The position numbers and the translations under genes were made by a program. From NCBI GenBank assembly GCA_964537935.1, contig CAZICT010000001.1, positions 277,553 to 341,552 on the forward strand: a stretch of DNA of 64,000 nucleotides. The letters are read 5' to 3'. The notes beneath the pieces were generated by a model. The model did no database searches, was not told the origin of the DNA, and saw nothing but the letters and a program-made list of their open reading frames with translations. Each line of letters starts with the position of its first letter. Positions within the stretch are counted from its first letter, which is position 1. This document shows, piece by piece, positions 1 through 64,000 of the stretch. The stretch is from an uncultured Candidatus Saccharibacteria bacterium. GTDB taxonomy: Bacteria > Patescibacteriota > Saccharimonadia > Saccharimonadales > CAZICT01.

Positions 1-231
1 GGTGTTTCGAAGTATATCCAATACATCAAAGCCGCTAACTTTTGGCATCATTACGTCGAGCAAGATAAGGTCAGGACGATATTCCAAAGCGGACGCCAAA
101 GCATCTTCTCCGTTTGGTACGCGTCTTACATTAAAACCTTCGGCTTCTAGACGGGTTTGATATACACTCGCGAGCGCATCATCGTCCTCGACGAGTAAAA
201 TTTTTTTGGGGTTTTGATTTGTGCTGTCCAT
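1..231 (-). CDS. Response regulator receiver (REC) domain protein, C-terminal part cut off by the window edge
   Basis: Reverse-strand ATG at 229-231. My own translation is MDSTNQNPKKILLVEDDDALASVYQTRLEAEGFNVRRVPNGEDALASALEYRPDLILLDVMMPKVSGFDVLDILRNT. It has the CheY-like acidic pocket (VEDDD) and the phospho-acceptor context LILLDVMMP. It is absent from the ORF track because it runs off the window. Confidence 0.75.
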   Translation of the reverse strand, partial: MDSTNQNPKKILLVEDDDALASVYQTRLEAEGFNVRRVPNGEDALASALEYRPDLILLDVMMPKVSGFDVLDILRNT

Positions 232-258
232 GACGCTTATGCTACTACAGTTATTTGA

Positions 259-1872
259 TTATTGCAACAATGTTTTTATAAATCCGTCAAACAACGGATG
301 TGATCGGTTGGGTCGCGACTTGAACTCCGGATGAAACTGACTGGCTACAAAGAATGGATGATCGACCGCCTCTATAAGTTCAACAAGGTTATTATCCGGA
401 TTAATTCCAACTGGTCGAATTCCCCATGATGCATAGTCGTCACGGTAGTAGTTATTACACTCATATCGGTGACGATGTCTTTCGGTGATACGCGAAGCTT
501 TGTACAGCTTACGGGCGATGGAATCTTTTTCCAGATCGCACAAATAATCGCCAAGCCTCATTGTTCCACCGGTGTTTTCCTTGCCTTTTTGATCTTCCAT
601 AGTGTTGACTACCAGGTGCTTGCTCTTCGGGTTGAATTCTGAGGAATTCGCGTCTACGAGCCCAGCCAGCCGCGCTGCAGCAATCACACCAACCTGCAAG
701 CCCAAGCACAAACCAAGATAAGGCATTTTGTTCGTGAACGCATACGAAGCGGCTGCTATTTTACCTTCTATGCCCCGGCTACCAAAGCCTCCAGGCACAA
801 CTAAGCCATCGCATTCGGACAAAATTCTGTCGACAGAATTTGAATTTTTCTCCAACTTTTCAGCTTCAATCCAGCGTATCGCCACGTTAGTATTATTTCC
901 CCAGGCAGCCGATCGCAAAGCTTCGAATACCGACATATAGGTGTCTTGATTGTCCATATATTTGGCCACTACGCCGACGGTAACTGTTTTATCAAAATCA
1001 GCTGTGGCTTGTGTCACTACCTGCCGCCAGTTCTTGAGATCCGGTTTGGCTACTTTAAGGTTGAGCTTCTTGGAAATAACGCCGGCAATACCAGTGTCTT
1101 CCAGCGTAAGCGGCACTTGATAAATAGAAGGCGCGTTAGGCAATAGTGCGATTGAATCAGTGGAAACTCCGGAAAACAGGCTCAACTTCTCAATTACTTG
1201 CTGTGGCGCCTGCTTTTCGCTACGAGCTACCAGAATATCCGGAACTATTCCAAGCCCCCTTAGGTCACGAACAGCATTTTGGGCCGGTTTTGTTTTAAAT
1301 TCATGACTTGCGCCCAGATATGGCATATAAACAACGTGCACGAATACACAATTTTCACGGCCGACCTGAAGCGCCAGCTCCCTAATCGCCTCCAGAAAAC
1401 TGAGACCTTCATAGTCACCGACCGTACCGCCTATCTCGACGATATGGACATCAAACCCATTTGCAGCCTTTAAAATTTCTTCTTGGCTGGCAGTTGTAAC
1501 ATGCGGAATGAACTGAACGGTTTTACCTAGATACTTACCCGCTCGCTCGTCTTCAATAACCTTGCTTAATATACGGCCGCTCATCACCGAGCTTGTTTGG
1601 GTTAGTTCCTGGTCTAGAAATCTCTCATAGTGCCCCAGATCAAGATCAGTTTCTGCTCCATCTTTGGTGACGAAACACTCTCCGTGTTCAGCCGGATTTA
1701 GAGTTCCGGCATCGGTGTTCAGGTATGGATCGCATTTTTGGATGTTAACAGAGAGCTTGCGAGCCTTAAGTAGTTTGCCGATTGAAGCGGCGGTGATACC
1801 TTTACCGAGTCCCGATAAGACTCCGCCAGTAACAAACACGAACTTAGTCGGCCTTTTTGCCACTACCCTCAC
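259..1872 (-). CDS. pyrG: CTP synthase
   Basis: 537-aa ORF. The N-terminal synthase motif is FVTGGVLSGLGKG. The C-terminal glutamine amidotransferase context is GLCLGLQ and HRHRYE. The start is GTG at 1872 or GTG at 1863 (uncertain). Confidence 0.95.
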   Translation of the reverse strand: MRVVAKRPTKFVFVTGGVLSGLGKGITAASIGKLLKARKLSVNIQKCDPYLNTDAGTLNPAEHGECFVTKDGAETDLDLGHYERFLDQELTQTSSVMSGRILSKVIEDERAGKYLGKTVQFIPHVTTASQEEILKAANGFDVHIVEIGGTVGDYEGLSFLEAIRELALQVGRENCVFVHVVYMPYLGASHEFKTKPAQNAVRDLRGLGIVPDILVARSEKQAPQQVIEKLSLFSGVSTDSIALLPNAPSIYQVPLTLEDTGIAGVISKKLNLKVAKPDLKNWRQVVTQATADFDKTVTVGVVAKYMDNQDTYMSVFEALRSAAWGNNTNVAIRWIEAEKLEKNSNSVDRILSECDGLVVPGGFGSRGIEGKIAAASYAFTNKMPYLGLCLGLQVGVIAAARLAGLVDANSSEFNPKSKHLVVNTMEDQKGKENTGGTMRLGDYLCDLEKDSIARKLYKASRITERHRHRYECNNYYRDDYASWGIRPVGINPDNNLVELIEAVDHPFFVASQFHPEFKSRPNRSHPLFDGFIKTLLQ

Positions 1873-1949
1873 ACCTCTCTAATTTTATCTTCCTACTCTA
1901 GCACAACCCGATTGCACATTCCAAGAAACAATGACCGCACTTATATAAG

Positions 1950-3173
1950 TTATCTGCCTAAAAATTCTTTTGCTGCCTCAAGCTGCGGATCCCGATCGGC
2001 CTCAAAATCCTCTTCAGTGAGCTTAACTTCCCTATCCGGTTCGATACCTTCTTTGTCTATGTTTTTTCCGTTCGGAGTAAACCACCGCGCAATTGTAACT
2101 TTTAAGATGCTGCTGTCACCAAGGTTTACCAGCGATTGCACGCTGCCTTTGCCGAAACTCTTGACGCCAATAATAGTTGCCACGTCGTGGTCTTTTAAGG
2201 CTCCGGCGGTAATTTCGCTGGCGCTGGCGCTACCCTCATTGATCAATACGACAGTTGGCATACCCTTAAGTATTGAATTGCCGCTGGCGGTGAAAGTCTT
2301 AACAACCGTGCCGCCACGTTTTTCCTCTAATACCGTTTGACCTCTGTCCAGCCATAAACTTGAAAGATCAACCGCAGCATTTAATAATCCGCCAGGATTG
2401 CTGCGCAAGTCTAGAATGACGCCTTTTACATCCTGGTTTTTAAATTCCTGGGCAGCTTCACGTGACAAACGCGCCGTATCATCTGAGTAACGACTAACTT
2501 TTAGGTACCCTATATTACCTTCAATGATTTCAGATTCCACGCTTGGTATAGTTATCTGTTGACGGGTAATAGTGAATTCAAGTTCTTCAGTATTGCCACG
2601 CACCACGGTGAGCTTAACGTCCGTACCTACCGGCCCGCGTATTTTACTGACCGCTTCAGAAATACTAATCCCCAGCGCCGATTCGTCGTTAATTTTTATT
2701 ATTACATCCCGTGCTCTTAAACCTACTTCCTCAGCCGGAAAACCAGCAATTGGCGCAACGATAATAACAGTGTCGTTTTCCTTTCCAAGCTCGGCTCCTA
2801 TTCCGCTAAAAGTACCGCTAAGTTCATTATTAAAGTCAGCCGCTTCTTTTGGATTTAAATACTCTGTATATGGATCTCCTGTAGCTTGCGCCAAACCATC
2901 TTTAAGACCGTCAAGTAAAGCTTCGGCACTTAACTCACCGTCAAAGTTATCTTTTAGCGAATCGTAGACCTGCTCAACTGATTGGTAGCTAAGATCTTCA
3001 GGCAGGTCGTTATTGACCGGTTTAGTGCCAAACGAATCAGGAAGAATAGATAATCTGCCATTACCCACACCTATCCCAGCCGTGAATACGATAACCAATA
3101 CAGCCAGCGCTAAAAATAATTTACCAAGATTGAACGATTTTCGAGCATTTCGCTCCAATGGCGCATGTGCCAC
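1950..3173 (-). CDS. ctpA: Carboxy-terminal processing protease (S41 family) with N-terminal membrane anchor and PDZ domain
   Basis: 407 aa. TM helix LFLALAVLVIVFTAGIGV. PDZ-like segment GIGAELGKENDTVIIVAPIAGFPAEEVGLRARDVIIKIND. S41 core context NEGSASASEI and KSFGKGSVQ. GTG start preceded by GGAGGG. Confidence 0.85.
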   Translation of the reverse strand: MAHAPLERNARKSFNLGKLFLALAVLVIVFTAGIGVGNGRLSILPDSFGTKPVNNDLPEDLSYQSVEQVYDSLKDNFDGELSAEALLDGLKDGLAQATGDPYTEYLNPKEAADFNNELSGTFSGIGAELGKENDTVIIVAPIAGFPAEEVGLRARDVIIKINDESALGISISEAVSKIRGPVGTDVKLTVVRGNTEELEFTITRQQITIPSVESEIIEGNIGYLKVSRYSDDTARLSREAAQEFKNQDVKGVILDLRSNPGGLLNAAVDLSSLWLDRGQTVLEEKRGGTVVKTFTASGNSILKGMPTVVLINEGSASASEITAGALKDHDVATIIGVKSFGKGSVQSLVNLGDSSILKVTIARWFTPNGKNIDKEGIEPDREVKLTEEDFEADRDPQLEAAKEFLGR

Positions 3174-3302
3174 TTTATCCCTCCATGAAATTTATATACT
3201 CGGAGTCTATTATCTCACACAAACAACCAACGACACTAAGTAAATAAACGTTTGTGAGATGGTTTTCAGGTTTTTACTGCAAACAACCGCTTGTGTTTTA
3301 AG

Positions 3303-4415
3303 CTACGGGAAGTGGATGAAAACAAGACTGCCGGGCCAAATCACCGCTTCTGAATAACGGCCGTCCCAACTGGCATTATATTGGCTTACGAGTATGCGTC
3401 CGTCTTCGTACACATGCTCGACATACATTACATGACCCCATCGGCCGGAATTACTAACCGCAACATCACCGACCCTGGGATTGCCGTCCACCGGGATACC
3501 TGCCGCCCTGGCGTTGTCGTCCCATTGATTAGCGTTCCCAAAACCGCCCCAGTACGGCATATGGCGACCGCTCTTCCAGACCTTCCAGGCGGTATAGCTA
3601 ACACACTGACGCATGTACATACCCCATGGATCCACGTAAGTGTTCGGGAACGGCTCAACGCCGGCCCACGGATAACCAGAAGTATCTGGAATATTGCGTA
3701 ACCCATTTCCAAATAACTTGGCGTTTTCAATTGCCTGCTGCCTACGCAGTTCAGCGATTTCATCATTATTCTCTTTAATCTTTGCGTCTATTTGACGACG
3801 TTCGGATTCGTTAAGCGCGAGCAAGCGATTTTGTTCAGCGCGCTGTGTGTCGAGGACGGCTTGCATACCCTTTTGGTCTTCAATCAATTTATCAAGGCTG
3901 TCTTTTTGTTTTTTAAGCTCAAGCTTGAGAGCATTGACCTTATCCAGTGTTTGTTTAATTTTATCCTTAACGCTGTTGCGGTATTGTTGTTTGTCTACAA
4001 ATTCGCTTAGATCTTTACTGGAAGCCAGCATCTCGAGCGTCGTAATATCACCCTCTAAGTACATGGCTTTAATGTTTTCGCCCAATAGCTTGCGCTGACG
4101 CTCCAGTTCTTCTTCGGCTGCTTTAATGTCTAGTTTTAATTTATCAGATTTAGCCTGGTTATCTGTTATCTGCTTTTCCAGCGTTGAAATTTGTGCGGCT
4201 AAGGCGTCGATTTTTTCCTGCAAACTTGCCGCTTGTACCTCAAGACTTCGCTGAGCTTGCTGGTTTTGAGCGTTTTTCTGTTTAAGTTGAGAAATCTGAT
4301 CTTCAAATCTGTCAGCACTCACAAAAGGGGTGGCTAAGAGGCCAACCGTTAAAACCGCCGCCAAAATGGCGTAGTTATTTTTTGAGATATGTTGCCAGAT
4401 TGTTTTTATTTTCAT
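3303..4415 (-). CDS. Secreted coiled-coil plus C-terminal CHAP-domain peptidoglycan hydrolase (PcsB-like), paralog 1
   Basis: 370 aa. Signal/anchor helix, then about 200 aa of heptad-rich Q/E/K/L sequence. CHAP motifs follow: catalytic Cys context RQCVSYTAWKVW and His context WGHVMYVEHV. Confidence 0.8.
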   Translation of the reverse strand: MKIKTIWQHISKNNYAILAAVLTVGLLATPFVSADRFEDQISQLKQKNAQNQQAQRSLEVQAASLQEKIDALAAQISTLEKQITDNQAKSDKLKLDIKAAEEELERQRKLLGENIKAMYLEGDITTLEMLASSKDLSEFVDKQQYRNSVKDKIKQTLDKVNALKLELKKQKDSLDKLIEDQKGMQAVLDTQRAEQNRLLALNESERRQIDAKIKENNDEIAELRRQQAIENAKLFGNGLRNIPDTSGYPWAGVEPFPNTYVDPWGMYMRQCVSYTAWKVWKSGRHMPYWGGFGNANQWDDNARAAGIPVDGNPRVGDVAVSNSGRWGHVMYVEHVYEDGRILVSQYNASWDGRYSEAVIWPGSLVFIHFP

Positions 4416-4452
4416 TTTTGACTACTGTTTTTATTTGACTTTAGTCCAGCTT

Positions 4453-4481
4453 ATTGTAGCATAACCATTAGCAAATTACAA
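4453..4481 (-). promoter_or_regulatory. Candidate sigma70-type promoter for CHAP paralog 1
   Basis: On the minus strand: TTGTAA (4481-4476), a 17-nt spacer, then TACAAT (4458-4453). It lies about 40 nt upstream of the ATG at 4415. Identified by eye only. Confidence 0.45.
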
Positions 4482-4554
4482 CCATGGTCCTACCCCTTCT
4501 ATCGGTGTAAAAATTACGAACAATACCCTGCTGTCGACGGCTTCGGCTTATGAT

Positions 4555-5688
4555 TTAGAAATGTATGAAAACCAGACTTCCTATCGGTATACGCGCCTCG
4601 GAGTAGCGACCGTCCCAGCCAGCGTTGTACTGGCTGACATATATGGTTCCGTCACCATAAACGTGTTCAACATACATAACGTGACCGTAAGTACCGCTAT
4701 TACTGACAGCTACATCACCGACTCTGGGATTGCCGTCCACCGGGATACCTGCCGCCCTGGCGTTGTCGTCCCAGTATTTGGCGTTACCGTGGCCGCCCCA
4801 GTAAGGCATATGGCGACCGCTTTTCCAGACTTTCCAGGCGGTATAGCTAACACACTGACGTTTATACATTCCCCAAGGGTCAACATAGGTATTCGGGAAC
4901 GGCTGCACGTTTGACCAAGGATAGCCAGTGGTGTCCGGTACGTTTTGCATACCGTTGCCAAATAGTCTGGCGTTCTCAATTGCCTGCTGTCTACGCAGTT
5001 CATCAATTTTTGTGCTATTGGCTCGCATTTCACTATCAAGCTTGGCCCGTTGCTGTTTGTTAAGAGATAAGAGCCGGCTTTGTTCGGCTTTTTGGGCATC
5101 GAGCTGCTGCTTCATTCCTCTAAGGTTTTCAATTACGTCTTGGAGTTGCTTCTGCTGAGCGGCAAGTTCGGCTCGCAAGCTTTCGATTGTTTCCAGCGTT
5201 TTGGTAATTTTATCCTTAACGCTAATGCGATATTGCTCGCGATCAACAAAATCACTTAAATCATTACTGGAAGCCAGCATCTCAAAAGTACTTATGTCGT
5301 CCTCTAGGTACATCGCTCGAATGTTTTTGCCAAGCAAATCCTGCTGCTTCTCGATCTCGACTTCTATTTCAGCTATCTTTAATTTCAAAGCATCAGCCTT
5401 GCGCTGATTTTCCGCGATTTGCTTTTGAAGATCCGAAATCTGCACTTTAAGCGCATCTATCGCTTCCTGGTAACTGGCTGCCTGCAGCTGCAGTTCCTGC
5501 TTTTGGGTCTCCAACCCTCTGTTGGTATTGTTAAGTTCACTGATCTGCTGTTCATACTGATTTGCATTAACTACTGTCGGCAAAATCAGTGAAGCGACTA
5601 TAAATAGTCCTGTTATGGTTAATTGAAGTGTTTTTGTGGTGAGTTTTGATTGTTTCGTTGTTTGTTTGATCAAATCAAGATTGATCAT
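4555..5688 (-). CDS. Secreted coiled-coil plus C-terminal CHAP-domain peptidoglycan hydrolase (PcsB-like), paralog 2
   Basis: 377 aa with the same architecture as 3303-4415. CHAP motifs are RQCVSYTAWKVW and YGHVMYVEHV. No Shine-Dalgarno sequence is visible before the ATG at 5688. Confidence 0.8.
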   Translation of the reverse strand: MINLDLIKQTTKQSKLTTKTLQLTITGLFIVASLILPTVVNANQYEQQISELNNTNRGLETQKQELQLQAASYQEAIDALKVQISDLQKQIAENQRKADALKLKIAEIEVEIEKQQDLLGKNIRAMYLEDDISTFEMLASSNDLSDFVDREQYRISVKDKITKTLETIESLRAELAAQQKQLQDVIENLRGMKQQLDAQKAEQSRLLSLNKQQRAKLDSEMRANSTKIDELRRQQAIENARLFGNGMQNVPDTTGYPWSNVQPFPNTYVDPWGMYKRQCVSYTAWKVWKSGRHMPYWGGHGNAKYWDDNARAAGIPVDGNPRVGDVAVSNSGTYGHVMYVEHVYGDGTIYVSQYNAGWDGRYSEARIPIGSLVFIHF

Positions 5689-5737
5689 ACGGCGTTATAA
5701 ATTCCCTTTACCCTTATAAATTCAAAATATGCACATG

Positions 5738-5763
5738 AAAAAGCCTGCTTACCTAAAAAGCAG
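5738..5763 (-). terminator. Candidate intrinsic terminator after ftsX
   Basis: Minus-strand hairpin CTGCTT-tttaggt-AAGCAG (5763-5745) followed by GCTTTTT. The stem is only 6 bp. Confidence 0.4.
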
Positions 5764-5843
5764 TACTTATATAACAGTTCTAATTCTTTATAACTTGTCC
5801 CCTATACCCTTAGCTTTATAGCTTTCTGATTAAAATAAGAGTT

Positions 5844-6803
5844 TTATTTTGTGGTCTTAAATTTGAGATACCGCCGCGTAGCGATTAAGGAAGATGCGGC
5901 ACCGATGAGTATACCTATTGCAAGCTGTGCTGTCAAAATTTTCACAAAATTTTCGTTAAAATAATTACTCGCGTATGAAATATCAAGCAGTCCAAAGCTA
6001 CTGGCCTCAAAAGCATTGGCAGTAACTGAAAATAGTGTCTGAATTATCGCGATTGATAAAGCTGCCGCTGTAATTCCATAAATTATAGTCTCCACGACGA
6101 AAGGTCCACGTATAAAACTCGTACTTGCTCCGAGCAGACGCATGATTTGTAGCTCGTCACGACGGTTAAATATAGCCATCCGTATGGTGTTGAATATAAT
6201 CAACATTGATACGACCATAAATACGACGACTCCGACGACGCCGGCACGCTGGAAGAATGATGTTGCCTGAGTAATGTTATCTATCGCTTCTTTTCTGTCA
6301 CCTGAATAAGATGTTTCATCCGACTGTAAGGCTTGTATATCAGGCTCTTCAAGTACGGCTCGGATTTCGTCTATCCGATTTGGGTCGCTTGGCTTAATTC
6401 GTAAGCTTGCCGGCAAAGGATTGTCGGTCTGGGAGATCGCCAAAAGCAGATCCGGGTTGTCTTGGTTTGCGTCTTTATAATCTTCGAGTGCCTGCTCTTT
6501 GCTGACATACTCAATGGACCGGACTGTTTCCAGACGCCCAAGTGTTTCAATAAGGTCATTCCGCTGATTATCGGTAACATCGTCACGTAAATAAACCGAG
6601 ATATCGATACGATCAGTAATTTGAGTGATGGTATTGTTGAAAGTCGCACTGGCGACTACCGAAAACAGAATGATTGTCAGGGTTATAACCATGACGGCAA
6701 TTGCTGCGATAGCTAGTGTAAGATTACGCGTAAAGTTCTGAAAGCCGGTTTTAATGATACGGCCAAACGTTATCAGTTTGTGATTGGATGGACGCGCAGC
6801 CAC
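5844..6803 (-). CDS. ftsX: Cell-division ABC transporter permease FtsX
   Basis: 319 aa. TM1, a large extracytoplasmic loop, then three C-terminal TM helices. The GTG start overlaps the ftsE stop by 1 nt. Confidence 0.9.
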   Translation of the reverse strand: MAARPSNHKLITFGRIIKTGFQNFTRNLTLAIAAIAVMVITLTIILFSVVASATFNNTITQITDRIDISVYLRDDVTDNQRNDLIETLGRLETVRSIEYVSKEQALEDYKDANQDNPDLLLAISQTDNPLPASLRIKPSDPNRIDEIRAVLEEPDIQALQSDETSYSGDRKEAIDNITQATSFFQRAGVVGVVVFMVVSMLIIFNTIRMAIFNRRDELQIMRLLGASTSFIRGPFVVETIIYGITAAALSIAIIQTLFSVTANAFEASSFGLLDISYASNYFNENFVKILTAQLAIGILIGAASSLIATRRYLKFKTTK

Positions 6804-7501
6804 TACTGCAACCCTCTTGTATTAGTGTTGTATTCTGCGTTGGCTCGGTCGCTTGCTACCCGCCCGGCTTCAATCGTTACTACCCGCCGCTTTAGCTTGT
6901 TGACGATTTCAGTGTTGTGGGTAGTAAGCAGTACTGTCGTGCCGTAGCGATTTATCTTTTCGAGCACTTTGATAACTTCCCATGCGTGCTTTGGGTCAAG
7001 GTTTCCGGTAGGCTCATCGGCGATTAGAATTTTCGGCTGACGCACAATTGCCCGAGCTATCGCCACGCGCTGACGCTCGCCGCCTGAAAGTTCGCTGGGC
7101 ATCCGCTTTTCTTTACCTTTCAATCCGACAATATCCAGCACACGAGGCACGGTATGCTTGATTTCTTTACTACCATACCCGACTATTTCCAGCGCAAAAG
7201 CCACATTCTCAAAAACGTTTTTATTGGGCAGTAGCTTAAAGTCTTGAAAAACCACTCCTATTTTTCTGCGTACTAATGGTATGTCTCTGTCTTTTAGTTT
7301 GTCGTAGTCCAAACCACCAACCACAATTTTGCCGCTGGTTGGTTTCTCTTCTTTGGTAAGAAGTTTTAAAAGAGTTGATTTACCGGCACCACTGGTTCCG
7401 ATAATAATCACGAACTCTTTCGACTCAACATGCAAAGATACACGATCAAGTGCCGTATTCGAGCGGTTATATACTTTTGTTACCCTATCCAGAAGAATCA
7501 T
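6803..7501 (-). CDS. ftsE: Cell-division ABC transporter ATPase FtsE
   Basis: 232 aa. Walker A GTSGAGKST, ABC signature LSGGERQR, Walker B ILIADEPTGNLD. Confidence 0.92.
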   Translation of the reverse strand: MILLDRVTKVYNRSNTALDRVSLHVESKEFVIIIGTSGAGKSTLLKLLTKEEKPTSGKIVVGGLDYDKLKDRDIPLVRRKIGVVFQDFKLLPNKNVFENVAFALEIVGYGSKEIKHTVPRVLDIVGLKGKEKRMPSELSGGERQRVAIARAIVRQPKILIADEPTGNLDPKHAWEVIKVLEKINRYGTTVLLTTHNTEIVNKLKRRVVTIEAGRVASDRANAEYNTNTRGLQ

Positions 7502-7554
7502 TTGCTAATTCAGTATACCAGATATGCTTATTTTCAAAAGTAACTTGCGGCTAT

Positions 7555-8640
7555 CTATTCCCCGATAGTATCTTCCTGGTAGGCGTTGATAAAGTCATCA
7601 ATTTTACCGTCCAGCACTGCGTCCGGGTCGCTGGTTTCGTAGCGAGTACGAAGATCTTTGACTTGTTTATAAGGGTGCAGCACATAGCTACGAATTTGAT
7701 TACCCCAAGCCGCCTGTTCATTCGGACCCTTGAGTTCAGCAATGTTTTCTAAGTGTTGCTCTTGCTGTAGCTGAGCGAGCCTGGAGCGCAGTATTGTCAT
7801 TGCTGTCTCTTTGTTCTGCAGCTGTGAACGTTCGTTTTGGATGGCGACGACAATGCCCGTCGGTGCGTGAGTTATACGGACTGCCGAGTCAGTCGTGTTT
7901 ACGGACTGACCTCCATGACCACCCGCCCGATAAACGTCTATCTTGAGGTCCTTTTCATCAATCTTCACCGCGTCAGGCTTATCAATTTTTGGCAATACCT
8001 CAACCTTGGCAAAGCTCGTCTGTCTTAGATTATCGGCATTGAAGGGACTAAGACGAACGAGGCGGTGTACACCATGTTCGCCTTTCAGGTGGCCGTATGC
8101 AAAATCTCCGGCAATCTCGATGGTAACGCTTTTAATACCGGCTTCGTCACCGGCGGATTCATCAATGGTTTTTACTTGATAGCTGTGTGTTTCTGACCAG
8201 CGGACATACATTCTCAGCAGCATCTGCGCCCAATCCTGAGCATCGGTCCCTCCGGCCCCCGCGTAAATACTTAGGATGGCGTCAAAATCATCGTAATCAC
8301 CTGAAAATTTGAGCTGTTCTTTCAGGGTTTCGTAGGTCTTGCTAAGCTGTTCGTGTTGCTTTAAGAGTTCATCAAGAAGAGCGTTATCATCAGTCTTCGC
8401 CAGTTCAACAATATCTCTCGCTTGGGACTGAAGCGTGCGCCATGGATTAACTCGATTTTCCAGCTTGCTGATGCGCTTCATCGTTTCTTGAGCGGCTTGA
8501 CTGTCGTCCCAGAAATCGGATTGACGGGATTGATGCTGAAGCGTTTGCAGTTCCGATTCCAGGATATCAATCGACAGCTTTTCGGCTGCACCATTGATAT
8601 CGCTTAGGAGTTCTTCAGCTTGTTTTCTTAGCTCATCCAT
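7555..8640 (-). CDS. prfB: Peptide chain release factor 2, encoded in one uninterrupted frame
   Basis: 361 aa. SPF tripeptide (RLSPFNA) and GGQ (GGHGGQSVN). The N-terminal 40 aa are in the same frame, so no +1 frameshift is needed. Confidence 0.95.
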   Translation of the reverse strand: MDELRKQAEELLSDINGAAEKLSIDILESELQTLQHQSRQSDFWDDSQAAQETMKRISKLENRVNPWRTLQSQARDIVELAKTDDNALLDELLKQHEQLSKTYETLKEQLKFSGDYDDFDAILSIYAGAGGTDAQDWAQMLLRMYVRWSETHSYQVKTIDESAGDEAGIKSVTIEIAGDFAYGHLKGEHGVHRLVRLSPFNADNLRQTSFAKVEVLPKIDKPDAVKIDEKDLKIDVYRAGGHGGQSVNTTDSAVRITHAPTGIVVAIQNERSQLQNKETAMTILRSRLAQLQQEQHLENIAELKGPNEQAAWGNQIRSYVLHPYKQVKDLRTRYETSDPDAVLDGKIDDFINAYQEDTIGE

Positions 8641-8647
8641 GAGCTGA

Positions 8648-9946
8648 TTATACCTTGGCTATTTCCCAAAGCGGTGATACTTCGTCATGTAGTTTATCAA
8701 CAAACTCCATACCACAATTACTCAGTGCTCCCATGCCCCGGGTATTGTCAGCAAACATACCGCGCGAAATATCGATAATACGCTGCCGCGTAACTGCCTC
8801 TATGCGCTCCGGTATTTTGTAATAGTCATCAATATGCTCATCGAAGAAGTAGCGACCGCTGTAACCGGAGGCCGTACCATTAACCGTTTGACCGCTTCGC
8901 TGGTATCGACCTAACGCGTACTGTTTAGCAGCAGCAATATCTGCTTCAGCTATATCACCGTTAAATACGGCGTTGAGTTCATTCAGGATAATATCAAAGA
9001 GTGCGGGCGCGTTTTTAGGCATTACTTGAGCGCCAAACCACCAGTTGGTAGCGTCACGGGTTTGACCAAAACCTGAACTCATACCATATACCAAACCTCG
9101 CTCGCGAGCCGTGCCAAGAATTCTGGAATACAGGGTTTCTGTCAGCATAGTATTTATCAGGCTAAGGGCATCCGATTCCGGTTCGTCCATCCGCCGCTGC
9201 ATAAAGGTATCCAGATAGAAATACAGATTTTCTACTGTGTCGTTATGAATATACAGCGGAGCCTTGAGCAGCTTCGGTCGTTCGTGGGGCAGTTCAAGTC
9301 GTGCGTCGCCTTCCGGTAGCTCGATGTTTTCTATCAGCCCCTGCAATAATTTCTGACGTTTTGCCCTCAGATTACCGGCGATAACAAAACGCAGATTGTT
9401 AGTAGTGTGGGTGTTTTTGTAGTGCGCTCTGATGTCTTCAGTGTTGACGTTGTCCATCAGCAGTAGACGCTCTTGATCAGTCAGCACATAAAATCCGTAA
9501 GCTTCTCGCAGCGCAAGACTGAGGTGGCGGAAATGATTATTCGATCGCGCAGTCAACTCTTCGCGCACGTTGCCGAATTCGGCCAAAAATTCTTCTTCTA
9601 AAAACAGTGGTTTAGTGATGGCGGTCAACAACAGATCGGCAATGCGGTCCCACTCAAAATCAGCGCATTCGGCCTCATAGATAATGTCATAACTGCCAGT
9701 GCTGGCATTGCAATAAGCACCGTTTTTTTCAAACTCCGCCTGAAACGCTCTGGCCTTTGGAATTCTTTCGTTGGCACCCAGCAAGCAATGCTCCATCAGA
9801 TGTGGTGCTTCCCATTTTTCCTTATCTACCAAATACTCACCGGCACGGAAGTTAAATTCAAACGTCATTACCGTGGCATCCGGTACGTGGATAAATAATC
9901 CGCGGGCGCCATTATCTAGCGATACTTCCTGTACCGTGTGTTTCAT
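8648..9946 (-). CDS. M16-family (insulinase/pitrilysin-like) zinc peptidase
   Basis: 432 aa. Inverted zinc motif HxxEH (PHLMEHCLLG) near the N-terminus, with a downstream Glu-rich region. AAGGAG lies upstream of the ATG. Confidence 0.8.
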   Translation of the reverse strand: MKHTVQEVSLDNGARGLFIHVPDATVMTFEFNFRAGEYLVDKEKWEAPHLMEHCLLGANERIPKARAFQAEFEKNGAYCNASTGSYDIIYEAECADFEWDRIADLLLTAITKPLFLEEEFLAEFGNVREELTARSNNHFRHLSLALREAYGFYVLTDQERLLLMDNVNTEDIRAHYKNTHTTNNLRFVIAGNLRAKRQKLLQGLIENIELPEGDARLELPHERPKLLKAPLYIHNDTVENLYFYLDTFMQRRMDEPESDALSLINTMLTETLYSRILGTARERGLVYGMSSGFGQTRDATNWWFGAQVMPKNAPALFDIILNELNAVFNGDIAEADIAAAKQYALGRYQRSGQTVNGTASGYSGRYFFDEHIDDYYKIPERIEAVTRQRIIDISRGMFADNTRGMGALSNCGMEFVDKLHDEVSPLWEIAKV

Positions 9947-9955
9947 GAAGTCTCC

Positions 9956-12565
9956 TTATTTACGTTTCTTACTCTTAGCTTTTTGTTTGCGCTGTCGTTC
10001 TTGTTTGCGGGCTTTTTTACGTTTAGCAGTCTGAGTTTTCTTTGCTTCACGTTCTTGCTTGGCAGGTACGAAATCGGTCTCTACAAATTCTTCACCCTCC
10101 ACGATTTGGTCGGCGTTATCAACCGAAGCTCGGGCAGCCCTGGTTAATTCAGTCTCAATTGGACGATCAAGAGCTTCATTGGCAACCGGTTGAGCGTGGA
10201 AAAGTGTCCGCAACACGTCATGCCGTAGCGTAAGTTGCATTTCTTCAAACATACGTTGTGATTGACGGCGGTATTCAACAAGCGGATCGCGCTGCCCTAC
10301 AGACAGCCAACCGATACCCTGCCGCAGATGCTCCATATTCTCCAAGTGCTGCATCCACAGAGTATCCAGAACCTGCAGATAAACATCACGTTCGACTTTA
10401 CGCATAATTTCCGGTGTGAATGCAACTTCACGTGCTTCGTATAACTCGAGAGCTTCAGTTTTTAAAACATCTCCAAATTTATCGGCAGAGGTATCAAACA
10501 GTCTATCGAGTGTTTCTTCGTCAAACGGAAATACCTCTGTAACTATTGATTGGAACTGATCGCTGTAAAGTTGCGGTGAGCTTGCTAGTGCTTCAGCCTC
10601 GGACTCGATAAAAACCCGAATACGTTTTTTTATCTCAGCCTGCATAAGTATTTCACGGCGCATGGTGTAGGTTGCACGGCGATGTCGATTCATGACATCG
10701 TCGTACTGTACTACCGTCTTTCGAGCGTCGAAGTTATAGCCTTCAACTTTTTTCTGGGCACCTTCAAGTGTTTTGCTTATCATGCGGTTTTCAATAGGTG
10801 TATCATCGTCGACCCCAAGCCTGTCCATAATAGCGCTGACGCGGGCGCCGCCGAAAATACGCATAAGGTCATCCTCAGTACTGACGTAGAACTGAGACGC
10901 GCCCGGATCCCCCTGACGCCCTGACCGTCCACGAAGCTGATTATCGACTCGCCGTGATTCATTACGTTCTGTGCCAAGCACGAACAATCCACCGAGGTCT
11001 TTTACTCCCTCTCCTAAAACAATGTCAGTACCACGACCAGCAATGTTGGTGGCAAGTGTCACCGATCCCTTTTGTCCGGCTTTAGCCACGATCGAAGCTT
11101 CTCGTTCATTGTTTTTAGCATTGAGCACCTGGTGCGGTATTTTTGCTTTATCAAGCTCCTGACTCAACAGCTCATTCTTTTCGATAGAGTTGGTACCTAT
11201 AAGCACCGGTTGCCCCTTGGTGTGCAGAGCTTTGACATCATTAATTATGGCTTTGAATTTGGCCTTTTCTGTACGGTATATCCTGTCCGTTTTGTCGTCA
11301 CGGACGATCGGCTTGTTCGGCGGTATTTCCAAAACGTCAAGTTTATAGATTTGATGAAATTCCTCGCTCTCGGTAGCTGCCGTACCGGTCATACCGGCTA
11401 ACTTTTCATACAACCTGAAGTAGTTCTGGAATGAAATTGTCGCAAGCGTCATAGATTCTTCTTGAACCTCTACGCCTTCTTTTGCTTCGATTGCTTGGTG
11501 CAGCCCTTCGTTATAACGCCGGCCCTTTAATAACCTACCCGTAAATTCATCGACGATTACTACTTCGCCGTCACTCGTGACCACATAGTCCTTGTCTCGC
11601 TTAAAGAGAGCTTGGGCTTTGAGTGCCTGCTCAAGATGATAGATAGTGCGAATATTGTTAACGTCGTAAAGATTATCAATACCCAGGATTTTCTCAACCT
11701 TATCCACGCCCTCGTCAGTAAGTACTGCTGACCGGCGCTTTTCGTCTACATCGTAGTGTTCGTCTTTTTTGAGTTGTCGTACAACTTTTGTGAACTGGGC
11801 ATAAGAAGCGCCGCTTGTAACCGAAGGTGCGGAAATAATCAAAGGTGTTCTGGCTTCGTCGATTAAAATCGAGTCAACTTCGTCTACGATCGCATAGTGC
11901 AGATCACGTTGACGCAACTGGTCGACCTCACGAACCATATTATCGCGTAGATAATCAAACCCGAACTCATTGTTGGTCCCATAGGTAATGTCAGCTTTGT
12001 ATGCCTCTTGTCGGGTACAAGGCTTGAGGTGCCGAAAGCGTGGATCGTCATGCTCCTCGTTTGTAAAAGATTCGTCATATATATATGAGTGATCGGCAAT
12101 TATAACTCCGACCGACAAGCCTAGAAAGTTATAAACCTGCCCCATCCATCCGGCATCGCGTTGAGCCAGATAATCGTTCACGGTCACAAGGTGTGCACCC
12201 TTGGCAGTCAACGCATTGAGATATATCGGCAATGTAGCGACCAATGTTTTACCCTCACCGGTTTTCATCTCAGCAACCTTGCCTTCATGCAGTGCCATGC
12301 CGCCGATAAGCTGTACGTCGAAGTGACGCATGCCTAATACCCGCCTGGCTGATTCGCGAACAAGTGCAAAAGCATCAGGTAAGATTTTGTCGAGCGACTC
12401 ATCCTTAAGGCGCTTTTTCAGCACTTCAGTTTGAGACCGAAGCTTCTTTTCCGACATTTTTTTATACGTGTCTTCGAGAGCGTTAATATCCTTAACGCGT
12501 TTACGTAACCTTTTTACAGTTCTGACCTGCGGGTCGCCTAAGACCCGTTTAAGTGCTTTTTTCAC
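9956..12565 (-). CDS. secA: Preprotein translocase ATPase SecA
   Basis: 869 aa. Motor motifs MKTGEGKT, DEVDSILIDEARTPLIIS and TNIAGRGTDI. The C-terminus is a Lys/Arg-rich tail (KKTQTAKRKKARKQERQRKQKAKSKKRK) with no Cys-rich zinc-finger motif. GTG start. Confidence 0.97.
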   Translation of the reverse strand: MKKALKRVLGDPQVRTVKRLRKRVKDINALEDTYKKMSEKKLRSQTEVLKKRLKDESLDKILPDAFALVRESARRVLGMRHFDVQLIGGMALHEGKVAEMKTGEGKTLVATLPIYLNALTAKGAHLVTVNDYLAQRDAGWMGQVYNFLGLSVGVIIADHSYIYDESFTNEEHDDPRFRHLKPCTRQEAYKADITYGTNNEFGFDYLRDNMVREVDQLRQRDLHYAIVDEVDSILIDEARTPLIISAPSVTSGASYAQFTKVVRQLKKDEHYDVDEKRRSAVLTDEGVDKVEKILGIDNLYDVNNIRTIYHLEQALKAQALFKRDKDYVVTSDGEVVIVDEFTGRLLKGRRYNEGLHQAIEAKEGVEVQEESMTLATISFQNYFRLYEKLAGMTGTAATESEEFHQIYKLDVLEIPPNKPIVRDDKTDRIYRTEKAKFKAIINDVKALHTKGQPVLIGTNSIEKNELLSQELDKAKIPHQVLNAKNNEREASIVAKAGQKGSVTLATNIAGRGTDIVLGEGVKDLGGLFVLGTERNESRRVDNQLRGRSGRQGDPGASQFYVSTEDDLMRIFGGARVSAIMDRLGVDDDTPIENRMISKTLEGAQKKVEGYNFDARKTVVQYDDVMNRHRRATYTMRREILMQAEIKKRIRVFIESEAEALASSPQLYSDQFQSIVTEVFPFDEETLDRLFDTSADKFGDVLKTEALELYEAREVAFTPEIMRKVERDVYLQVLDTLWMQHLENMEHLRQGIGWLSVGQRDPLVEYRRQSQRMFEEMQLTLRHDVLRTLFHAQPVANEALDRPIETELTRAARASVDNADQIVEGEEFVETDFVPAKQEREAKKTQTAKRKKARKQERQRKQKAKSKKRK

Positions 12566-12655
12566 AGTTACTCTCCCTACTTATCAGATGGCGGTCTTTA
12601 GAATGTGATACATGACATTGTAACGCATCAGGGGTGATAATTGCCACGTATTTTT

Positions 12656-13021
12656 TTAGGAAACTCTACGACGGCGCAATCGGTTAATAACCTTGCGGTG
12701 AATCCGAAGACTGGAGTGCAGTTCCTTATATTTTTTAAGACGATTTTTTAGCTTGGTCTCTACGATATCCACCGCCGCAAACATGTTCATTGTAGTTTCA
12801 GAAACCGTAATAGTATCCCGTGGAAGCCGCATAACAACTTCACAAGTACATTCTTTGCGCATCTTGATTTTCTTTTCTTTCAAAAAGACTTCTACATGAG
12901 CTGGTTCACGTGCATGTCGGGGCATGAACCGATCAAGTTTTCCAATTTTTCTAAGTACGTATTTCTGTAAATCTGCGCCGACATCCATGTGAACACCGCT
13001 GATTTCTAACTTTTGTATCAT
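12656..13021 (-). CDS. hpf: Ribosome hibernation promoting factor / RaiA-family protein (short form)
   Basis: 121 aa. N-terminus typical of the sigma54-modulation/HPF fold (ISGVHMDVGADLQKYVLRKIGKLDRF), with a basic C-terminal tail. AGGAGG lies upstream. Confidence 0.72.
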   Translation of the reverse strand: MIQKLEISGVHMDVGADLQKYVLRKIGKLDRFMPRHAREPAHVEVFLKEKKIKMRKECTCEVVMRLPRDTITVSETTMNMFAAVDIVETKLKNRLKKYKELHSSLRIHRKVINRLRRRRVS

Positions 13022-13068
13022 AAGACCTCCTATCGCTTGAAGTTTGTTTAAGAACCGGGATTTACGGA

Positions 13069-14373
13069 TTAGATCCTAGTTATTCCGCCCATGTACGGTA
13101 CCAGCACTTCAGGTACCATTATACCGCCATCCTCAGTTTGACAATTCTCAATTATCGCTACAATTATGCGTCCGAGGGCAAAAGCCGTCGCATCATTAGT
13201 GTGAGCCAATTCGACTTCACCGCTACTGCGGCGAAACCTTGTTTGCAGACGCCGTGTTTGGTAATCAGTCATATAGTCGGCAGTATGTGTTTCTCGATAT
13301 TTATTCTGACCGGGCATCCAAATATTAATATCCACACCCCGGGCATTTGGCTTACCGATGTCTGCAGTGCATTTATTTAGTAGTTCGTATGGTAATTTGA
13401 GCTGCTGCACCAGAAACTCTTGGATTGCAATGAAGAAACGGTGTTCTTCCAGCCCTATGTCAGCTACCGTGAAGCTCTCCATTTCCAGTTTATCGAATTG
13501 ATGCATCCGGATTATACCTTCGGTATCTTTGCCGTAAGTTCCGGCTTCGCGGCGGAAACTGGTGGCGTAACCCAAAAACCGGCGAACAGGACCACCGTCA
13601 TTCTCGTCCAGTATTTCACCGGAATACATTGAACCCAATACGTGTTCAGCGCTTCCCTGTAGCCATAAGTCTTCACCTTCGATCTTATATCGGTCTTCAC
13701 TAGGCTCAAGGCGATCCATCGCGTCGTAGAGATCGGTTTTTATCATATAGGGCGGCAGTATCGGGACGAAAGCAGTAGCCGGAACAGACAGTTCATTGTC
13801 GCGGATAATTGCACTCAATGTTTCTTCATCAGTTAGAGCATTTACGACGAACTGCATTATGGCTAATTGTAACTTCACTAGGTCGCCCTTTATATACGCG
13901 AAACGGCTGCCCGTTACTTTTGCGGCTCTCTCTTTATCGATCAATCCGCGGGCTTCAGCCAACTCCCAGTGTGACTTCGGTTCAAAGTCGAACCGTGACT
14001 TTTCTCCCCAGGTTTTGACTACGACGTTTTCCTTTTCACTCGTACCAACCGGCACATCATCTAGGGGAAGGTTCGGCACTTGCTTAAGCAGCGTGGCATA
14101 TTTTTCTTCGATGCGCTGAAGATCGTTTTCCAGGTTATTAATTTCCTCTTTTAGTTGTCGCCCTTCAGCTATTTCTTCCTCTGTAGGTTTACGCTTTTTT
14201 AACTCTGCTGAGAGCGTATTACGCCGCGCCCGAAGCTCTTCAATCTGCGTAACACGTGTACGTCGCTCGGTATCCAGCTCTAAGATCTGTCGTACTTCTA
14301 CGTTATAGCCTTTTTGCTTAGACTTTTTAGCTACTAGTTCAGGATTATCCCGAATAATCTGTATATCAATCAT
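13069..14373 (-). CDS. serS: Seryl-tRNA synthetase
   Basis: 434 aa. N-terminal coiled-coil tRNA-binding arm and a class II core (FRREAGTYGKDTEGIIRMHQF). Confidence 0.95.
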   Translation of the reverse strand: MIDIQIIRDNPELVAKKSKQKGYNVEVRQILELDTERRTRVTQIEELRARRNTLSAELKKRKPTEEEIAEGRQLKEEINNLENDLQRIEEKYATLLKQVPNLPLDDVPVGTSEKENVVVKTWGEKSRFDFEPKSHWELAEARGLIDKERAAKVTGSRFAYIKGDLVKLQLAIMQFVVNALTDEETLSAIIRDNELSVPATAFVPILPPYMIKTDLYDAMDRLEPSEDRYKIEGEDLWLQGSAEHVLGSMYSGEILDENDGGPVRRFLGYATSFRREAGTYGKDTEGIIRMHQFDKLEMESFTVADIGLEEHRFFIAIQEFLVQQLKLPYELLNKCTADIGKPNARGVDINIWMPGQNKYRETHTADYMTDYQTRRLQTRFRRSSGEVELAHTNDATAFALGRIIVAIIENCQTEDGGIMVPEVLVPYMGGITRI

Positions 14374-14507
14374 ACTTAAATTATAGTCACACTACGTCTA
14401 TGAAACAAAAACTAAAGTCTACTTTACTAGATTTTAGTTAATAGGCTGTTATATTTCTATCAATGCCGGCAGATTATACACATTATTGAAAGATCGAGGA
14501 GATAAAT

Positions 14508-15218
14508 ATGAGTCACGAGATAGCAATACATCACGCCCAAACAAGTATACTGCGCGAACTCCTGTTTCACCCAAACGCAGGCTACACCGAACTACAAAAG
14601 CCAACTGGCCTAAGTAGCGACCACTTCAATTTCCATATTAATCGACTTATCGAGCTGGGACACGTCGAGAAGTTAAGCCGTGGACGTTACAGTTTAACGC
14701 CAAGAGGTAAGGAGTATGCAAATAGGCTTGATACCGACAACAACACTGTCGAACGCCAGCCAAAGTCTGCGGTAATACTCGCACTTGAACGTGAACGAAA
14801 CGGACAAAAAGAGTTTTTGTTCCAAGAACGCCTTAAAAATCCGTACTTCGGATTTTGGGGCCTACCGAGTGGCAAGATACGGTGGGGCGAAACAATAATT
14901 GAAACCGCTTAAAGAGAATCGCTGGAAGAGACAGGTCTCAATGCGGATTTTGAGGTAAAAGGTGTGTATCACGAGCACGTACTCCAAGATGAGACTGAAG
15001 AAATGCTAGAAGATAAAATCTTCTTTGTGGTGCGCGGCACCAACCTTACCGGTACTTTACTGGAGTCGTTTGAAGGAGGCCGTAACAAATGGATGACATT
15101 CGAAGCCGCATTCAGAAAAGAAAAGAAATTCGTAAGCTTTAAGAAAGAGCTGGATATCTTGGATTCCGAGTCTTGGCTTGTCGAACAAACTGTACGTTAT
15201 TCAAAAGATAAGTTCTAA
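14508..15218 (+). pseudogene. Winged-helix plus Nudix hydrolase gene interrupted by one in-frame TAA inside the Nudix box
   Basis: ORFs 14508-14912 and 14964-15218 are in the same frame. Reading through TAA at 14910-14912 gives GKIRWGETIIETA*RESLEETGL. This fits GX5EX7REUXEEXGU exactly, with the stop at the last X7 position. GAGGAG lies upstream of the ATG. Confidence 0.6.
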
Positions 15219-15219
15219 C

Positions 15220-15999
15220 TTACTTGCGAGACTGCAGTGCGGCAATAGTGAGCTTTGTGCGCTCTCGAGCATAGGCGCAATGTTCGCATTCCCCGCCCAT
15301 AATGCTGACGCCGACCGGCGGCATGTCGCCCTCCATACACTGCTTCATTTCATAAATTGTTTGCTCCACCCAGTCAGTAGAACCGGTGTGTGGAATGACT
15401 TTGGTTACAAATTCTACCCGATCATTAAATCCGTCCAGATCCATCCGGCCGTTTGTATACACAAAGTATCCAATGTCGCTTACCTCAAAGTCATTCTGCC
15501 TAAGTAGCCACTGATAAATCTCCATCTGTCGTTTGTAACTCGCCTGCCAGTCAGCATCTAGATTCACTTCCTTGTCTTTGGCGGTTGCCTTGTAGTCCAC
15601 AACTATTATTTTTCCGTCTTCATCTATCCAAAGATCGTCAACCGCACCGAATAAGTGAAGGTTAGTGGCTTTATGGATATGCACAACACCCGTAAAGTTA
15701 TGTCGCCATTTATCCATATCCGCATGATCAAACGGAACGGCTTTAATATTGTTTTCTACCATGAGAGGGTGCGGCTGCCGTTTTTTGCGATAACCATCAA
15801 ATTCTTTCTTAAATAGTTCGTCAATCGCTTTATTAATCTGAAAAGGCGGTGAGCTTGGCCGCTTTATCTTGAGTCGCACGTCAAGCCAAAAGCAACGCGG
15901 GCACTGGGTAAACAGCTCGATCTTGCTGCGACTTACCTTAAATGGCGTCGACTGCCCCGGTCGATACGGTATACTTCGTTCCCTCCAATAGTTTCCCAT
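15220..15999 (-). CDS. PD-(D/E)XK nuclease superfamily protein, Cas4/RecB-like, with Cys cluster
   Basis: 259 aa. N-terminal CPRC (C33, C36). Nuclease motifs are GAVDD, VVDYK (D-x-K) and QMEIY (QxxxY). C-terminal cysteines are C221 and CEHC (C238, C241). Confidence 0.6.
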   Translation of the reverse strand: MGNYWRERSIPYRPGQSTPFKVSRSKIELFTQCPRCFWLDVRLKIKRPSSPPFQINKAIDELFKKEFDGYRKKRQPHPLMVENNIKAVPFDHADMDKWRHNFTGVVHIHKATNLHLFGAVDDLWIDEDGKIIVVDYKATAKDKEVNLDADWQASYKRQMEIYQWLLRQNDFEVSDIGYFVYTNGRMDLDGFNDRVEFVTKVIPHTGSTDWVEQTIYEMKQCMEGDMPPVGVSIMGGECEHCAYARERTKLTIAALQSRK

Positions 16000-16050
16000 A
16001 GTCTTATATTGTAGCTTACTTGCGCTTAGCTTTTAACCGGTCTGCCGGAT

Positions 16051-16737
16051 TTATTGTGCAAGCAATTGAGTGGCTGCAGCAACGCATGCGGTTTCAGCAC
16101 GTAATGTAAAATCGCTAAGTCCGATGCCTTTTACGTTTTGGCTGGCAAGATATTCTTTTTCGGAATCTGACCATCCGCCTTCCGGCCCAATAAATACGGC
16201 AGCCGTTTCAAATGTTGTGTCCGGTCCTTCCTGCCCCTGTTCGCAAACAAATAAGATCGCCGAATCTTTGAGCTGCTCAATGATAGTTGTCAGCAGTATC
16301 GGTTCACGCAGCGAAGGAATATCGCTACGTCCGCATTGTTCGCTTGCTTCAATTACTATTCTCTCGGCTCGCTCAATGTTAAACCCGGTTTTCTCCGATT
16401 TTTCTGCCAAAATCGGTATAAAGTGGCGCACGCCCAGTTCTGTTCCCTTCTGGAGCACCCAATCGTTTTTATCTTTTTTCAGTAAAGACCAACAAAGATA
16501 CAGCTCTTTACTTGGAATTTGGCGTTCAAAATCCGTAATATGTTGAAGACGTGCTTCATTCGCGTCAAGCTGTGTAATCTCATATAGCCGTTCATGCACT
16601 AACCCATCAAACAACACCACTTGCTGCCCGGGTCGATAACGAAAAACTTTAAACCACTGATGAATGATCGCCTTATCGTGTAACCAAAAATTGTGCTTTA
16701 GCTCGGTGGAGTTAATATAGAATCTGTGTAAACGCAT
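16051..16737 (-). CDS. rsmE: 16S rRNA (uracil1498-N3)-methyltransferase, RsmE family
   Basis: 228 aa. MRLHRFYI N-terminus with a PUA-like domain. C-terminal SPOUT-type region FIGPEGGWS. Confidence 0.85.
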   Translation of the reverse strand: MRLHRFYINSTELKHNFWLHDKAIIHQWFKVFRYRPGQQVVLFDGLVHERLYEITQLDANEARLQHITDFERQIPSKELYLCWSLLKKDKNDWVLQKGTELGVRHFIPILAEKSEKTGFNIERAERIVIEASEQCGRSDIPSLREPILLTTIIEQLKDSAILFVCEQGQEGPDTTFETAAVFIGPEGGWSDSEKEYLASQNVKGIGLSDFTLRAETACVAAATQLLAQ

Positions 16738-16745
16738 ATTCCATA

Positions 16746-17282
16746 TTAGTTGGTTAAGCTTCTGTCGAAGAGCTGGTAATCCGAAGGAAGGCTGTTGTAG
16801 TCGTAGTCGTCAAAAATGCTTGAACGAACACGCTCTTTTACGGTTTGACAGTTTTTACCCGCTTTGTGAGTGTAAAAATTTCTGAGTGAGTACGTTTCGT
16901 AATCATCATCGTAAAAGTCATCGTAGTAACTGCTGCCTTGGCCCGTAGACTGCAGCGCACTTCCAAAAATCACTGAAGATGGATCGCCGTATGATGAGAA
17001 ACTTGTCGCTTCATTGAATTCAGCACAAAACTCGTATGTTCCATTGGAATTTTCGGTATAAGTAATAGTTGACGGGATGTCATCAACGTTAAGATCGTCT
17101 AATGTCTTCGGGATTTTACCGTTATTGTCAGCTTTATATTCGTTAAAGGCGGTAACCACTTCTCTGACTTTGCGCTCAGTGATTTTATCCTGTCGTCCGG
17201 CTACAGCTTTGCTGATTACCAGCCCGCTTACGCCCAAGCTCACAAGTGCAACTATCAATATTCCTATGTAGTATTTTTTCAT
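16746..17282 (-). CDS. Hypothetical membrane-anchored exported protein
   Basis: 178 aa. One N-terminal TM/signal helix (YYIGILIVALVSLGVSGLVI). The remainder has no motif I recognise. Confidence 0.5.
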   Translation of the reverse strand: MKKYYIGILIVALVSLGVSGLVISKAVAGRQDKITERKVREVVTAFNEYKADNNGKIPKTLDDLNVDDIPSTITYTENSNGTYEFCAEFNEATSFSSYGDPSSVIFGSALQSTGQGSSYYDDFYDDDYETYSLRNFYTHKAGKNCQTVKERVRSSIFDDYDYNSLPSDYQLFDRSLTN

Positions 17283-17284
17283 TT

Positions 17285-18022
17285 TTACCCCTGTAATGCG
17301 GCGTTACGGTGTTCATCGAACCAGTAATAGACTAATACGCCGCCGGCGATTGCAAGCACCACCAACAAGCCCAGGAAAGACTTAACGATTGATGCTCCTT
17401 CTGCTCCGCCAAACTTGGCAAGAACACTATAGACAAACGCGATTAGATTAAAGAAACATGTTATAAAAGCGAGTATCTGTGTAATTTGCGAAAGGCGTCG
17501 CTTGGACGGCTCCATGCGAAGCTTTGGATCTTGAAGCTCGGCTTTGCGAAGTCGTAAGAAGAACAACGCAAAAATTGGCAGACTCACTAAAAGCAACGCC
17601 AAAGGAAATGCCAGAGTATCAAAACTTGTCATTCCGTTAATCAGCATCAAAATCATAAAAATGAGCGAACCGGCAGTAAACCAAAGAGCTACAGACATCA
17701 TGACGTATTCGACACCGCGGACACTTAAGACTTTGATTACCGGCATAGGCACATCAGAGAATCGATCGAATGATTCTGAGTCTTCACTGGGTAGAGAATC
17801 CGAAAAATTACCACCCACAAACCCACTGGCAGTCGAAACTGGTGGTTGAGAAAAAGAGCTTACCGCTGGTGGTTCTACGGTGGGTTGCGGCGCTACGCCA
17901 GAATCAGTCGGATTAAGAGGCGTAGTCGACGGATTATTCGGGGTCGAGGTTGTTAAATTTTGAGTAGGCGACGAACTGACGGCCGGTTGGTTTCCGGTCG
18001 CATCTGTATGTTTTGGCCCCAT
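17285..18022 (-). CDS. Hypothetical integral membrane protein with Pro/Ser/Thr-rich N-terminal region
   Basis: 245 aa. About 90 aa of low-complexity P/S/T N-terminus, followed by about 4 predicted TM helices. Confidence 0.5.
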   Translation of the reverse strand: MGPKHTDATGNQPAVSSSPTQNLTTSTPNNPSTTPLNPTDSGVAPQPTVEPPAVSSFSQPPVSTASGFVGGNFSDSLPSEDSESFDRFSDVPMPVIKVLSVRGVEYVMMSVALWFTAGSLIFMILMLINGMTSFDTLAFPLALLLVSLPIFALFFLRLRKAELQDPKLRMEPSKRRLSQITQILAFITCFFNLIAFVYSVLAKFGGAEGASIVKSFLGLLVVLAIAGGVLVYYWFDEHRNAALQG

Positions 18023-18083
18023 AGAATTATCCTTATGGTTAGTTATTTATCAGAAGTATAGCAAACTTTTTTTGATTGGCTCA

Positions 18084-19328
18084 CTACTTCGCTATCAATA
18101 TCGCAAGGCTCTCGATATGAGGAGTGCGTGGGAAAAAATTATAACCTTCAAGCGTCTCAATCGTGTAAGCGTCCTGTAGTTGGAAAAGATCACGCGCCTG
18201 AGTGATTGGGTTACAGCTAAGATAAATGATTCTTTTTGGCTTCACTCCAAGGATGCGGCCAACTACCTTTGGGTGCAGACCTGTTCGCGGCGGATCCACA
18301 ATGACAGTTCCCTGAGCAGGTATGTGCTCCAGCGCGCCTTCGGCAGAAGCGTGAATTACTTCAGCTACATGTCCTACGTTCTTATGTGCCATCTTTATGT
18401 TTTGTTCGTCAATCTCCACCATCTTTGTAGCGCTCAAGGGACGCACCATAGTACCGACTCCGGCGTATAACTCCACCCGATCCTGTTTATCGCCTAGATT
18501 GTCTTTGATTCTTTTAAGAGCCGTTTCAAAAATCGGAATATTTACCTGAAAGAAACTGTTAACGTCATATACGGTATCGAAACCGAGGATTAGATCGTTA
18601 AGCGTAAGATTATCGTAGCTATACAATTCTTTAGTTATTACGCTGGCCGGACTCCGTGGATCGGAATAATACACCGCTAAACCTTTGCAGATTTTGGAGA
18701 ATTCATCCAGTTTTGGGAAGGTTTCGTCTTTTACAAACAGACCTACTACGGCATCACCTGCTTGACTTGCTCGTATAACCATCGTTTTTAGTTGTGAGCC
18801 GCGGACCTTGTGCATGTTTAATATCTTCAGTATTCGTTGGGCGACTTCATCAATTAACGGCATGGCTATACTGCTTCCCTTAACCGTAACTTTGCGGCGC
18901 GAACCCCTCTCGAACAATGCTAGGCTCAAGCCTTGTTCATCGGCCCAAAAACTATACTCCATCTTGTTCCGATAATTCCAGCTATTATTGTCCGAAATAA
19001 ATGGAACATCAGGCGGGATTACAACCTTTTCGCGTTCAAAAGTTTCAATTAAGATCTGCTGCTTATAGCGATTTTCAGCCTCATAGGTCATCATTTGCCA
19101 GGGGCTTGTGCTAAGAAAAGCTTCATCCTTAGGTTCAACCCGATCTACCGAAGACTTAATTAAATGATTAACTACAGCTTCTGCATATCCTTTTTTGCGC
19201 TTGGTAAGCTTAATTACAGCCCGCTCATCAGGTAAAGCGCCCCAGACAAAAACCTTACGTCCGTCCTGAAGTGTAGCCATACCTTGCCCGCCATGAACAA
19301 GCTTTTCTATGACTACTTCTTCTTGCAT
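18084..19328 (-). CDS. TRAM-domain SAM-dependent RNA (uracil-C5)-methyltransferase (RlmD/RumA/TrmA family)
   Basis: 414 aa. N-terminal TRAM-like OB segment. Methyltransferase motifs LYAGVGT and the catalytic YLSCNP. The Fe-S Cys cluster of RlmD is not visible. Confidence 0.8.
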   Translation of the reverse strand: MQEEVVIEKLVHGGQGMATLQDGRKVFVWGALPDERAVIKLTKRKKGYAEAVVNHLIKSSVDRVEPKDEAFLSTSPWQMMTYEAENRYKQQILIETFEREKVVIPPDVPFISDNNSWNYRNKMEYSFWADEQGLSLALFERGSRRKVTVKGSSIAMPLIDEVAQRILKILNMHKVRGSQLKTMVIRASQAGDAVVGLFVKDETFPKLDEFSKICKGLAVYYSDPRSPASVITKELYSYDNLTLNDLILGFDTVYDVNSFFQVNIPIFETALKRIKDNLGDKQDRVELYAGVGTMVRPLSATKMVEIDEQNIKMAHKNVGHVAEVIHASAEGALEHIPAQGTVIVDPPRTGLHPKVVGRILGVKPKRIIYLSCNPITQARDLFQLQDAYTIETLEGYNFFPRTPHIESLAILIAK

Positions 19329-19339
19329 ATCTTCAGTTT

Positions 19340-20296
19340 TTACTGCTGGAAGCCTACAAGCACGACTCCGGCAAATACGATTGCAAGCAGCAGCTGTGCG
19401 CTTATATAGCTTCGTTCAACTATGTAGTTCTCAGCCCAATTCTTTTTAAGGGTAATCTGGCGTCGTTGGTTGTTAGCAAATTTGAAAAGCCCTAGCGCTA
19501 ATGTAGCTTGAAGTGCATATACATACCAGGCGTAACGAACTTCTCCATAAACATGAGTATTAACGGCGTATACAGCTATAGCGATCAGCGGCAAAAGTCC
19601 AGAAACCGCCGCTGCAATATAGGAAGCTTTTGAGGAAAGCTTGGCTGCATGGCGACGTTCTGTTAACCACGCCAAAACTGCATAGAGAGCCATCAAGCCA
19701 CCGGTTAATTTTATGAGAACAATATCCTGCATACCGCTTAAGACTGCTATTATTTCAGTAAACAGTACGAGCATTACACCGATAGATAGCCAACGCAGTG
19801 TTGATACTCCCGATTCAACCTGAGCTTGGTATCGGTTGCGTAGACGAGCCGCAAACAAAAGCGATAATAGCGCCAATATGCCAAGAGATACTATTAAAGC
19901 CCAGCGTACCTCTACATCCCAGACTGCCTGACTGCCTGGAGCGAACACCGTGCTTGTTCTACTAGCCAGTTCATCTTTCGTAAGATAGCCGACGCTAAGA
20001 GTATAAGCCGCGGTCGTCATTACTGTGCCGGCAAACACTGCAAGCAAGCCGAACACACCGGCGCTGAACAATTGCAGCCCTCGTAAGCGGGCCATAGTTA
20101 CAGCTTTGCCTCTCCTTGTTTTTGTGGTTGCTGAAGCTGCTTTGACGGTCGTCTTTTTAGTTACCGGTGTTTTTTCAGCCGTGGTTTTAACACTGGCTTT
20201 CGCCGCAGATGACTTGGCTTTGGTAGCTTTAGTCGACTTAACGGCTTTTTTGGTGGTTTTTGTCTTTGCCTTGGATTTATTTGATTGTGTAGCCAT
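19340..20296 (-). CDS. Hypothetical polytopic membrane protein with histone-H1-like Lys/Ala/Thr-rich N-terminal tail
   Basis: 318 aa. The first ~65 aa read KSKAKTKTTKKAVKSTKATKAKSSAAKASVKTT..., followed by about 7 hydrophobic helices. Confidence 0.5.
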   Translation of the reverse strand: MATQSNKSKAKTKTTKKAVKSTKATKAKSSAAKASVKTTAEKTPVTKKTTVKAASATTKTRRGKAVTMARLRGLQLFSAGVFGLLAVFAGTVMTTAAYTLSVGYLTKDELASRTSTVFAPGSQAVWDVEVRWALIVSLGILALLSLLFAARLRNRYQAQVESGVSTLRWLSIGVMLVLFTEIIAVLSGMQDIVLIKLTGGLMALYAVLAWLTERRHAAKLSSKASYIAAAVSGLLPLIAIAVYAVNTHVYGEVRYAWYVYALQATLALGLFKFANNQRRQITLKKNWAENYIVERSYISAQLLLAIVFAGVVLVGFQQ

Positions 20297-20365
20297 AGGA
20301 AAAGTGTAACACTTTATTGTTTAATTTTACATTCACTTTGCTCTCACCGGTCATTGGTGATGAAT

Positions 20366-20851
20366 TTATAGTGGCTGGTAAGGCACATGACACATGCCCC
20401 GGCCGGTTTTTTCTGTATATTTTTGGTGATATGGTTCAGCAATATAAAATACTTCTTGCGGCACAATTTGTGTAACAATCGGATTTTTAAACCCTGGCTG
20501 TAGTTCTTGTTTTACTTTTCCGGCAATTTGTCTTTGCGTTTCATCAGCATAAAAAATTACCGATCTATACTGGTCGCCTATATCAGGACCCTGTCGATTA
20601 AGCTGGGTTGGATCGTGAAGCCTAAAAAAGTGCCTCACCAAAGTCTCGTAACTTACCTTATCCGGATTAAACTCTACTTTTACCGCTTCGGCATGACCGG
20701 TATTGCGGTAACATACGTCTTCATATGTCGGGTGCTCAGTGTTCCCACCTGTATAACCGACGACCGTATCTATGACGCCAGGAATTTGGTCAAAGTAATA
20801 CTGTACTCCCCAGAAACATCCTGCTGCAAATATAGCCGATTCCATAGTCAT
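20366..20851 (-). CDS. msrA: Peptide methionine-S-sulfoxide reductase
   Basis: 161 aa with the active-site motif GCFWG near the N-terminus. Confidence 0.92.
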   Translation of the reverse strand: MTMESAIFAAGCFWGVQYYFDQIPGVIDTVVGYTGGNTEHPTYEDVCYRNTGHAEAVKVEFNPDKVSYETLVRHFFRLHDPTQLNRQGPDIGDQYRSVIFYADETQRQIAGKVKQELQPGFKNPIVTQIVPQEVFYIAEPYHQKYTEKTGRGMCHVPYQPL

Positions 20852-20909
20852 AAATTTTAATACCTGCCTTCTCCTGGTAAACCTTAGTTAATACCGCTGC
20901 TTAGCTGGT

Positions 20910-21212
20910 TTACTCTGTGACTTCAACACCCTGCCAAAAGGCAACATAGTTAGAGAAGTCCTTCTTCACTTGCTCAATTGCGGAAGGCTTGGGTTCGGGA
21001 TAGCTAAAGGCAGCATCTTTGTTCTCTTCTCCTTCAACCACTACATCAAAATACTGGCATTCCCCTTTCCACGGACAAGTGTAAGGAGTAGGACTTTCAC
21101 GTAAATACTCCTTATTTACTGAAGTTGGCGGAAAATACCAGTTTCCTTCAATATATATTAAGTCTTCTCTTGGCGACTCAGCGATAACTTTTTCGTTCCA
21201 AATTGCTTTCAT
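20910..21212 (-). CDS. DUF427-family small protein
   Basis: 100 aa. The pattern IAES...IEGNWYFP...CPWKGECQYFDV matches my recollection of DUF427. Confidence 0.65.
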   Translation of the reverse strand: MKAIWNEKVIAESPREDLIYIEGNWYFPPTSVNKEYLRESPTPYTCPWKGECQYFDVVVEGEENKDAAFSYPEPKPSAIEQVKKDFSNYVAFWQGVEVTE

Positions 21213-21233
21213 TATGCACTCCTTATTTAATAT

Positions 21234-22757
21234 TTATGTAATTTCCGGGTAAATCTCTTTGGTTGTTGCATCAATCTCATTACGCAACTGGGGGAAAGGT
21301 ACGCCTTCTCGGGCCGTCACACCTTCGAGCATCCAAAACAGACGCTCGGAATGGCCGTAGCCACAAGCAGGCGGCATTCCGTATTCAAGCGCTTCTACAT
21401 AATCAATATCCATCATCTGCGCTTCATCATCGCCTGCATCACGTAGAGCCTGTTGCTCTAAAAAGCGATTGTATTGGTCTATCGGATCATTAAGCTCACT
21501 GTACGCTTTGCACACTTCAGAGCCGCCCAGAATAAGGTTGAACTGTTCAGTTAGCCGTTTGTCGTCTGCCTGAAGTTTGGCAAGCGGCTGCAGAAACGCC
21601 GGTACATCAACTAGTAGCACCGGCCCGGCAAGCGTTACTCTGATTTTTTTCCATAATTTATCAATAACCCTGGCTTTGTTATCGATCTTTTCCACTTCGC
21701 CATTAGCTTCTTTTAGTTTTGTGACCGCCTCCTCAAGCGTGCAGTCAAATACATCCAAATCATAGTGATCGCGAATTACTTGAACAAAACTTATGCGTGG
21801 AAAATCCGTATTGTCATCTCCCAGATTGACCTCTTGGCCATTAGCGAGAGTAAATGTGCGCCTGCCCCATGTCTTGTCGGCAATATATCGAACTAGCCGT
21901 TGTGTAAGCTCCATGCCCTGTTCCCAGTCCGCATAAGCCCAGTACCACTCCATTGCTACATGCTCAGGCAAGTGTTCATCACTGTAATTTTCGTTTCTAA
22001 AACGCGGACCTATATCAAACACTTTTTCGTACCCACCAACGACCAGCCGCTTCAACGGTAACTCGTGACTTATTCTTAGATAAAAATCCTGATCAAGCGC
22101 ATCCATGTGCGTAACGAACGGATTTGCATCCGCACCACCAGCCACCGATTCTAATACCGGGATATTTATCTCTACAAAACCTTCTTGTTGCAAAAAATCC
22201 CGCGTTGCGTTCCAGAAGCTGCTTCTCCGTAAATAACGGTCATAGACTTCTGGATTTACGTTCAAGTCAACATAGCGGCGGCGCATCCGCTCTTCTTTGT
22301 TGGTAAACCCCTCTTGCTCATTCGGCAGTGGCCTTAGCGCTTTTGTAAGCAACCGTAAACTACTTACCTCAACCGATATTTCACCGGTTTGGGTCTTGAT
22401 AACAGTTCCTGACGCTTCTACGAAGTCACCTGTATCTAGCAAATTAATTTCGTTTGGCATTGTAAGTTCGCTAGCTGAGCGATCTGGATCTGAAGTGTTG
22501 CCATTCGCCCTCATGAACAGCTGAAGTTCTCCTGTCCAGTCGCGTATAACTACAAAAGCTATTTTTCCAAACTTACGTATGGATTTAATTCTGCCCGATA
22601 CGGTTACCTGTTTATTTTCAAGGGACTCGAACTTTTTAGAGATGGTGTCTAGATTATGTGTTCGCTGAGCAGTTGAAGGATAGGGATTTACGCCAAGCGC
22701 CTTAAGCTCCGATAATTTACGCAGCCGTTCATCCCTAAAGTCTTGTAGTGTCGCCAT
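21234..22757 (-). CDS. lysS: Lysyl-tRNA synthetase, class II
   Basis: 507 aa. N-terminal OB anticodon-binding domain and a class II core (FRNENYSDEHLPEH, GYGHSERL). Confidence 0.94.
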   Translation of the reverse strand: MATLQDFRDERLRKLSELKALGVNPYPSTAQRTHNLDTISKKFESLENKQVTVSGRIKSIRKFGKIAFVVIRDWTGELQLFMRANGNTSDPDRSASELTMPNEINLLDTGDFVEASGTVIKTQTGEISVEVSSLRLLTKALRPLPNEQEGFTNKEERMRRRYVDLNVNPEVYDRYLRRSSFWNATRDFLQQEGFVEINIPVLESVAGGADANPFVTHMDALDQDFYLRISHELPLKRLVVGGYEKVFDIGPRFRNENYSDEHLPEHVAMEWYWAYADWEQGMELTQRLVRYIADKTWGRRTFTLANGQEVNLGDDNTDFPRISFVQVIRDHYDLDVFDCTLEEAVTKLKEANGEVEKIDNKARVIDKLWKKIRVTLAGPVLLVDVPAFLQPLAKLQADDKRLTEQFNLILGGSEVCKAYSELNDPIDQYNRFLEQQALRDAGDDEAQMMDIDYVEALEYGMPPACGYGHSERLFWMLEGVTAREGVPFPQLRNEIDATTKEIYPEIT

Positions 22758-22842
22758 ATGTGTTTAGTGTCTAAAATTAGAAATTAGTAACTAGGGCCAG
22801 TATACCTGAGCCCTGGCTTTTTCTCTAGTAATTTACCGGTTT

Positions 22843-23298
22843 TTAGGCAATGTCGACGATCTTGTAGACCTGGGTTTCGGCAGGTGTCTTTATTTCGACT
22901 TCATCACCCTCTTTTTTGCCAAGTAAGGCTTGGCCGATCGGCGATTCGTCTGATATTTTTCCGTTTATAGGGTCGGCCTCGACCGTTCCTACAACCTGGA
23001 ATTTTTTCGTAGTTCCGTTTTCCAGGATAACCGTCGAGCCAAGCTGAACTTTGCTGTCACCTTTTGGCTTAGTAATGATCTCAACGTTCTGTAAAATATG
23101 TTCGATTTCTGCAATTCGACTTTCCACACGCTCTTGCTCTTGGCGGGCTGACGAATACTCAGCATTCTCTGACAAATCACCGAATTCACGTGCAGTACGA
23201 ATACGCTCGGCAATCGGGCCTCGTTGTGCAACAAGTTCAGCAAGCTCTGTTTTGAGCTCTTCCACACCTTCGTTTGTCAAATAGTACTGTTTTTTCAT
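22843..23298 (-). CDS. greA: Transcription elongation factor GreA
   Basis: 151 aa. Coiled-coil tip motif GDLSENAEYSSARQEQ. GAGGAG lies upstream of the ATG. Confidence 0.93.
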   Translation of the reverse strand: MKKQYYLTNEGVEELKTELAELVAQRGPIAERIRTAREFGDLSENAEYSSARQEQERVESRIAEIEHILQNVEIITKPKGDSKVQLGSTVILENGTTKKFQVVGTVEADPINGKISDESPIGQALLGKKEGDEVEIKTPAETQVYKIVDIA

Positions 23299-23354
23299 AC
23301 GTGCATACTCCTCTACTTTGCTATACTTGTCTGCCTCACGAACTTACGACGGCG

Positions 23355-23363
23355 ATTATACCA
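23355..23363 (-). promoter_or_regulatory. Candidate extended -10 promoter element for greA
   Basis: The minus strand reads TGgTATAAT (23363-23355), about 55 nt upstream of the greA ATG. No good -35 element. Identified by eye only. Confidence 0.4.
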
Positions 23364-23372
23364 ATCGTAACC

Positions 23373-24623
23373 TTAGGCCGCTATCACTTTGATTAATTCT
23401 TCTGTTGTGTATGTTCTGGTTTCACTACTCTTACGAGGCTTTAGTTCATGCTTTCCTGCCTGGACCGTCTTTTCACTTACCACCACTCGGTATGGAATGC
23501 CCATCAAGTCTGCGTCTGCAAATTTTTCACCGGGACGCGAGTCACGGTCATCATATATTACCAAGGTTCCGGATTCCGTCAAGAGTTCATATAATTCATC
23601 GGCTGCTGACACCACAGAAGGTATATTTCCGAGTCTAGCAATGTAAATCTTTGCTGGAGCAATATTTTCCGGCCATACCAAACCTTTGTCGTCACTCCAG
23701 AGTTCAGCGACTGTGCCCATTACCCTGCTTACCCCTACTCCATAGCACCCCATGATAATTGTCTGGCGAACACCCTCTTCGTCTTCAATAGCTAAATCAA
23801 ACGGTGCAGAAAACTTTGTGCCAAGACTGAATATATTACCCGTCTCAATGCCCTTTACCTCTTCAAGCTCGTCTCGGGAAACCCCAAGCTCGGCGATAAC
23901 TTCATCAGTGAATACTTCTTTGTTTATAGCAATATTCTTTTCGCGACTGAGATAAATCGTATCTTCACCTGCATCAGACAATGTTTGGAATTCATGGCTA
24001 TATTTACTGAAACTGCCGCCGCTGGCGAAGGTCATAAACGTTTTTTCACCGATGCCCATTCTGTCGTAAATACGTCTATAGGCCGCCTGTGCCTTTTCGT
24101 AAAACTCGTCATGCTGTTGCTGGTTAAGCGAAAAAGAGTACATGTCTTTCATCAAGAACTCGCGTCCTCTCATAAGTCCGCTTTTGCTCCGGAGTTCGTT
24201 TCTGAATTTTGTTTGTATCTGGTAGGGAGAAAAAGGCAAATCCCTATAAGAGCTTATGTATTTTTTAACGATAGGTACAAAGTTTTCCTCATGTGAAAAT
24301 CCTAGCCCTAGCTCAGTTCCGTTTGCCAGCTTTGTCTTGAACCAGTTGTCAACAACCTCATCACTCCAACGGTTAGTTGCTTCGTAGCGCTCTTTTATTT
24401 GCAGTGCGGGCAAAAGCGTTTCCTGACCGCCAATCGCATTCATTTCCTCGCGTATAATCTGTTCAATACTTCTCAAAACCTTAAGTCCGAGAGGCAGATA
24501 GCTATAAACCCCCGCCATCTCTTTGTGCACGAATCCGGCCTGGATCAGTAATTGTGCATTTTTTGACGTTTCATCGGCAGGAGCATTCTTCTGGGTTTTC
24601 GTAAATAATTTAGAAAGTCGCAT
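23373..24623 (-). CDS. proS: Prolyl-tRNA synthetase, short bacterial form without INS editing domain
   Basis: 416 aa. Motif 2 is FRNELRSKSGLMRGREFLMKDMYSF. Only about 30 aa separate SHEFQTLSDAGEDTIYL from GIETGNIFSLGTKFS, where E. coli ProRS carries its ~180-aa INS domain. Confidence 0.9.
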   Translation of the reverse strand: MRLSKLFTKTQKNAPADETSKNAQLLIQAGFVHKEMAGVYSYLPLGLKVLRSIEQIIREEMNAIGGQETLLPALQIKERYEATNRWSDEVVDNWFKTKLANGTELGLGFSHEENFVPIVKKYISSYRDLPFSPYQIQTKFRNELRSKSGLMRGREFLMKDMYSFSLNQQQHDEFYEKAQAAYRRIYDRMGIGEKTFMTFASGGSFSKYSHEFQTLSDAGEDTIYLSREKNIAINKEVFTDEVIAELGVSRDELEEVKGIETGNIFSLGTKFSAPFDLAIEDEEGVRQTIIMGCYGVGVSRVMGTVAELWSDDKGLVWPENIAPAKIYIARLGNIPSVVSAADELYELLTESGTLVIYDDRDSRPGEKFADADLMGIPYRVVVSEKTVQAGKHELKPRKSSETRTYTTEELIKVIAA

Positions 24624-24753
24624 TGTCTTAGGATCCTCCTCTATTTTGGGTAATTAACGTGAATAAAGTAAATAAGTAACTATATACGGCCCGACTTGGC
24701 CGGCAGATTAAACAACGGTACGGAAAACTGCAAGTAATGCATACTCTATAATT

Positions 24754-25593
24754 CTATCCCAAGAGCGACAACTTGGGAACTATAAACAGCATAAAGTACG
24801 CCAGACCGTTCTTGATTGCATGCAGTCCGACTGACGGCCAAAGGCTGCCGGTTTTTTGTCTCAGCCCTACTAATATTATTGACAATATGAAAGTGTCGAT
24901 AGCCGCTACCCATAAAGGCGGGTTGCCGCTTCCAAGCTGCAGATGGGCGATCGCGAACAGTATGCTGACGATTATAGCCGCCGGCCAAAATGAGTATTTC
25001 TTTCTTAATCCCGAATAAAGAAAACCCCGGCAAATAAATTCTTCAACCAGGGGCGGAATTATCACAAGGCTGATAAATACCGCCACTAAAGAGACACTGT
25101 CTACTGAAGCGCTAAAGCCTAATTCTTGCTGCTGTTCGATATCAAGTGCCGGAATAAGTTCTGACGCTAAGGCTACTGTTACGATGTTAAGTGGTATATA
25201 AATCGCAAAACCACTAAGTGCGTAAAGTATGTATTCCCATTTAAACTCTGTTACACCGAGTGATTTAAGCGATATTTGTCGCCTTTTGATAAACCAGTAA
25301 ACCGACGCGAACAATAGAGCATTAACCGTGGCACTAAACAAGAAGTTCAGGGCTGTTGAGTTTTCAACTTCCTCAATTCCAGTCCCTGTAGCCGCCAAAT
25401 AGATGCCAAATAATATACCGCCGGCTATCTGCGTAATGATATATGCCGCCACAGTAATCGTTATGGCTTCGATAGCTGTCCACGGTTTTGGTTGCTTGTC
25501 TGTCGATGAGCTTAAAAAATAACTGTAAACCCCATGAGTTACTGCTATAAATAACGCTGCCCACAAGATAGGCGCAAAGATAGAAATATCCAT
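24754..25593 (-). CDS. CPBP-family intramembrane glutamic endopeptidase (CAAX protease-like)
   Basis: 279 aa, polytopic. Motifs EEFICRGF and FAIAHL. Confidence 0.75.
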   Translation of the reverse strand: MDISIFAPILWAALFIAVTHGVYSYFLSSSTDKQPKPWTAIEAITITVAAYIITQIAGGILFGIYLAATGTGIEEVENSTALNFLFSATVNALLFASVYWFIKRRQISLKSLGVTEFKWEYILYALSGFAIYIPLNIVTVALASELIPALDIEQQQELGFSASVDSVSLVAVFISLVIIPPLVEEFICRGFLYSGLRKKYSFWPAAIIVSILFAIAHLQLGSGNPPLWVAAIDTFILSIILVGLRQKTGSLWPSVGLHAIKNGLAYFMLFIVPKLSLLG

Positions 25594-25602
25594 AATTCCA
25601 GC

Positions 25603-26718
25603 CTAGAAAAACCTGTTAACGTCCACGATGCTTATAAGCACGAATAGTAATAATAAAGCAACGAAACCAGTACCATGAATCCACTCTTCGAGCCGGGGAG
25701 TCAGTGGTTTTTTAATAGCCCTAAATAACATCATGACAAACAGTCTGCCGCCATCAAGTGCTGGTATCGGCAATACATTCATAATCGCCAATGACAGTGA
25801 AATAATGGCAATAACCAGCAATATAAACTGAAATCCAAGCGTACTGCCCTCGGTTAGCAGGTAACCAACGCCTATTACTCCTGATACTTGACTTGAAGCT
25901 TTTGCCGTATCCCCCTGAATCAAACCGGCCAGTGCCGAACCAAGCCCCTTGAAAGTTTCGAATGTAATTTGCTTCATTAGCCCCAGTGCAACAATCGGCG
26001 AAGACCACGTTGAACGCTGAACTACATATTCTGTGGGCGCCACACCTAAGTGGCCTTTCGGTTCATCAGTGTCCTGGCTGGCCTCCACCTCTTCGGTTGT
26101 GCGTAATTCAGGGGTCGAAAGCTCTATCCTTTCACCGGATCGTGAAATAATAATGTCTACCGACTGCCCGGCATGCTGTTTTGTCACCGCTTGCAACTCT
26201 TCTATGTTATCTATCGGCTCTTCACCGATCTCAATAATCCTATCCCTAGCCTCTAATCCTGCATGCTCCGCAGGCGATTCTGGATCAACAAAACCAACCA
26301 ATACATCACGTCTAGTTACTTGAGTGTCGCTGGCAACCGTATACTGATTGTCGATTATCTTTGGCATGCCAATCACTGCCAGCAAGGTAAACAACAGAAA
26401 AGCCGCTACCACGTTCATCGCTACCCCGGCTAAAAGTATCTTCGTTTTTGCCCAAAGACTGGCAGCCCCAAAAGTTCCCGGCTCGGTATCGGCATCATGT
26501 TCACCTTTTAACTTAACAAAACCACCCAGCGGCAACCAATTTAGCGTATACTCCGTGCCTTTCTTTTTAGCTAGAACCTTGGCTCTGGGTGGAAATCCTA
26601 TCCCAAATTCCTCAACCTCTACTCCGTTGCGCCGTGCCAACCAAAAGTGCCCCAGCTCATGAATAACCACCAAGCCGACAAACATTATGAACCCCAGAAA
26701 AATAAGCAGTGCTGACAT
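25603..26718 (-). CDS. rseP: Site-2 protease, M50 family (RseP/RasP-like) with PDZ domain
   Basis: 371 aa. HELGHF zinc site in TM1, a central PDZ domain and NVLPIPALDGG near the C-terminus. The start overlaps the uppS stop (TAATG). Confidence 0.85.
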   Translation of the reverse strand: MSALLIFLGFIMFVGLVVIHELGHFWLARRNGVEVEEFGIGFPPRAKVLAKKKGTEYTLNWLPLGGFVKLKGEHDADTEPGTFGAASLWAKTKILLAGVAMNVVAAFLLFTLLAVIGMPKIIDNQYTVASDTQVTRRDVLVGFVDPESPAEHAGLEARDRIIEIGEEPIDNIEELQAVTKQHAGQSVDIIISRSGERIELSTPELRTTEEVEASQDTDEPKGHLGVAPTEYVVQRSTWSSPIVALGLMKQITFETFKGLGSALAGLIQGDTAKASSQVSGVIGVGYLLTEGSTLGFQFILLVIAIISLSLAIMNVLPIPALDGGRLFVMMLFRAIKKPLTPRLEEWIHGTGFVALLLLFVLISIVDVNRFF

Positions 26719-27413
26719 TATTTACCGAATCTCCTTTCCCGCTCAGTGTACTCAGCCAAGGCAGCATCAAATGATTCGTTAGAAAAATCCGGCCAATACT
26801 TATCAGAAAAATATAGCTCCGCATAAGCCGCCCTATACAGCATAAAACCGCTCAAACGCTGTTCGCCGCTTGTGCGTATAAGTAAGTCAATCGGTGGTAC
26901 TTCCGGTGCGTACAGCGCTTTATAAAACTCCTCTTCAGTTACTTCGTTGGGCGAAACTCCACTGGCAACTAGTTTGCGGCTCGCGTTTACTATCTCTTCG
27001 TGTCCGCCATAGTTAAAGCATAATGCCAGGGTTCCACCGGTGTTATCTCGCGTTAAAGCTTCAGCTTCCTCGATAGCCTTGAGTAATTTGTCCGAAAGCC
27101 TCTCCCGGGACCCTAAAAACAGCGCCTTAAAACCTTTTTTATGAAATTCTTTGACTTCTTTTTTGGCTATCCAAAGCGCCAAATCCATCAAATAATTCAC
27201 CTCTTCTTTGCTGCGGTTCCAATTTTCAGTCGAAAAGATAAACGCCGATAAATACTGGATTTTACATTCGTTAAAGACATGGGTGCTTAATTCTTTTAGC
27301 CTTTGATAGCCTGTTCTATGGCCTTCAAATGATGGAAGTCCCCTTTGCTTTGCCCAACGGCGGTTCCCGTCGAGAATAATTCCAACATGTGTTGGCGGTG
27401 TGTTATTAGACAT
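26718..27413 (-). CDS. uppS: Undecaprenyl (isoprenyl) diphosphate synthase
   Basis: 231 aa. HVGIILDGNRRWA and ERRFG motifs. Confidence 0.93.
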   Translation of the reverse strand: MSNNTPPTHVGIILDGNRRWAKQRGLPSFEGHRTGYQRLKELSTHVFNECKIQYLSAFIFSTENWNRSKEEVNYLMDLALWIAKKEVKEFHKKGFKALFLGSRERLSDKLLKAIEEAEALTRDNTGGTLALCFNYGGHEEIVNASRKLVASGVSPNEVTEEEFYKALYAPEVPPIDLLIRTSGEQRLSGFMLYRAAYAELYFSDKYWPDFSNESFDAALAEYTERERRFGK

Positions 27414-27450
27414 GTGCAGGTATTATAACTTTCGTAGCCTATCGAATCTA

Positions 27451-28017
27451 TTAAATGGTTAGGATTTCTTGTTCTTTGGCTTTGGCTAACTTTTCTACTT
27501 CGGCTTTAGCCTCAGCCATAGCGTCTTCTATTTGTCCGGTTAGAAGTTTAGCTTCGTCTTCACTTATAGTTTTATCTTTTTTTGCCCTGTCAATCGTGCC
27601 AAGGCCATCATGCCGGATGTTGCGAAGAGTAATCATACTGTCTTCGGCTTTGGTACCGACTACCTTAACGTACTCGCGACGACGTTCTTCAGTAAGCGGC
27701 GGAATTGGCACCCGTACTGCCCGACCGTCATCCATCGGATTTAACCCAAGGCTTTTGTTTTCGCGAATAGCTGTGGCGATTGCTTGCAGATTGTTTGGGT
27801 CAAACGGTGTAATTTGCAGTTGTTGCGGCTCTGGCGCGGACACGCTGGCCACCTGAATTAATGGCATGGGTGTGCCATAAGCCTCAACTACTACTCCGTC
27901 CAGCATGCTCGGATGCGCCCGACCAGTCCGCACCTTCTTTAGCTCCTCTTGGAGGTGCGCGACAGCTGCGTTGAACTTGCTCTTGGTGTCAGTAACTACT
28001 TGGCTAGGATTCATCAA
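27451..28017 (-). CDS. frr: Ribosome recycling factor
   Basis: 188 aa. Typical RRF sequence (RTGRAHPSMLDGVVVEAYG ... ITLRNIRHD). Confidence 0.95.
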   Translation of the reverse strand: MMNPSQVVTDTKSKFNAAVAHLQEELKKVRTGRAHPSMLDGVVVEAYGTPMPLIQVASVSAPEPQQLQITPFDPNNLQAIATAIRENKSLGLNPMDDGRAVRVPIPPLTEERRREYVKVVGTKAEDSMITLRNIRHDGLGTIDRAKKDKTISEDEAKLLTGQIEDAMAEAKAEVEKLAKAKEQEILTI

Positions 28018-28029
28018 TTCTCCTGATTT

Positions 28030-28611
28030 TTAGCTCATTATTGCCCGGTGCACGTCATGGACGCCCACCAATACGGGTTCGAGTTCCCTAACTAAAATAT
28101 TATCACTTCCAAGCCGGTCTTTGATAACTTCCAGCCGTTTTTGATAAAACCAATCCCGCGGCTTTGCATTCTTGCCAAAGTATTTTCGGGCCGTGTCCGG
28201 ATTTTTTTCATAAGCAATTAACATGTCTTTGCTGTTATGGAGCAAATCTGCACCGCTTATTATGCACGCTTCCTCAGGGCCTGCCTGAATTTGCTCAATG
28301 TACATCTGCCTTGATGGCTCATAGCCATATTTGTCTTCATAATGACTGACTGTTTCGACCAGCTGACGAACTCGCCTACCAAAGTCTCGTTGCATGTCTT
28401 CCGCTGAATACTTATCATCTGGTATATCCTCGAGTACATCGTGCAGCAATCCGGCTATCTGTACTTCTTTGTCATCTGTTACCTTGGTTATTATCGTATA
28501 AACTGAAAACAGATGCACCACATACGGCAAACCCGTACCTTTTCTGGTTTCGTGCCGGAATAAATCGGCTACCAGGTTTATCGCTTTCAAAAGCTGGTCA
28601 TCTAAAAGCAT
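28030..28611 (-). CDS. Stand-alone HD-domain protein resembling SpoT/Mesh1-type (p)ppGpp hydrolase
   Basis: 193 aa. FRHETRKGTGLPYVVHLFSV and AGLLHDVLEDIP fit the H...HD...ED pattern of RelA/SpoT hydrolase domains. Assignment is by motif only. Confidence 0.6.
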   Translation of the reverse strand: MLLDDQLLKAINLVADLFRHETRKGTGLPYVVHLFSVYTIITKVTDDKEVQIAGLLHDVLEDIPDDKYSAEDMQRDFGRRVRQLVETVSHYEDKYGYEPSRQMYIEQIQAGPEEACIISGADLLHNSKDMLIAYEKNPDTARKYFGKNAKPRDWFYQKRLEVIKDRLGSDNILVRELEPVLVGVHDVHRAIMS

Positions 28612-28624
28612 ATATACCTTTTTC

Positions 28625-29227
28625 TTAAGCTACTTCGCCGAGCGCCATTCGTGCAAACCGCCTGACTACAATGTTTTCGCCGAGTTTCGCAATATTTTCT
28701 TTGACGTAGTCACCGACCGTTTGGTCAGGATTTTTAACGAAAGGCTGGTTTAGCAAACATCTCTCAGCAAAATGCTTATTAAGCATGCCATCAACAATTT
28801 GATCTATCATATTGTCTGGCTTACCTTCAGATTTTGCTTTATCGGCAAATTCAGCCTTCTTAGCATCACGGACGTCAGCCGGCACATCATCGGCCTGGAC
28901 ATACTCAGGCGCACTAGCAGCGATATGCATAGCGATGTCTTTGACTAAACTAGTAAAGATTTCATTCCGGGCGACAAAATCAGTTTCGCAATTAACTTCT
29001 ACTAGAACACCTATGCGATTGTCATGATTATAATTACCGATAACCCCGGCACGAGCTTCACGTTCACCGCGCTTTTCAGCCTTTGTTAAGCCTTTTTTGC
29101 GCATCGCTTCAAGCGCTTTGTCGAAGTCGCCATCGGCCTCAACCAGCGCTTGCTTGGCGTCGGTTATCCCAACGCCGGTTAGTTCGCGTAGTCTCTTAAT
29201 TTCTTCAATTCCAAAATTTGTTGCCAT
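28625..29227 (-). CDS. tsf: Elongation factor Ts (short form)
   Basis: The track ORF extends to a TTG at 29248. However, AAGGAGG sits 5 nt upstream of the ATG at 29227 (MATNFGIEEIKRLRELTG...), so I use 29227. UBA-like N-terminus GVGITDAKQALVEADGDFDKALEAMRKKG. Confidence 0.9.
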   Translation of the reverse strand: MATNFGIEEIKRLRELTGVGITDAKQALVEADGDFDKALEAMRKKGLTKAEKRGEREARAGVIGNYNHDNRIGVLVEVNCETDFVARNEIFTSLVKDIAMHIAASAPEYVQADDVPADVRDAKKAEFADKAKSEGKPDNMIDQIVDGMLNKHFAERCLLNQPFVKNPDQTVGDYVKENIAKLGENIVVRRFARMALGEVA

Positions 29228-29254
29228 ATTATCCTCCTTAAAATTCAAAAAACG

Positions 29255-29992
29255 TTACTTTTCGTTTTTGTCTGCTGTTTTTGGCTCTGCCTTTTTGGCA
29301 TGCTTGCTGCGGCCTGCTTCAATAGCGGCGACCGCATAATCAGTAATCAGCTGAATAGCTTTGATAGCGTCATCATTGCTTGGGATAGGATAGTCGATAT
29401 CGCTCGGATCAGCGTTAGTGTCAACCATGGCGATTACCGGTATTTTAAGTTTACGGGCTTCGCGTACGGCATTCATATCATGAATTACATCAGTGATAAA
29501 AATAACGCCTGGTCGAACCGCTAGATTTTTGACACCCCCGTAAAGATGGTTAAGTTCATCAATTTCTTCCTGGAAGCGCTGGAGTTCAAGCTTGTTATAT
29601 TTGCTTGCCAATTGCCCGCTCTCCATCTTAGATTCCAGGTCTTTCAGGTGCTTGATTCGGCCATTGATAGTCGTACGGTTTGTCAACATTCCGCCAAGCC
29701 AACGCTCTACCACGTACGGCATTCCGGTTCGTTCTGCGGCTTTTTTAACTATGTCTTGCGCTTGGCGCTTAGTGCCTACGAGCAGTACTTGCTTACCTTC
29801 GGCCGTCGTATTTTCCAAGAACTTCAATGCTTCTTCGAGCCGTGAAACGGTCTTGGTTAAATCAATAATGTGATTGCCGCCACGCTTGCTGTGAATAAAA
29901 GGCGCCATCTTAGGGTGCCAACGACTGGTTTTGTGGCCAAAGTGCGCCCCCGATTCCAATAACTTTTTAATGTCTACCTCTACTGTAGCCAT
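29255..29992 (-). CDS. rpsB: 30S ribosomal protein S2
   Basis: 245 aa. Characteristic [10 protein letters not shown] and FVGTKRQA-like motifs, with a basic C-terminal tail. Confidence 0.96.
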
Positions 29993-30195
29993 ATCTCTGT
30001 ATCCTTCCTCTTCGTATCAGGCTGACCCTAACTGGCCTAAGCAGGCTTCAGTTAAGGAGGATATATACCTTGATACTGATTTAGTTAATTACCGCATGAG
30101 TTTAACAGGTTTTTCTCTTTGTTACAAGAGATACAAGGAAGCCTAACGAATATCCTGAAGCGACTTTGTTAAAAACTCGAAACTCCGCCAAGGGG

Positions 30196-30224
30196 TTGAC
30201 AGGAGCTTAACAGAGGTGTAGACT
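30196..30224 (+). promoter_or_regulatory. Candidate sigma70-type promoter for rpmE-prfA-prmC
   Basis: TTGACA (30196-30201), a 17-nt spacer, then TAGACT (30219-30224). An ~75-nt leader ends in GAGGA before the ATG at 30305. Confidence 0.5.
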
Positions 30225-30304
30225 GCCCAAGTTGCTAAAGACCGACTGCAGTCCGATGCTCGCTGCTAACCGGTATCACTTTAAAGAGCACTGAGGATAA
30301 ATCG

Positions 30305-30691
30305 ATGAAAAAAGATATTCACCCCAAGAACTACCGCCCCGTAGTTTTTCAAGATCTCAACAATGACACCACTTTTTTAACCAAGTCAACCGTTGCAACC
30401 GATGAGACGATTAAACTCAACGGTACCGAATATCCGCTTGTAAAAATACATATCAGCAGCGCCTCTCACCCGTTCTTTACCGGTCAGGAAAAACTGGTCG
30501 ACATTGAGGGTCGCGTAGATAAATTTAAGGCCCGACAAGAAGCAGCTAAAGCCCGTCAAAGCGCTATGAAGCAAGCTGCTCAAAAGGCTGCCAAAAAAGC
30601 CAGCGCCAAGAATGCCGATAATGTTGATAAGGCTGAGGCTGAAGCCCAGAACACCGCTCAAAAACTCGGTACGCTAAAGACCAAAAGATAA
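30305..30691 (+). CDS. rpmE: 50S ribosomal protein L31, type B (no Cys), with ~55-aa Ala/Lys-rich C-terminal extension
   Basis: 128 aa. [10 protein letters not shown] ... HPFFTG core with no CxxC zinc motif. The tail reads [29 protein letters not shown]... Confidence 0.88.
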
Positions 30692-30707
30692 CTTGGATTT
30701 TATTAAG

Positions 30708-30745
30708 AGCCGCTTAACTTTTCAGGGAGGCGGCTTTTCATTTGC
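30708..30745 (+). terminator. Candidate intrinsic terminator or attenuating hairpin after rpmE
   Basis: AGCCGC (30708-30713) pairs with GCGGCT (30730-30735) across a 16-nt loop, followed by TTTTCATTT. The loop is long, so this is moderate evidence only. Confidence 0.4.
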
Positions 30746-30765
30746 TGTTATATTAAGAAGGAACT

Positions 30766-31821
30766 ATGGACCAAAAAGAGCAAGCTTTGCGTAATGAACA
30801 CCAGGAACTGCAATCTCGTTTGCAGGATCCGGCTATTTACTCGACTAAAGAATATCCGAAACTTGCCAAACGCATGAGCTACCTTGAAGAGACGTTGGCT
30901 CTTTTTGATGAGCTAGCCGCTATTACGAAAAAAGAATCGGAAGCCTTGGAGCTTGTCGATGCCGGCGGCGAGCTTTCCGAACTTGCCCAAGCTGAGCTGG
31001 ACGAACTTAACACCCAAAAACTTACTACCGAACAAGCCCTCCAGGAAGCGTTAACCCCTAAAGATCCTAATGATGATCGCGATATCATAATTGAAATCAG
31101 AGCCGCCGCCGGCGGTGACGAAGCCAGCCTGTTCGCCGGTGAGTTATATCGTATGTACGTACGCTGGGCTGAAACGCATGATTATAAAACCGAACTTCTT
31201 AGTGAAAGTCCGAATGAGGTTGGCGGCTTTAAAGAAGTTGTGTTCACCATGCGTGGTCCGGAGCCTTATCGCATGATGAAGTTTGAAGCCGGCGTACACC
31301 GGGTCCAGCGTGTGCCTGCAACCGAGAGTCAAGGTCGCATCCACACCTCTACCGTAACCGTTTCTGTTTTACCGGAAGCCGAAGAAACCGATATAGAAAT
31401 CAATCAAAACGATCTTCGTATTGATGTTTTTCGCTCTGGCGGACACGGTGGCCAGTCGGTAAATACTACTGACTCCGCCGTGCGTATAACACATTTGCCA
31501 ACCGGCATGGTTGTAACTAATCAGGACGAGAAGTCGCAGATTAAGAATAAGGAGAAGGCTATGGGTATTCTACGTTCCCGCTTGCTCCAGCAAAAGATCG
31601 AAGAAGAACAAAAACAGCTTTCTGACGCCCGCCGCAAACTCATCGGCTCCGGCGACCGGTCAGAGAAAATCCGCACCTACAACTTTCCGCAGGACCGTAT
31701 CACCGACCACCGCATCGGCTACAGTCGCAGCAATATTCCCGGAGCACTCGACGGCAATATCGATGATCTTATCGAGAATCTGCATGCCTTCGAACATGAG
31801 CTGCTACAAAATGAAGATTGA
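30766..31821 (+). CDS. prfA: Peptide chain release factor 1
   Basis: 351 aa. PAT tripeptide ([14 protein letters not shown]) and GGQ (GGHGGQSVN). Ends in TGA at 31819-31821. Confidence 0.96.
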
Positions 31822-32641
31822 AGATTGGCTTAAGCAGGCCATCACTAAGCTGTCAGACATTAGTACGGCACGGTTGGATAGTTTAGTTTTACTTAGTGAT
31901 GAGCTTGGTAAAGACAAATCGTGGATTTTAGCGCACCAGGAGCATGAGCTGAGTGGTAACCAGGTGAAGACTCTTAATAAAAAGCTGGCCCGAAGAATAG
32001 CTCACGAACCTCTTGCCTACATCCGCGGCAAAACCGAGTTTTATGGCCGGGAATTCAAAGTTAATCCGCACACTCTGGAGCCTCGGCCGGAAACCGAAAC
32101 TATGATCGAGCTGCTCCTTGATAAAGTCAAAAAAGAAAGATTAAAAGAATTAAGCATCGTTGATGTAGGAACAGGAAGCGGGTGCATAGCCATTACTATC
32201 AAATTGGAGCTGCCAACCACGTCGGTTCATGCAACGGATATTGACGAAAAGTGTATTGCAACCGCTAAAGAGAATGCTCTGAGGCTTGGCTCTGATGTTA
32301 CTTTTTACCAAGGTGACTTATTGGAACCATTGCCATCTTCAATCTTCCAGCTTCCAACTTCCGGATCAGCCGTTCTTGCTAATCTTCCGTATATTCCCGA
32401 AGCCTACCATATCAATGAATCTGCTCAGTTTGAACCGCGCCATGCCATTTTTGGCGGTCCGGACGGACTCGACTTATATAAGCAACTCTTTTTACAAATA
32501 TCAAAACTGTCGCACCGCCCGTCGTGTGTGCTTACTGAATCATTGCCGTTTCAGCATCATAACCTTGCTCAAATTGCCCGCTCAAACGGCTACACTCTAA
32601 TTAATTCTCAGGATTTTATTCAGATATTTACGGCTGACTAA
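31811..32641 (+). CDS. prmC: Release-factor glutamine N5-methyltransferase PrmC/HemK
   Basis: The track ORF begins at 31763. The ATG at 31811 ([11 protein letters not shown]...) overlaps the prfA stop in the ATGAAGATTGA arrangement and is the more likely start. SAM motif [15 protein letters not shown] is a variant of the NPPY catalytic motif. Confidence 0.85.
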
Positions 32642-33840
32642 TCGTCGGTGGGCGCGGCTTCCAGAGTCACGCTTATAGTTTGTTCCTGACCATCGCGCAC
32701 GATTGTTAATTCTACCGATTCTCCTACGTCATGGCGACCAATCAGCGAAGTTAAGCTGTTCGACTCGTCAATTTCTTCTCCGTTAACTTTGGTGATAACA
32801 TCACCCTCTTCCAGACCGGCTTTTTCTGCTGGACTGTCCGGTAAGACTGACGGTTCACTGTCTTCGCTCGGCACTATGTAGGCCCCACGCTTGGTTTCCA
32901 AATCAAACTGAAACGCATAGTCATCAGTCAAAGGAATGTAACGTACGCCTAGATACGGACGCTCAAGCACTCCCCTTTCTAACACGCTGTTGATTAAACC
33001 TTTTATATCATTGATAGGTATAGCAAATCCGATATTCTCCGCTCCGCCACCAGCGATAGCAGTGTTGATGCCAATTACTTCTCCTTCAATATTTACCAGC
33101 GGTCCGCCAGAGTTGCCCTGATTGATCGCCGCATCCGTCTGGAAAAGGTTTTGCAAGGTTTCATTACTAAAGCTATCACCCGCCACGACACTTCGGCCAT
33201 AGCCGGAAATAATGCCGGACGTAACGGTGTTTTGGAATTGACCCAGTGCATTACCTATGGCAATGACTTTATCACCTACTTTTACCTCACTGGAATCGCC
33301 CAGCTTAATTGGTTTTAGGTCTTTATCTTTTGCATCATTAATCTTAAGGAAGGCAACATCCAACGGATCATTCTCAGCAGTTCGCCCAATAACTTCGACA
33401 TCTTCCAGTTCAGTTCCGTCAGATAAAGTTACGCTGACTTTTGAAGTGCTTGCCGGGATGACATGCCTGTTAGTAACCACTACTCCGTCTTCACGGATGA
33501 TAAAGCCGGTACCGGCGCTTTCGGAGCGAAACCTTTGGCCGAAACTAAAGAATCCGCGTGACGTCGATTCGCTGACCACATTGACCGACACGACACTTGG
33601 ACCGACCTGTTCGGCAAGATCACTTATAAGCTGGCTCTCATTTAGGATAATTTGCTGGCGGGATTCCGGTGTCTCGCCACTTAGAATACCGCTTTGCCGG
33701 CTGTTCGAGCCGGCCCAGCCACCCAAAAAGCCGGCCGAGGTACTGATTAATATCAGCAAAGTTAGGCCTAGTGCCCGAACCTTTGAAGGGCTCGGTTGAT
33801 TCAAGTCACGCGCGGTTTTTGAATGATCGTCGTTCTTCAT
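32638..33840 (-). CDS. htrA: HtrA/DegP-family serine protease with one PDZ domain
   Basis: 400 aa. N-terminal TM anchor. Trypsin-like triad contexts TNRHVI, DVAFLKI and GNSGGPLVN. C-terminal PDZ domain. The stop codon overlaps the convergent prmC stop (CTAA). Confidence 0.88.
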   Translation of the reverse strand: MKNDDHSKTARDLNQPSPSKVRALGLTLLILISTSAGFLGGWAGSNSRQSGILSGETPESRQQIILNESQLISDLAEQVGPSVVSVNVVSESTSRGFFSFGQRFRSESAGTGFIIREDGVVVTNRHVIPASTSKVSVTLSDGTELEDVEVIGRTAENDPLDVAFLKINDAKDKDLKPIKLGDSSEVKVGDKVIAIGNALGQFQNTVTSGIISGYGRSVVAGDSFSNETLQNLFQTDAAINQGNSGGPLVNIEGEVIGINTAIAGGGAENIGFAIPINDIKGLINSVLERGVLERPYLGVRYIPLTDDYAFQFDLETKRGAYIVPSEDSEPSVLPDSPAEKAGLEEGDVITKVNGEEIDESNSLTSLIGRHDVGESVELTIVRDGQEQTISVTLEAAPTDD

Positions 33841-33866
33841 TGCGTTTCACCCCCTAATTACCTAAA

Positions 33867-34610
33867 CTAAATTGCTTTATCGCCCCAGTCAGAAAACACC
33901 AATACGATTGTTACGATAAGAATCATTATACCTATAAATTCATACCGGAGCAGCCTGCTCAAGCGGTCGTTGTGCTCTAAATAGTACACCGCACCGATAC
34001 CAAAGCCTAAAACACTCAACAAGAAAGCCGCTTGGGCAACTACACCATAAAATAGCAACCAGTGGCCAAGCAACCACATCAGGGCAGCGCCGAAATATCC
34101 CCAAGTATGGGCGTATAGGCTGGTGTACTGCTCTTCAAATGAGGTAAAGAAGTGTCTTGCAGCCGAAAAGCATATCACCCAAACACCCAGCATTAAAAAG
34201 ATAAGTGGTGATTGTGGCCAAGCCAACAGAACTGCGTTAATACCGAGTGATTGAGCAACCAAAGCCTGAAGCGACGTCTTGGCAATGGTAGTGCCAGGCT
34301 TGACCACCACCAACCACAATACATAGAGCAAAGCCCATATAAATTGATGTGATGCATTCGGTGCGCTAAGCGACATGTACACTACAAAAGACAGGCCGGC
34401 AATGATATCAACGGCATTTGCCTGGATACTGGCCAGCCAGTGACGAGGCCTTACCGAGAACATTCGCCACTTGCTAATTATGACTAGTGCCGCGCCCACA
34501 GAGGCAAAATCTATGCGTACAAGTACAAAAATAATAAATGGCAAAAAGACATTAAGACCAATATGGAAAATATGTGAATAGCCGCTCGCCGGCTTAAGCT
34601 TAGCTAACAT
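33867..34610 (-). CDS. Hypothetical polytopic membrane protein
   Basis: 247 aa, about 7 hydrophobic helices, no motif recognised. Confidence 0.5.
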   Translation of the reverse strand: MLAKLKPASGYSHIFHIGLNVFLPFIIFVLVRIDFASVGAALVIISKWRMFSVRPRHWLASIQANAVDIIAGLSFVVYMSLSAPNASHQFIWALLYVLWLVVVKPGTTIAKTSLQALVAQSLGINAVLLAWPQSPLIFLMLGVWVICFSAARHFFTSFEEQYTSLYAHTWGYFGAALMWLLGHWLLFYGVVAQAAFLLSVLGFGIGAVYYLEHNDRLSRLLRYEFIGIMILIVTIVLVFSDWGDKAI

Positions 34611-34612
34611 TT

Positions 34613-36253
34613 TTAGAAATTACTGCTCTCATTTTGCCCCAGTATTATAACAAAATCGATTCCTTCGGTAGCGATAGTGTTGTCGGACATACTTGTGGCA
34701 GCTGAAGTATTTAGACGCTTCTCGAGATAGGCTTTGGTGTATTTTTTCTCTCCGCCGGTAAGGTCTACAAGAATGGTATTCACATAACCTTTGGTTGGCG
34801 CATCGGCAACCGTAGTAACGTTATAGCCATATGATCGAAGATCGGTGGCTTTTGTACCGGCCAATCCGCCAATATTAGTACCGTTATAGATGGCTATAGT
34901 TGCGTCTTCGTCACGAATAAACGCGTCCTTTAAAGTGTTCCTAACAAAGCTTTGTATTTCACTGAAATCGCTGATACCGGCTCTAGGCACCACCACAGAT
35001 TGACCGCCTATATTAGCTGTATGCACGAAGTCGTTTGGCGGGTCAGCCAACCCAATAGACGAAATCTTACTACCGTCGATTTTGCTACCTATTTCATATA
35101 GGCGCATTACTTCGTTAAGAGAAAGGTTGGAGGTCATATTATCTCCAAAGTCAGACAAAAGATCAGAAACGGTTTTTGGATTGGCCAATGTTCCAAGTGA
35201 GAATATTCTATCTTTTAAGCCGATGAGCATTTGTCGCTGGCGCTCGGTACGATCAAAATCACCACGCCTGGAAGTCATACGTGAGCGTGAATACGCCAGC
35301 GCTTTGAAGCCATCGAAAGACTGTCTGCCGGTTTGAACGTTTAAGATGTATTGCTGGCCATTTATATGCATTACTTCATACAGCGGCTCACTTACGTCGA
35401 TTTCGACGCCACCAACCGTATCCACTGCTCGCTCAAAGCCCTTAAAATCAATCATCATATGGTAGTGGATCGGGATGCCCATGGATTGTTCAACTGCTGA
35501 TTCTATGGCATTAAAGCCCGCTTCTTCAGCTTTTTCTTCCTGGTTTTCAATAGGAGCACCGTTAAGGACAGCGTATTTAGCATTGGCATAGACTGCATTT
35601 ATTTTAGTATTCCCCTGGTCTGAGCTTACCCAAAGGTCCCTGGGAATACTTAACAGAGATGCCTCATACTGAATCGGGTCAATACTGGCCACTAGAATAG
35701 TATCTGTAAGGTCCGGAGCATCATGCCCGGGACCGCCTTTGCCAAGCAGCAGAATATTCACGCGCCCATCACCTTCACCATTGAGAGCAGTTGGATCGAC
35801 ATTTTCCTGCAAGCCGGCAGCTCCGGCCGTACCACCCTTAAATATCTCTCTGGCTTTAAGGTAGCCCTTTCCAGCAATATATCCGGTTACCAACACTCCG
35901 GCAATCAGAATTGTAGAAAATGTCTTCATGGCAACTCTTGGCCAGCTTTTGCCTGACAATTTCTTAAAACTGGTTTTTGGCGCCGCATCAGGCAACAAGA
36001 GGTCAATCTTTCCTTCTGTATTACGGCGTGGATTTCGGCCTGTAGACGTTCGTCGGGCGACAGGACGCTCTAAAGGAGCCGTAGGACGAACCGGATGGAA
36101 TCCATCAGCCGCCTTAAAATCAGGCCCTGCCCCTCTTCTTCGCGTATTATCCATACCGGAAGCCGAAGAAGCCGGGTTTGCTCTTATAAAGCCATCTGTA
36201 GTAGTGGTTCTTCTAGAGGTGTTTGTTTTAGTCTTAAAGCGTCTTTTGTCCAT
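34613..36253 (-). CDS. LytR-CpsA-Psr (LCP) family glycopolymer-peptidoglycan ligase with C-terminal LytR_C-like domain
   Basis: 546 aa. A long basic N-terminal tail and a TM helix. The LCP core is RVNILLLGKGG...DLTDTILVASIDP...LLSIPRDLWV. A C-terminal domain follows (TIAIYNGTNIGGLAGTKATDLRSYGYNV). Confidence 0.85.
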   Translation of the reverse strand: MDKRRFKTKTNTSRRTTTTDGFIRANPASSASGMDNTRRRGAGPDFKAADGFHPVRPTAPLERPVARRTSTGRNPRRNTEGKIDLLLPDAAPKTSFKKLSGKSWPRVAMKTFSTILIAGVLVTGYIAGKGYLKAREIFKGGTAGAAGLQENVDPTALNGEGDGRVNILLLGKGGPGHDAPDLTDTILVASIDPIQYEASLLSIPRDLWVSSDQGNTKINAVYANAKYAVLNGAPIENQEEKAEEAGFNAIESAVEQSMGIPIHYHMMIDFKGFERAVDTVGGVEIDVSEPLYEVMHINGQQYILNVQTGRQSFDGFKALAYSRSRMTSRRGDFDRTERQRQMLIGLKDRIFSLGTLANPKTVSDLLSDFGDNMTSNLSLNEVMRLYEIGSKIDGSKISSIGLADPPNDFVHTANIGGQSVVVPRAGISDFSEIQSFVRNTLKDAFIRDEDATIAIYNGTNIGGLAGTKATDLRSYGYNVTTVADAPTKGYVNTILVDLTGGEKKYTKAYLEKRLNTSAATSMSDNTIATEGIDFVIILGQNESSNF

Positions 36254-36279
36254 AAGAAACTCATTAAAGTATAGCGTTT

Positions 36280-37038
36280 ATGTCTAGTGAGAGTAAACAC
36301 TTTATTATCGTAGCGGATGGCTGCAATGTGAGGTATAGTGTTGTAGTTACTATGCAGCAGAATGACAACACACCACACGTAGAAGATAGCAAACCTGCGG
36401 TTGAAACACCACCACAATTATCACAAAAATCACCTTCAGACTCACAAAAGAAGACTCCATTGTTTAATAGAATTCGTGGTTTTCTCTCGACAGCAGGGAT
36501 TTTTATAGCTGCTATCTTGCTTGCCTGGCTAATGATAACCTTCGTGTTTCAGACATATGTAGTTGACGGGCCAAGCATGGAGCCGACACTGAGTAATAAC
36601 GATCGCTTAATTGTTCAAAAGCTCGGTCGCACCTGGGCTAGGATAACCAATGAAAGTTATATACCTGACCGTGGAAGCATAATAGTCTTTGAGAAGCATG
36701 GATTATATGAATACGGCACCAGCCAGAACAAACAACTCATTAAACGCGTTATCGGCCTGCCGGGTGACAGAGTGGTAGTCCGTGACGGTGTGCTGACGAT
36801 CTATAATGATGAAAATCCGCAAGGCTTCCGGCCTGATCAGACTCTGGATTACGGAGACAGTATACGATCAACAAATGGCAATGTTGACATAGTTGTTGGC
36901 GAGGGAGAGCTGTTTGTAGCCGGAGACAACCGGTCCAACTCATATGATTCGCGATCTTTCGGTACAATCGATGCTGACAATGTTATCGGCGAGCTAAAAC
37001 TTCGTATTCTGCCGCTGGACAAAGCGACCGCATTTTAA
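36280..37038 (+). CDS. lepB: Signal peptidase I
   Basis: 252 aa as drawn. Catalytic Ser context GPSMEPTL and Lys context KRVIGLPGD. The true start may be the ATG at 36352, which would leave a 98-bp divergent intergenic region instead of 26 bp. Confidence 0.85.
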   Translation: MSSESKHFIIVADGCNVRYSVVVTMQQNDNTPHVEDSKPAVETPPQLSQKSPSDSQKKTPLFNRIRGFLSTAGIFIAAILLAWLMITFVFQTYVVDGPSMEPTLSNNDRLIVQKLGRTWARITNESYIPDRGSIIVFEKHGLYEYGTSQNKQLIKRVIGLPGDRVVVRDGVLTIYNDENPQGFRPDQTLDYGDSIRSTNGNVDIVVGEGELFVAGDNRSNSYDSRSFGTIDADNVIGELKLRILPLDKATAF

Positions 37039-37039
37039 C

Positions 37040-37918
37040 TTAGCTTTTTTGTAGACGTTTGATTAGCTGCTCAAGCGCCTCATCATTCTTAAAATGAAGC
37101 TCAAGTTTGCCGCCCTTGGCGGTCCTTCTGATTGTGACGGGTACATTAAGCCTCTTGGCAAGCACTTTGGTGGCTGGAGTTTCGTTGGATAAATGCCGTA
37201 TGCGGTCTTGAGTTCTGTTAGCTCCAGATTTAACTGCAGCTACATATTGTTCCGCTTGGCGGACAGACCATTTATTCGTAAGTATCAACTCGAGCAACTG
37301 TGCCTGTTGAGCGACATCCTCCTTTAGGGACAATATGGCCCGGGCGTGACCTTCCGTAATCGCCTGAGATTGCAGTGCTTCACGTGCTGCTGGCGGCAAT
37401 TGTAAGAGTCGCACAATATTACTAATAGTGGTTTCTGCTTTGCCGAGCCGTTTAGCTATTTCGCTATAGCTTTTATTAAATTGGGAGTGCAGTTTTTCGA
37501 TTGAGACCGCTTGTTCAATCGGTGACAGATCCACCCGCTGAACGTTCTCCACGAGTGCGATTTCCAACTGCTCTAGTTCTTTTCGATCCCTCACAATCGC
37601 AGGTATTTGTTCAAGGCCGGCTATTTGGGCTGCCCGCCAGCGTCGTTCACCTGCAACTATTATAAATTTTTTATCCGATGTGCTTGTGAGTGGTGAAAGA
37701 ACGATAGGTTGCAGCACTCCGTATTGCTTTATAGAAGCCGCCAATTCATTAAGTGCCTGCTTGTCAAAATGAGTCCTTGGCTGCTCACTATTAGGTTCGA
37801 TATCCTTAATGAATACTTTTTTTACTCGCTCACCTGCCTCCATAATAAGAGAGGTATCAAAATCCTTAGGCATTAAAGCGTCAAAGCTCTTACCAAGTCC
37901 CGGCTTCCTAGCTGACAT
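37040..37918 (-). CDS. parB: Chromosome partitioning protein ParB
   Basis: The track ORF begins at a TTG at 37927. The ATG at 37918 (MSARKPGLGKSFDALMP) has AAGGAG 10 nt upstream. ParB-box motif IVAGERRWRAAQIAGL. Overlaps the parA 3' end by 11 nt. Confidence 0.9.
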   Translation of the reverse strand: MSARKPGLGKSFDALMPKDFDTSLIMEAGERVKKVFIKDIEPNSEQPRTHFDKQALNELAASIKQYGVLQPIVLSPLTSTSDKKFIIVAGERRWRAAQIAGLEQIPAIVRDRKELEQLEIALVENVQRVDLSPIEQAVSIEKLHSQFNKSYSEIAKRLGKAETTISNIVRLLQLPPAAREALQSQAITEGHARAILSLKEDVAQQAQLLELILTNKWSVRQAEQYVAAVKSGANRTQDRIRHLSNETPATKVLAKRLNVPVTIRRTAKGGKLELHFKNDEALEQLIKRLQKS

Positions 37919-38666
37919 ACCGTACAATCTCCTTCGCTAATTGTTTATACGCCCTTGCACCCTTTGACCATTTATCATGCTCACTAACCGGGACTCCATG
38001 ACTTGGGGCTTCGGCTAGTTTAATGTTACGTGGTATTCGTGTGTTCAAAAGCTTGTCGCCAAAATATTTTTTAAGTTCACTAGCCACTTGTCCGGAAAGC
38101 GAGGTACGTGAATCAAACATAGTTATCAAAACACCAAGCAATTCCAGCTGCGGATTAAGGTTCTGTTTTACGTATTGCATAGTACTGAGCAGTTGCGACA
38201 AACCTTCAAGCGCGTAGTATTCCGCCTGTACTGGGACCAGCAACCAGTCGGCTGCGGTCAGCGCATTAACAGTAAGTAGTCCAAGCGCAGGTGGACAGTC
38301 AATTAGTATGTAGTCGTAAGTCACCGGAGCTAACACCTGTTTTAAAAACAATTCTCTTTTCTCTTGGCCTGCCAGGTTGATCTCCGCATTCGCAAGCTCG
38401 GCGTTGGTTGGCATAATATATAAGTTATTAATAGCCGTCTCATAAATAGCCTTGTCTGCTAATTGCGGCGAAAACAGCACGTCGTACATTGCTTTATCAA
38501 GCTGCTGCTTGTCTAGCCCAACACCGCTGGTTGCATTGCCTTGAGGATCAAAATCAACAATAAGCACCGATTTACCCGCTTTAGCCAAGTAAGCGCCCAA
38601 GCTTATGGCGGTCGTGGTTTTACCTACCCCGCCCTTTTGGTTCAATATTGCTATAGTATTGCTCAT
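37908..38666 (-). CDS. parA: Chromosome partitioning ATPase ParA/Soj
   Basis: 252 aa with the deviant Walker A motif NQKGGVGKTT. Confidence 0.92.
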   Translation of the reverse strand: MSNTIAILNQKGGVGKTTTAISLGAYLAKAGKSVLIVDFDPQGNATSGVGLDKQQLDKAMYDVLFSPQLADKAIYETAINNLYIMPTNAELANAEINLAGQEKRELFLKQVLAPVTYDYILIDCPPALGLLTVNALTAADWLLVPVQAEYYALEGLSQLLSTMQYVKQNLNPQLELLGVLITMFDSRTSLSGQVASELKKYFGDKLLNTRIPRNIKLAEAPSHGVPVSEHDKWSKGARAYKQLAKEIVRYVS

Positions 38667-38754
38667 GTTTGTCTCTTAGTCTTTACTCTCTAACCATAAG
38701 CCTATCATCCTTATATTAAAGAGTAAATGAAGTCTTATGTTAAGTTAATAAATT

Positions 38755-41700
38755 CTAAGGTCCAATTTGAGTAATTTGACAGGAACTCCCGGTCCTGACA
38801 GTTACAGAGCTTGAACCTATTTCTGAGCGGAAACGAAGCTGTAAATTGCCGGCCGTACCACCTGTACGCACTGTTCCGTATACCCTAGCCGAGTAATCGG
38901 TATTCGCCGCCTGAACTCCGGTGCCTATAATCATATCGTTATTTGCGGTTCCCCACCCTGACATAATACCTCCGGTACCATCAGCTGCGACTGGAATATT
39001 GGCAGTATACGACAGCATACTGAAGCCCGATGGCACTGAAAAGCCAAGACCTATGCCAGTAGTAGTTGCTGCCGTCCGGAATACTACATCGCATTCATAT
39101 TTATACTCGGTATTGGCTCGCAGACTAAACGCCATGCCGCTCACATTACTAACTGTTGTAGACGTAGTGGATTGGTCTGCAGTTTTACGGATACGTGATG
39201 GAGCGCAATCTTGCCAGGAGCCGCTATAGCAACGGAAGGTGTTAGTTGCGGTATTAAAGTACATAGCACCAAGCGTGCCCGTAGGATCAGTGGCTGCATT
39301 AAATGAATCTAACACCATTAATACAGCCGTGGCATCAGATGTAGAAGAGCCAACCTGGACAACTCCTCCCGTAGAGTTAACGCTAAAGTATGACATACCT
39401 CCGGCTGCATTACGTACCTCAAGCGCAGCAGTAGCGTCAGAATTTATCTGTAAAGCGCCGCTATTAAAAATAGTAAATCTATTATTGCCGTCTCTTTGTA
39501 GGGTTAAGAGATTACCGGTTCCACTTGTTTTGTTTACAAGTATAGAAGTTTCTGTTCCGCTGTCATTAATGATAACGTTATCCGTAATCTCGGCTCCACC
39601 AGCCAATACTGCTAGACCACCGAAATAACTATCCTGAGCAGAGGCATTATAAATCGAATAATTACCGCTGGTCGGCGCAGTGCCTATAAGCAGTCCTACG
39701 TTATTATTACTGCCACGACTTAGGCTATCAATAACAATTCCGTAGTTGTTGGTAATTGTGCCGGTTCCCCCGGGATCAGTTATTCTTAACCCTGTACGGC
39801 TACCGACTGTAGCACCGGTATTTACCGTGCCGCCAGCTGTAAATTGTTGCCAGGCTGTGGTGTTCCAGGTGCCACCGTTAACCGAACCGAAGGTTGGCTG
39901 GCTGAAGATGTCATATTGCATAGGTTGTGTAACAATTGCTCCGTCAGCCTGGAAGTTTGGTTGGGCAGCCAAGGTGTAGAAGGAAGAAATCAAACGATCA
40001 TCTCCTGCAGTATTTTTGATAGTTGAAGCATTATTAAACAGTGTCCCGGCGCCAAACAGGTTGCTGTTCTGGGCAAATTCAACTGTCGGGGCAAACCACA
40101 ATGCATTTATGCCGCCGTTAGCAGCATTTATTGTTATGGTGGTGTTAGCCACCCTAATTATGTCCTGGGTGACAGTTGATGTATGATCATCTTCGAAGAA
40201 CGTAAATGTTCCATTGGATGTTAGGCTTAGCAAACTATTACCGCTACCGTCACGCCAGTCATTTAAGTGAGCTGTTTGACCATTGGCCGCTTGCACTATC
40301 TGGCCGATAGTACCGGCGCTGGTTACGATATGGAGCTGAGAATCATGTGTTATGCTGGCAGTCCCAATTCCGACTTTACCGTCGGCATCTATCCTGAATC
40401 TTTCCGTATCATCGGTTTTCAAAACCAGACCAAAGGCATCGTTGGTACCAAGAGTAGCTAAGCCGTTAAATGAATTACCGTTATTTATAAAAGCCGTTTC
40501 TGTCGTAGTGAAAGTAGAGCTACAGCCCGCCAATTGACCAGCAGTGTTTCGGCAGATAAGTGCATCATTATCGGCTGATCCGAGTGAACCTACAGTTACA
40601 ATACCTGAGGTGCTAAGCGTAGTAACACCGCTGACAGCACCGGCAGAAGATAGGTTAAATGCACTTGATGCAAGCGATAAGGTTCCTGTAGAGTTGCCGA
40701 TAATCGTATTTGCGGTTCCAGAAGAGTTTATAGTGGTGGCGCCTACAGCTGTTAGCCCACCTTCAACTTCGGCCCCCCCGGCCAGCACCATCAAGCCCCC
40801 AAAATAGTTATCATAAGTCGATGCGTTATAGATGGAGTAGTTACTGGCAGTCCCTGGAGGAGTACCGATTAGCAGATTTATATTGCGGGTTGAGCCACGC
40901 GCCAAATTATCCAGAGTTAGACCATAGTTAACGCCAATGGTGCCGGTACCACCCGGATCAGTCACTCGCAAACCATAGCGAGTGCCGATGCTGGCCCCGG
41001 CGTTCACGGTGCCACCAGCAGTAATTTGTTGCCAGGTCGTGGTGTTCCAAGTACCGCCGTTAGTAGTGCTGAAGGTTGGCTGGCTGAAGATGTCATATTG
41101 GAACGGTTGAGTAACAACCCCGTTGTCGGCCACGAGAGTTGGCTGGGCAGTAAGAGTGTAGAAGGAAGAAATCATCCTGTCAGAGCCAGATGTGTTCTTG
41201 ATGGTAGCGGCATTGTTAAACAGCAGGCCGGCACCGAATATATTACTGTTTTGAGCAAACTCAACTGTCGGAGCAAACCAAAAAGCGTTAATGCCGCCAT
41301 TAGCGGAATTTAGAGTAATACTGGTATTGTCGACATTTATCAGGCTCATAGGGGCTGTGAGGGTAGCATTGTCTTCGAAGAAGCGGAGACCTCCCCCAAG
41401 AGAAACATTGCCGGCAATACTTGTATTACCGCTTTTATCGACGACAAAAACATTATTGCCATTACCCTGCATTTGGATCAAGCCGCCGCTTCCGGTTTGA
41501 TTAAGGCGCAGACCAGCCGCACTGCTGTTAATTGATTGTACGCTCAGTGGCGCTTTATGAAGTAAATCATCCGCGGTTACTGTTCCTGTGCCGTATCGAA
41601 GCGCACCAGCTTGGCTTGCGGTGAATGCGTGCGGAACAGCAGTGAGCTTGAGTCTCGGAGACATTTCTCCATCGCTATTGACATTCATGGTTAGCCATAA

Positions 41701-42090
41701 CTCCTGCGACCAATCGATAGAACTTGTAAACGGCGTTACATCTCCCAGTCGTGTGCTGATATATCCACCCTTGGAACTTACTGCCGGATGTACCTCTGAC
41801 CATATCTCCGTACCACCCGCTTCTTGAGAATAAAGCTTAAACTCAATGCTGTAACTGTCGTCCTCAACAATATCACCGCTCACTCGTGACAGCCTTGCCT
41901 GGAAGTTAAGCGTTGAGCTTGGTGCTGCGCTAGCTGTGTTTACACTCACGCGCGTATATGTATATAAACCGATTAACACAAAACAAAACAAAAACAGCCC
42001 CACTACCCTCTTACCAAGGGTATAGAGCCTTCTATCGACGCTTGTCCTACGTCGCAAAATGGTTAACTGCTTTTTTGCCAGCTTCACCAA
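38755..42090 (-). CDS. Giant secreted fibre-like protein A (1111 aa), function unknown
   Basis: Uninterrupted 3.3-kb ORF. Basic N-terminus plus a TM/signal helix (GLFLFCFVLIGLYTYT) with a cleavage-like TASA/AP site. It shares its N-terminal domain and a Cys-loop cassette with the 2520-aa ORF. It has an internal 206-aa duplication and a GKVGIGT motif. The start is TTG at 42090 or GTG at 42087. The confidence refers to coding status, not function. Confidence 0.85.
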   Translation of the reverse strand: MVKLAKKQLTILRRRTSVDRRLYTLGKRVVGLFLFCFVLIGLYTYTRVSVNTASAAPSSTLNFQARLSRVSGDIVEDDSYSIEFKLYSQEAGGTEIWSEVHPAVSSKGGYISTRLGDVTPFTSSIDWSQELWLTMNVNSDGEMSPRLKLTAVPHAFTASQAGALRYGTGTVTADDLLHKAPLSVQSINSSAAGLRLNQTGSGGLIQMQGNGNNVFVVDKSGNTSIAGNVSLGGGLRFFEDNATLTAPMSLINVDNTSITLNSANGGINAFWFAPTVEFAQNSNIFGAGLLFNNAATIKNTSGSDRMISSFYTLTAQPTLVADNGVVTQPFQYDIFSQPTFSTTNGGTWNTTTWQQITAGGTVNAGASIGTRYGLRVTDPGGTGTIGVNYGLTLDNLARGSTRNINLLIGTPPGTASNYSIYNASTYDNYFGGLMVLAGGAEVEGGLTAVGATTINSSGTANTIIGNSTGTLSLASSAFNLSSAGAVSGVTTLSTSGIVTVGSLGSADNDALICRNTAGQLAGCSSTFTTTETAFINNGNSFNGLATLGTNDAFGLVLKTDDTERFRIDADGKVGIGTASITHDSQLHIVTSAGTIGQIVQAANGQTAHLNDWRDGSGNSLLSLTSNGTFTFFEDDHTSTVTQDIIRVANTTITINAANGGINALWFAPTVEFAQNSNLFGAGTLFNNASTIKNTAGDDRLISSFYTLAAQPNFQADGAIVTQPMQYDIFSQPTFGSVNGGTWNTTAWQQFTAGGTVNTGATVGSRTGLRITDPGGTGTITNNYGIVIDSLSRGSNNNVGLLIGTAPTSGNYSIYNASAQDSYFGGLAVLAGGAEITDNVIINDSGTETSILVNKTSGTGNLLTLQRDGNNRFTIFNSGALQINSDATAALEVRNAAGGMSYFSVNSTGGVVQVGSSTSDATAVLMVLDSFNAATDPTGTLGAMYFNTATNTFRCYSGSWQDCAPSRIRKTADQSTTSTTVSNVSGMAFSLRANTEYKYECDVVFRTAATTTGIGLGFSVPSGFSMLSYTANIPVAADGTGGIMSGWGTANNDMIIGTGVQAANTDYSARVYGTVRTGGTAGNLQLRFRSEIGSSSVTVRTGSSCQITQIGP
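39583..40200 (-). repeat. Protein A internal repeat, copy 2 (aa 631-836)
   Basis: FFEDDHTSTV...INALWFAPTVEFAQNSNLFGAGTLFNNASTIKNT...YFGGLAVLAGGAEITD aligns without large gaps to copy 1. More than half of residues appear identical by eye. Confidence 0.85.
40762..41382 (-). repeat. Protein A internal repeat, copy 1 (aa 237-443)
   Basis: FFEDNATLTA...INAFWFAPTVEFAQNSNIFGAGLLFNNAATIKNT...YFGGLMVLAGGAEVEG. Confidence 0.85.
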
Positions 42091-42164
42091 ACTTCCTATT
42101 TTTTGTTTTGTTTTTGTTTTGTCCCGGTAGTGAGCTTTCGTGTGCTTTTATGGATTAAAAGCTC

Positions 42165-42183
42165 GGCCTTTCTTTGGAAGGCC
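42165..42183 (-). terminator. GC-rich hairpin between the 269-aa gene and giant gene A (terminator or leader structure)
   Basis: GGCCTT (42165-42170) pairs with AAGGCC (42178-42183) across a 7-nt loop. On the minus strand it is followed by GAGCTTTTAAT. Confidence 0.35.
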
Positions 42184-42234
42184 TCACGCAAGTCTACTAC
42201 AGGGTTGATCTTTTTGTTTTTACAGATCATTACC

Positions 42235-42264
42235 AGTGTAGTACTTTTCCATATGCACTTTCAA
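42235..42264 (-). promoter_or_regulatory. Candidate promoter upstream of giant gene A
   Basis: Minus strand: TTGAAA (42264-42259), an 18-nt spacer, then TACACT (42240-42235). It lies upstream of the hairpin at 42165-42183, so the hairpin would sit in the leader if this promoter is real. Confidence 0.3.
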
Positions 42265-42345
42265 GGTGTTTATAGTCTGTTAATGTGGATAAGTTATTTA
42301 TCTTAAAGAGAGTTAAACTAGCCTTTTAATACTAGTATTCTAGGA

Positions 42346-43155
42346 CTAGTTAAGTTTGGTTATATATTCCGCCCAATCGGGTTTATCAATTGGACGAACC
42401 GATTGTATGAATACTAGGAGGTCTTTTTTATGGAAAATCACTGTTTGGGGGCCTTTCTCAGAAGTTCCCAGGTAAGCGGTGGGGTTAGCTGTTTCAATAA
42501 CTTCGGTCGCATAGAAATCTCTAGCAAGTGCCGCTACTTTGCTATCAGGATCATCTTTGAATTCTTCAGGTAATGGCTGTTGGCTTATGGTGACCTGTAC
42601 GTTAGCTATCAAGTCAGTAAAGCTTGCGACTCTCTTTTTTGAATCGTAACTGATGTGCTTGCTGGTGGTTTCTTCCGTTTTGCCGTCAGGAAGCACGGTG
42701 CTGAACTCAGGTTCTGAGGTCTCAGCCAGCACTCCGCTAGGATCAGCATCGTTTGACCGAAACTTCTTAACAGCTTGGAATCCGCCTACGCCTACCACCA
42801 GAATTGCTACGACGATACCGGAATACATCAGGTGTCTGCGCTTTATATTCGCTTTAGGTAATGTAATTTTGGGAAGAGTGAGCTTTAATGATACGTTTAC
42901 CTCTTTTTTCTCTTCAATCTTTTCTTTGGCCGGCTGTGATTTAGGTAGCTTCGGAGGCTGTAGTTCGGCTTTTTTATAAACAGGCTTATCAGGCTGTTTC
43001 TTGGCAGCGTAACGAATACGATCGCGCGAAATCTTTGCGCTCTTTTGCGGCTTGTTTTTCTTTACCTTATGATTGTCTATCCTTTGACGAAGCGCCTCCC
43101 ATTCCGGGTCGTCATCCAACCAAAAGCCGTTTGATTTGTTACCTTTACCACTCAT
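42346..43155 (-). CDS. Hypothetical bitopic membrane protein with Lys-rich cytoplasmic N-terminus
   Basis: 269 aa. About 105 aa of basic N-terminal region, one TM helix (YSGIVVAILVVGVGGFQAV), then an ~140-aa external domain with no recognised motif. Confidence 0.55.
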   Translation of the reverse strand: MSGKGNKSNGFWLDDDPEWEALRQRIDNHKVKKNKPQKSAKISRDRIRYAAKKQPDKPVYKKAELQPPKLPKSQPAKEKIEEKKEVNVSLKLTLPKITLPKANIKRRHLMYSGIVVAILVVGVGGFQAVKKFRSNDADPSGVLAETSEPEFSTVLPDGKTEETTSKHISYDSKKRVASFTDLIANVQVTISQQPLPEEFKDDPDSKVAALARDFYATEVIETANPTAYLGTSEKGPQTVIFHKKDLLVFIQSVRPIDKPDWAEYITKLN

Positions 43156-43186
43156 GTTGAACGTAGCTTATCATAAATTTTAACGC

Positions 43187-46100
43187 TTAAGGGAATGGTG
43201 TATCGAGCGGCTGTTGTTCACCGCCGGTGAAAGTCTTGCCATGGCGTAACCGCTTGCTCGGGTCACTCGTAAAGAACAGTGTTAAGTCATGGATTGTAGG
43301 ACCGCGCGTCACGTCGTCCGGGTAACCGTAGGTTCTAGAACTGTCGATAGTCAGGTTAATGTGGTGATATCTGGAGAAATGAGTCGGATCACCGTTCGCA
43401 TCCACCGGTATATAATCTTCCGGTTGGCCAAGCGTGACTTCTCCAAAAACCGTTTCCTGCCCCCAGGCGATTGTGGCGGCAGTTGATGACCTGTAGCTTA
43501 AGGCCCAGCGGGCACCAATTGAGTTATCAAGCCCGTTCAGCAACCACTTGGTCGGGAAAACGTCTGTATCCGTATCAATTAAACGCGTATAACGCGCTAC
43601 CTGCGGCTGCGACATTAACGATGAATATACCACTCTGTTCAATCCTGTATATTCAACTCCACTCGCACCGGCTTTGACTATCCTGACATTATCAATTACC
43701 CAGTGGTCATTTCCCTCACCACTATTTGTTACTTGTGTCCATCGAAAACGGGTACTGGATGTTTGCGCACCGGCCGGTACACTTACTTCAACTGTGGTCA
43801 TCGTTGGGAAGTTTGTCTCGTCATATGTTGCTATAGTAGTCCAGTTGGAGCCGCTATTAGTCGAATACTGTAAGATTACATCCTCACCCGCCTCGGGAGC
43901 ATTACATGATCCGCTGTTAACTGTAGGTATATATAAATCAAAGAAGATTGTACCGCCGCTTGAAACATCTACATCTACCGTATCTGCCCTGTCAGTACCC
44001 CCAGATGAATGAAGCGCGTTTCCGCTGACTGATGTACAGAACGTTGCTGCGGACATCCCGACCGTACTCGACCATTGAGAACCATCTATACTCGGATCAA
44101 AATCGTCTTGCTGAACTGTTAGAGGTGCGGTGCAGCCTCCGCCAAGAACATAAACCTTCCCTTGGTCATAAACCGCTGCTGACCCAAACCTGTCACCGCT
44201 ATATCTTGAACTTGTTTCATACCATTCCCCTATACCTGTCGGATTGTTGCCGCTCGCTATAGTGGTGTTGGCGCTTATAGGGGCAATTAACGTATTTGAG
44301 TCACAGCTACTATCATTTTTTCTGCCACCTACCAGATACATATAGCCGTTAGCCGCAAAGCCGTCTCCTTGACGTATAGCCGTTGGCAGACTGGTCGTAA
44401 AACTCCAACTATCAAGCGTTCCATTAGTGTTAATTTGGTTGTACTGAACGTCATTCAGGTAGTTTGAACCATCATAGCCTCCAAGCGTATATAGGTTATT
44501 GGCGTATGCTATGGCAGTAAGGCCGCTTCGTGCTACGTTTATTGGAGTACTCGTGGACCAGCCAGATGTTATGTTTCCGCCGCTGGTGAGAGGCGGGCTG
44601 ACATATACTGTATTAGTAACATTGCCGTTATCGTCTTCACCGCCAACTACAAATAGCCGATCATTCCATTCTGCCGCACCAAAGTCGGCACGTGCGGATG
44701 GTAATCCGTTTGAAGCAGTAGACCATGAGGTTATGTTTCCGCCGCTGCCCGGCGTAGCATAATACACTGTAGAAACAGGGCTTCCGGAAGAATACACCGG
44801 ATGCGGATACGAATAGTAAGTATTAGACATTGGACGGTTAAGCGTAGAATCGGGTAGTTGCCACCCTATCTCCGCGTGGTCGCCGCCACCGCCTTCTTTA
44901 TAGTTTACTTCTATGTAATACCTGTGGCCGGCTACTAGCGGTATCAGCGCAGACTGTTGCTCTCCGTACTTAGTCCATTCGTTAACATTGGTCCAGCTGC
45001 CATTAGGAACACTTGCAATGGTCGTAGCGCCACTGGGACGCTCATCTGTGCTTAATCTAAGCTCTGCCGCATCGTCAGCGGCTACCCAGAATCTGTAATT
45101 GCCGGTCTGCGGGGCACAAATTACAGCTGAGAGCCTGCCGCCAAATTGATCCGCAATATCAACGGGAGTTGATAAACTTGCTCCATTAATCGTCTGAGTT
45201 GAACTCGGGTTGTCAGGATAAATGCCGCTACTGTAGAGATCATTGATGCTTGTTCCGCCGCCTATGCTGTTATACCTTTCAAAGCGAGCAGTGCCATCAG
45301 CTGAGCATGAACCAGGATCTGGTGAAGAGTAATAAGTATTGGACATCGGGCGATTAAGGGTACCGCCTGGGAGTGTCCAGCCAACACTTACATGGTCTCC
45401 ACCGCCACCCTCCTTATAGTTAGCCTCTAAATAATATTGCTTACCGGCCACCAAGGATATTGGTGATGACTGCTGCTGAGGATATTTAGTCCACTCTGTA
45501 ATACCGGAATATCCGGGGACCGAAGCTATAGTGGTTGCGTTCGCTCGAGTGGTATCAGTACTTAATCTAAGCTCCGTTCCATCGTCACCAGCCACCCAGA
45601 AGGTGTAATTACCGGTTATCGGCACACAAATCAGTGCAGATACTCTTCCGCCAAAATTATCTGCGATATTTGCAGGTGATGTGAGCGTAGATCCGGTAAG
45701 AATCTGCGTAGAGCTCGGGTTATCCGGGAAGTTAGGGCTGCTATACAGGTCATTTATAGATGTGCCGCCTATTCCGTCGTATCTCTCGAATAGGGCCGTT
45801 CCATCAGCCGTACATTCTGTCGCACCTCTACCACCAAGATAATAGAGCGACCCTCCGGCTGTTTCCAGCTGTCCATATGCTCGGTTTTCCGGAAGATTTC
45901 CGCTTGCCGTAGACCAGGTACCGACCGTACCATCCGGATTAAGCTGAGCATACTGGACATCATTAACCATACCTTCACACTCTGTGCTGCCTACACAACC
46001 ACCGGCAATATATATATATCCGTCAAGTACCGTTGCACTTACTCCAATTCTGTCGGTCGCAAATAAGTTAGAAGATGTTTTATACTCTGCCGGCGCACCG

Positions 46101-49100
46101 CTGTCGTTATTATATAGCTGGAAAGTCTGAACCATGTCGGTCCTGGTGTTACATCCCCCCGGACTAACACCATCTGTACAGCCGCCTATGACGAAAGCAT
46201 AAGAATTAGATACCGGTACGTTAAGTCCCCACCGCTGATTTATGACAACAGATGAAACATCGAAAGGCTCCAGATTTCCATTGCTAACATTGATCTTGGC
46301 GTACTGGATATCAGACAGCACACCTCCTTGTGCAGCATCATAACCACCGACTGCGTATAAGTAGCCGTTATATCCAAAACTTGTGCCTCGTCTACGTCCA
46401 ATAGACATCACTATAGGATCGCCGTTTGAATCAGTTGGTTCAATCCAGCTATTACCGCTTACTGCCACTACATTATTGTTATTATCAAATTTTGCATAGC
46501 GGATTGATGAGAGGTCCAGTGCATTATCTCCAGGTGCTACTCCACCGACTAAATATATATAGTTTGCATAAACCGTACCTGCGTGTAACGCCAGACCTGG
46601 AGCATTAGCTTCTCTAATAGTACCGATTTGTAACTGACCAGAAGTGGTACAATCATTTGCATTGTCCTCTTCTATCATTCCGTCTGTCCTTATATTGCAT
46701 TTATAGACTTCCTGGGAGTTAGAACCAGACGGACAGCCGGCGCCACTTGTGCTTCCGCTGCAGCCACCAAATATAAATAGATTCCCCGGATATGTTCCTG
46801 CTGAATAGGGGTTAGCACGGGCATAGGCAAAAGTATAAGATACCGATGTAGCCGCGATAGCCGAGAAGCTTTGTGAAGTCCAGGCTCCATCTAAACTACC
46901 GTCACTGTTTACGGCAATATGATAAATATTCCCCTTAAGCCCCGACCCGCTTTGCCCACCGATAATATAAATTCTGCTATTAAATACTGCGACACCAGCG
47001 GCCGCTACTCCCCCCGGCACTGGATTTGAAGTATCCACGCAATAAGATGCACTCACCGTACCGCCAGGACATGATACCGGCCTAGTTAGTCTTCCATTGG
47101 AACCAATGGCTGAATAAATAGTGTTTCCAGTCGTAGATGTGCAGCCATTATTTGTACAACCTCCTATAATATAAAGATACCCGTTAACTATGGCTGTTAC
47201 ATTAAGCATGTTCCCTATTGTCGCTGTACCAGGCAGGTGACAGTTGTAAGGGTCAGACCCAGAACAAGGACTGTTACCGCTTGGAACGGTTGTACTTACT
47301 GTACTTGCGTCGCCGTCCTGGTTAATAATCCCGTATTCAACGCTGTTTGTTGCCCCTACACAGCTGCCATTTACCGTACTTTGGGCAGAACATCCCCCCA
47401 CTCTGTATAAAGTATTCCGCCAGGATACTAATCCAAACCCAATGAGCTGATTAGAAACTCCTTGCACGGTATTCCATTCGGCAAGACTGCCATCAGCATT
47501 AATACTAGCCAGCTGAACATCCGTTTCAATATCCAAACAATATCCACTGCCGTTGACTGAAGAACATCCGCCCGCCAGATATATATATCCGCCCCATATT
47601 GCCGTAAAGCTTCCGCCCCAGGTCATACGTCCTTCATCAAAACTATTGGTTTGAACCCAGTTGTTCATAGTGCCGTCGTTGTTCAAAACCGTATAATGCA
47701 CCGTATCCTGCATGGAGCTACCGCTCCGTCCACCAATCAGATAAAGTCTGTCGTTATAAACCTGCGTAGAATGACCATAGCGCACAGACGGTAAACTGGT
47801 CATCCCGGTCGTTGACCACGCGCTAAAAGTACCCGTAGGATTTAAGTTGGCGTATTCCATTGTACTAACTCCACCGGGATTAGCATTGGTCTGCCCGCCC
47901 ATTATATACAACCGGTTATTATAAGCAGCTGCCGCCAAATAACTACGCTCACTGGATAAGTTAGTTTCCGAACCGCGGTACCAATATACCCAGTTGTCAG
48001 GATTATTATCGGTCGGATGCCACAAGCTTGGTTCACCGTTAACTCCAATTTTTGCTATATATATATGATTTGATCTGGTACCGTTCTCGTTTACCCCGCC
48101 AATCGCGTAAAGATACCCGTTATATGCCACCAAAGACAGGCCGACCCGGGTTACGGGTAGATCATAATCGGGTTCAGTGCACCAATCATCACAAACGCCC
48201 GCGCCGGGGTTAGGGCTTTCTATGGCATGGGTAGTTGGGTTAAATTTTGCCCAATAGACTGCGTTTTCACCATTACCCTCTCCGGGGTCTTCATCAGGCG
48301 GCTCATAGGTAATGATTACTCTTCCGTTCGCCCCAGATCCACCGGTTGTGTTGCGGCCTCCAGCTCCTCCTCCACCAAGTGCATTTCCAGCTCCACTAGT
48401 AGCATTTCCACCATTACCACCACCTTCTGAACCTCCAGCTCCTCCTGAGGTACCGGAGGCATTGCCACCACCTTGTGTTGTGCCAGCGCCGCCACCGCCG
48501 CCACCGCCATTACTAAAAGTGCCTCCATTTGCTCCATTACCGCCGGAATACTTAACGTCACCGACCGAAGAGCCTGCTTGACCACCTGACCCCCCAGACG
48601 TACCAGAACCGCCAGAACCACCTAGAGCCATTGCTGTAGATGTATTAATGAAATACGAGCTCCCACCCGTTTGTCCTGCTGAACCGCCTTGTCCAACAAC
48701 TACGTTATAGTTAGCACTAGGAGTAACAGAAACAGTACGACGCACATAAGCTCCGCCGCCACCGCCGCCAGAACCGGTAAAAGAACTAGTACTTGTTGCG
48801 CCACCGCCGCCAGCACCCCAGGCATGAACTGTCACCTCTGTTACACCTTCAGGCACCGTCCAGGTGTCAGAAGAGTCAAAGACAACCTCTTGCTCATTTC
48901 CTGAAGCCGCCTGGAGCACATAGCGAACCACCACTATGCCGGAGCCACCATCGCCACCTCGACCGCTTGAGCCGGCGCCTTGCGTACCACCACCGCCACC
49001 GCCAGTGTTTGGTTGACCGTCTTGCCCGTCCGTATTACCACCTCCGGCGCCACCGCCACCGGCACCGCCAGCGCCGCCATTATCACCGGAAGCACCACCA

Positions 49101-50917
49101 CCACCGGCATAAGTAACTGATGATCCCGTTATTGAAGAAGAGAGACCGGCTCCACCTGCACCGCCGGTGCTGCTATTACCGTTGCCTCCGACTGATCCGG
49201 CTCCGCCGCCTCCAGCGCCGCCAGCGCCAACAGCAAGCGGTCCGGGTGTTCCGCCATTATTACCTTGCCCTGGCGTGCCGTTGCCTGATGAACCACCAAC
49301 ACCGCCGCCACCGCCGGAGCCTCCATTCCTACCGTTACTATTCAAATTTCCGCCACCGCCGCCGCCAATGGCTGTGGCCACGCTAGAAATAGATGAATTA
49401 CCACCATCGCTTCCATCCCCGGCATTTCCACCATTACCGCCCGCGCCAACAGTAACACTATATGAACCGGCTGATAGCGACGCAACACCTTCTAGCATCC
49501 CGCCTGCTCCGCCACCGCCCCGGCCCGCATTGCCGGTTGCTCCGGCGCCACCGCCACCACCGCCGACGATCAGATACTCAATATTTACTGATCCTCCACT
49601 TATGTTCAATGACCCCGAGTTAGTAAAAGTATGCACCCTATAATCAACACCGCCGACGTTGATATCTGTAATCGTACCACCGGTTACAGATGCCGAGCTC
49701 CCGCCTCCGGCTTCAACACCTCCTACCGTATAAATGTATCCCCCTGCTACTGCGGTACCATGCCCCCACCTAGCTACATTCAGACCCATTGTGCTATTCC
49801 ATTCATCAAAACGTGCGCCAGTGGTATGACCTTTTTGGATTAATTCATTTTCAATGTCAAAGTCCACATTTGTCTCATTATTTCCGCGCATCAGCTTTTG
49901 GGCGGTATCCACATAAATACTCGGGTCAATACTTAATGGATAAGACGCTTGGTTTAGACCATTTACAACTAGCCTTATAGTACTAGCAGCTATTTCATAA
50001 CTGAGGTCGAGCTCGGATACATCTTTACCTGATTCTACCGCTACGGGCGGCGGAACGGCGAACAGGAGTTTATCCTTTTTGGCATTTTTACGTGCTTTTT
50101 CGAGCAGCTCAGCATCTTCCTCAGAGCCAGTGCTGATATTTTTGCCGTTTATCGGTAATGAGCTTCCATAAAACCCAATTGAGCCGTTCGATTCAAGCCT
50201 GGCCTCTATATTGTCGGGCTTTTCAAGCTCATATTCAAAAACCAGCGAATCAACATCAACAGTCCTTTCGATTACGATATCTTCTTTGACTCCGGTAATC
50301 TGCCCTGTGTAAACCAGGTAGCCAGGGTAATCTGCGAGCCGGTGCACTATTTGATTTACATCTTTCCTTCCTTGTATGGCCTTAAATTTTGGAGTTAATT
50401 TAATGCTAACTTCGTTGTAAGGGTCGACTATGGTAAGTGCCGCCGATTTACTAGAGTCAACAGACGCCTTTATACGCGGCGTTCCGGAGCCGTTACCACT
50501 CAATCCTTCGCCGTTAGCCGGCACAAAGCTCTTGTTATAAGCATAACCGCCGGTATCGGCATCTTCAGTAAAATAAGAAGCCAGCCTGCTGTTCGGTTCT
50601 GGTAATACTGCTCTTATTTGCTCATTTAGATTGTACGGCTTTGTCTCTATAAACGGCATCATTGAGACGCCTAGCACAGAGGTAACAATCAAGGCCACCA
50701 TACATAGAGAATAAATTCTAATAAACAGCGGCTGCTTATGAAGTTGCTTGGTGTTTTTAATTGCCGCATTACCGATGTTAGATACTAAAAGATGAGCACG
50801 TGACAGAGTCTTTTTTGCGCCAGCAGCTGAAACGCGACGGGCAGACTTATATTTAAGCGTGCCCTTAGCATGCTTTATGGGTGTTTTTCTCCTGGCTGTT
50901 GATTTTATTCCATCCAT
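43187..50917 (-). CDS. Giant surface protein B (2576 aa): Kelch-type blades, two glycine-rich modules, tandem PA14-like domains, C-terminal jelly-roll-like and conserved tail modules
   Basis: Uninterrupted 7.7-kb ORF. Basic N-terminus plus a TM helix (aa 64-86). Many Kelch-like units are visible (e.g. YNGYLYAIGG, YNNRLYIMGG, YNDRLYLIGG). Domain details are given in the findings. The confidence refers to coding status. Confidence 0.88.
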   Translation of the reverse strand: MDGIKSTARRKTPIKHAKGTLKYKSARRVSAAGAKKTLSRAHLLVSNIGNAAIKNTKQLHKQPLFIRIYSLCMVALIVTSVLGVSMMPFIETKPYNLNEQIRAVLPEPNSRLASYFTEDADTGGYAYNKSFVPANGEGLSGNGSGTPRIKASVDSSKSAALTIVDPYNEVSIKLTPKFKAIQGRKDVNQIVHRLADYPGYLVYTGQITGVKEDIVIERTVDVDSLVFEYELEKPDNIEARLESNGSIGFYGSSLPINGKNISTGSEEDAELLEKARKNAKKDKLLFAVPPPVAVESGKDVSELDLSYEIAASTIRLVVNGLNQASYPLSIDPSIYVDTAQKLMRGNNETNVDFDIENELIQKGHTTGARFDEWNSTMGLNVARWGHGTAVAGGYIYTVGGVEAGGGSSASVTGGTITDINVGGVDYRVHTFTNSGSLNISGGSVNIEYLIVGGGGGGAGATGNAGRGGGGAGGMLEGVASLSAGSYSVTVGAGGNGGNAGDGSDGGNSSISSVATAIGGGGGGNLNSNGRNGGSGGGGGVGGSSGNGTPGQGNNGGTPGPLAVGAGGAGGGGAGSVGGNGNSSTGGAGGAGLSSSITGSSVTYAGGGGASGDNGGAGGAGGGGAGGGNTDGQDGQPNTGGGGGGTQGAGSSGRGGDGGSGIVVVRYVLQAASGNEQEVVFDSSDTWTVPEGVTEVTVHAWGAGGGGATSTSSFTGSGGGGGGAYVRRTVSVTPSANYNVVVGQGGSAGQTGGSSYFINTSTAMALGGSGGSGTSGGSGGQAGSSVGDVKYSGGNGANGGTFSNGGGGGGGAGTTQGGGNASGTSGGAGGSEGGGNGGNATSGAGNALGGGGAGGRNTTGGSGANGRVIITYEPPDEDPGEGNGENAVYWAKFNPTTHAIESPNPGAGVCDDWCTEPDYDLPVTRVGLSLVAYNGYLYAIGGVNENGTRSNHIYIAKIGVNGEPSLWHPTDNNPDNWVYWYRGSETNLSSERSYLAAAAYNNRLYIMGGQTNANPGGVSTMEYANLNPTGTFSAWSTTGMTSLPSVRYGHSTQVYNDRLYLIGGRSGSSMQDTVHYTVLNNDGTMNNWVQTNSFDEGRMTWGGSFTAIWGGYIYLAGGCSSVNGSGYCLDIETDVQLASINADGSLAEWNTVQGVSNQLIGFGLVSWRNTLYRVGGCSAQSTVNGSCVGATNSVEYGIINQDGDASTVSTTVPSGNSPCSGSDPYNCHLPGTATIGNMLNVTAIVNGYLYIIGGCTNNGCTSTTGNTIYSAIGSNGRLTRPVSCPGGTVSASYCVDTSNPVPGGVAAAGVAVFNSRIYIIGGQSGSGLKGNIYHIAVNSDGSLDGAWTSQSFSAIAATSVSYTFAYARANPYSAGTYPGNLFIFGGCSGSTSGAGCPSGSNSQEVYKCNIRTDGMIEEDNANDCTTSGQLQIGTIREANAPGLALHAGTVYANYIYLVGGVAPGDNALDLSSIRYAKFDNNNNVVAVSGNSWIEPTDSNGDPIVMSIGRRRGTSFGYNGYLYAVGGYDAAQGGVLSDIQYAKINVSNGNLEPFDVSSVVINQRWGLNVPVSNSYAFVIGGCTDGVSPGGCNTRTDMVQTFQLYNNDSGAPAEYKTSSNLFATDRIGVSATVLDGYIYIAGGCVGSTECEGMVNDVQYAQLNPDGTVGTWSTASGNLPENRAYGQLETAGGSLYYLGGRGATECTADGTALFERYDGIGGTSINDLYSSPNFPDNPSSTQILTGSTLTSPANIADNFGGRVSALICVPITGNYTFWVAGDDGTELRLSTDTTRANATTIASVPGYSGITEWTKYPQQQSSPISLVAGKQYYLEANYKEGGGGDHVSVGWTLPGGTLNRPMSNTYYSSPDPGSCSADGTARFERYNSIGGGTSINDLYSSGIYPDNPSSTQTINGASLSTPVDIADQFGGRLSAVICAPQTGNYRFWVAADDAAELRLSTDERPSGATTIASVPNGSWTNVNEWTKYGEQQSALIPLVAGHRYYIEVNYKEGGGGDHAEIGWQLPDSTLNRPMSNTYYSYPHPVYSSGSPVSTVYYATPGSGGNITSWSTASNGLPSARADFGAAEWNDRLFVVGGEDDNGNVTNTVYVSPPLTSGGNITSGWSTSTPINVARSGLTAIAYANNLYTLGGYDGSNYLNDVQYNQINTNGTLDSWSFTTSLPTAIRQGDGFAANGYMYLVGGRKNDSSCDSNTLIAPISANTTIASGNNPTGIGEWYETSSRYSGDRFGSAAVYDQGKVYVLGGGCTAPLTVQQDDFDPSIDGSQWSSTVGMSAATFCTSVSGNALHSSGGTDRADTVDVDVSSGGTIFFDLYIPTVNSGSCNAPEAGEDVILQYSTNSGSNWTTIATYDETNFPTMTTVEVSVPAGAQTSSTRFRWTQVTNSGEGNDHWVIDNVRIVKAGASGVEYTGLNRVVYSSLMSQPQVARYTRLIDTDTDVFPTKWLLNGLDNSIGARWALSYRSSTAATIAWGQETVFGEVTLGQPEDYIPVDANGDPTHFSRYHHINLTIDSSRTYGYPDDVTRGPTIHDLTLFFTSDPSKRLRHGKTFTGGEQQPLDTPFP
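43190..43645 (-). other. C-terminal ~150-aa module of protein B, shared with the Kelch protein at 63175-64000
   Basis: VARYTRLID...SRYHHINLTID...IHDLTLFF...RLRHGKTFTGGEQQPLDT aligns with SGRYSKLID...GRYVLITVNMD...IQDLTISA...RLRGGKFFLGNILQPLDT. Confidence 0.7.
44804..45307 (-). repeat. PA14-like module, copy 2 (protein B aa 1871-2038)
   Basis: CSADGTARFERYNSIGGGTSINDLYSSGIYPDNPSS...TGNYRFWVAADDAAELRLSTD...LVAGHRYYIEVNYKEGGGGDHAEIGWQLP. Confidence 0.7.
45320..45814 (-). repeat. PA14-like module, copy 1 (protein B aa 1702-1866)
   Basis: CTADGTALFERYDGIGGTSINDLYSSPNFPDNPSS...TGNYTFWVAGDDGTELRLSTD...LVAGKQYYLEANYKEGGGGDHVSVGWTLP. Confidence 0.7.
48308..49687 (-). other. Two consecutive glycine-rich modules of protein B (aa 411-870)
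   Basis: Module 1 runs from VTGGTITDINVGGVDYRVHTFTNSGSL...EYLIVGGGGGGAG to GGSGIVVVRY. Module 2 runs from QEVVFDSSDTWTVPEGVTEVTVHAWGAGGGG to GSGANGRVIITY. On the plus strand the DNA is CCACCGCC-type low complexity. Confidence 0.8.
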
Positions 50918-50965
50918 TTAAGGGATGAGCCCTCTTGTCGAACTTTAACTCACTTATGCTTAATG

Positions 50966-50994
50966 ATTATACTCTAAAGCTCGCTTAGCATCAA
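50966..50994 (-). promoter_or_regulatory. Candidate strong sigma70-type promoter for giant gene B
   Basis: Minus strand: TTGATG (50994-50989), a 17-nt spacer, then a perfect TATAAT (50971-50966), about 45 nt upstream of the ATG at 50917. Confidence 0.55.
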
Positions 50995-51125
50995 AGATAG
51001 CACCGGCTTTTTATTGCTACTATTCATAGGAAAATATCAGCAAAAAATAATACCCTGCTGAAGATCAGTTTATACCACTCCGCTTTTAGTGCTTACCAAC
51101 TGACAAATCCACTGTCAATTTAAAC

Positions 51126-51160
51126 AGACTCGGAGTCGACTCCGATTTGACTCCGAGTCT
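51126..51160 (-). terminator. Perfect 12-bp inverted repeat (nested palindrome) between giant genes C and B; probable terminator
   Basis: AGACTCGGAGTC (51126-51137) and GACTCCGAGTCT (51149-51160) flank an 11-nt loop. The inner GGAGTCGACTCC is itself palindromic. On the minus strand the repeat is followed by GTTTAAATT. Confidence 0.45.
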
Positions 51161-51242
51161 TTAATCAATACCGTCAAACAATTCATTATTCTTGGCCTGG
51201 ATTAATAGCGGTTAATTAGGTTTTTTTAACTCTTATATATTG

Positions 51243-51437
51243 CTACACCGTGAAGATAAATGAATCGTTCATGATTTTCTTTTCGTAATTTATACGGCGT
51301 TTTCGTTTTGGCCTCTTTGAAAGCTGGGCTTTGTTTCGCTCCACGACTTCAGGTACTACAAGTACGTCAGTATGCAACGTCTTGTATGTTGGTTCGCTTC
51401 TGCCTTGACTGGTGTAATTGCGTCTATCGTTTTTCAT
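51243..51437 (-). CDS. Possible small basic protein (64 aa) translationally coupled to the end of giant gene C
   Basis: The ATG lies 1 nt after the TAA of the 2520-aa ORF (CAATAATATG). The product is Lys/Arg-rich (KRPKRKRRINYEKK). No homology recognised. It could be a chance ORF. Confidence 0.3.
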   Translation of the reverse strand: MKNDRRNYTSQGRSEPTYKTLHTDVLVVPEVVERNKAQLSKRPKRKRRINYEKKIMNDSFIFTV

Positions 51438-51438
51438 A

Positions 51439-54400
51439 TTATTGACCCAGTGTCGTAAAGCTTAAGTTACCTACGTATACATTGGCATTGCTATTTGCCT
51501 TGACGTTAATCTTGAAGATCACATTGTTGTCGGCAGAAGCCGCACTAAATCCACAACCGGTCGCTTCATCACCGTTTATCGAAACTGTCTGCCATGTGTT
51601 AGCTGAGGTAGTGACCGTAGTCTCCGAACCGCAAGCATACAAATTACCGCCTTCACTTCTGAACATTTCATAGGTCACAATGCCGTTAGAAACATGGTCG
51701 GTCCGAGCAGTTAGTCTTACCGTGTCGTTATCCGAGAATTGTCCGAATTCTGCCGGCAGCTGGTAAGTTACATATATGCTGTAGGTTTGCTGAGTTGCCT
51801 GCGGTGAAGTCCAGCGGTAGTAGTTACCGGCAACGACGCCCGGGTTGCCTGTTCCATCACAGATAGCTGTATTTACTTCGAGTACGGATGCCTCGTTAGC
51901 ACAGAAGTCAGCGGTAAGTGTACCGACGCCTGTTCCGTTCAATACAGCTCCTGCATATTCAGGGGTCAAGTTCACGAAGTTGTTAGGCGCTGAACCACAA
52001 GCTCCCCAACCGTCCGCTTCGTAGCATTGGATGCGACCACTGGTAGTGTCGTAGTACATAGAGCCTAAGTAAGCTTCGTTGCCATCTTCTACCGGCGGTG
52101 CTGATGAGCGGTCGAGAGTAAACAACGTGATAGGTCCGCCGTTAAGTCCGCCGCCGATTTGTACATGCGATGGTTCTGTCGTGGCGTCATTGCGCTGGAA
52201 GCTCAAGTTATCTATCCAGAAAGTTCGTGAAGTCGAATCGGTTTGCCGAATAATGAGGTCCGGATTTGTGGCGGCTGTACCATCAGTAGTAATTGTACAT
52301 GTTACTTTCGTCCAGCCGGTAGTTATCAGAGTCTGCGTAGAGTAGTTAGTACAAGCTACCGTATTGGTGCCGCCATTCCTGGAATAGACAACCTGCAGAG
52401 TAGTAAACGTTCCGGAAGACAGCTTACCGGTAAACGAAACTTGGTAAGTGGTGTTGGTTGCCGGATTGCCACTTAGGTTGTTACGTACACCCCTGTTAGC
52501 ACCTGAACCAGTCACTACCTGCACACCGGCTTGACCTGTTACATATTGGCCATTTGTAGTAGTTCGGGTTACCGTACCGCCAGCCGGTGCAGCTGACCAG
52601 TTAGTACTAAAGCTACTTGATGTTTCGGCACCCCCGTTGGCAGCTAACTCAGTACCCAGGTTGTTGACACTAAACAGGTTGGTACCGATAGATGACTGAA
52701 CCTCAAGTATACCGCCAACTATCGGATTATCCGGGTTGTTACGGATAGTCAAACCGTCAGCGTTGCCACCAGGGCCATTCAATACGATTTCAGCGCCACC
52801 GGCACTGGTAAGCGTGTTGGTGTAAGCAGCCTGCAGCGTGGTAGAGCTGGATGCGCCGGCGGCTGTCCAGTCACTGCCGTTCCATATCATTGTTGCAGTG
52901 GTATTGGCTCGCATAGCAATTTCGTTACCGCCACCGCCGCCGTTCACTACTAGAGTGAAGTCATTGGATCCGTTGGCAGCAGTTACGTACACGACCCGGC
53001 CGGCAGTGAGATTTGTCGGGTCAGGAAGTGATACATCAAGGCCTGGGTTGGTCGTATTCACAATTACCGCAGCGTTGTTATCAACGTTTGCTTGAGTAAC
53101 TACACAGTTAGTCGCACAGTTTTGCTGGGTTGCAGTAGCAAATGTTGGAGTGTCTATTACTACCAAGCCTTTTACTCCGGTTCCTACACCCGCACCACCG
53201 CTCAGCAATACGTTACCGCCGTTAGCATTACCGGTACCAGCTGCGCTGCCGCCTTGCAAAACAAGGTTGCCGCCAGTAAATGCGCTTCCGCCGGCCCCGG
53301 CGTTCCCGGCACTTACGGTTAAGTTATTGCCAGCTGCGTTGGTGGTGCGGGTTTCCAGCTTAATCGTTCGTGCGCTATCACCACCAAACGATAGATCAGC
53401 AGTTGCATTTTCAGTACCAATCCCTACACGGCCACTAGCCTTTACTACAAAGAGAGGATCGTCAACGCTATTCAATAACCGCAATAAATCATTAGAAACC
53501 GTCAAAGTCTTTATAGTAAAGCCCACATTATCATCTGTAAATAACTCCGTATCATTACTGCCACTAGCATCATCCGAGGTAAGGATTAGCTTATAATCAG
53601 CTCCCTCACCCCTGATCTTAATATTTCCTTCAAACCATGCTCCTTGATTAAACAAGAATTCATCGTTGTGCGCGTCGTAGCTCACGGTTCCGTCATCACC
53701 ATCTGTACCCATACGCAGTCCACCTTGCAAATATATGTCTTTCCACCTAATGGCACTCGAGCCGATATCATAAGTATTATTTGCATCGGGGCCAACATCT
53801 CCCTGAACTTGTAGCGTAAAGTTAGTAGGTGCGGTCCTGATTCCAACTTGCATGTCTAATGTGTTAACGATCAACACTGGGTCACCATTACTGTCTTTAA
53901 CGGAAAGTGCGGTACTAGAGGAGTGGGATATTGTTGAATCCCCTTCAAACCATGTACTGCCGACTACTTCCAGTTTGGCACTTGTTGGGGTAGCGGTACC
54001 TATACCCACATTGCCATCGTTGCGGACAAAGAACAGAGAGTCGTCATCTGAGTTAAGAATGTTAAGCGCAGATGTAGCATTGGTGTTTCCGTTGCCTTTT
54101 ACTACAAGCTTCGAGCCTGGTTCGAACGTGCCAATTCCAACGCTGTGTCCATATACGCTATCTGTAACATTTAGCACCTGAGTTCCCTGGCTGACCAACC
54201 GAATTCCTGCGTCGGAGTTTAGGAATAGCTGACCGGATCCATTATGATTTATGAAACTGCCGCCACAATCATCACAGCTAGAAAATTGTAAGTAATTTAT
54301 ACCGTCTCTACTTATATTAAAGTCTTCGGACAAATTAGGTGCTCCGCCGCCCACGAATACGCGTCCTGCGCCATTTACAAGCAAACCTGTGCGCGGAGTT

Positions 54401-57400
54401 CCGTCAGCATCACCTACTACTTTTAGTACGTCTACATTTGCTGCGCCGTTATATGTCTCGATCGATAGACCGTCACCCGTTCCGGTATTTATGAGTTTAC
54501 TGACGTAGTCAGAGCCCACATCTGCCTGAGAGTATATGCCACCCTGGACATTCACCTGGTCGGTCGAGCGCACGCCCTGACCAAGGGTTAGGGTCTTCAC
54601 TCCATGCGATCCTACGGTAGGGTTATATGCAGGAGTATGCTGGAAGCCAACAAGCTGAGGGCCATAGCCGTATACTATTATGCTATCCGGAGCTGTAGCA
54701 GAATCTACATATATATCGAGGTAAGCATTATTGCTGCCGTCATTGCTTGCCCTTACCTGAGTAACTATGCTGCCATTGTATGCAGACTGGCGGGTCTGCG
54801 TAATAGTAGCTGGCATGCCGTAACCACTAACGTGGTATTGGAACTCTAACTCAGTTGGCTTATTGTCATAATTCGCTACGATACGGATTATGCCAGAACT
54901 GAATGCACTACCTGTAGATATTATCCGGTACCAACCTGTATTCCCTGCTGTTGGTGTGAAATCAGTCACATGTTCTACAAATATTCCACTAGTCTTTACG
55001 TCACCAGCAGCTACTTCCAGGCCATATCCAGGAGTGCTTGTACCAATACCTACTCTGTTGTTTGTTGCATCTACGAACAGCGTGTCGGTATCGAAGGCGA
55101 CATCGCCATTAGCTTGGACGGTCAGACGTACCTGATTATTAGTTATAATTTCTAAATCATCAGCATCTGTAGTGCCTAATACTGCCGTGGCATTAAAGTC
55201 ATTGCCACCCTGCATGAAAGAGTTAGCAGAAGTTAAGAAAGTAGAGCTACATGCAGCTAATTGGTTAGAGCTATTACGGCAAAGAACTGCATCAGTATTG
55301 GCTGTCCCTAGGGTACCTACGGTTACTATACCTGTGGTTTCCAGAGTAGTTACACCACTGACAGCACCAGCGCTGGAAACGTTTAAGCCTGCTGAAGTTA
55401 TGGACAACGTTCCAGTAGTATTACCTATAGAAGTGTTTGCTGTGCCAGTGGTGTTTATGGAAATAGTGCCTGTTATAGTCAGGCCTCCGGTACCCTGAAG
55501 CAATCCGGCTCCAGCGTTTACACCAACTGCAGTTACAGCACCGGCACTTGTTACAGTGAAGTTGCCAGTAGCGCCACCTACACTGAGAAGCTGGGATGGG
55601 GTTCCTGATGTGCCTATGCCCACATTTCCATTACCCATAATCCTCATTACTTCTGTGCCCAAAGTATTAGACAATCTCAGGTGATAATCGTTTGCAGTAG
55701 TGCCAGTAATTAGAGTCTGTAACGTAAAGTTATTCCACTTGGTAGAACCGTCATAGTAAGAACCTTGCATCTTAAACACAGGCGAATTGCGTGTATTAGT
55801 TCCATTATCCGCACCGCGGCTTGTTAAGTAAGCTTCTCCGTTGCTTGTATCAACACCGAATGTTGGTTGGCCAGCAAATTCGCCCACACGGAAAGCGCTA
55901 CTACCGCTCACTACAATCTCTACTTCTTTATTATGGATACCGAATCCGGCGCTTCCTGAATAGCCATTAATGGCCACGTCGCCGTCTGCCTGTAAAACAA
56001 ATCTATCATTCCCACCACTAAGCAAGTGAATCAGGTTGCCACCGCCAGTATCATTTATATGTATAGATGGATTGGCTGATGAATCTGCTTGAACTGTAGA
56101 AGGAGCTAATTGTACATAGCCTTGAAGGTCATCGGTGGTCGCAAAAGTTGAACTACAGCTCGCAAATTGACCGGCTGCATTACGGCAAAGAACGGTGTCG
56201 GTATCTGCCGTACCAAGTGCACCTACCGTAATAATGCCAGAAGTAGAAAGGGTTGTTACTCCACTCACTGCACCTGCGCTTGTTACGTTCAGGCCCGAGG
56301 AAGTTAGAGTAAGTGTACCAGTAGCATTACCGATGGCGGTGTTGGCTGTGCCGGAGGTGTTTATCGAGGTGGTGCCAGTTGCAGTTAGGCCGCCACTCAA
56401 CGTCGTAAGACCAGTTCCTACTGTAAATGTATTGGAGCCACTTACTGCTGTGTTTCCATCAAGTGATACTGTACCCGCACCATTTGGCGTAAGAATGACA
56501 CTACCATTACCCCCCATTGAAGTTAAGGTAAGATTTCCGGTATTTGTTCTTATAGTGGAAGCGCCATTGCCCTGGAACTCACCTCCACTTAGTATTGACC
56601 ATCTACCTAAGCTATTAGTATAGAACTCTATAGAGTTAGGGTTGGAGGTTGTGAGCCTGAGCGTGCCTGTACTGGTAATGTCGCCACCGTTTACTGCCAG
56701 GTCACCAGAAAGAGTGGCATCAACTGCGCTAATATCACCGCTAAAGGTAGCGTTTACTGCACCGATGTCTCCTGAAAATGTACCGTTAACTGCACCTAGA
56801 TCGCCAGCAAGTGTGACGTTACCGCTGGCGTCTACATCAAAGTTATTGAAATTAATAACAGCAGTCGTGCCTTGCAGGGTTTGTGCTCCTAAATCAATGC
56901 CGGCACCGGCAACGATTTGTCCATTAAACGTTTTAGCGCCGGCGAATGTTTGTGCACCAGTACTTACAAGCCCAGGATGTGTGCCGTCGGCAGTTTGCAT
57001 AAATAATGCGCCACCAGTTATGACTGCACCGTCTGCGCTCTTTGTTTGAGAATCTATGGTACCAATCGCACCGACTACGCTGCCACTAAGCGATACGGTC
57101 GTAACCCAATTACTGCCATTCCATATAAAGGTATTGCTCTGCCCTGCAGCTATGACACTGTCATACATAGTAAAGCTGACACTTCCGGTATTGTTTACAA
57201 ATGCAACGCGGCCGGCCGTAGCATCCGTGGGCGCAGGCAGCGTAAGCGTCTGTCCAGCAGTTGTTTGACTTACATTAAAGGTAGTAGCCACATCAACTGT
57301 CGCTGCAGCAGTGCCTATGTTTCCACCAGCTGCACGGTTAGTAATAGCGATTGCACTAAAGAGAGTGCTTCCTGCGTTGGTAAATTGCTGACCGGTTGCG

Positions 57401-59001
57401 ACGCTAAGACCTCCGTTGAATGTTGCCAGTCCGGTTACACCTAACGTGCCAGAGATACTTAAATCTCCAGTAATATTAGTGTCATCCTGCAGCTCAATCG
57501 TATCGGCAGAGTTAAGTATGATGCTATTGCCTGCACCATTTGAAGTAATTGTAGTAACACTACCTCGCACAGTAGTGGTTTGGCCGGTTGCACCGACGAC
57601 CAATGCTCCGCCTGACGTGATGTTCAGAGCTCCGGTGGAGGTAATGTTACCACCGTTTACTGCCAGGTCGCCAGCCAAGGTAACATCGCCATCCGCGTCA
57701 ACGTCGAAATTATCAAAATTAATGGTAGCTGAGGTGCCTTGAAGAATTTCTGTACCCAGATCAATTCCAGCGCTGGCAATAATTTGTCCATTAAATGTTT
57801 TAGCGCCGGCAAAGGTTTGTGCTGCTGTGCTGACCAGTCCGGCATAGGTATCATCTGCAGTTTGTAGATAAATAAGATTTGCAGCTACCGTTGCCCCGCT
57901 TGCGTTCTTAGCTGCTCCGTCAAGTGACCCTACTCCGGTTACTCCGCTACCTGCGCCATCTATATTGGTTCCAACCCAATTACTGCCATTCCATATATAT
58001 GCCTGTGACCGGGCACTACTTATCGTAACTCCGTACATAGCAAATGCTTCAGATCCTACATTATTTATATAGACAACGCGGCCAGCTGTTGTATCGGTTG
58101 GTGTCGGAAGCGTTAATGTCTGTCCAGCAGTAGTTTGGTTGATATTGAAAGTTGATGCTACGTCAACCGTGGCTTCAGCCGTGCCGATCACACCGCCTCC
58201 AGAAATATTAGAAATTGCAATCGCTGTAAACAAACTGCTGCCGGCATTTGTGAACTGTTGGCCGCTAGCAATTGTTGCGCCGCCACTAAAGGTTGCCAAA
58301 TCGTCAACCGTCAAGGTCCCACTAAAGTCTCCGTTTACGGCCGATACATCACCGCTGAAAGTGGCGTCGCCCGAGTTATTAATAACCAACACATCGCTGC
58401 CGCCGCTTTGTAGTTGCAATACATTGCCGCTACCAGCCTGGTTAACAGCAATTGCACTGTTAGTGGTATTCACAACTTGAGGTGTAGCCCCAGGGTTTAG
58501 CTGCACAAACTCATCTTCCGTACGACTTCCAAGTTGCTCAGCGCTGAACGCAAATGGTACCGCCGTAAGCTTGAGGCGCGGTGACATTTCACCGTCGCCG
58601 TTAACGTTCATGGTTAGGAACTTGTCATCGGACCAGTCTAAATCAGGGAAAGATGTGTGCGTGCCAAGGTAAACGCTCAGATAACCCGCCTTGACCGAAA
58701 CTTGAGCCGTCCCGCTGTTCCAGGTTTCGGTCCAAAGACTGCTGCCTCCAACCAAGTCTTCGTAGATGTTGAAGGTGATACTGTAGTTCCCATCAGGGAC
58801 GATAGAACCGGAGGCGCTTAGCAGACGAGCCTGAAAGTTGAGAGTGTCAGATGGAGCAGCAAAAGCCCTATCCGTCGAGCGCGTATATGTATTAAACCCG
58901 ATAACAGCAAGCAAGACCGCTGAAAATACAAAACTGGCTACACGGAACAATCTCAGTGCGCCAGCAAACTTAATGATGTTATGTTTTCTTGTTTTGGACA
59001 T
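51439..59001 (-). CDS. Giant secreted fibre-like protein C (2520 aa) with repeated modules and a CBM4/9-like domain
   Basis: Uninterrupted 7.6-kb ORF. Signal/anchor helix (aa 16-35) with a DRAFA/AP cleavage-like site. It shares its N-terminal domain with protein A. It has tandem 216-aa modules and two Cys-loop cassettes. It carries several GNVGIGT-type motifs, an NTYDIGSSAIRWKDIYL motif and a C-terminal lectin-like region. The confidence refers to coding status. Confidence 0.88.
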   Translation of the reverse strand: MSKTRKHNIIKFAGALRLFRVASFVFSAVLLAVIGFNTYTRSTDRAFAAPSDTLNFQARLLSASGSIVPDGNYSITFNIYEDLVGGSSLWTETWNSGTAQVSVKAGYLSVYLGTHTSFPDLDWSDDKFLTMNVNGDGEMSPRLKLTAVPFAFSAEQLGSRTEDEFVQLNPGATPQVVNTTNSAIAVNQAGSGNVLQLQSGGSDVLVINNSGDATFSGDVSAVNGDFSGTLTVDDLATFSGGATIASGQQFTNAGSSLFTAIAISNISGGGVIGTAEATVDVASTFNINQTTAGQTLTLPTPTDTTAGRVVYINNVGSEAFAMYGVTISSARSQAYIWNGSNWVGTNIDGAGSGVTGVGSLDGAAKNASGATVAANLIYLQTADDTYAGLVSTAAQTFAGAKTFNGQIIASAGIDLGTEILQGTSATINFDNFDVDADGDVTLAGDLAVNGGNITSTGALNITSGGALVVGATGQTTTVRGSVTTITSNGAGNSIILNSADTIELQDDTNITGDLSISGTLGVTGLATFNGGLSVATGQQFTNAGSTLFSAIAITNRAAGGNIGTAAATVDVATTFNVSQTTAGQTLTLPAPTDATAGRVAFVNNTGSVSFTMYDSVIAAGQSNTFIWNGSNWVTTVSLSGSVVGAIGTIDSQTKSADGAVITGGALFMQTADGTHPGLVSTGAQTFAGAKTFNGQIVAGAGIDLGAQTLQGTTAVINFNNFDVDASGNVTLAGDLGAVNGTFSGDIGAVNATFSGDISAVDATLSGDLAVNGGDITSTGTLRLTTSNPNSIEFYTNSLGRWSILSGGEFQGNGASTIRTNTGNLTLTSMGGNGSVILTPNGAGTVSLDGNTAVSGSNTFTVGTGLTTLSGGLTATGTTSINTSGTANTAIGNATGTLTLTSSGLNVTSAGAVSGVTTLSTSGIITVGALGTADTDTVLCRNAAGQFASCSSTFATTDDLQGYVQLAPSTVQADSSANPSIHINDTGGGNLIHLLSGGNDRFVLQADGDVAINGYSGSAGFGIHNKEVEIVVSGSSAFRVGEFAGQPTFGVDTSNGEAYLTSRGADNGTNTRNSPVFKMQGSYYDGSTKWNNFTLQTLITGTTANDYHLRLSNTLGTEVMRIMGNGNVGIGTSGTPSQLLSVGGATGNFTVTSAGAVTAVGVNAGAGLLQGTGGLTITGTISINTTGTANTSIGNTTGTLSITSAGLNVSSAGAVSGVTTLETTGIVTVGTLGTANTDAVLCRNSSNQLAACSSTFLTSANSFMQGGNDFNATAVLGTTDADDLEIITNNQVRLTVQANGDVAFDTDTLFVDATNNRVGIGTSTPGYGLEVAAGDVKTSGIFVEHVTDFTPTAGNTGWYRIISTGSAFSSGIIRIVANYDNKPTELEFQYHVSGYGMPATITQTRQSAYNGSIVTQVRASNDGSNNAYLDIYVDSATAPDSIIVYGYGPQLVGFQHTPAYNPTVGSHGVKTLTLGQGVRSTDQVNVQGGIYSQADVGSDYVSKLINTGTGDGLSIETYNGAANVDVLKVVGDADGTPRTGLLVNGAGRVFVGGGAPNLSEDFNISRDGINYLQFSSCDDCGGSFINHNGSGQLFLNSDAGIRLVSQGTQVLNVTDSVYGHSVGIGTFEPGSKLVVKGNGNTNATSALNILNSDDDSLFFVRNDGNVGIGTATPTSAKLEVVGSTWFEGDSTISHSSSTALSVKDSNGDPVLIVNTLDMQVGIRTAPTNFTLQVQGDVGPDANNTYDIGSSAIRWKDIYLQGGLRMGTDGDDGTVSYDAHNDEFLFNQGAWFEGNIKIRGEGADYKLILTSDDASGSNDTELFTDDNVGFTIKTLTVSNDLLRLLNSVDDPLFVVKASGRVGIGTENATADLSFGGDSARTIKLETRTTNAAGNNLTVSAGNAGAGGSAFTGGNLVLQGGSAAGTGNANGGNVLLSGGAGVGTGVKGLVVIDTPTFATATQQNCATNCVVTQANVDNNAAVIVNTTNPGLDVSLPDPTNLTAGRVVYVTAANGSNDFTLVVNGGGGGNEIAMRANTTATMIWNGSDWTAAGASSSTTLQAAYTNTLTSAGGAEIVLNGPGGNADGLTIRNNPDNPIVGGILEVQSSIGTNLFSVNNLGTELAANGGAETSSSFSTNWSAAPAGGTVTRTTTNGQYVTGQAGVQVVTGSGANRGVRNNLSGNPATNTTYQVSFTGKLSSGTFTTLQVVYSRNGGTNTVACTNYSTQTLITTGWTKVTCTITTDGTAATNPDLIIRQTDSTSRTFWIDNLSFQRNDATTEPSHVQIGGGLNGGPITLFTLDRSSAPPVEDGNEAYLGSMYYDTTSGRIQCYEADGWGACGSAPNNFVNLTPEYAGAVLNGTGVGTLTADFCANEASVLEVNTAICDGTGNPGVVAGNYYRWTSPQATQQTYSIYVTYQLPAEFGQFSDNDTVRLTARTDHVSNGIVTYEMFRSEGGNLYACGSETTVTTSANTWQTVSINGDEATGCGFSAASADNNVIFKINVKANSNANVYVGNLSFTTLGQ
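52192..52653 (-). other. CBM4/9-like carbohydrate-binding-type jelly-roll candidate in protein C (aa 2117-2270)
   Basis: ELAANGGAETSSSFSTNWSAAP...TTYQVSFTGKL...GWTKVTCTITT...RTFWIDNLSF fits the NGGFE...W...Y.vSf...W......f.iDdvsl pattern that I associate with CBM_4_9. Pattern recall only. Confidence 0.45.
56782..57429 (-). repeat. Protein C 216-aa module, copy 2 (aa 525-740)
   Basis: LATFNGGLSVATGQQFTNAGSTLFSAIAITN...TAGQTLTLPAPTDATAGRVAFVNNTGS...FIWNGSNWV...AQTFAGAKTFNGQIVAGAGIDLG...NFDVDASGNVTLAGDL. Confidence 0.85.
57652..58299 (-). repeat. Protein C 216-aa module, copy 1 (aa 235-450)
   Basis: LATFSGGATIASGQQFTNAGSSLFTAIAISN...TAGQTLTLPTPTDTTAGRVVYINNVGS...YIWNGSNWV...AQTFAGAKTFNGQIIASAGIDLG...NFDVDADGDVTLAGDL. 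Confidence 0.85.
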
Positions 59002-59370
59002 TTGATTTTTAAGTTTGTTTTGGCTTTGTCGGTGTTTGATTTGTGTTAGCGATTTGCTTTTTTCGTTTTGACAAAACCTTAACCTCTATTCTGAAGACCT
59101 TGTCGTGTGACTACAATCACAAAAGAACAAAAAACTATTCCTGTTTTTTATAAATTTTTCCGTTCAATTTCGCTCAATATAGTGTTGTAACATTTATAAT
59201 GAATTTGAAATTACTTAAGAGAATTTCTAAAACTACAGTTTAAACAGCTATAAAAATGTATTGTATACTGTAGCAAAATTATCAACAATATATGTATGCT
59301 CTAAATTTTACATCAATAGTTTTCCACAGCCATTTTAAGAATTTGCATGTATATTGGTCATTTAATTTAT

Positions 59371-59400
59371 TTGACACTACTCCTCTCTACCCCATATACT
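59371..59400 (+). promoter_or_regulatory. Candidate sigma70-type promoter for the cohesin-like/dockerin gene pair
   Basis: TTGACA (59371-59376), an 18-nt spacer, then TATACT (59395-59400). The A/C-rich leader to the ATG at 59429 is only ~22 nt and has no Shine-Dalgarno sequence. Confidence 0.5.
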
Positions 59401-59428
59401 GGAAACTACAAACTAAAAAACAAAAATC

Positions 59429-60970
59429 ATGAATAAAAAGATAAAAAGCCTGTTGGCGATAAATGCTAGCCTGTTGATGTTATTTAGCATCCTCCCTGTT
59501 AGGGTTCATGCTTCACCAGGGAGCTTATCAGTATCGCCTGCCTCCGGATCAATCGAAGTCGGAAAAACATTAACAGTAACTTTGCGCGCCAGCACCAACG
59601 GTAGTCCTGTGAATGCCGTAAAAGCATGGCTTACTTATAATCCTAGTGATTTTTCGGTCACAATCGATAATTCCGGCAGCGCCTTTGACATCCAGGCGGT
59701 TAATACCGTCGGCGGCGGCTCGGTCAAGATTGAGCGAGGCTCTCTGTCGCCGGTAACGGGAACTGTGCAGGTATCGAGACTCAGACTAACGGCATTACGT
59801 TCTGGAGTAAACAGTAATTTAACCTACACCGCAGATAGTGTTTTAGTCCGTTCTACAGATCAGGTAGATATTCTGAACTCTATGTCGGGCGGTAGTTATA
59901 CTTTAACGGCCCCTCCTGTAACCCAACCTGATCCAGACCCAGAACCCAATCCGTCACCCGACCCTGGACCGACTAACCCACAACCAAACAACCCAACCAA
60001 CCCTTCTACGCCTACTCAGACACCCGAAACACCGACTAATGACCCTGACGACGAAACAACACCGGATAAGCAGCCAGAAGTCGATAAGACACCTCCGGAG
60101 GTGCAGGAACCTTCCGTTAAGCGCGAAAAAGACAAGCTTATAGTTGAGTTTAGCTCTAATGAAGCTTCTTCGATGGAGCTTAAGTATGGTCTCTTGGGAA
60201 ACAACTCTATAACTCTAAAAAAATCAGCTAAGAACAAAAGCCACAAATTTACTCTTGATAGCTCCCTGTTAGTACCGGGCCAGGTATACACCTACGTTCT
60301 TAAGGCCACCGATAAAAACGGCAACACAACAACAAAAGAAGGAACTTTTACTATTCCGGGATTCCAACTGACGGTCACTGTTAAAGACCCTGATGGAAAC
60401 AATATTGAAGGCGCCCGAATAAATATTGGACAGTCGGCTCAAAATACTGATGAAAATGGACAGGCTTTATTTGGAGACTTGCGCCCTGGAGACTACACAA
60501 TATCTGTTTCTTACAACGGTCAATATCAAGAATCACAAATAGCGTTAAATTCTCAGGATGTGGCTCACGAGATTATCATGGAGTTCAATAGCTCATTAAA
60601 TGTGCTTTTACTTATCTTGCCGCTAATCGGCATAGTTATTCTCGCTATATTAATAAGCTTCCTTATACGCAAAGACCTGCTCCACCTGCCACACATTAAG
60701 CTTCCTAAGTTACCTAGACCTAGGGCAGCTAACAAGACTCTGGGAAATCTTTCGAATACCAAAGAAAATATTAAACCTCATGAGACTGGTAAGCTCTACA
60801 AACCTACCGAACTTAATGAAAACCAAAAAGCTCTAATAAAGTTGTTCAAAGATAAAACCCTCGCTGATATCGAGAGTGCGGTAAAAACACCCGAAAAACC
60901 CTCGTATACGCCTAGGGACAGTAAATATACCTCTAGATCCGTAAGGACAAGTGCCAGCCATGCCACATAA
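59429..60970 (+). CDS. Type I membrane protein with N-terminal cohesin-like domain, Pro/Thr linker, two beta-sandwich domains, a C-terminal TM helix and a cytoplasmic tail
   Basis: 513 aa, laid out as follows. Signal peptide (aa 1-28, VHA/SP). Cohesin-like all-beta segment (aa 29-160: SLSVSPASGSIEVGKTLTVTLRAS...VKAWLTYNPSDFSV...VSRLRLTALRSG). PT-rich linker (aa 161-228). Fn3-like segment (aa 229-309). Carboxypeptidase-regulatory-like segment (QLTVTVKDPDGNNIEGARINIG...GDYTISV). TM helix (aa 389-413). Basic tail of 100 aa. Confidence 0.75.
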   Translation: MNKKIKSLLAINASLLMLFSILPVRVHASPGSLSVSPASGSIEVGKTLTVTLRASTNGSPVNAVKAWLTYNPSDFSVTIDNSGSAFDIQAVNTVGGGSVKIERGSLSPVTGTVQVSRLRLTALRSGVNSNLTYTADSVLVRSTDQVDILNSMSGGSYTLTAPPVTQPDPDPEPNPSPDPGPTNPQPNNPTNPSTPTQTPETPTNDPDDETTPDKQPEVDKTPPEVQEPSVKREKDKLIVEFSSNEASSMELKYGLLGNNSITLKKSAKNKSHKFTLDSSLLVPGQVYTYVLKATDKNGNTTTKEGTFTIPGFQLTVTVKDPDGNNIEGARINIGQSAQNTDENGQALFGDLRPGDYTISVSYNGQYQESQIALNSQDVAHEIIMEFNSSLNVLLLILPLIGIVILAILISFLIRKDLLHLPHIKLPKLPRPRAANKTLGNLSNTKENIKPHETGKLYKPTELNENQKALIKLFKDKTLADIESAVKTPEKPSYTPRDSKYTSRSVRTSASHAT

Positions 60971-62987
60971 ACGCAATCTAATATTCTTGCCGATAGTGTT
61001 TTTGATGAGCTTTGTTCTGCTCATTTCATCGTTTATCAATACCATGGTGGTTCCGGAAATTTCCGCGGCAACCTGTACAGGCGTGGATGTATTTCCTGGT
61101 GACGACCTTGCAGCGCTAACTCAAGCCCATCCAGAGAATACTACTTTTTGTATTAAAACCGGACTGCACCGTACAGGTAATGCTAAACCAAAAAACGGAC
61201 AACGCTTTATAGGTGAACTTGGTGCCATACTATCCGGTGCCCGACTTCTTGAACCCGCAGACGCCCAAATTGACGGCAATGGTCGTTACTATTGGACAGG
61301 ACAAATACAAGAAGGCTTTCAGCATGGAGATATTGTGACTGGAGGTAACACACGGGACTTACATCCTGAAGAATTATTTGTAAATGACACAACAAGATTT
61401 GAGCATGTTGGAAGCTACGCTGAACTAGACGCTTCCGGAGAATGGTATTTCGATTACGATGCCGACACAATTTACCTGTTTGATGATCCAGCAACTTTTG
61501 AAACAGTGGAAACCAGTGTCTATGAGGCTGCTATAGCACCATTCTGGTGGGAGTATACAGATCCTAGTGAATACCCTGACAATGTTGTAATAGAAAACCT
61601 GGTTATAGAAAAATATGCGACTCCAGCCCAATTCGGTGCAATAGGACATCAAGCACATGCAGTTAATGCCAGTAATGGGTGGGAAGTCAGGCATACCGAG
61701 ATACGCTATAACCATGGCTGTGGTCTCCGCATCATGCAAGGCTCTGTTTACGAGAACAATGATATTCATCATAACGGACAAATAGGATTATGTGGTCCAT
61801 CCGCCAGTGTCGAGGGAGAAGAAACAGTAATAGTACGCAATAATAATATTCACCATAATTTAGAGCTCGACTTTAACGCAGGTTGGGAGGGTGGTGCACT
61901 GAAAATTGCTCAAGGATCAACGCTTTTTGAAAATAACTGGGTACATCACAATCAAGGATTCGGTATATGGTTTGATGTAGATAATACCGATACTACAATT
62001 CGCTCAAACCTTTCTGAGTACAATGAACTGTCTGGTATATTTTACGAATTATCTTACGGCCCAGCCGAAATTTATTGGAATATTAGCCGTTATAACGGCC
62101 AGGACATTGGACCAACGGATTTTGGGGGCGGTATCGAGATAAGCAGTGCTGCCCATACCGAAGTATACGAAAACCTGTTAGTAGATAACCGCTGGGGTAT
62201 ATTCGCACATGAGGATGATAGAGAAATCGATATAGTAAGTTATAACGTTCACGATAATATAATAAGGGCTGAAGCAAGTGACCGTTGGGTGCATCATATA
62301 CGCATGGACCCAAGCAGCAAAGCCACTATAGATAACAACACCTACTATGCAGTAAATAACTGGGATAACTGGTTAAGTAGTACTGGGTGGCCCTACCCTG
62401 ATGAAGCATTCAACACTTTTGATGAATGGCAAGCTCTAGGATTTGATGTTAACGGCCAAAATCACGGCTATGATCCGGATGTAGAACTCTCACTGCCGCC
62501 TGGAGCTGTTGCCTTCCAGCTTTCTACTTATGGTCCGATTGACACTACCGACCCCACAGTTACAATTACATCACCCGCCGCGGATTCTGTTGTAAGCGGT
62601 ACCATAAATTTTGATGTGACCGCCTCTGATAACGTAGATGTAGACAGAGTAGAATTTTATATTGACGATGACCTCCTTGCTACTGATAGCGAAGCTCCTT
62701 TTACAACAACTATAGATACGAATCAGTACATGAACAGCAGTTACACGCTTAGAGCAAGGGCATATGACGCTCAGGATAACTTTGCTGAAGATAGTATTGA
62801 CATCAGCATTCTGAACTTGCCCCCACCTATCCCTGGAGATATTGATAATGATGGTGACGTCGATATATTCGACTTAAGTCGCCTGCTTGCGGACTATGGT
62901 ACTTCTGACCCTGATTCAGATCTTGACGGTAGTGGCGAGGTCGATATTTTTGACCTAAGTCTCCTCTTGGCTAACTACGGTTCTTAG
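60951..62987 (+). CDS. Secreted right-handed parallel beta-helix protein with Ig-like domain and C-terminal type-I dockerin
   Basis: 678 aa. N-terminal hydrophobic helix. Beta-helix turns carry repeated NNDIHHNGQIG / NNNIHHNLE / NNWVHHNQGFG. An Ig-like domain follows (VSGTINFDVTASDNVDVDRVEFYIDDDLL...YTLRARAYDAQDN). Then comes the dockerin. The start is GTG at 60951 or ATG at 60960. Either start overlaps the upstream gene. Confidence 0.82.
   Translation: MPAMPHKRNLIFLPIVFLMSFVLLISSFINTMVVPEISAATCTGVDVFPGDDLAALTQAHPENTTFCIKTGLHRTGNAKPKNGQRFIGELGAILSGARLLEPADAQIDGNGRYYWTGQIQEGFQHGDIVTGGNTRDLHPEELFVNDTTRFEHVGSYAELDASGEWYFDYDADTIYLFDDPATFETVETSVYEAAIAPFWWEYTDPSEYPDNVVIENLVIEKYATPAQFGAIGHQAHAVNASNGWEVRHTEIRYNHGCGLRIMQGSVYENNDIHHNGQIGLCGPSASVEGEETVIVRNNNIHHNLELDFNAGWEGGALKIAQGSTLFENNWVHHNQGFGIWFDVDNTDTTIRSNLSEYNELSGIFYELSYGPAEIYWNISRYNGQDIGPTDFGGGIEISSAAHTEVYENLLVDNRWGIFAHEDDREIDIVSYNVHDNIIRAEASDRWVHHIRMDPSSKATIDNNTYYAVNNWDNWLSSTGWPYPDEAFNTFDEWQALGFDVNGQNHGYDPDVELSLPPGAVAFQLSTYGPIDTTDPTVTITSPAADSVVSGTINFDVTASDNVDVDRVEFYIDDDLLATDSEAPFTTTIDTNQYMNSSYTLRARAYDAQDNFAEDSIDISILNLPPPIPGDIDNDGDVDIFDLSRLLADYGTSDPDSDLDGSGEVDIFDLSLLLANYGS
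62835..62984 (+). other. Dockerin module (duplicated Ca-binding F-hand segments)
   Basis: GDIDNDGDVDIFDLSRLLADYG ... DLDGSGEVDIFDLSLLLANYGS. This is two copies of the D-x-D/N-x-D-G-x-V-D-x-x-D-L-x-x-L-L dockerin signature. Confidence 0.75.
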
Positions 62988-63097
62988 ACTGCCTTTTATT
63001 TTTCTTACGTAGCTTTAATTTATGATTAAACTTACTTTTATACGAGTGACAGAGGCATTCATCCAGCCTCAACTATAGTTCTGGCTACGAAACACGC

Positions 63098-63122
63098 CTT
63101 ATTTAATATTTAATTAAATAAG
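63098..63122. terminator. AT-rich 10-bp inverted repeat in the convergent intergenic region (possible bidirectional terminator)
   Basis: CTTATTTAAT (63098-63107) and ATTAAATAAG (63113-63122) flank a 5-nt loop. The stem is almost entirely A/T and therefore weak. Confidence 0.25.
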
Positions 63123-63174
63123 TTTGCTTGGCATTTCCTAACCACTCTTATTAATTTTTACCGTAATTCAATAC

Positions 63175-64000
63175 TTAGGCGCATACTGCCACCTTCCTAG
63201 TGTCTAGCGGTTGCAGTATATTTCCTAAGAAGAATTTACCGCCACGCAGGCGTAATTCCGGCGGAGGACTTCCGAGTATTGCGCTTATGGTTAAGTCTTG
63301 GATAGAAGAACTGTTGCTTGATGCATCAGGCTGGGTGGCACGTAGACTATCGTCCATATTAACGGTTATTAACACATACCTGCCAACCACGCTTGTCTGA
63401 CAAGTTCCACCAAGTATGTTAGGTGTAAATGGCGTACCTAATATACCGTCATTACCAGCAGCACGCAGTTCAAACTCATCTCCGGCCGCCGCTAAATCAC
63501 CGCTGAAATCAAAATTAGATACATCGACCTCGCTACCGAAATCAATTAACTTAGAGTATCTCCCTGAACGCGATATTATGTTTAGTGGCGCATATTCGAC
63601 AGTATCAAGTGGTCCACTGCCACTATTTCCCCCGAGCGTATAAATATATCCGTTATGAACTTCTGCAGTGTGGCCCCATCTACTAAAACTAAGCTCAGTT
63701 GTTGCCTGCCAGTCGCCCAATGTGCCGTTTGCACTAATCGGCGAATAGTGAACTACATCTAGATTCCCTACACCAGTATAACCACCTAGAACATACATAA
63801 ATCCGTTATATGCTACTGCCTCAATATTACTCATAAATAAGTTGAGGTTGGTTGTGTATGTCCATCCGCCTAGTGTTCCATTAGGGTTGATTGCTGCAAA
63901 AGTTACTGCATTATATTCTTGTGTTTGCGTTTCGCCTCCCAAAGCATAAACATATCCGTTATATACGACTGTGTCATGATTAGAGCGAGCAAACGGAAGA
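63175..64000 (-). CDS. Kelch-repeat protein, N-terminal part outside the window, with the same C-terminal module as protein B
   Basis: The track ORF begins at a TTG at 63942. The frame stays open to position 64000 (my translation: LPFARSNHDTVVYNGYVYALGGETQ...). Kelch units YNGFMYVLGG and HNGYIYTLGG. The C-terminus contains RLRGGKFFLGNILQPLDT. Confidence 0.8.
   Translation of the reverse strand, partial: LPFARSNHDTVVYNGYVYALGGETQTQEYNAVTFAAINPNGTLGGWTYTTNLNLFMSNIEAVAYNGFMYVLGGYTGVGNLDVVHYSPISANGTLGDWQATTELSFSRWGHTAEVHNGYIYTLGGNSGSGPLDTVEYAPLNIISRSGRYSKLIDFGSEVDVSNFDFSGDLAAAGDEFELRAAGNDGILGTPFTPNILGGTCQTSVVGRYVLITVNMDDSLRATQPDASSNSSSIQDLTISAILGSPPPELRLRGGKFFLGNILQPLDTRKVAVCA

Follow-up and report, generated by a model that had tools for sequence, protein, structure and literature searches.

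Protein B, encoded on the minus strand at 51439..59001 (2520 aa, stop codon included) of the analyzed 64,000-nucleotide stretch of Saccharibacteria (Saccharimonadales) DNA (the window, on whose minus strand all features given below with coordinates lie), is likely a Sec-exported surface fiber of the non-S74 (NS74) mosaic adhesive trimer (MAT) type, which would be displayed as a ligand-binding trimer and serve in host recognition and attachment. MATs are fibers of Bdellovibrio bacteriovorus, which shows them on its surface, where prey glycans are recognized (Caulton et al. 2024, PMC10769870). They are defined by a signal peptide, an N-domain, a capped beta-helix shaft, a homotrimeric state, and an S74 or alternative adhesive tip, and Bd2133, Bd1334, Bd2439, Bd2734, and Bd2740 represent the NS74 type in Bdellovibrio (PMC10769870). 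Protein B carries a signal peptide, an N-domain, a capped beta-helix shaft, and a non-S74 tip. Since S74 is absent and a CBM-like jelly roll and a second beta domain form the tip, B is placed in the NS74 type.

The frame of protein B starts with ATG and is the sole long ORF across 51439..59001; an identical protein occurs in both the NCBI and Logan assemblies, and the gene is also found in run SRR7082976. The ORF and all motifs listed in a first-pass annotation of this DNA were recovered, with offsets of at most 1-2 residues. The protein is rich in G (13.5%), T (13.3%), A (9.8%), S (9.2%), N (8.3%), and V (8.0%), and its 16 cysteines fall into eight sequential pairs with a spacing of 3-26 residues, supporting an extracytoplasmic character. 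In self-comparison, small beta-sandwiches were seen at several points of the chain, and models cover the protein apart from aa 173-860 (repeats aside) and aa 1033-1585, which together make up ~40% of it. With the whole protein as query, CBM_4_9 was the sole Pfam match above the cut-off, PHROGs and NCBIfam scans yielded zero matches, and a PDB sequence search returned only a weak CBM match. Identities as a glycoside hydrolase and as an S-layer protein were dropped, the former because a catalytic-domain match was absent and the latter because Pfam scans of B found no S-layer-type domain.

The N-terminus begins with a Sec signal peptide read from the sequence (aa 1-48; 58858..59001), comprising a basic n-region, the h-region VASFVFSAVLLAVIGF, and a c-region ending in AFA, ahead of AP at the predicted cleavage site. 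Approximately 100 relatives keep the n- and h-region followed by an A-x-A that abuts a conserved LNFQ(A/G)R, and with this layout a cleavable Sec signal peptide seems a better description of the leader than the signal anchor of the first-pass annotation. Directly after it lies the beta-rich N-domain of ~125 aa (aa 49-172; 58486..58857), which is conserved in ~105 of 119 relatives. That this region is shared with the paralogous protein A had been recognized earlier and holds (B 21-220 and A 30-230, 46% identity), but neither the MAT family nor the status of this domain as its hallmark had been recognized. An HMM of the N-domain matched only A and B over the window, whereas the family as a whole comprises 42,066 cluster representatives, with the match always at residues ~40-170. 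The family has neither a Pfam model nor a solved structure, and the best PDB match of its profile was an insignificant one to a NEAT domain (E 0.08). The same N-domain occurs in P0192, P0201, and P0206 in the canonical MAT layout, in which the signal peptide and N-domain are followed by VGIGT units and an S74 domain with SDERLK. Comparison by hhalign of a 50-sequence Saccharibacteria-type alignment with a 15-sequence Bdellovibrio-type alignment, the reference for which was a Bdellovibrio sp. MAG gene with the exact Bd2133 loop rather than HD100 itself, linked the two N-domains with a probability of 96% (E 3.8e-9, 130 columns). Neither a Saccharibacteria-only HMM nor hhalign reached significance when the target was a single Bdellovibrio sequence, and the link emerged only with broader alignments on both sides. 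At the level of these profiles, the N-domain of B is homologous to the MAT N-domain.

In trimeric MAT beta-helices, a capping loop of the form V-G-I/V-G/N-x-x-x-P-x-x-x-L is found (PMC10769870). Protein B contains GNVGIGT at aa 1125 and 1663, NRVGIGT at 1315, and GRVGIGT at 1857, together with degenerate loops at 1620 (SVGIGT) and 1718 (QVGIRT), and all six agree with the published loop list (Supp. Fig. 18). The pattern VG[IV][GN]T occurs five times, against a shuffle mean of 0.10 and maximum of 3 (0/20,000 shuffles reach 5). The loops at 1125 and 1315 belong to a beta-helix-type shaft segment at aa 1100-1345 (54967..55704), which also includes a C-x9-C loop (C1241/C1251) and of which aa 1300-1320 are spanned by ~110 relatives. 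A second segment at aa 1585-1880 (53362..54249) consists of three to four beta-helix units of ~45 aa, each closing with a capping loop (1619, 1663, 1717, and 1857). It took a family profile of aa 1585-1900 to bring up MAT matches; this profile hit the Bdellovibrio fibers Bd2133 (8OND, E 9.4e-17), Bd3182 (4.6e-9), Bd2439 (1.3e-6), and Bd1334 (5e-6) in the PDB, the HMM matches spanning chains 8OND, 8OJN, 8OL4, 8ON4, and 8OML (E 9e-17 to 1e-5). The model of this segment is all-beta with moderate confidence (pLDDT 69.7), and its top Foldseek PDB matches are those same Bdellovibrio fibers, with low TM to the trimeric chains (0.16-0.3). The earlier reading of the ORF as a fiber is thus supported by homology to crystallized trimeric Bdellovibrio fibers.

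Scans in 300-aa windows, as proposed in the first-pass annotation, revealed tail-fiber PHROGs that were unseen with the whole protein: phrog_5906 matches aa 1288-1334 (E 3.7e-12), and the tail-fiber family phrog_5342 also matches. In addition, tblastn of an 84-aa capping-loop unit retrieved 143 phage records, including the tail fiber of Pelagibacter phage HTVC168P. VGIGT..P...L, described earlier as a motif of tail fibers and bacterial fibers, corresponds to the published MAT capping loop and is also found in phage proteins. A second motif of this description, DxGSS..RW..Y, is present as NTYDIGSSAIRWKDIYL at aa 1742-1758 (53728..53778) and was likewise traced to solved phage fibers, a profile of aa 1729-1781 and relatives matching 8I4M gp28 (E 7e-10), 6EU4 (2e-7), and T5 pb1 4UW8 (0.008). 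In T5 pb1, the motif sits just ahead of the S74 cleavage site. The shaft is followed by a Gly-rich stretch at aa 1893-1938 (53188..53325) that is conserved in relatives and unfolded in the monomer model (pLDDT 37-56).

B harbors further modules, several of them repeated. Two tandem copies of a ~290-aa type, at aa 206-463 (57613..58386) and aa 494-785 (56647..57522), share 57% identity in self-comparison and contain small beta-sandwiches at aa 276-342 and aa 567-632, respectively; the former is related to aa 1970-2045, and a Phage_depo_C match at aa 580-632 in 300-aa windows was weak and under the cut-off (E 0.0057). A C-x9-C loop (C939/C949) is part of a shaft module at aa 868-1032 (55906..56400), which has a second copy at aa 1165-1355; each copy aligns to A 437-619 at 47-50% identity. 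A globular module with the pattern VE..VT.FTPT..GWYRI ... YGYGP at aa 1336-1493 (54523..54996) is common to a few relatives, being found in P0085, P0086, P0087, P0089, P0002, and P0123 at 43-49% identity, including a paralogue from the same genome. When aa 860-1900 were aligned to 55 fragments with MAFFT, the repetition of the units led to misplacement, and this alignment was discarded; in local tests, the repeat region was aligned correctly only in ~300-aa windows.

The C-terminal module opens with a small beta-sandwich at aa 1954-2049 (52855..53142; pLDDT 85-92), which self-comparison identified as a third copy of the aa 276-342 type. It is followed by a "neck" at aa 2053-2115 (52657..52845), the most conserved part of the family, with the consensus …AAGASSST.LQ.AY.NTL.SAGGAE.VL…LEVQ.SIG.NLFSVNN among relatives and a monomer pLDDT of 30-50; it may form a trimer-dependent beta-helix turn. 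Pfam, profile, and predicted fold all indicate a CBM4/9/16/22-like jelly roll at aa 2119-2271 (52189..52647). CBM_4_9 (PF02018) matches aa 2133-2252, scoring 27.3 bits when the whole protein is scanned and 30.9 bits when a 300-aa window is used, above the gathering threshold of 25.9 though close to it, and the profile of the domain matches 2ZEZ (E 1e-4) and 4XUP (E 1e-3) in the PDB. The predicted model adds the jelly-roll fold expected of CBM_4_9 to this score (pLDDT 83-94), with Foldseek matches to CBM22, CBM16, and CBM4 at TM ~0.67 on target. The last domain (aa 2294-2520; 51442..52122) is beta-rich, jelly-roll-like, and of disulfide type, contains three Cys pairs and MYYDTTSGRIQCYEADGWGAC at aa 2315-2335, and invariably lies at the extreme C-terminus of relatives. 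An alignment with the tandem-CBM22 structure 4XUP runs over 444 columns and takes in both the jelly roll and this domain, and the tandem arrangement of the tip recalls CBM22-1/CBM22-2. Sequence and predicted fold accordingly both show the segment annotated earlier as CBM4/9-like to be a CBM4/9/16/22-type jelly roll, and the Cys-containing domain annotated after it is a second beta-rich domain. The CBM4, CBM9, CBM16, and CBM22 modules of glycoside hydrolases (4XUP, 2ZEX/2ZEZ, 3K4Z) share the jelly roll with B at weak but significant similarity; in contrast to them, B lacks a catalytic domain, shows only 13-20% identity, and bears the fold at the end of a fiber rather than on an enzyme. Judging from its fold, the C-terminal module may bind carbohydrate, and with two sugar-binding-type domains at its C-terminus, B is plausible as a host-recognition adhesin of an epibiotic parasite.

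The fiber is probably trimeric, by homology to crystallized trimers. An unlikely alternative is that B is a monomeric "beads-on-a-string" adhesin, in the style of giant Gram-positive or RTX proteins, that has borrowed tail-fiber modules. The three C-terminal domains fold confidently in the models as independent monomer domains, small beta-sandwiches are repeated along the chain, and CBM4/9/22 modules are normally monomeric, as established for CAZy CBM families. An S74 chaperone that could drive assembly is also missing: neither PF13884 nor a corresponding PHROG or NCBIfam entry matches the whole protein or its 300-aa windows, and the single SDxxxK in B (SDYVSK at 1497) is distant from the C-terminus. 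However, the shaft units are homologous to beta-helix segments that five crystal structures show as intertwined trimers (PMC10769870), and the most conserved stretches of B, aa 1880-1950 and 2053-2115, are unfolded in the monomer model, as would be the case for chains that depend on partners to fold. Moreover, the NS74 MATs of Bdellovibrio trimerize without a chaperone (PMC10769870).

Relatives of B provide further information on the role of its parts. A total of 201 were collected, giant proteins with S74, beta-helix, Kelch, or CBM contents, and those with names are annotated as Saccharibacteria or Saccharimonadales; some of the Saccharibacteria relatives end in Peptidase_S74 (PF13884). The paralogue protein A (1111 aa; 38755..42090) has the same signal peptide, N-domain, and C-x9-C loop but a single capping loop (VGIGT 573), and carries MYFNTATNTFRCYSGSWQDC at 943-962, the counterpart of MYYDTTSGRIQCYEADGWGAC in B. 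Among relatives, both ends are kept and the middle is shuffled (beta-helix, Kelch, or other heads). The C-terminal ~600 aa are retained in 55-80 of 119 relatives, always in terminal position, and at least eight relatives have only the last ~200 aa in common with B. Conservation of this module to the same degree as the N-domain, around a variable middle, counts against a host-binding tip, as the module could instead serve in anchoring or export. An alternative, somewhat more doubtful than the monomeric adhesin, accordingly holds that it is cell-proximal and binds glycopolymers of the own wall or acts as a sorting or export signal, whereas the variable middle contacts the host; an LCP glycopolymer transferase gene nearby is consistent with it. 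In contrast, MATs and phage fibers attach by the N-terminus and expose the C-terminus as the tip (PMC10769870), the N-domain is still more widespread across lineages than the module, which fits a presentation role, and no sorting motif of a known type, LPXTG for example, can be seen at the C-terminus of B.

If B is an NS74 MAT fiber, the example of Bdellovibrio MATs and of phage fibers suggests that three chains would form one fiber, with a length of roughly 100-180 nm as scaled from Bd2133 and Bd3182. The N-domain would retain the fiber on the envelope of the epibiont, the C-terminal jelly-roll module would bind a surface glycan of the host bacterium, and the shuffled middle would alter the length and supply extra binding surfaces, so that the fiber could add to host recognition and attachment beside type IV pili. 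Like B, the Bdellovibrio NS74 MATs combine a signal peptide with a beta-rich N-domain of ~130 aa, beta-helix units closed by capping loops without S74, and an independently folding, beta-rich adhesive or lectin-type tip with disulfides; they also occur as several mosaic paralogues per genome in an organism that lives on other bacteria. However, Bdellovibrio is a diderm, whereas the cell that encodes B is a CPR bacterium, and CPR bacteria have a Gram-positive-like envelope. At 2520 aa, B is 2.5 times longer than these MATs (~1000 aa; the longest in Table S3 has 1915), contains additional globular beta-sandwiches and C-x9-C loops within the shaft, and has a three-domain tip that includes a CBM4/9/16/22-type jelly roll and is not among the tip types listed in PMC10769870. 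Furthermore, Bdellovibrio MATs follow the rule of a conserved base and a variable tip (PMC10769870), whereas the Saccharibacteria relatives keep the C-terminal module and vary the middle, the reverse of this rule.

Gene B is chromosomal rather than part of a prophage, with SecA, aminoacyl-tRNA synthetases, ParAB, SPase I, LCP, and HtrA as neighbors and no phage gene among the ORFs checked. The S74 phage fibers used for comparison (T5 pb1 4UW8, K1F endosialidase, cyanophage P-SCSP1u gp28 8I4M, and Acinetobacter phage tailspike 6EU4) share with B a D-x-G-S-x-x-x-R-[WF]-x-x-[IV]-[YF] motif and the capping-loop beta-helix unit. In B, however, the place of the virion-attachment domain is taken by a cellular N-domain behind a Sec signal peptide, the motif is internal with ~760 residues after it, and the S74 chaperone/autoprotease with its S-D-x-x-x-K dyad domain is absent. 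Descent from a phage or prophage tail-fiber gene, to which the PHROG, tblastn, and motif matches might point, is therefore highly improbable and was set aside, given the signal peptide, the surface-protein and housekeeping neighbors, a phage likeness confined to ~45-aa units, and the absence of any phage tblastn match to aa 1501-1900 at E 1e-3 or of any PHROG match to the whole protein.

To our knowledge, little is understood of the means by which ultrasmall epibiotic CPR bacteria select their hosts, which for cultivated Saccharibacteria are Actinobacteria, and stay attached to them. Cryo-ET and genetics papers attribute attachment mainly to type IV pili, together with a few unnamed adhesins; a link between MATs and Patescibacteria was found in no paper of the literature searched, and "tail fiber", "S74", and "CBM_4_9" annotations are absent from the supplements of a Saccharibacteria Tn-seq paper. 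With B placed in it, the MAT family reaches a CPR lineage of Gram-positive type and a greater size (2520 aa, against 1915 aa for the longest listed), and fibers of this kind, with their CBM-type C-terminal module and an N-domain family lacking a Pfam model, become candidate host-range determinants. A more tentative scenario is that Saccharibacteria, and perhaps CPR bacteria generally, hold an expanded set of giant MAT-type trimeric fibers as their possibly main host-recognition system, with the N-domain on the wall, the CBM module on a shared host glycan, and a shuffled middle with lectin, Kelch, or possibly enzymatic beta-helix heads. If so, one adhesin system would be common to an endobiotic predator (Bdellovibrio), phages, and ultrasmall epibionts, and MAT-type fibers would have been overlooked next to type IV pili. 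With at least three paralogues (A, B, and P0086) on one 352,644-bp contig, this Saccharibacterium encodes several very long fibers of the family that Bdellovibrio uses in prey recognition.

Protein B is encoded by a single ORF of 2520 codons with an ATG start (51439..59001, minus strand), and because about 200 homologues exist and an identical protein is recorded in both an NCBI assembly (352,644-bp contig) and a Logan assembly (run SRR7082976), this ORF represents a real gene. Where its relatives are named, the annotation is Candidatus Saccharibacteria or Saccharimonadales. The protein is dominated by Gly (13.5%), Thr (13.3%), Ala (9.8%), Ser (9.2%), Asn (8.3%) and Val (8.0%), and its 16 Cys residues are arranged as 8 consecutive pairs (spacing 3-26 residues), as expected of an exported, disulphide-bonded protein. 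The motifs listed in the first-pass annotation were all recovered, with positions off by at most 1-2 residues, including GNVGIGT (aa 1125 and 1663), NRVGIGT (aa 1315), GRVGIGT (aa 1857), the degenerate copies SVGIGT (aa 1620) and QVGIRT (aa 1718), NTYDIGSSAIRWKDIYL (aa 1742-1758), a Gly-rich run (aa 1893-1938) and MYYDTTSGRIQCYEADGWGAC (aa 2315-2335). The pattern VG[IV][GN]T occurs five times, against a mean of 0.10 in shuffled sequences, and none of 20,000 shuffles gave five copies.

On every testable defining feature, protein B belongs to the mosaic adhesive trimer (MAT) fibre superfamily, NS74 type, with trimerization and surface display being putative. MATs, defined by Bdellovibrio fibre proteins, carry a signal peptide followed directly by a conserved ~130-aa beta-rich N-domain, a shaft in which three chains intertwine into a beta-helix bearing capping loops, and either an S74 chaperone or, in the NS74 type, a differing adhesive tip; they are displayed on the predator surface, where Bd2439 binds GlcNAc and Proteus LPS (PMC10769870). 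The leader of B (aa 1-48) is an export signal, and in about 100 relatives its basic n-region leads into a hydrophobic core, with A-x-A immediately preceding a conserved LNFQ(A/G)R. From this layout, the segment earlier taken for a signal anchor is better read as a probable cleavable Sec signal peptide.

The adjoining N-domain (aa 49-172; 58486-58857, minus strand) shares 46% identity with protein A, a 1111-aa paralogue, and is present in ~105 of 119 relatives; it has no Pfam model, and a profile search found no PDB relative; the family has no solved structure. Searching its profile (alignment A2) against 1.84 billion cluster representatives returned 42,066 at E<=1e-3, 15,491 of them at E ≤ 1e-10. 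In the best 150 of the 42,066 matches, the domain begins between residues 2 and 137, close to the N-terminus, and the proteins that carry it range from 144 to 6397 aa. Divergent members begin with [FIL][NS][YF]QG, and within the protein pool a protein of an Omnitrophica MAG carries the domain too, while P0192, P0201 and P0206 combine it with the canonical MAT layout of signal peptide, N-domain, VGIGT units and an S74 containing SDER[LI]K. A scan of one genome per species with the back-translated Bd2133 loop NVGIGATAPTAKLE identified exact copies in a Bacteriovorax sp. MAG (L002, 6482-7936, minus strand; a 484-aa ORF as listed, with a TTG start and neither signal peptide nor N-domain) and a Bdellovibrio sp. 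MAG (L003, 1891-4200, minus strand), the latter a 769-aa fibre with a signal peptide, an 'ISFQGVI…' N-domain, capping loops and a beta tip. The N-domain profile built from Saccharibacteria alone did not match the L003 N-domain, and a broadened profile scored 21 bits. After the Bdellovibrio side was widened with 14 homologues of its N-terminus, profile-profile comparison aligned the two domain types over 130 columns (probability 96%, E 3.8e-9), starting at the cleavage site and ending with the motif …AVPYAF.A that closes the domain. Thus, the hallmark MAT domain is present in B and homologous.

The recurrent G(N/R/K)VGIGT..P...L.V motif of the shaft, proposed initially as a fibre signature, is the published MAT capping loop; listed examples include RVGVGTTAPTSALH, NVGIGATAPTAKLE and LVGIGTATPAAPLH (Supp. 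Fig. 18, PMC10769870). Units of ~45 aa with the pattern …ALN..NS…LFFVRNDGNVGIGT..P…L.V.G fill aa 1585-1880. When the profile of aa 1585-1900 (alignment A4) was run against all PDB sequences, it matched the Bdellovibrio bacteriovorus fibres Bd2133 (8OND, E 9.4e-17), Bd3182 (8OJN/8ONB/8ONC, E 4.6e-9), Bd2439 (8OL4/8ONF, E 1.3e-6) and Bd1334 (8ON4/8OML, E 5e-6 to 1e-5), with MyRF as a marginal match. The AlphaFold monomer model of this region consists of beta hairpins throughout (pLDDT 69.7), and its top Foldseek matches in the PDB were again Bdellovibrio MAT fibres (E 5e-4 to 7e-3). TM-scores were low, as is to be expected for one chain set against members of an intertwined trimer.

Whole-protein scans of B gave CBM_4_9 as the sole match. 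Searching 300-aa windows with HMMs, the check proposed in the first-pass annotation, yielded several PHROG matches, namely phrog_5906 (aa 1288-1334, E 3.7e-12), phrog_1417 (E 2e-7) and two families annotated 'tail fiber', phrog_5342 (E 1e-5) and phrog_7121 (aa 1620-1761, E 7e-5). By tblastn, aa 1262-1345 matched 143 phage records, led by the tail fibre of Pelagibacter phage HTVC168P (57% over 49 aa). A separate homologue search with aa 1290-1900 retrieved 269 shorter proteins, many with PF13884 (Peptidase_S74), Mtd_N or PF26696. The suggestion that the NTYDIGSSAIRWKDIYL-type motif is typical of tail fibres also held, as a profile of 10 sequences around it matched cyanophage P-SCSP1u fibre gp28 (8I4M, E 7e-10), an Acinetobacter-phage tailspike (6EU4, E 2e-7) and the T5 L-shaped tail fibre pb1 (4UW8, E 0.008). 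The motif lies just ahead of the S74 cleavage site in T5 pb1, whereas in B it is internal, with ~760 residues still to come. Domain and motif scans of B detected neither an S74 domain nor a suitable SDxxxK motif, which places it with the NS74-type fibres.

Self-comparison and comparison with the 119 relatives revealed a mosaic architecture. Two copies of a tandem ~290-aa module (aa 206-463 and 494-785, 57% identical) each contain a small beta-sandwich that recurs at aa 1970-2045; a shaft module with a C-x9-C loop (aa 868-1032 and 1165-1355) is also found in protein A, and a globular module (aa 1336-1493) is common to a few relatives, including P0086, a same-genome paralogue. Across relatives, aa 720-1850 form the variable section, where middle regions hold pectate-lyase-type beta-helices, Kelch propellers or extra CBM copies, and some mosaic relatives end in Peptidase_S74. 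The C-terminal module (aa 1900-2520) is found in 55-80 relatives, invariably at their extreme C-terminus.

The model of aa 1880-2520 (27 sequences, mean pLDDT 71.7) contains three confident domains: a small beta-sandwich (aa 1954-2049), a jelly roll (aa 2119-2271) and a second beta-rich domain (aa 2294-2519). Sequence profiles of this CBM-type module match CBM16/CBM22 structures (2ZEZ, E 1e-4; 4XUP, E 1e-3), and Foldseek ranked the tandem CBM22 4XUP first (E 2e-11, 444 columns covering both C-terminal domains), followed by CBM16, CBM4, Reelin, Cry/Vip3 carbohydrate-binding-like domains and SGBP-B. Among predicted viral structures (BFVD), the top matches were CBM-cenC tail proteins, tail fibres and minor tail proteins, although with TM-scores of ~0.2 the modelled likeness is fold-level similarity only. 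Many of the best BFVD matches were minor tail proteins from phages of Arthrobacter and Microbacterium; such phages infect Actinobacteria, on which cultivated Saccharibacteria usually live. At TM ~0.2, this may be generic CBM similarity. The Gly-rich stretch 1880-1950 and the neck (aa 2053-2115; 52657-52845, minus strand) are unfolded in the monomer model though among the most conserved parts of the family, and would probably require partner chains. The neck (consensus …WTAAGASSSTDLQ.AY.NTLTSAGGAE.VL…LEVQ.SIGTNLFSVNN) is the family's most conserved stretch, has a pLDDT of 30-50 and the shaft-unit pattern L.V…G..LF.V.N.G, and may be trimer-dependent. A fragment from the MAG 'archaeon YNP-LCB-024-027' (P0122) carries repeated capping-loop units plus VIYYDSSTNKFRCYQNGAWVDC, the motif found at aa 2315-2335 of B and 943-962 of A, indicating that this Cys motif travels with MAT-type shafts beyond Saccharibacteria.

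We infer that three B chains would form one fibre. Bd2133 (370 aa) measures about 145 Å and Bd3182 (about 760 aa) about 550 Å (PMC10769870); scaled from these, ~2470 mature residues would give a fibre of ~100-180 nm. The N-domain would retain the fibre on the epibiont, and the C-terminal jelly rolls would attach to glycan on the host surface. It is possible that the C-terminal module is instead the anchoring end, as across the 119 relatives it equals the N-domain in conservation while the middle varies, a departure from the Bdellovibrio MAT rule.

An S74 phage fibre or phage-encoded protein was rejected as the identity of B, and so was a prophage location, the neighbourhood being ordinary chromosome by its housekeeping genes (SecA, Lys-, Ser- and Pro-tRNA synthetases, RF1/PrmC and S2/EF-Ts). 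ParA/ParB, signal peptidase I, an LCP glycopolymer transferase and HtrA (32638-38666), which serve envelope biogenesis and chromosome partition, directly adjoin the fibre genes; the ORFs checked there returned no phage match. The region around B is a surface-protein island. Protein A (38755-42090, minus strand, TTG start), a short MAT-type paralogue, shares the signal peptide and N-domain with B and has one C-x9-C loop, one capping loop and its own internal duplication of ~190 aa; both proteins contain MY(F/Y).T....(R)CY..G.W..C but differ in the C-terminal domain that follows. A, B and P0086, all mosaic paralogues, lie on one contig. Between A and B lie a 269-aa ORF (42346-43155, minus strand) without a Pfam or NCBIfam match and a third large surface protein of the cluster, a 2576-aa giant (43187-50917, minus strand) with an N-terminal hydrophobic segment (possibly transmembrane), two Gly_rich_2 domains, many Kelch repeats in several propellers, two PA14 domains and a Reelin subrepeat-B-like domain. 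The giant lacks the MAT N-domain, and its Gly-rich part explains why GC peaks (0.543) and GC skew is strong at 48001-50000. Downstream of B (within 59429-63942) are three predicted surface proteins, a 513-aa CarboxypepD_reg/Ig-like protein (plus strand), a 678-aa right-handed beta-helix and Big_7 protein (plus strand) and a Kelch protein (minus strand).

Compared with described MATs, B is 2.5 times longer, has internal globular domains and a CBM-type multi-domain tip, and comes from a CPR bacterium. Reported MAT members belong to predators and to a small number of further phyla, Patescibacteria not among them (PMC10769870), and our literature search found no work joining the two; studies of Saccharibacteria attachment discuss type IV pili and unnamed adhesins. 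B is a candidate host-range determinant, useful to CPR biologists. It is not categorically new, and automatic annotation already labels some Saccharibacteria relatives 'tail fiber domain-containing' or 'carbohydrate binding domain-containing'.

Follow-up and report, generated by a model that had tools for sequence, protein, structure and literature searches.

The C-terminal sorting domain of the T9SS of Bacteroidota (Por_Secre_tail/TIGR04183) is a small β-sandwich that ends very large proteins, either secreted or on the cell surface; it is found on diverse cargo and is conserved while the remainder of the protein varies. Jelly-roll carbohydrate-binding modules (CBM61, CBM32, Fbs1) are all-β sandwiches with acidic clusters on extracellular multidomain carriers; conserved clusters of this kind characterise jelly-roll lectins that depend on Ca2+. 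In galactose and glyoxal oxidases, a Kelch propeller is followed by a C-terminal E-set β-sandwich (DUF1929) that ends the protein. Gram-positive surface proteins may carry the motif K-x-Y-K-x-G-K-x-W (TIGR03715), which is N-terminal and lies inside the signal peptide. Saccharibacteria live attached to other bacteria and have a Gram-positive-like envelope, with no outer membrane or T9SS; few details have been described of how they construct this envelope and hold on to their hosts.

Here we describe the C-terminal module, hereafter the tail, of two Kelch proteins (A and B) encoded in a 64,000-nucleotide stretch of Saccharibacteria DNA (the window). Judging from the relatives collected, the tail represents a domain family still without curation, which has a distinctive linear motif at its end and is restricted to giant Kelch proteins of Saccharibacteria. 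In its working logic it comes closest to the domains that end other large surface proteins, for example the T9SS domain or terminal carbohydrate-binding modules. Like the T9SS domain, the tail is a small terminal β-sandwich conserved on very large proteins that otherwise vary; in contrast to it, the tail sits on one protein family, is lacking from the other giant proteins of the window, and has an extra conserved, flexible terminal peptide. Neither tail matches Por_Secre_tail/TIGR04183 in Pfam or NCBIfam at E≤1, and this assignment was rejected. The tail resembles the carbohydrate-binding jelly rolls in size, all-β sandwich, acidic clusters and type of carrier, but they have no counterpart of its RLRxGKTF...LD peptide and the similarity is weak (TM about 0.4, E at least 5e-3). 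With galactose oxidase, the carriers share a C-terminal β-sandwich after a Kelch propeller; however, the tail has no DUF1929 match in Pfam, and its junction with the propeller accepts entire inserted domains. A galactose-oxidase-like architecture was discarded, as no galactose oxidase is among the top 50 PDB fold matches of a propeller-plus-tail model. The tail segment K-R-L-R-H-G-K-T-F resembles K-x-Y-K-x-G-K-x-W, a likeness that we take to be a lead only: the tail motif is at the extreme C-terminus, its first Lys is not conserved, and there is no NCBIfam match. A sortase (LPXTG) or exosortase signal was likewise rejected, since the tails end in hydrophilic sequence (...QPLDTPFP and ...QPLDTRKVAVCA) with no hydrophobic segment; the curated C-terminal sorting domains of NCBIfam find no match in the tails either.

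Results

Location and homology of the two tails

Tail B (151 aa; 43190..43642, minus strand) forms the last 151 residues of the giant Kelch protein B (2576 aa; 43187..50917, minus strand). Tail A (144 aa; 63178..63609, minus strand), which is supported by translation, BLASTP against B and an independent HMM, ends Kelch protein A, whose C-terminal fragment occupies 63175..64000 of the minus strand (translation; Pfam Kelch_1, E=5.4e-10). The 274 visible residues of this open reading frame (63175..>64000) comprise three Kelch blades and then the 144-residue tail; the gene continues past the edge of the window, and nothing suggests that it is truncated. The terminal motif of tail A, LRLRGGKFFLGNILQPLDT (63199..63255, minus strand), is followed by RKVAVCA with a single Cys, and that of tail B is RLRHGKTFTGGEQQPLDT (43199..43252, minus strand). 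The initial annotation had located both tails correctly; both genes, however, lie on the minus strand, and a plus-strand reading is ruled out by translated plus-strand frames that are filled with stop codons at these positions.

By alignment statistics, tails A and B are homologous, with a similarity beyond chance. BLASTP aligned them over 151 columns with 28% identity (42.7 bits, E=4e-8), and all four motif pairs on which the similarity had originally been proposed are present in this alignment. An HMM built from tail B and 28 database relatives (29 tails), with tail A omitted, also recovered tail A at a significant E=1.4e-7 from a six-frame translation of the whole window. The same search returned no third copy besides tails A and B, and the giant open reading frames at 51439-59001 and 38755-42090 (both minus strand) are without the module.

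Tail A begins immediately after a Kelch blade, whereas the tail of B is set apart from the final Kelch blade by a Reelin_subrepeat-B domain (residues 2289-2413; 43679..44053, minus strand; Pfam PF21471, E=2.6e-25). The earlier description of a module that follows Kelch blades and ends the protein is thus accurate for its terminal position in both proteins, and for direct contact with a blade in A but not in B.

Structure and conservation of the tail

The tail consists of two parts, a sandwich of ~110 residues and then a basic, Gly-containing peptide of ~20 residues (RLRxGKTFxxGxxQxLDxP). Structure prediction, proposed in the initial annotation, gave a β-sandwich with a low-confidence terminal peptide: AlphaFold2, run on tail B with a 30-sequence alignment, modelled a ~110-residue β-sandwich at residues 15-126 (mean pLDDT 74, pTM 0.65) and assigned the last ~20 residues a pLDDT below 50. 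In a second model, which comprised the last propeller of B, Reelin-B and the tail (25 sequences, pTM 0.53), residues 540-557 likewise had a pLDDT below 50. The terminal peptide is therefore predicted to be flexible, packed neither on the sandwich nor on the last propeller; both models were built on shallow alignments (25-30 sequences), and the predicted disorder is correspondingly weak as evidence.

Conservation was measured over 64 non-redundant tails (pairwise identity <60%). RLRxGKTF is the most conserved segment of the tail at 3.2 bits per site, and the whole terminal peptide averages 2.65 bits per site, compared with 2.1 for both the N-terminal strand YS(R/K)LxDxDxDVxPxK and the (I/L)DDS...FPD block, and 1.6 for the variable core. 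Invariant or nearly invariant residues are R131, L132, G135, F138 and D147 (B numbering), and two sandwich aspartates are also conserved; in tail A, R120, G124 and D95 are invariant and L121, F127 and D136 nearly so. The sandwich has conserved acidic clusters (LIDxDxDV, IDDS and FPD/YPDD) and one loop that tolerates insertions. By analogy with other extracellular β-sandwich domains, the acidic clusters may be Ca2+ sites.

The view that the tail belongs to no named domain was upheld by profile searches of Pfam, NCBIfam and PDB sequences: neither tail matches a Pfam or NCBIfam model at E≤1, and a 30-sequence tail profile found nothing meaningful among PDB sequences, with avidin as a chance match only (E=0.099). 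Foldseek comparison of the tail model with the PDB returned weak matches only (E 5e-3 to 2e-2, TM 0.36-0.43), to CBM61, the Fbs1 sugar-binding domain, chitobiase C-terminal domains, CBM32 and viral jelly rolls. The modelled core may thus be described as a jelly-roll-like sandwich of uncertain affinity. The modelled last propeller of B, for its part, matches the six-bladed, peptide-binding Kelch domains of KLHL12 and KEAP1 (E~1e-12). Full-text literature searches, covering Kelch proteins of Saccharibacteria, Patescibacteria or the candidate phyla radiation and giant or PA14-domain proteins of Saccharibacteria, returned no account of the tail family; for S. epibionticum, which is genetically tractable, the annotation tables based on Pfam list no Kelch entry.

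The carriers form one Kelch family

Kelch repeats were present in all 44 carriers tested (A, B, 11 scanned singly and 31 as a set), a co-occurrence that bears out the tail as a real conserved unit, terminal in its protein and linked to Kelch proteins. Protein B is composed, in order, of a basic N-terminus with a transmembrane segment, an N-domain, Gly_rich_2, Kelch arrays, PA14, further Kelch repeats, Reelin-B and the tail; its Kelch content amounts to nine Kelch_1 stretches and several Kelch-domain models of Pfam. The N-domain (~340 residues, ~57-400 of B; window 49700-50750, minus strand), which follows the basic stretch and the transmembrane segment and has no match in Pfam, is common to 69 of the 72 full-length carriers (at least 1300 residues), at an equivalent N-terminal position in each, and occurs also in P0241, a member of an A-type cluster. 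A basic stretch and then a hydrophobic segment are found at the N-terminus of B and of most carriers.

On this domain evidence, the carriers are one monophyletic family with fixed ends, of which the tail is the C-terminal end-domain. Because the N-domain and the Kelch repeats are shared so widely, A and B are paralogs within one giant Kelch family, which rules out a sorting module shuffled among proteins. The initial annotation had pictured a module distributed across otherwise different proteins; that picture does not hold, given the 69 of 72 carriers with B's N-domain and the 44 of 44 with Kelch repeats.

The variable part of the family lies between the fixed ends and consists of Kelch propeller arrays with varying inserted domains. 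In protein A and in most relatives whose C-terminus was read, the tail comes straight after the last blade, but this junction can also hold Reelin-B (in B), a domain of ~200 residues (P0097, P0098 and P0101) or glycine-rich stretches (P0132 and P0136). Insertions also occur in the tail loop after the 'YRS' strand, where P0104 has LamG/DUF2341 and P0110 a further insertion. The family thus has two insertion hot spots, the junction of last blade and tail and this tail loop. Reelin_subrepeat-B is absent at E≤1e-5 from the five tier-1 relatives scanned singly and occurs in just one of the 31 members of alignment A5.

Between 48000 and 50000 of the window, GC content rises to 0.54 with a GC skew of -0.26, coinciding with the Gly_rich_2 region of B (residues 436-666). 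This rise is a codon-composition effect and not foreign DNA.

Distribution

An exhaustive HMMER search over 1.84 billion cluster representatives yielded 357 proteins at E≤1e-3, 191 of them at E≤1e-10. Of the 150 matches listed, nearly all run to the C-terminus of the protein; these 150 are mostly proteins of 1300-2500 residues, the remainder being short fragments. A word-index search with tail B gave 83 relatives (50-75% identity), mostly fragments from short metagenome contigs, and the three that bear names are Candidatus Saccharibacteria or Saccharimonadales; the same search with tail A gave no relatives, and a profile of divergent tails found only five fragments. The taxonomy of the divergent subfamilies accordingly rests on synteny and on ParA/ParB identity. 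A scan of one genome per GTDB species produced 166 confirmed loci, of which 80 were retained. The labels of these 80 are nearly all Saccharibacteria or Saccharimonadales, with a few Patescibacteria, Parcubacteria or plain 'bacterium', and every named source of the module is Saccharibacteria or Patescibacteria. In all 80, the module ends 0-19 residues ahead of the stop codon.

We grouped the tails into three subfamilies from their C-terminal sequences. B-like tails end in ...DPSKRLRHGKTFTGGEQQPLDTPF, some of them extended by CRQSxDxxCPLP; divergent tails end in ...NPxxRLRGG(K/R)TFxxGxxxxLDAxP; and A-like tails end in ...RLRGGKFFxxxxLQPLDT, then a single Cys. A Cys just past the LDT motif is recurrent, as in P0159, P0193, P0197, P0222, P0227 and many tier-1 proteins. 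It takes the form of a single Cys in A-type tails (A itself ends ...DTRKVAVCA) and of the CRQSxDxxCPLP extension in many B-type tails, and one subfamily has two Cys within the motif loop. From their position, these residues may serve in disulfide locking.

Genomic context

Directly downstream of B lies the gene of a 269-aa single-pass membrane protein (42346..43155, minus strand), our candidate partner of the tail. The two genes belong to a minus-strand cassette (38755-59001 and 37040-38666) in the order 2520-aa giant, Kelch giant B, 269-aa membrane protein, 1111-aa giant, parA, parB. Upstream of B, the 2520-aa protein (51439..59001, minus strand) is a non-Kelch giant secreted protein without the tail; the 1111-aa giant (38755-42090, minus strand) follows the 269-aa gene. 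The first ~230 residues of the 1111-aa and 2520-aa proteins are in common, including a Sec signal peptide (...A(S/F)AAPS(S/D)TLNFQARL), and on this similarity the two appear to be paralogs.

The N-terminal region of the 269-aa protein is basic; the protein also has a single transmembrane segment and, on the outer side, a conserved domain of ~130 residues with the motif VSQQPLP...GTSxKGPQxVIF. The protein has no family match in Pfam or the PDB, with DUF4367 in one of 17 members (E=0.21) a mere hint. The co-occurrence of tails with a particular neighbour, raised as a question in the initial annotation, was found here: a homolog of the 269-aa protein adjoins the tail gene, downstream and on the same strand, in 75 of the 80 loci, usually across a gap of a few tens of bases. 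In 48 of the 80, the upstream DNA encodes the conserved C-terminus of the 2520-aa protein, and downstream genes include the 1111-residue paralog in 20 and parA in 14. The order can be recognised even where the tail is of the divergent RLRDGKTF type, as in L083, which has a 2520-type giant, a Kelch giant, a 287-residue homolog of the small protein, ParA (57% identical to the ParA of the window) and ParB. The 269-aa partner was not found beside tail A or beside the tail-bearing genes L081, L082 and L084, and a search for a second partner gene near tail A found none.

Protein B had been placed in an 'island', a setting that we do not recover: B stands in a parAB-adjacent cassette conserved across Saccharibacteria, and the window, judged by its housekeeping gene content, is ordinary Saccharibacteria chromosome. 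Its genes include CTP synthase, FtsEX, RF2, SecA, several tRNA synthetases, UppS, RseP, ribosomal proteins S2 and L31, RF1, PrmC, HtrA, an LCP enzyme, signal peptidase and ParB/ParA. Envelope proteases are encoded at 1950-3173, 24754-25593, 25603-26718 and 32638-33840 (all minus strand), and comprise an S41 C-terminal processing peptidase with PDZ, a Rce1-like CPBP protease, RseP and HtrA.

Discussion

An anchoring or partner-binding role for the tail, first suggested in the initial annotation, is a reasonable hypothesis; the terminal peptide, conserved and predicted to be flexible, and the membrane protein encoded alongside both speak for it. More specifically, we propose, with a probability of roughly 0.35, that the giant protein is fastened at its far end by the terminal peptide, which would dock to a conserved self component. 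The giant Kelch protein would leave the cell through Sec and stay anchored by the transmembrane segment near its N-terminus, while the terminal peptide would serve as a short linear motif for docking the other end. The 269-aa membrane protein would be the leading candidate receptor, and an anionic wall polymer an alternative target. Attachment at both ends would display the Kelch array along the cell surface, where the variable inserts (PA14, Reelin-B, LamG) would do the ligand binding. The cores of the tail subfamilies are just ~25-30% identical and yet the peptide is conserved throughout; this conservation across divergent subfamilies, together with the variability of the ligand-type domains, suggests that the peptide probably recognises a self component and not a host-specific ligand. 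The synteny with the 269-aa gene may merely reflect an operon of B orthologs, since the partner is absent at tail A, L081, L082 and L084.

The fold of the sandwich suggests a different role, in which it would be a carbohydrate-binding module at the distal tip of an adhesin anchored at its N-terminus, with a polysaccharide of the host bacterium or of the cell's own wall as ligand and the peptide as part of the binding site or a lid over it. The best PDB fold matches of the tail are of this kind (CBM61, the Fbs1 sugar-binding domain, chitobiase C-terminal domains and CBM32), its acidic clusters are conserved, and sugar-binding-type domains occur around it (PA14 in B itself, CBM_4_9 in a neighbouring protein). 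These fold matches are weak, however (E at least 5e-3, TM 0.36-0.43), and no profile of a carbohydrate-binding module matches; moreover, it is the flexible peptide and not the sandwich surface that is most conserved, and conservation across divergent species, presumably with different hosts, ill suits a host-specific ligand. We therefore regard a glycan-binding tip as rather unlikely. The restriction of the tail to one family also means that it could instead have a role internal to the protein, capping or stabilising the terminal Kelch propeller or array, or serving as a folding nucleus after Sec export, with the peptide packed onto a propeller of its own chain. Such a role would fit the strict co-occurrence with Kelch repeats (44/44, with no other architecture carrying the tail), the position of the tail directly after the last blade in A and most relatives read, and the closeness in fold of the Kelch blades to the peptide-binding KLHL/KEAP1 propellers. 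Yet entire domains can intervene between blade and tail, which argues against an obligatory rigid contact, AlphaFold2 leaves the peptide undocked on the last propeller (pLDDT <50, pTM 0.53), and no galactose-oxidase-like match appears among the top 50 fold matches; an internal structural element is unlikely on this evidence.

Confinement to one family bears the other way on a generic sorting signal, which it makes less likely. Were the peptide a signal for C-terminal processing or secretion, a protease or sorting factor would recognise it, after which it would be cleaved off or linked covalently. The housekeeping envelope proteases of the window are possible readers; one candidate would be a C-terminal processing protease with PDZ, of which the S41 enzyme at 1950-3173 is an example. 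The extreme C-terminal position in 80 of 80 loci and the high conservation of an exposed peptide would agree with this, as would the presence in the window of PDZ proteases (S41, HtrA, RseP) and a Rce1-like protease, though these are ordinary housekeeping genes. Known sorting signals, on the other hand, decorate many unrelated cargoes, the tails have no LPXTG, hydrophobic segment or NCBIfam sorting-domain match, and the variable extensions of 0-19 residues after the motif ill suit recognition of a free C-terminus, all of which makes a processing signal quite improbable. The peptide might also insert into a Kelch propeller or β-sandwich of a neighbouring chain, sometimes locked by a disulfide, so that the proteins assemble into a surface lattice or fibre. 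Each chain has a single conserved peptide but many propellers, whose fold is similar to that of peptide-binding Kelch domains, and the recurrent Cys after the motif (CRQSxDxxCPLP, or a single Cys in A-type tails) could supply the lock; the tail of B itself, however, has no Cys, and we hold self-assembly to be very unlikely.

It might further be that peptide and sandwich together constitute a new envelope-docking system of Saccharibacteria, in which the peptide would plug into either the outer domain of the 269-aa protein or a Kelch propeller of a neighbour. This broader proposal is improbable, but were it true, the giant Kelch proteins would build a surface coat, by being pinned at each end or by polymerising, and such a coat could organise the contact of the epibiont with its host. 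Proteins currently annotated as 'hypothetical' now have a family-wide hallmark, a C-terminal domain that awaits curation and includes a sharply conserved peptide of 20 residues, and one paralog (B) has been placed in a conserved four-gene cassette beside parAB. Annotators gain a new domain model, and the terminal peptide with its adjacent 269-aa membrane protein offers a small, precise target for work on how giant surface proteins are positioned. Should the tail prove to be an ordinary lectin module, or to do no more than cap the structure, better annotation would be all that is gained.

Other features of the window

Three further features of the window deserve mention. The 678-aa β-helix/Big_7 protein encoded at 60951-62987 (plus strand) holds a duplicated DxDxDGxVDIFDLSxLL repeat in its last ~55 residues; by eye this end repeat looks like a dockerin, and the Pfam dockerin model is absent at E≤0.01. 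A heliorhodopsin gene (19340-20296, minus strand; Pfam PF18761, E=1.3e-18) stands amid housekeeping genes. Directly downstream of FtsEX (5844-7501), tandem paralogs encode CHAP-domain proteins (3303-4415 and 4555-5688, both minus strand), an arrangement typical of FtsEX-controlled cell-wall hydrolases.
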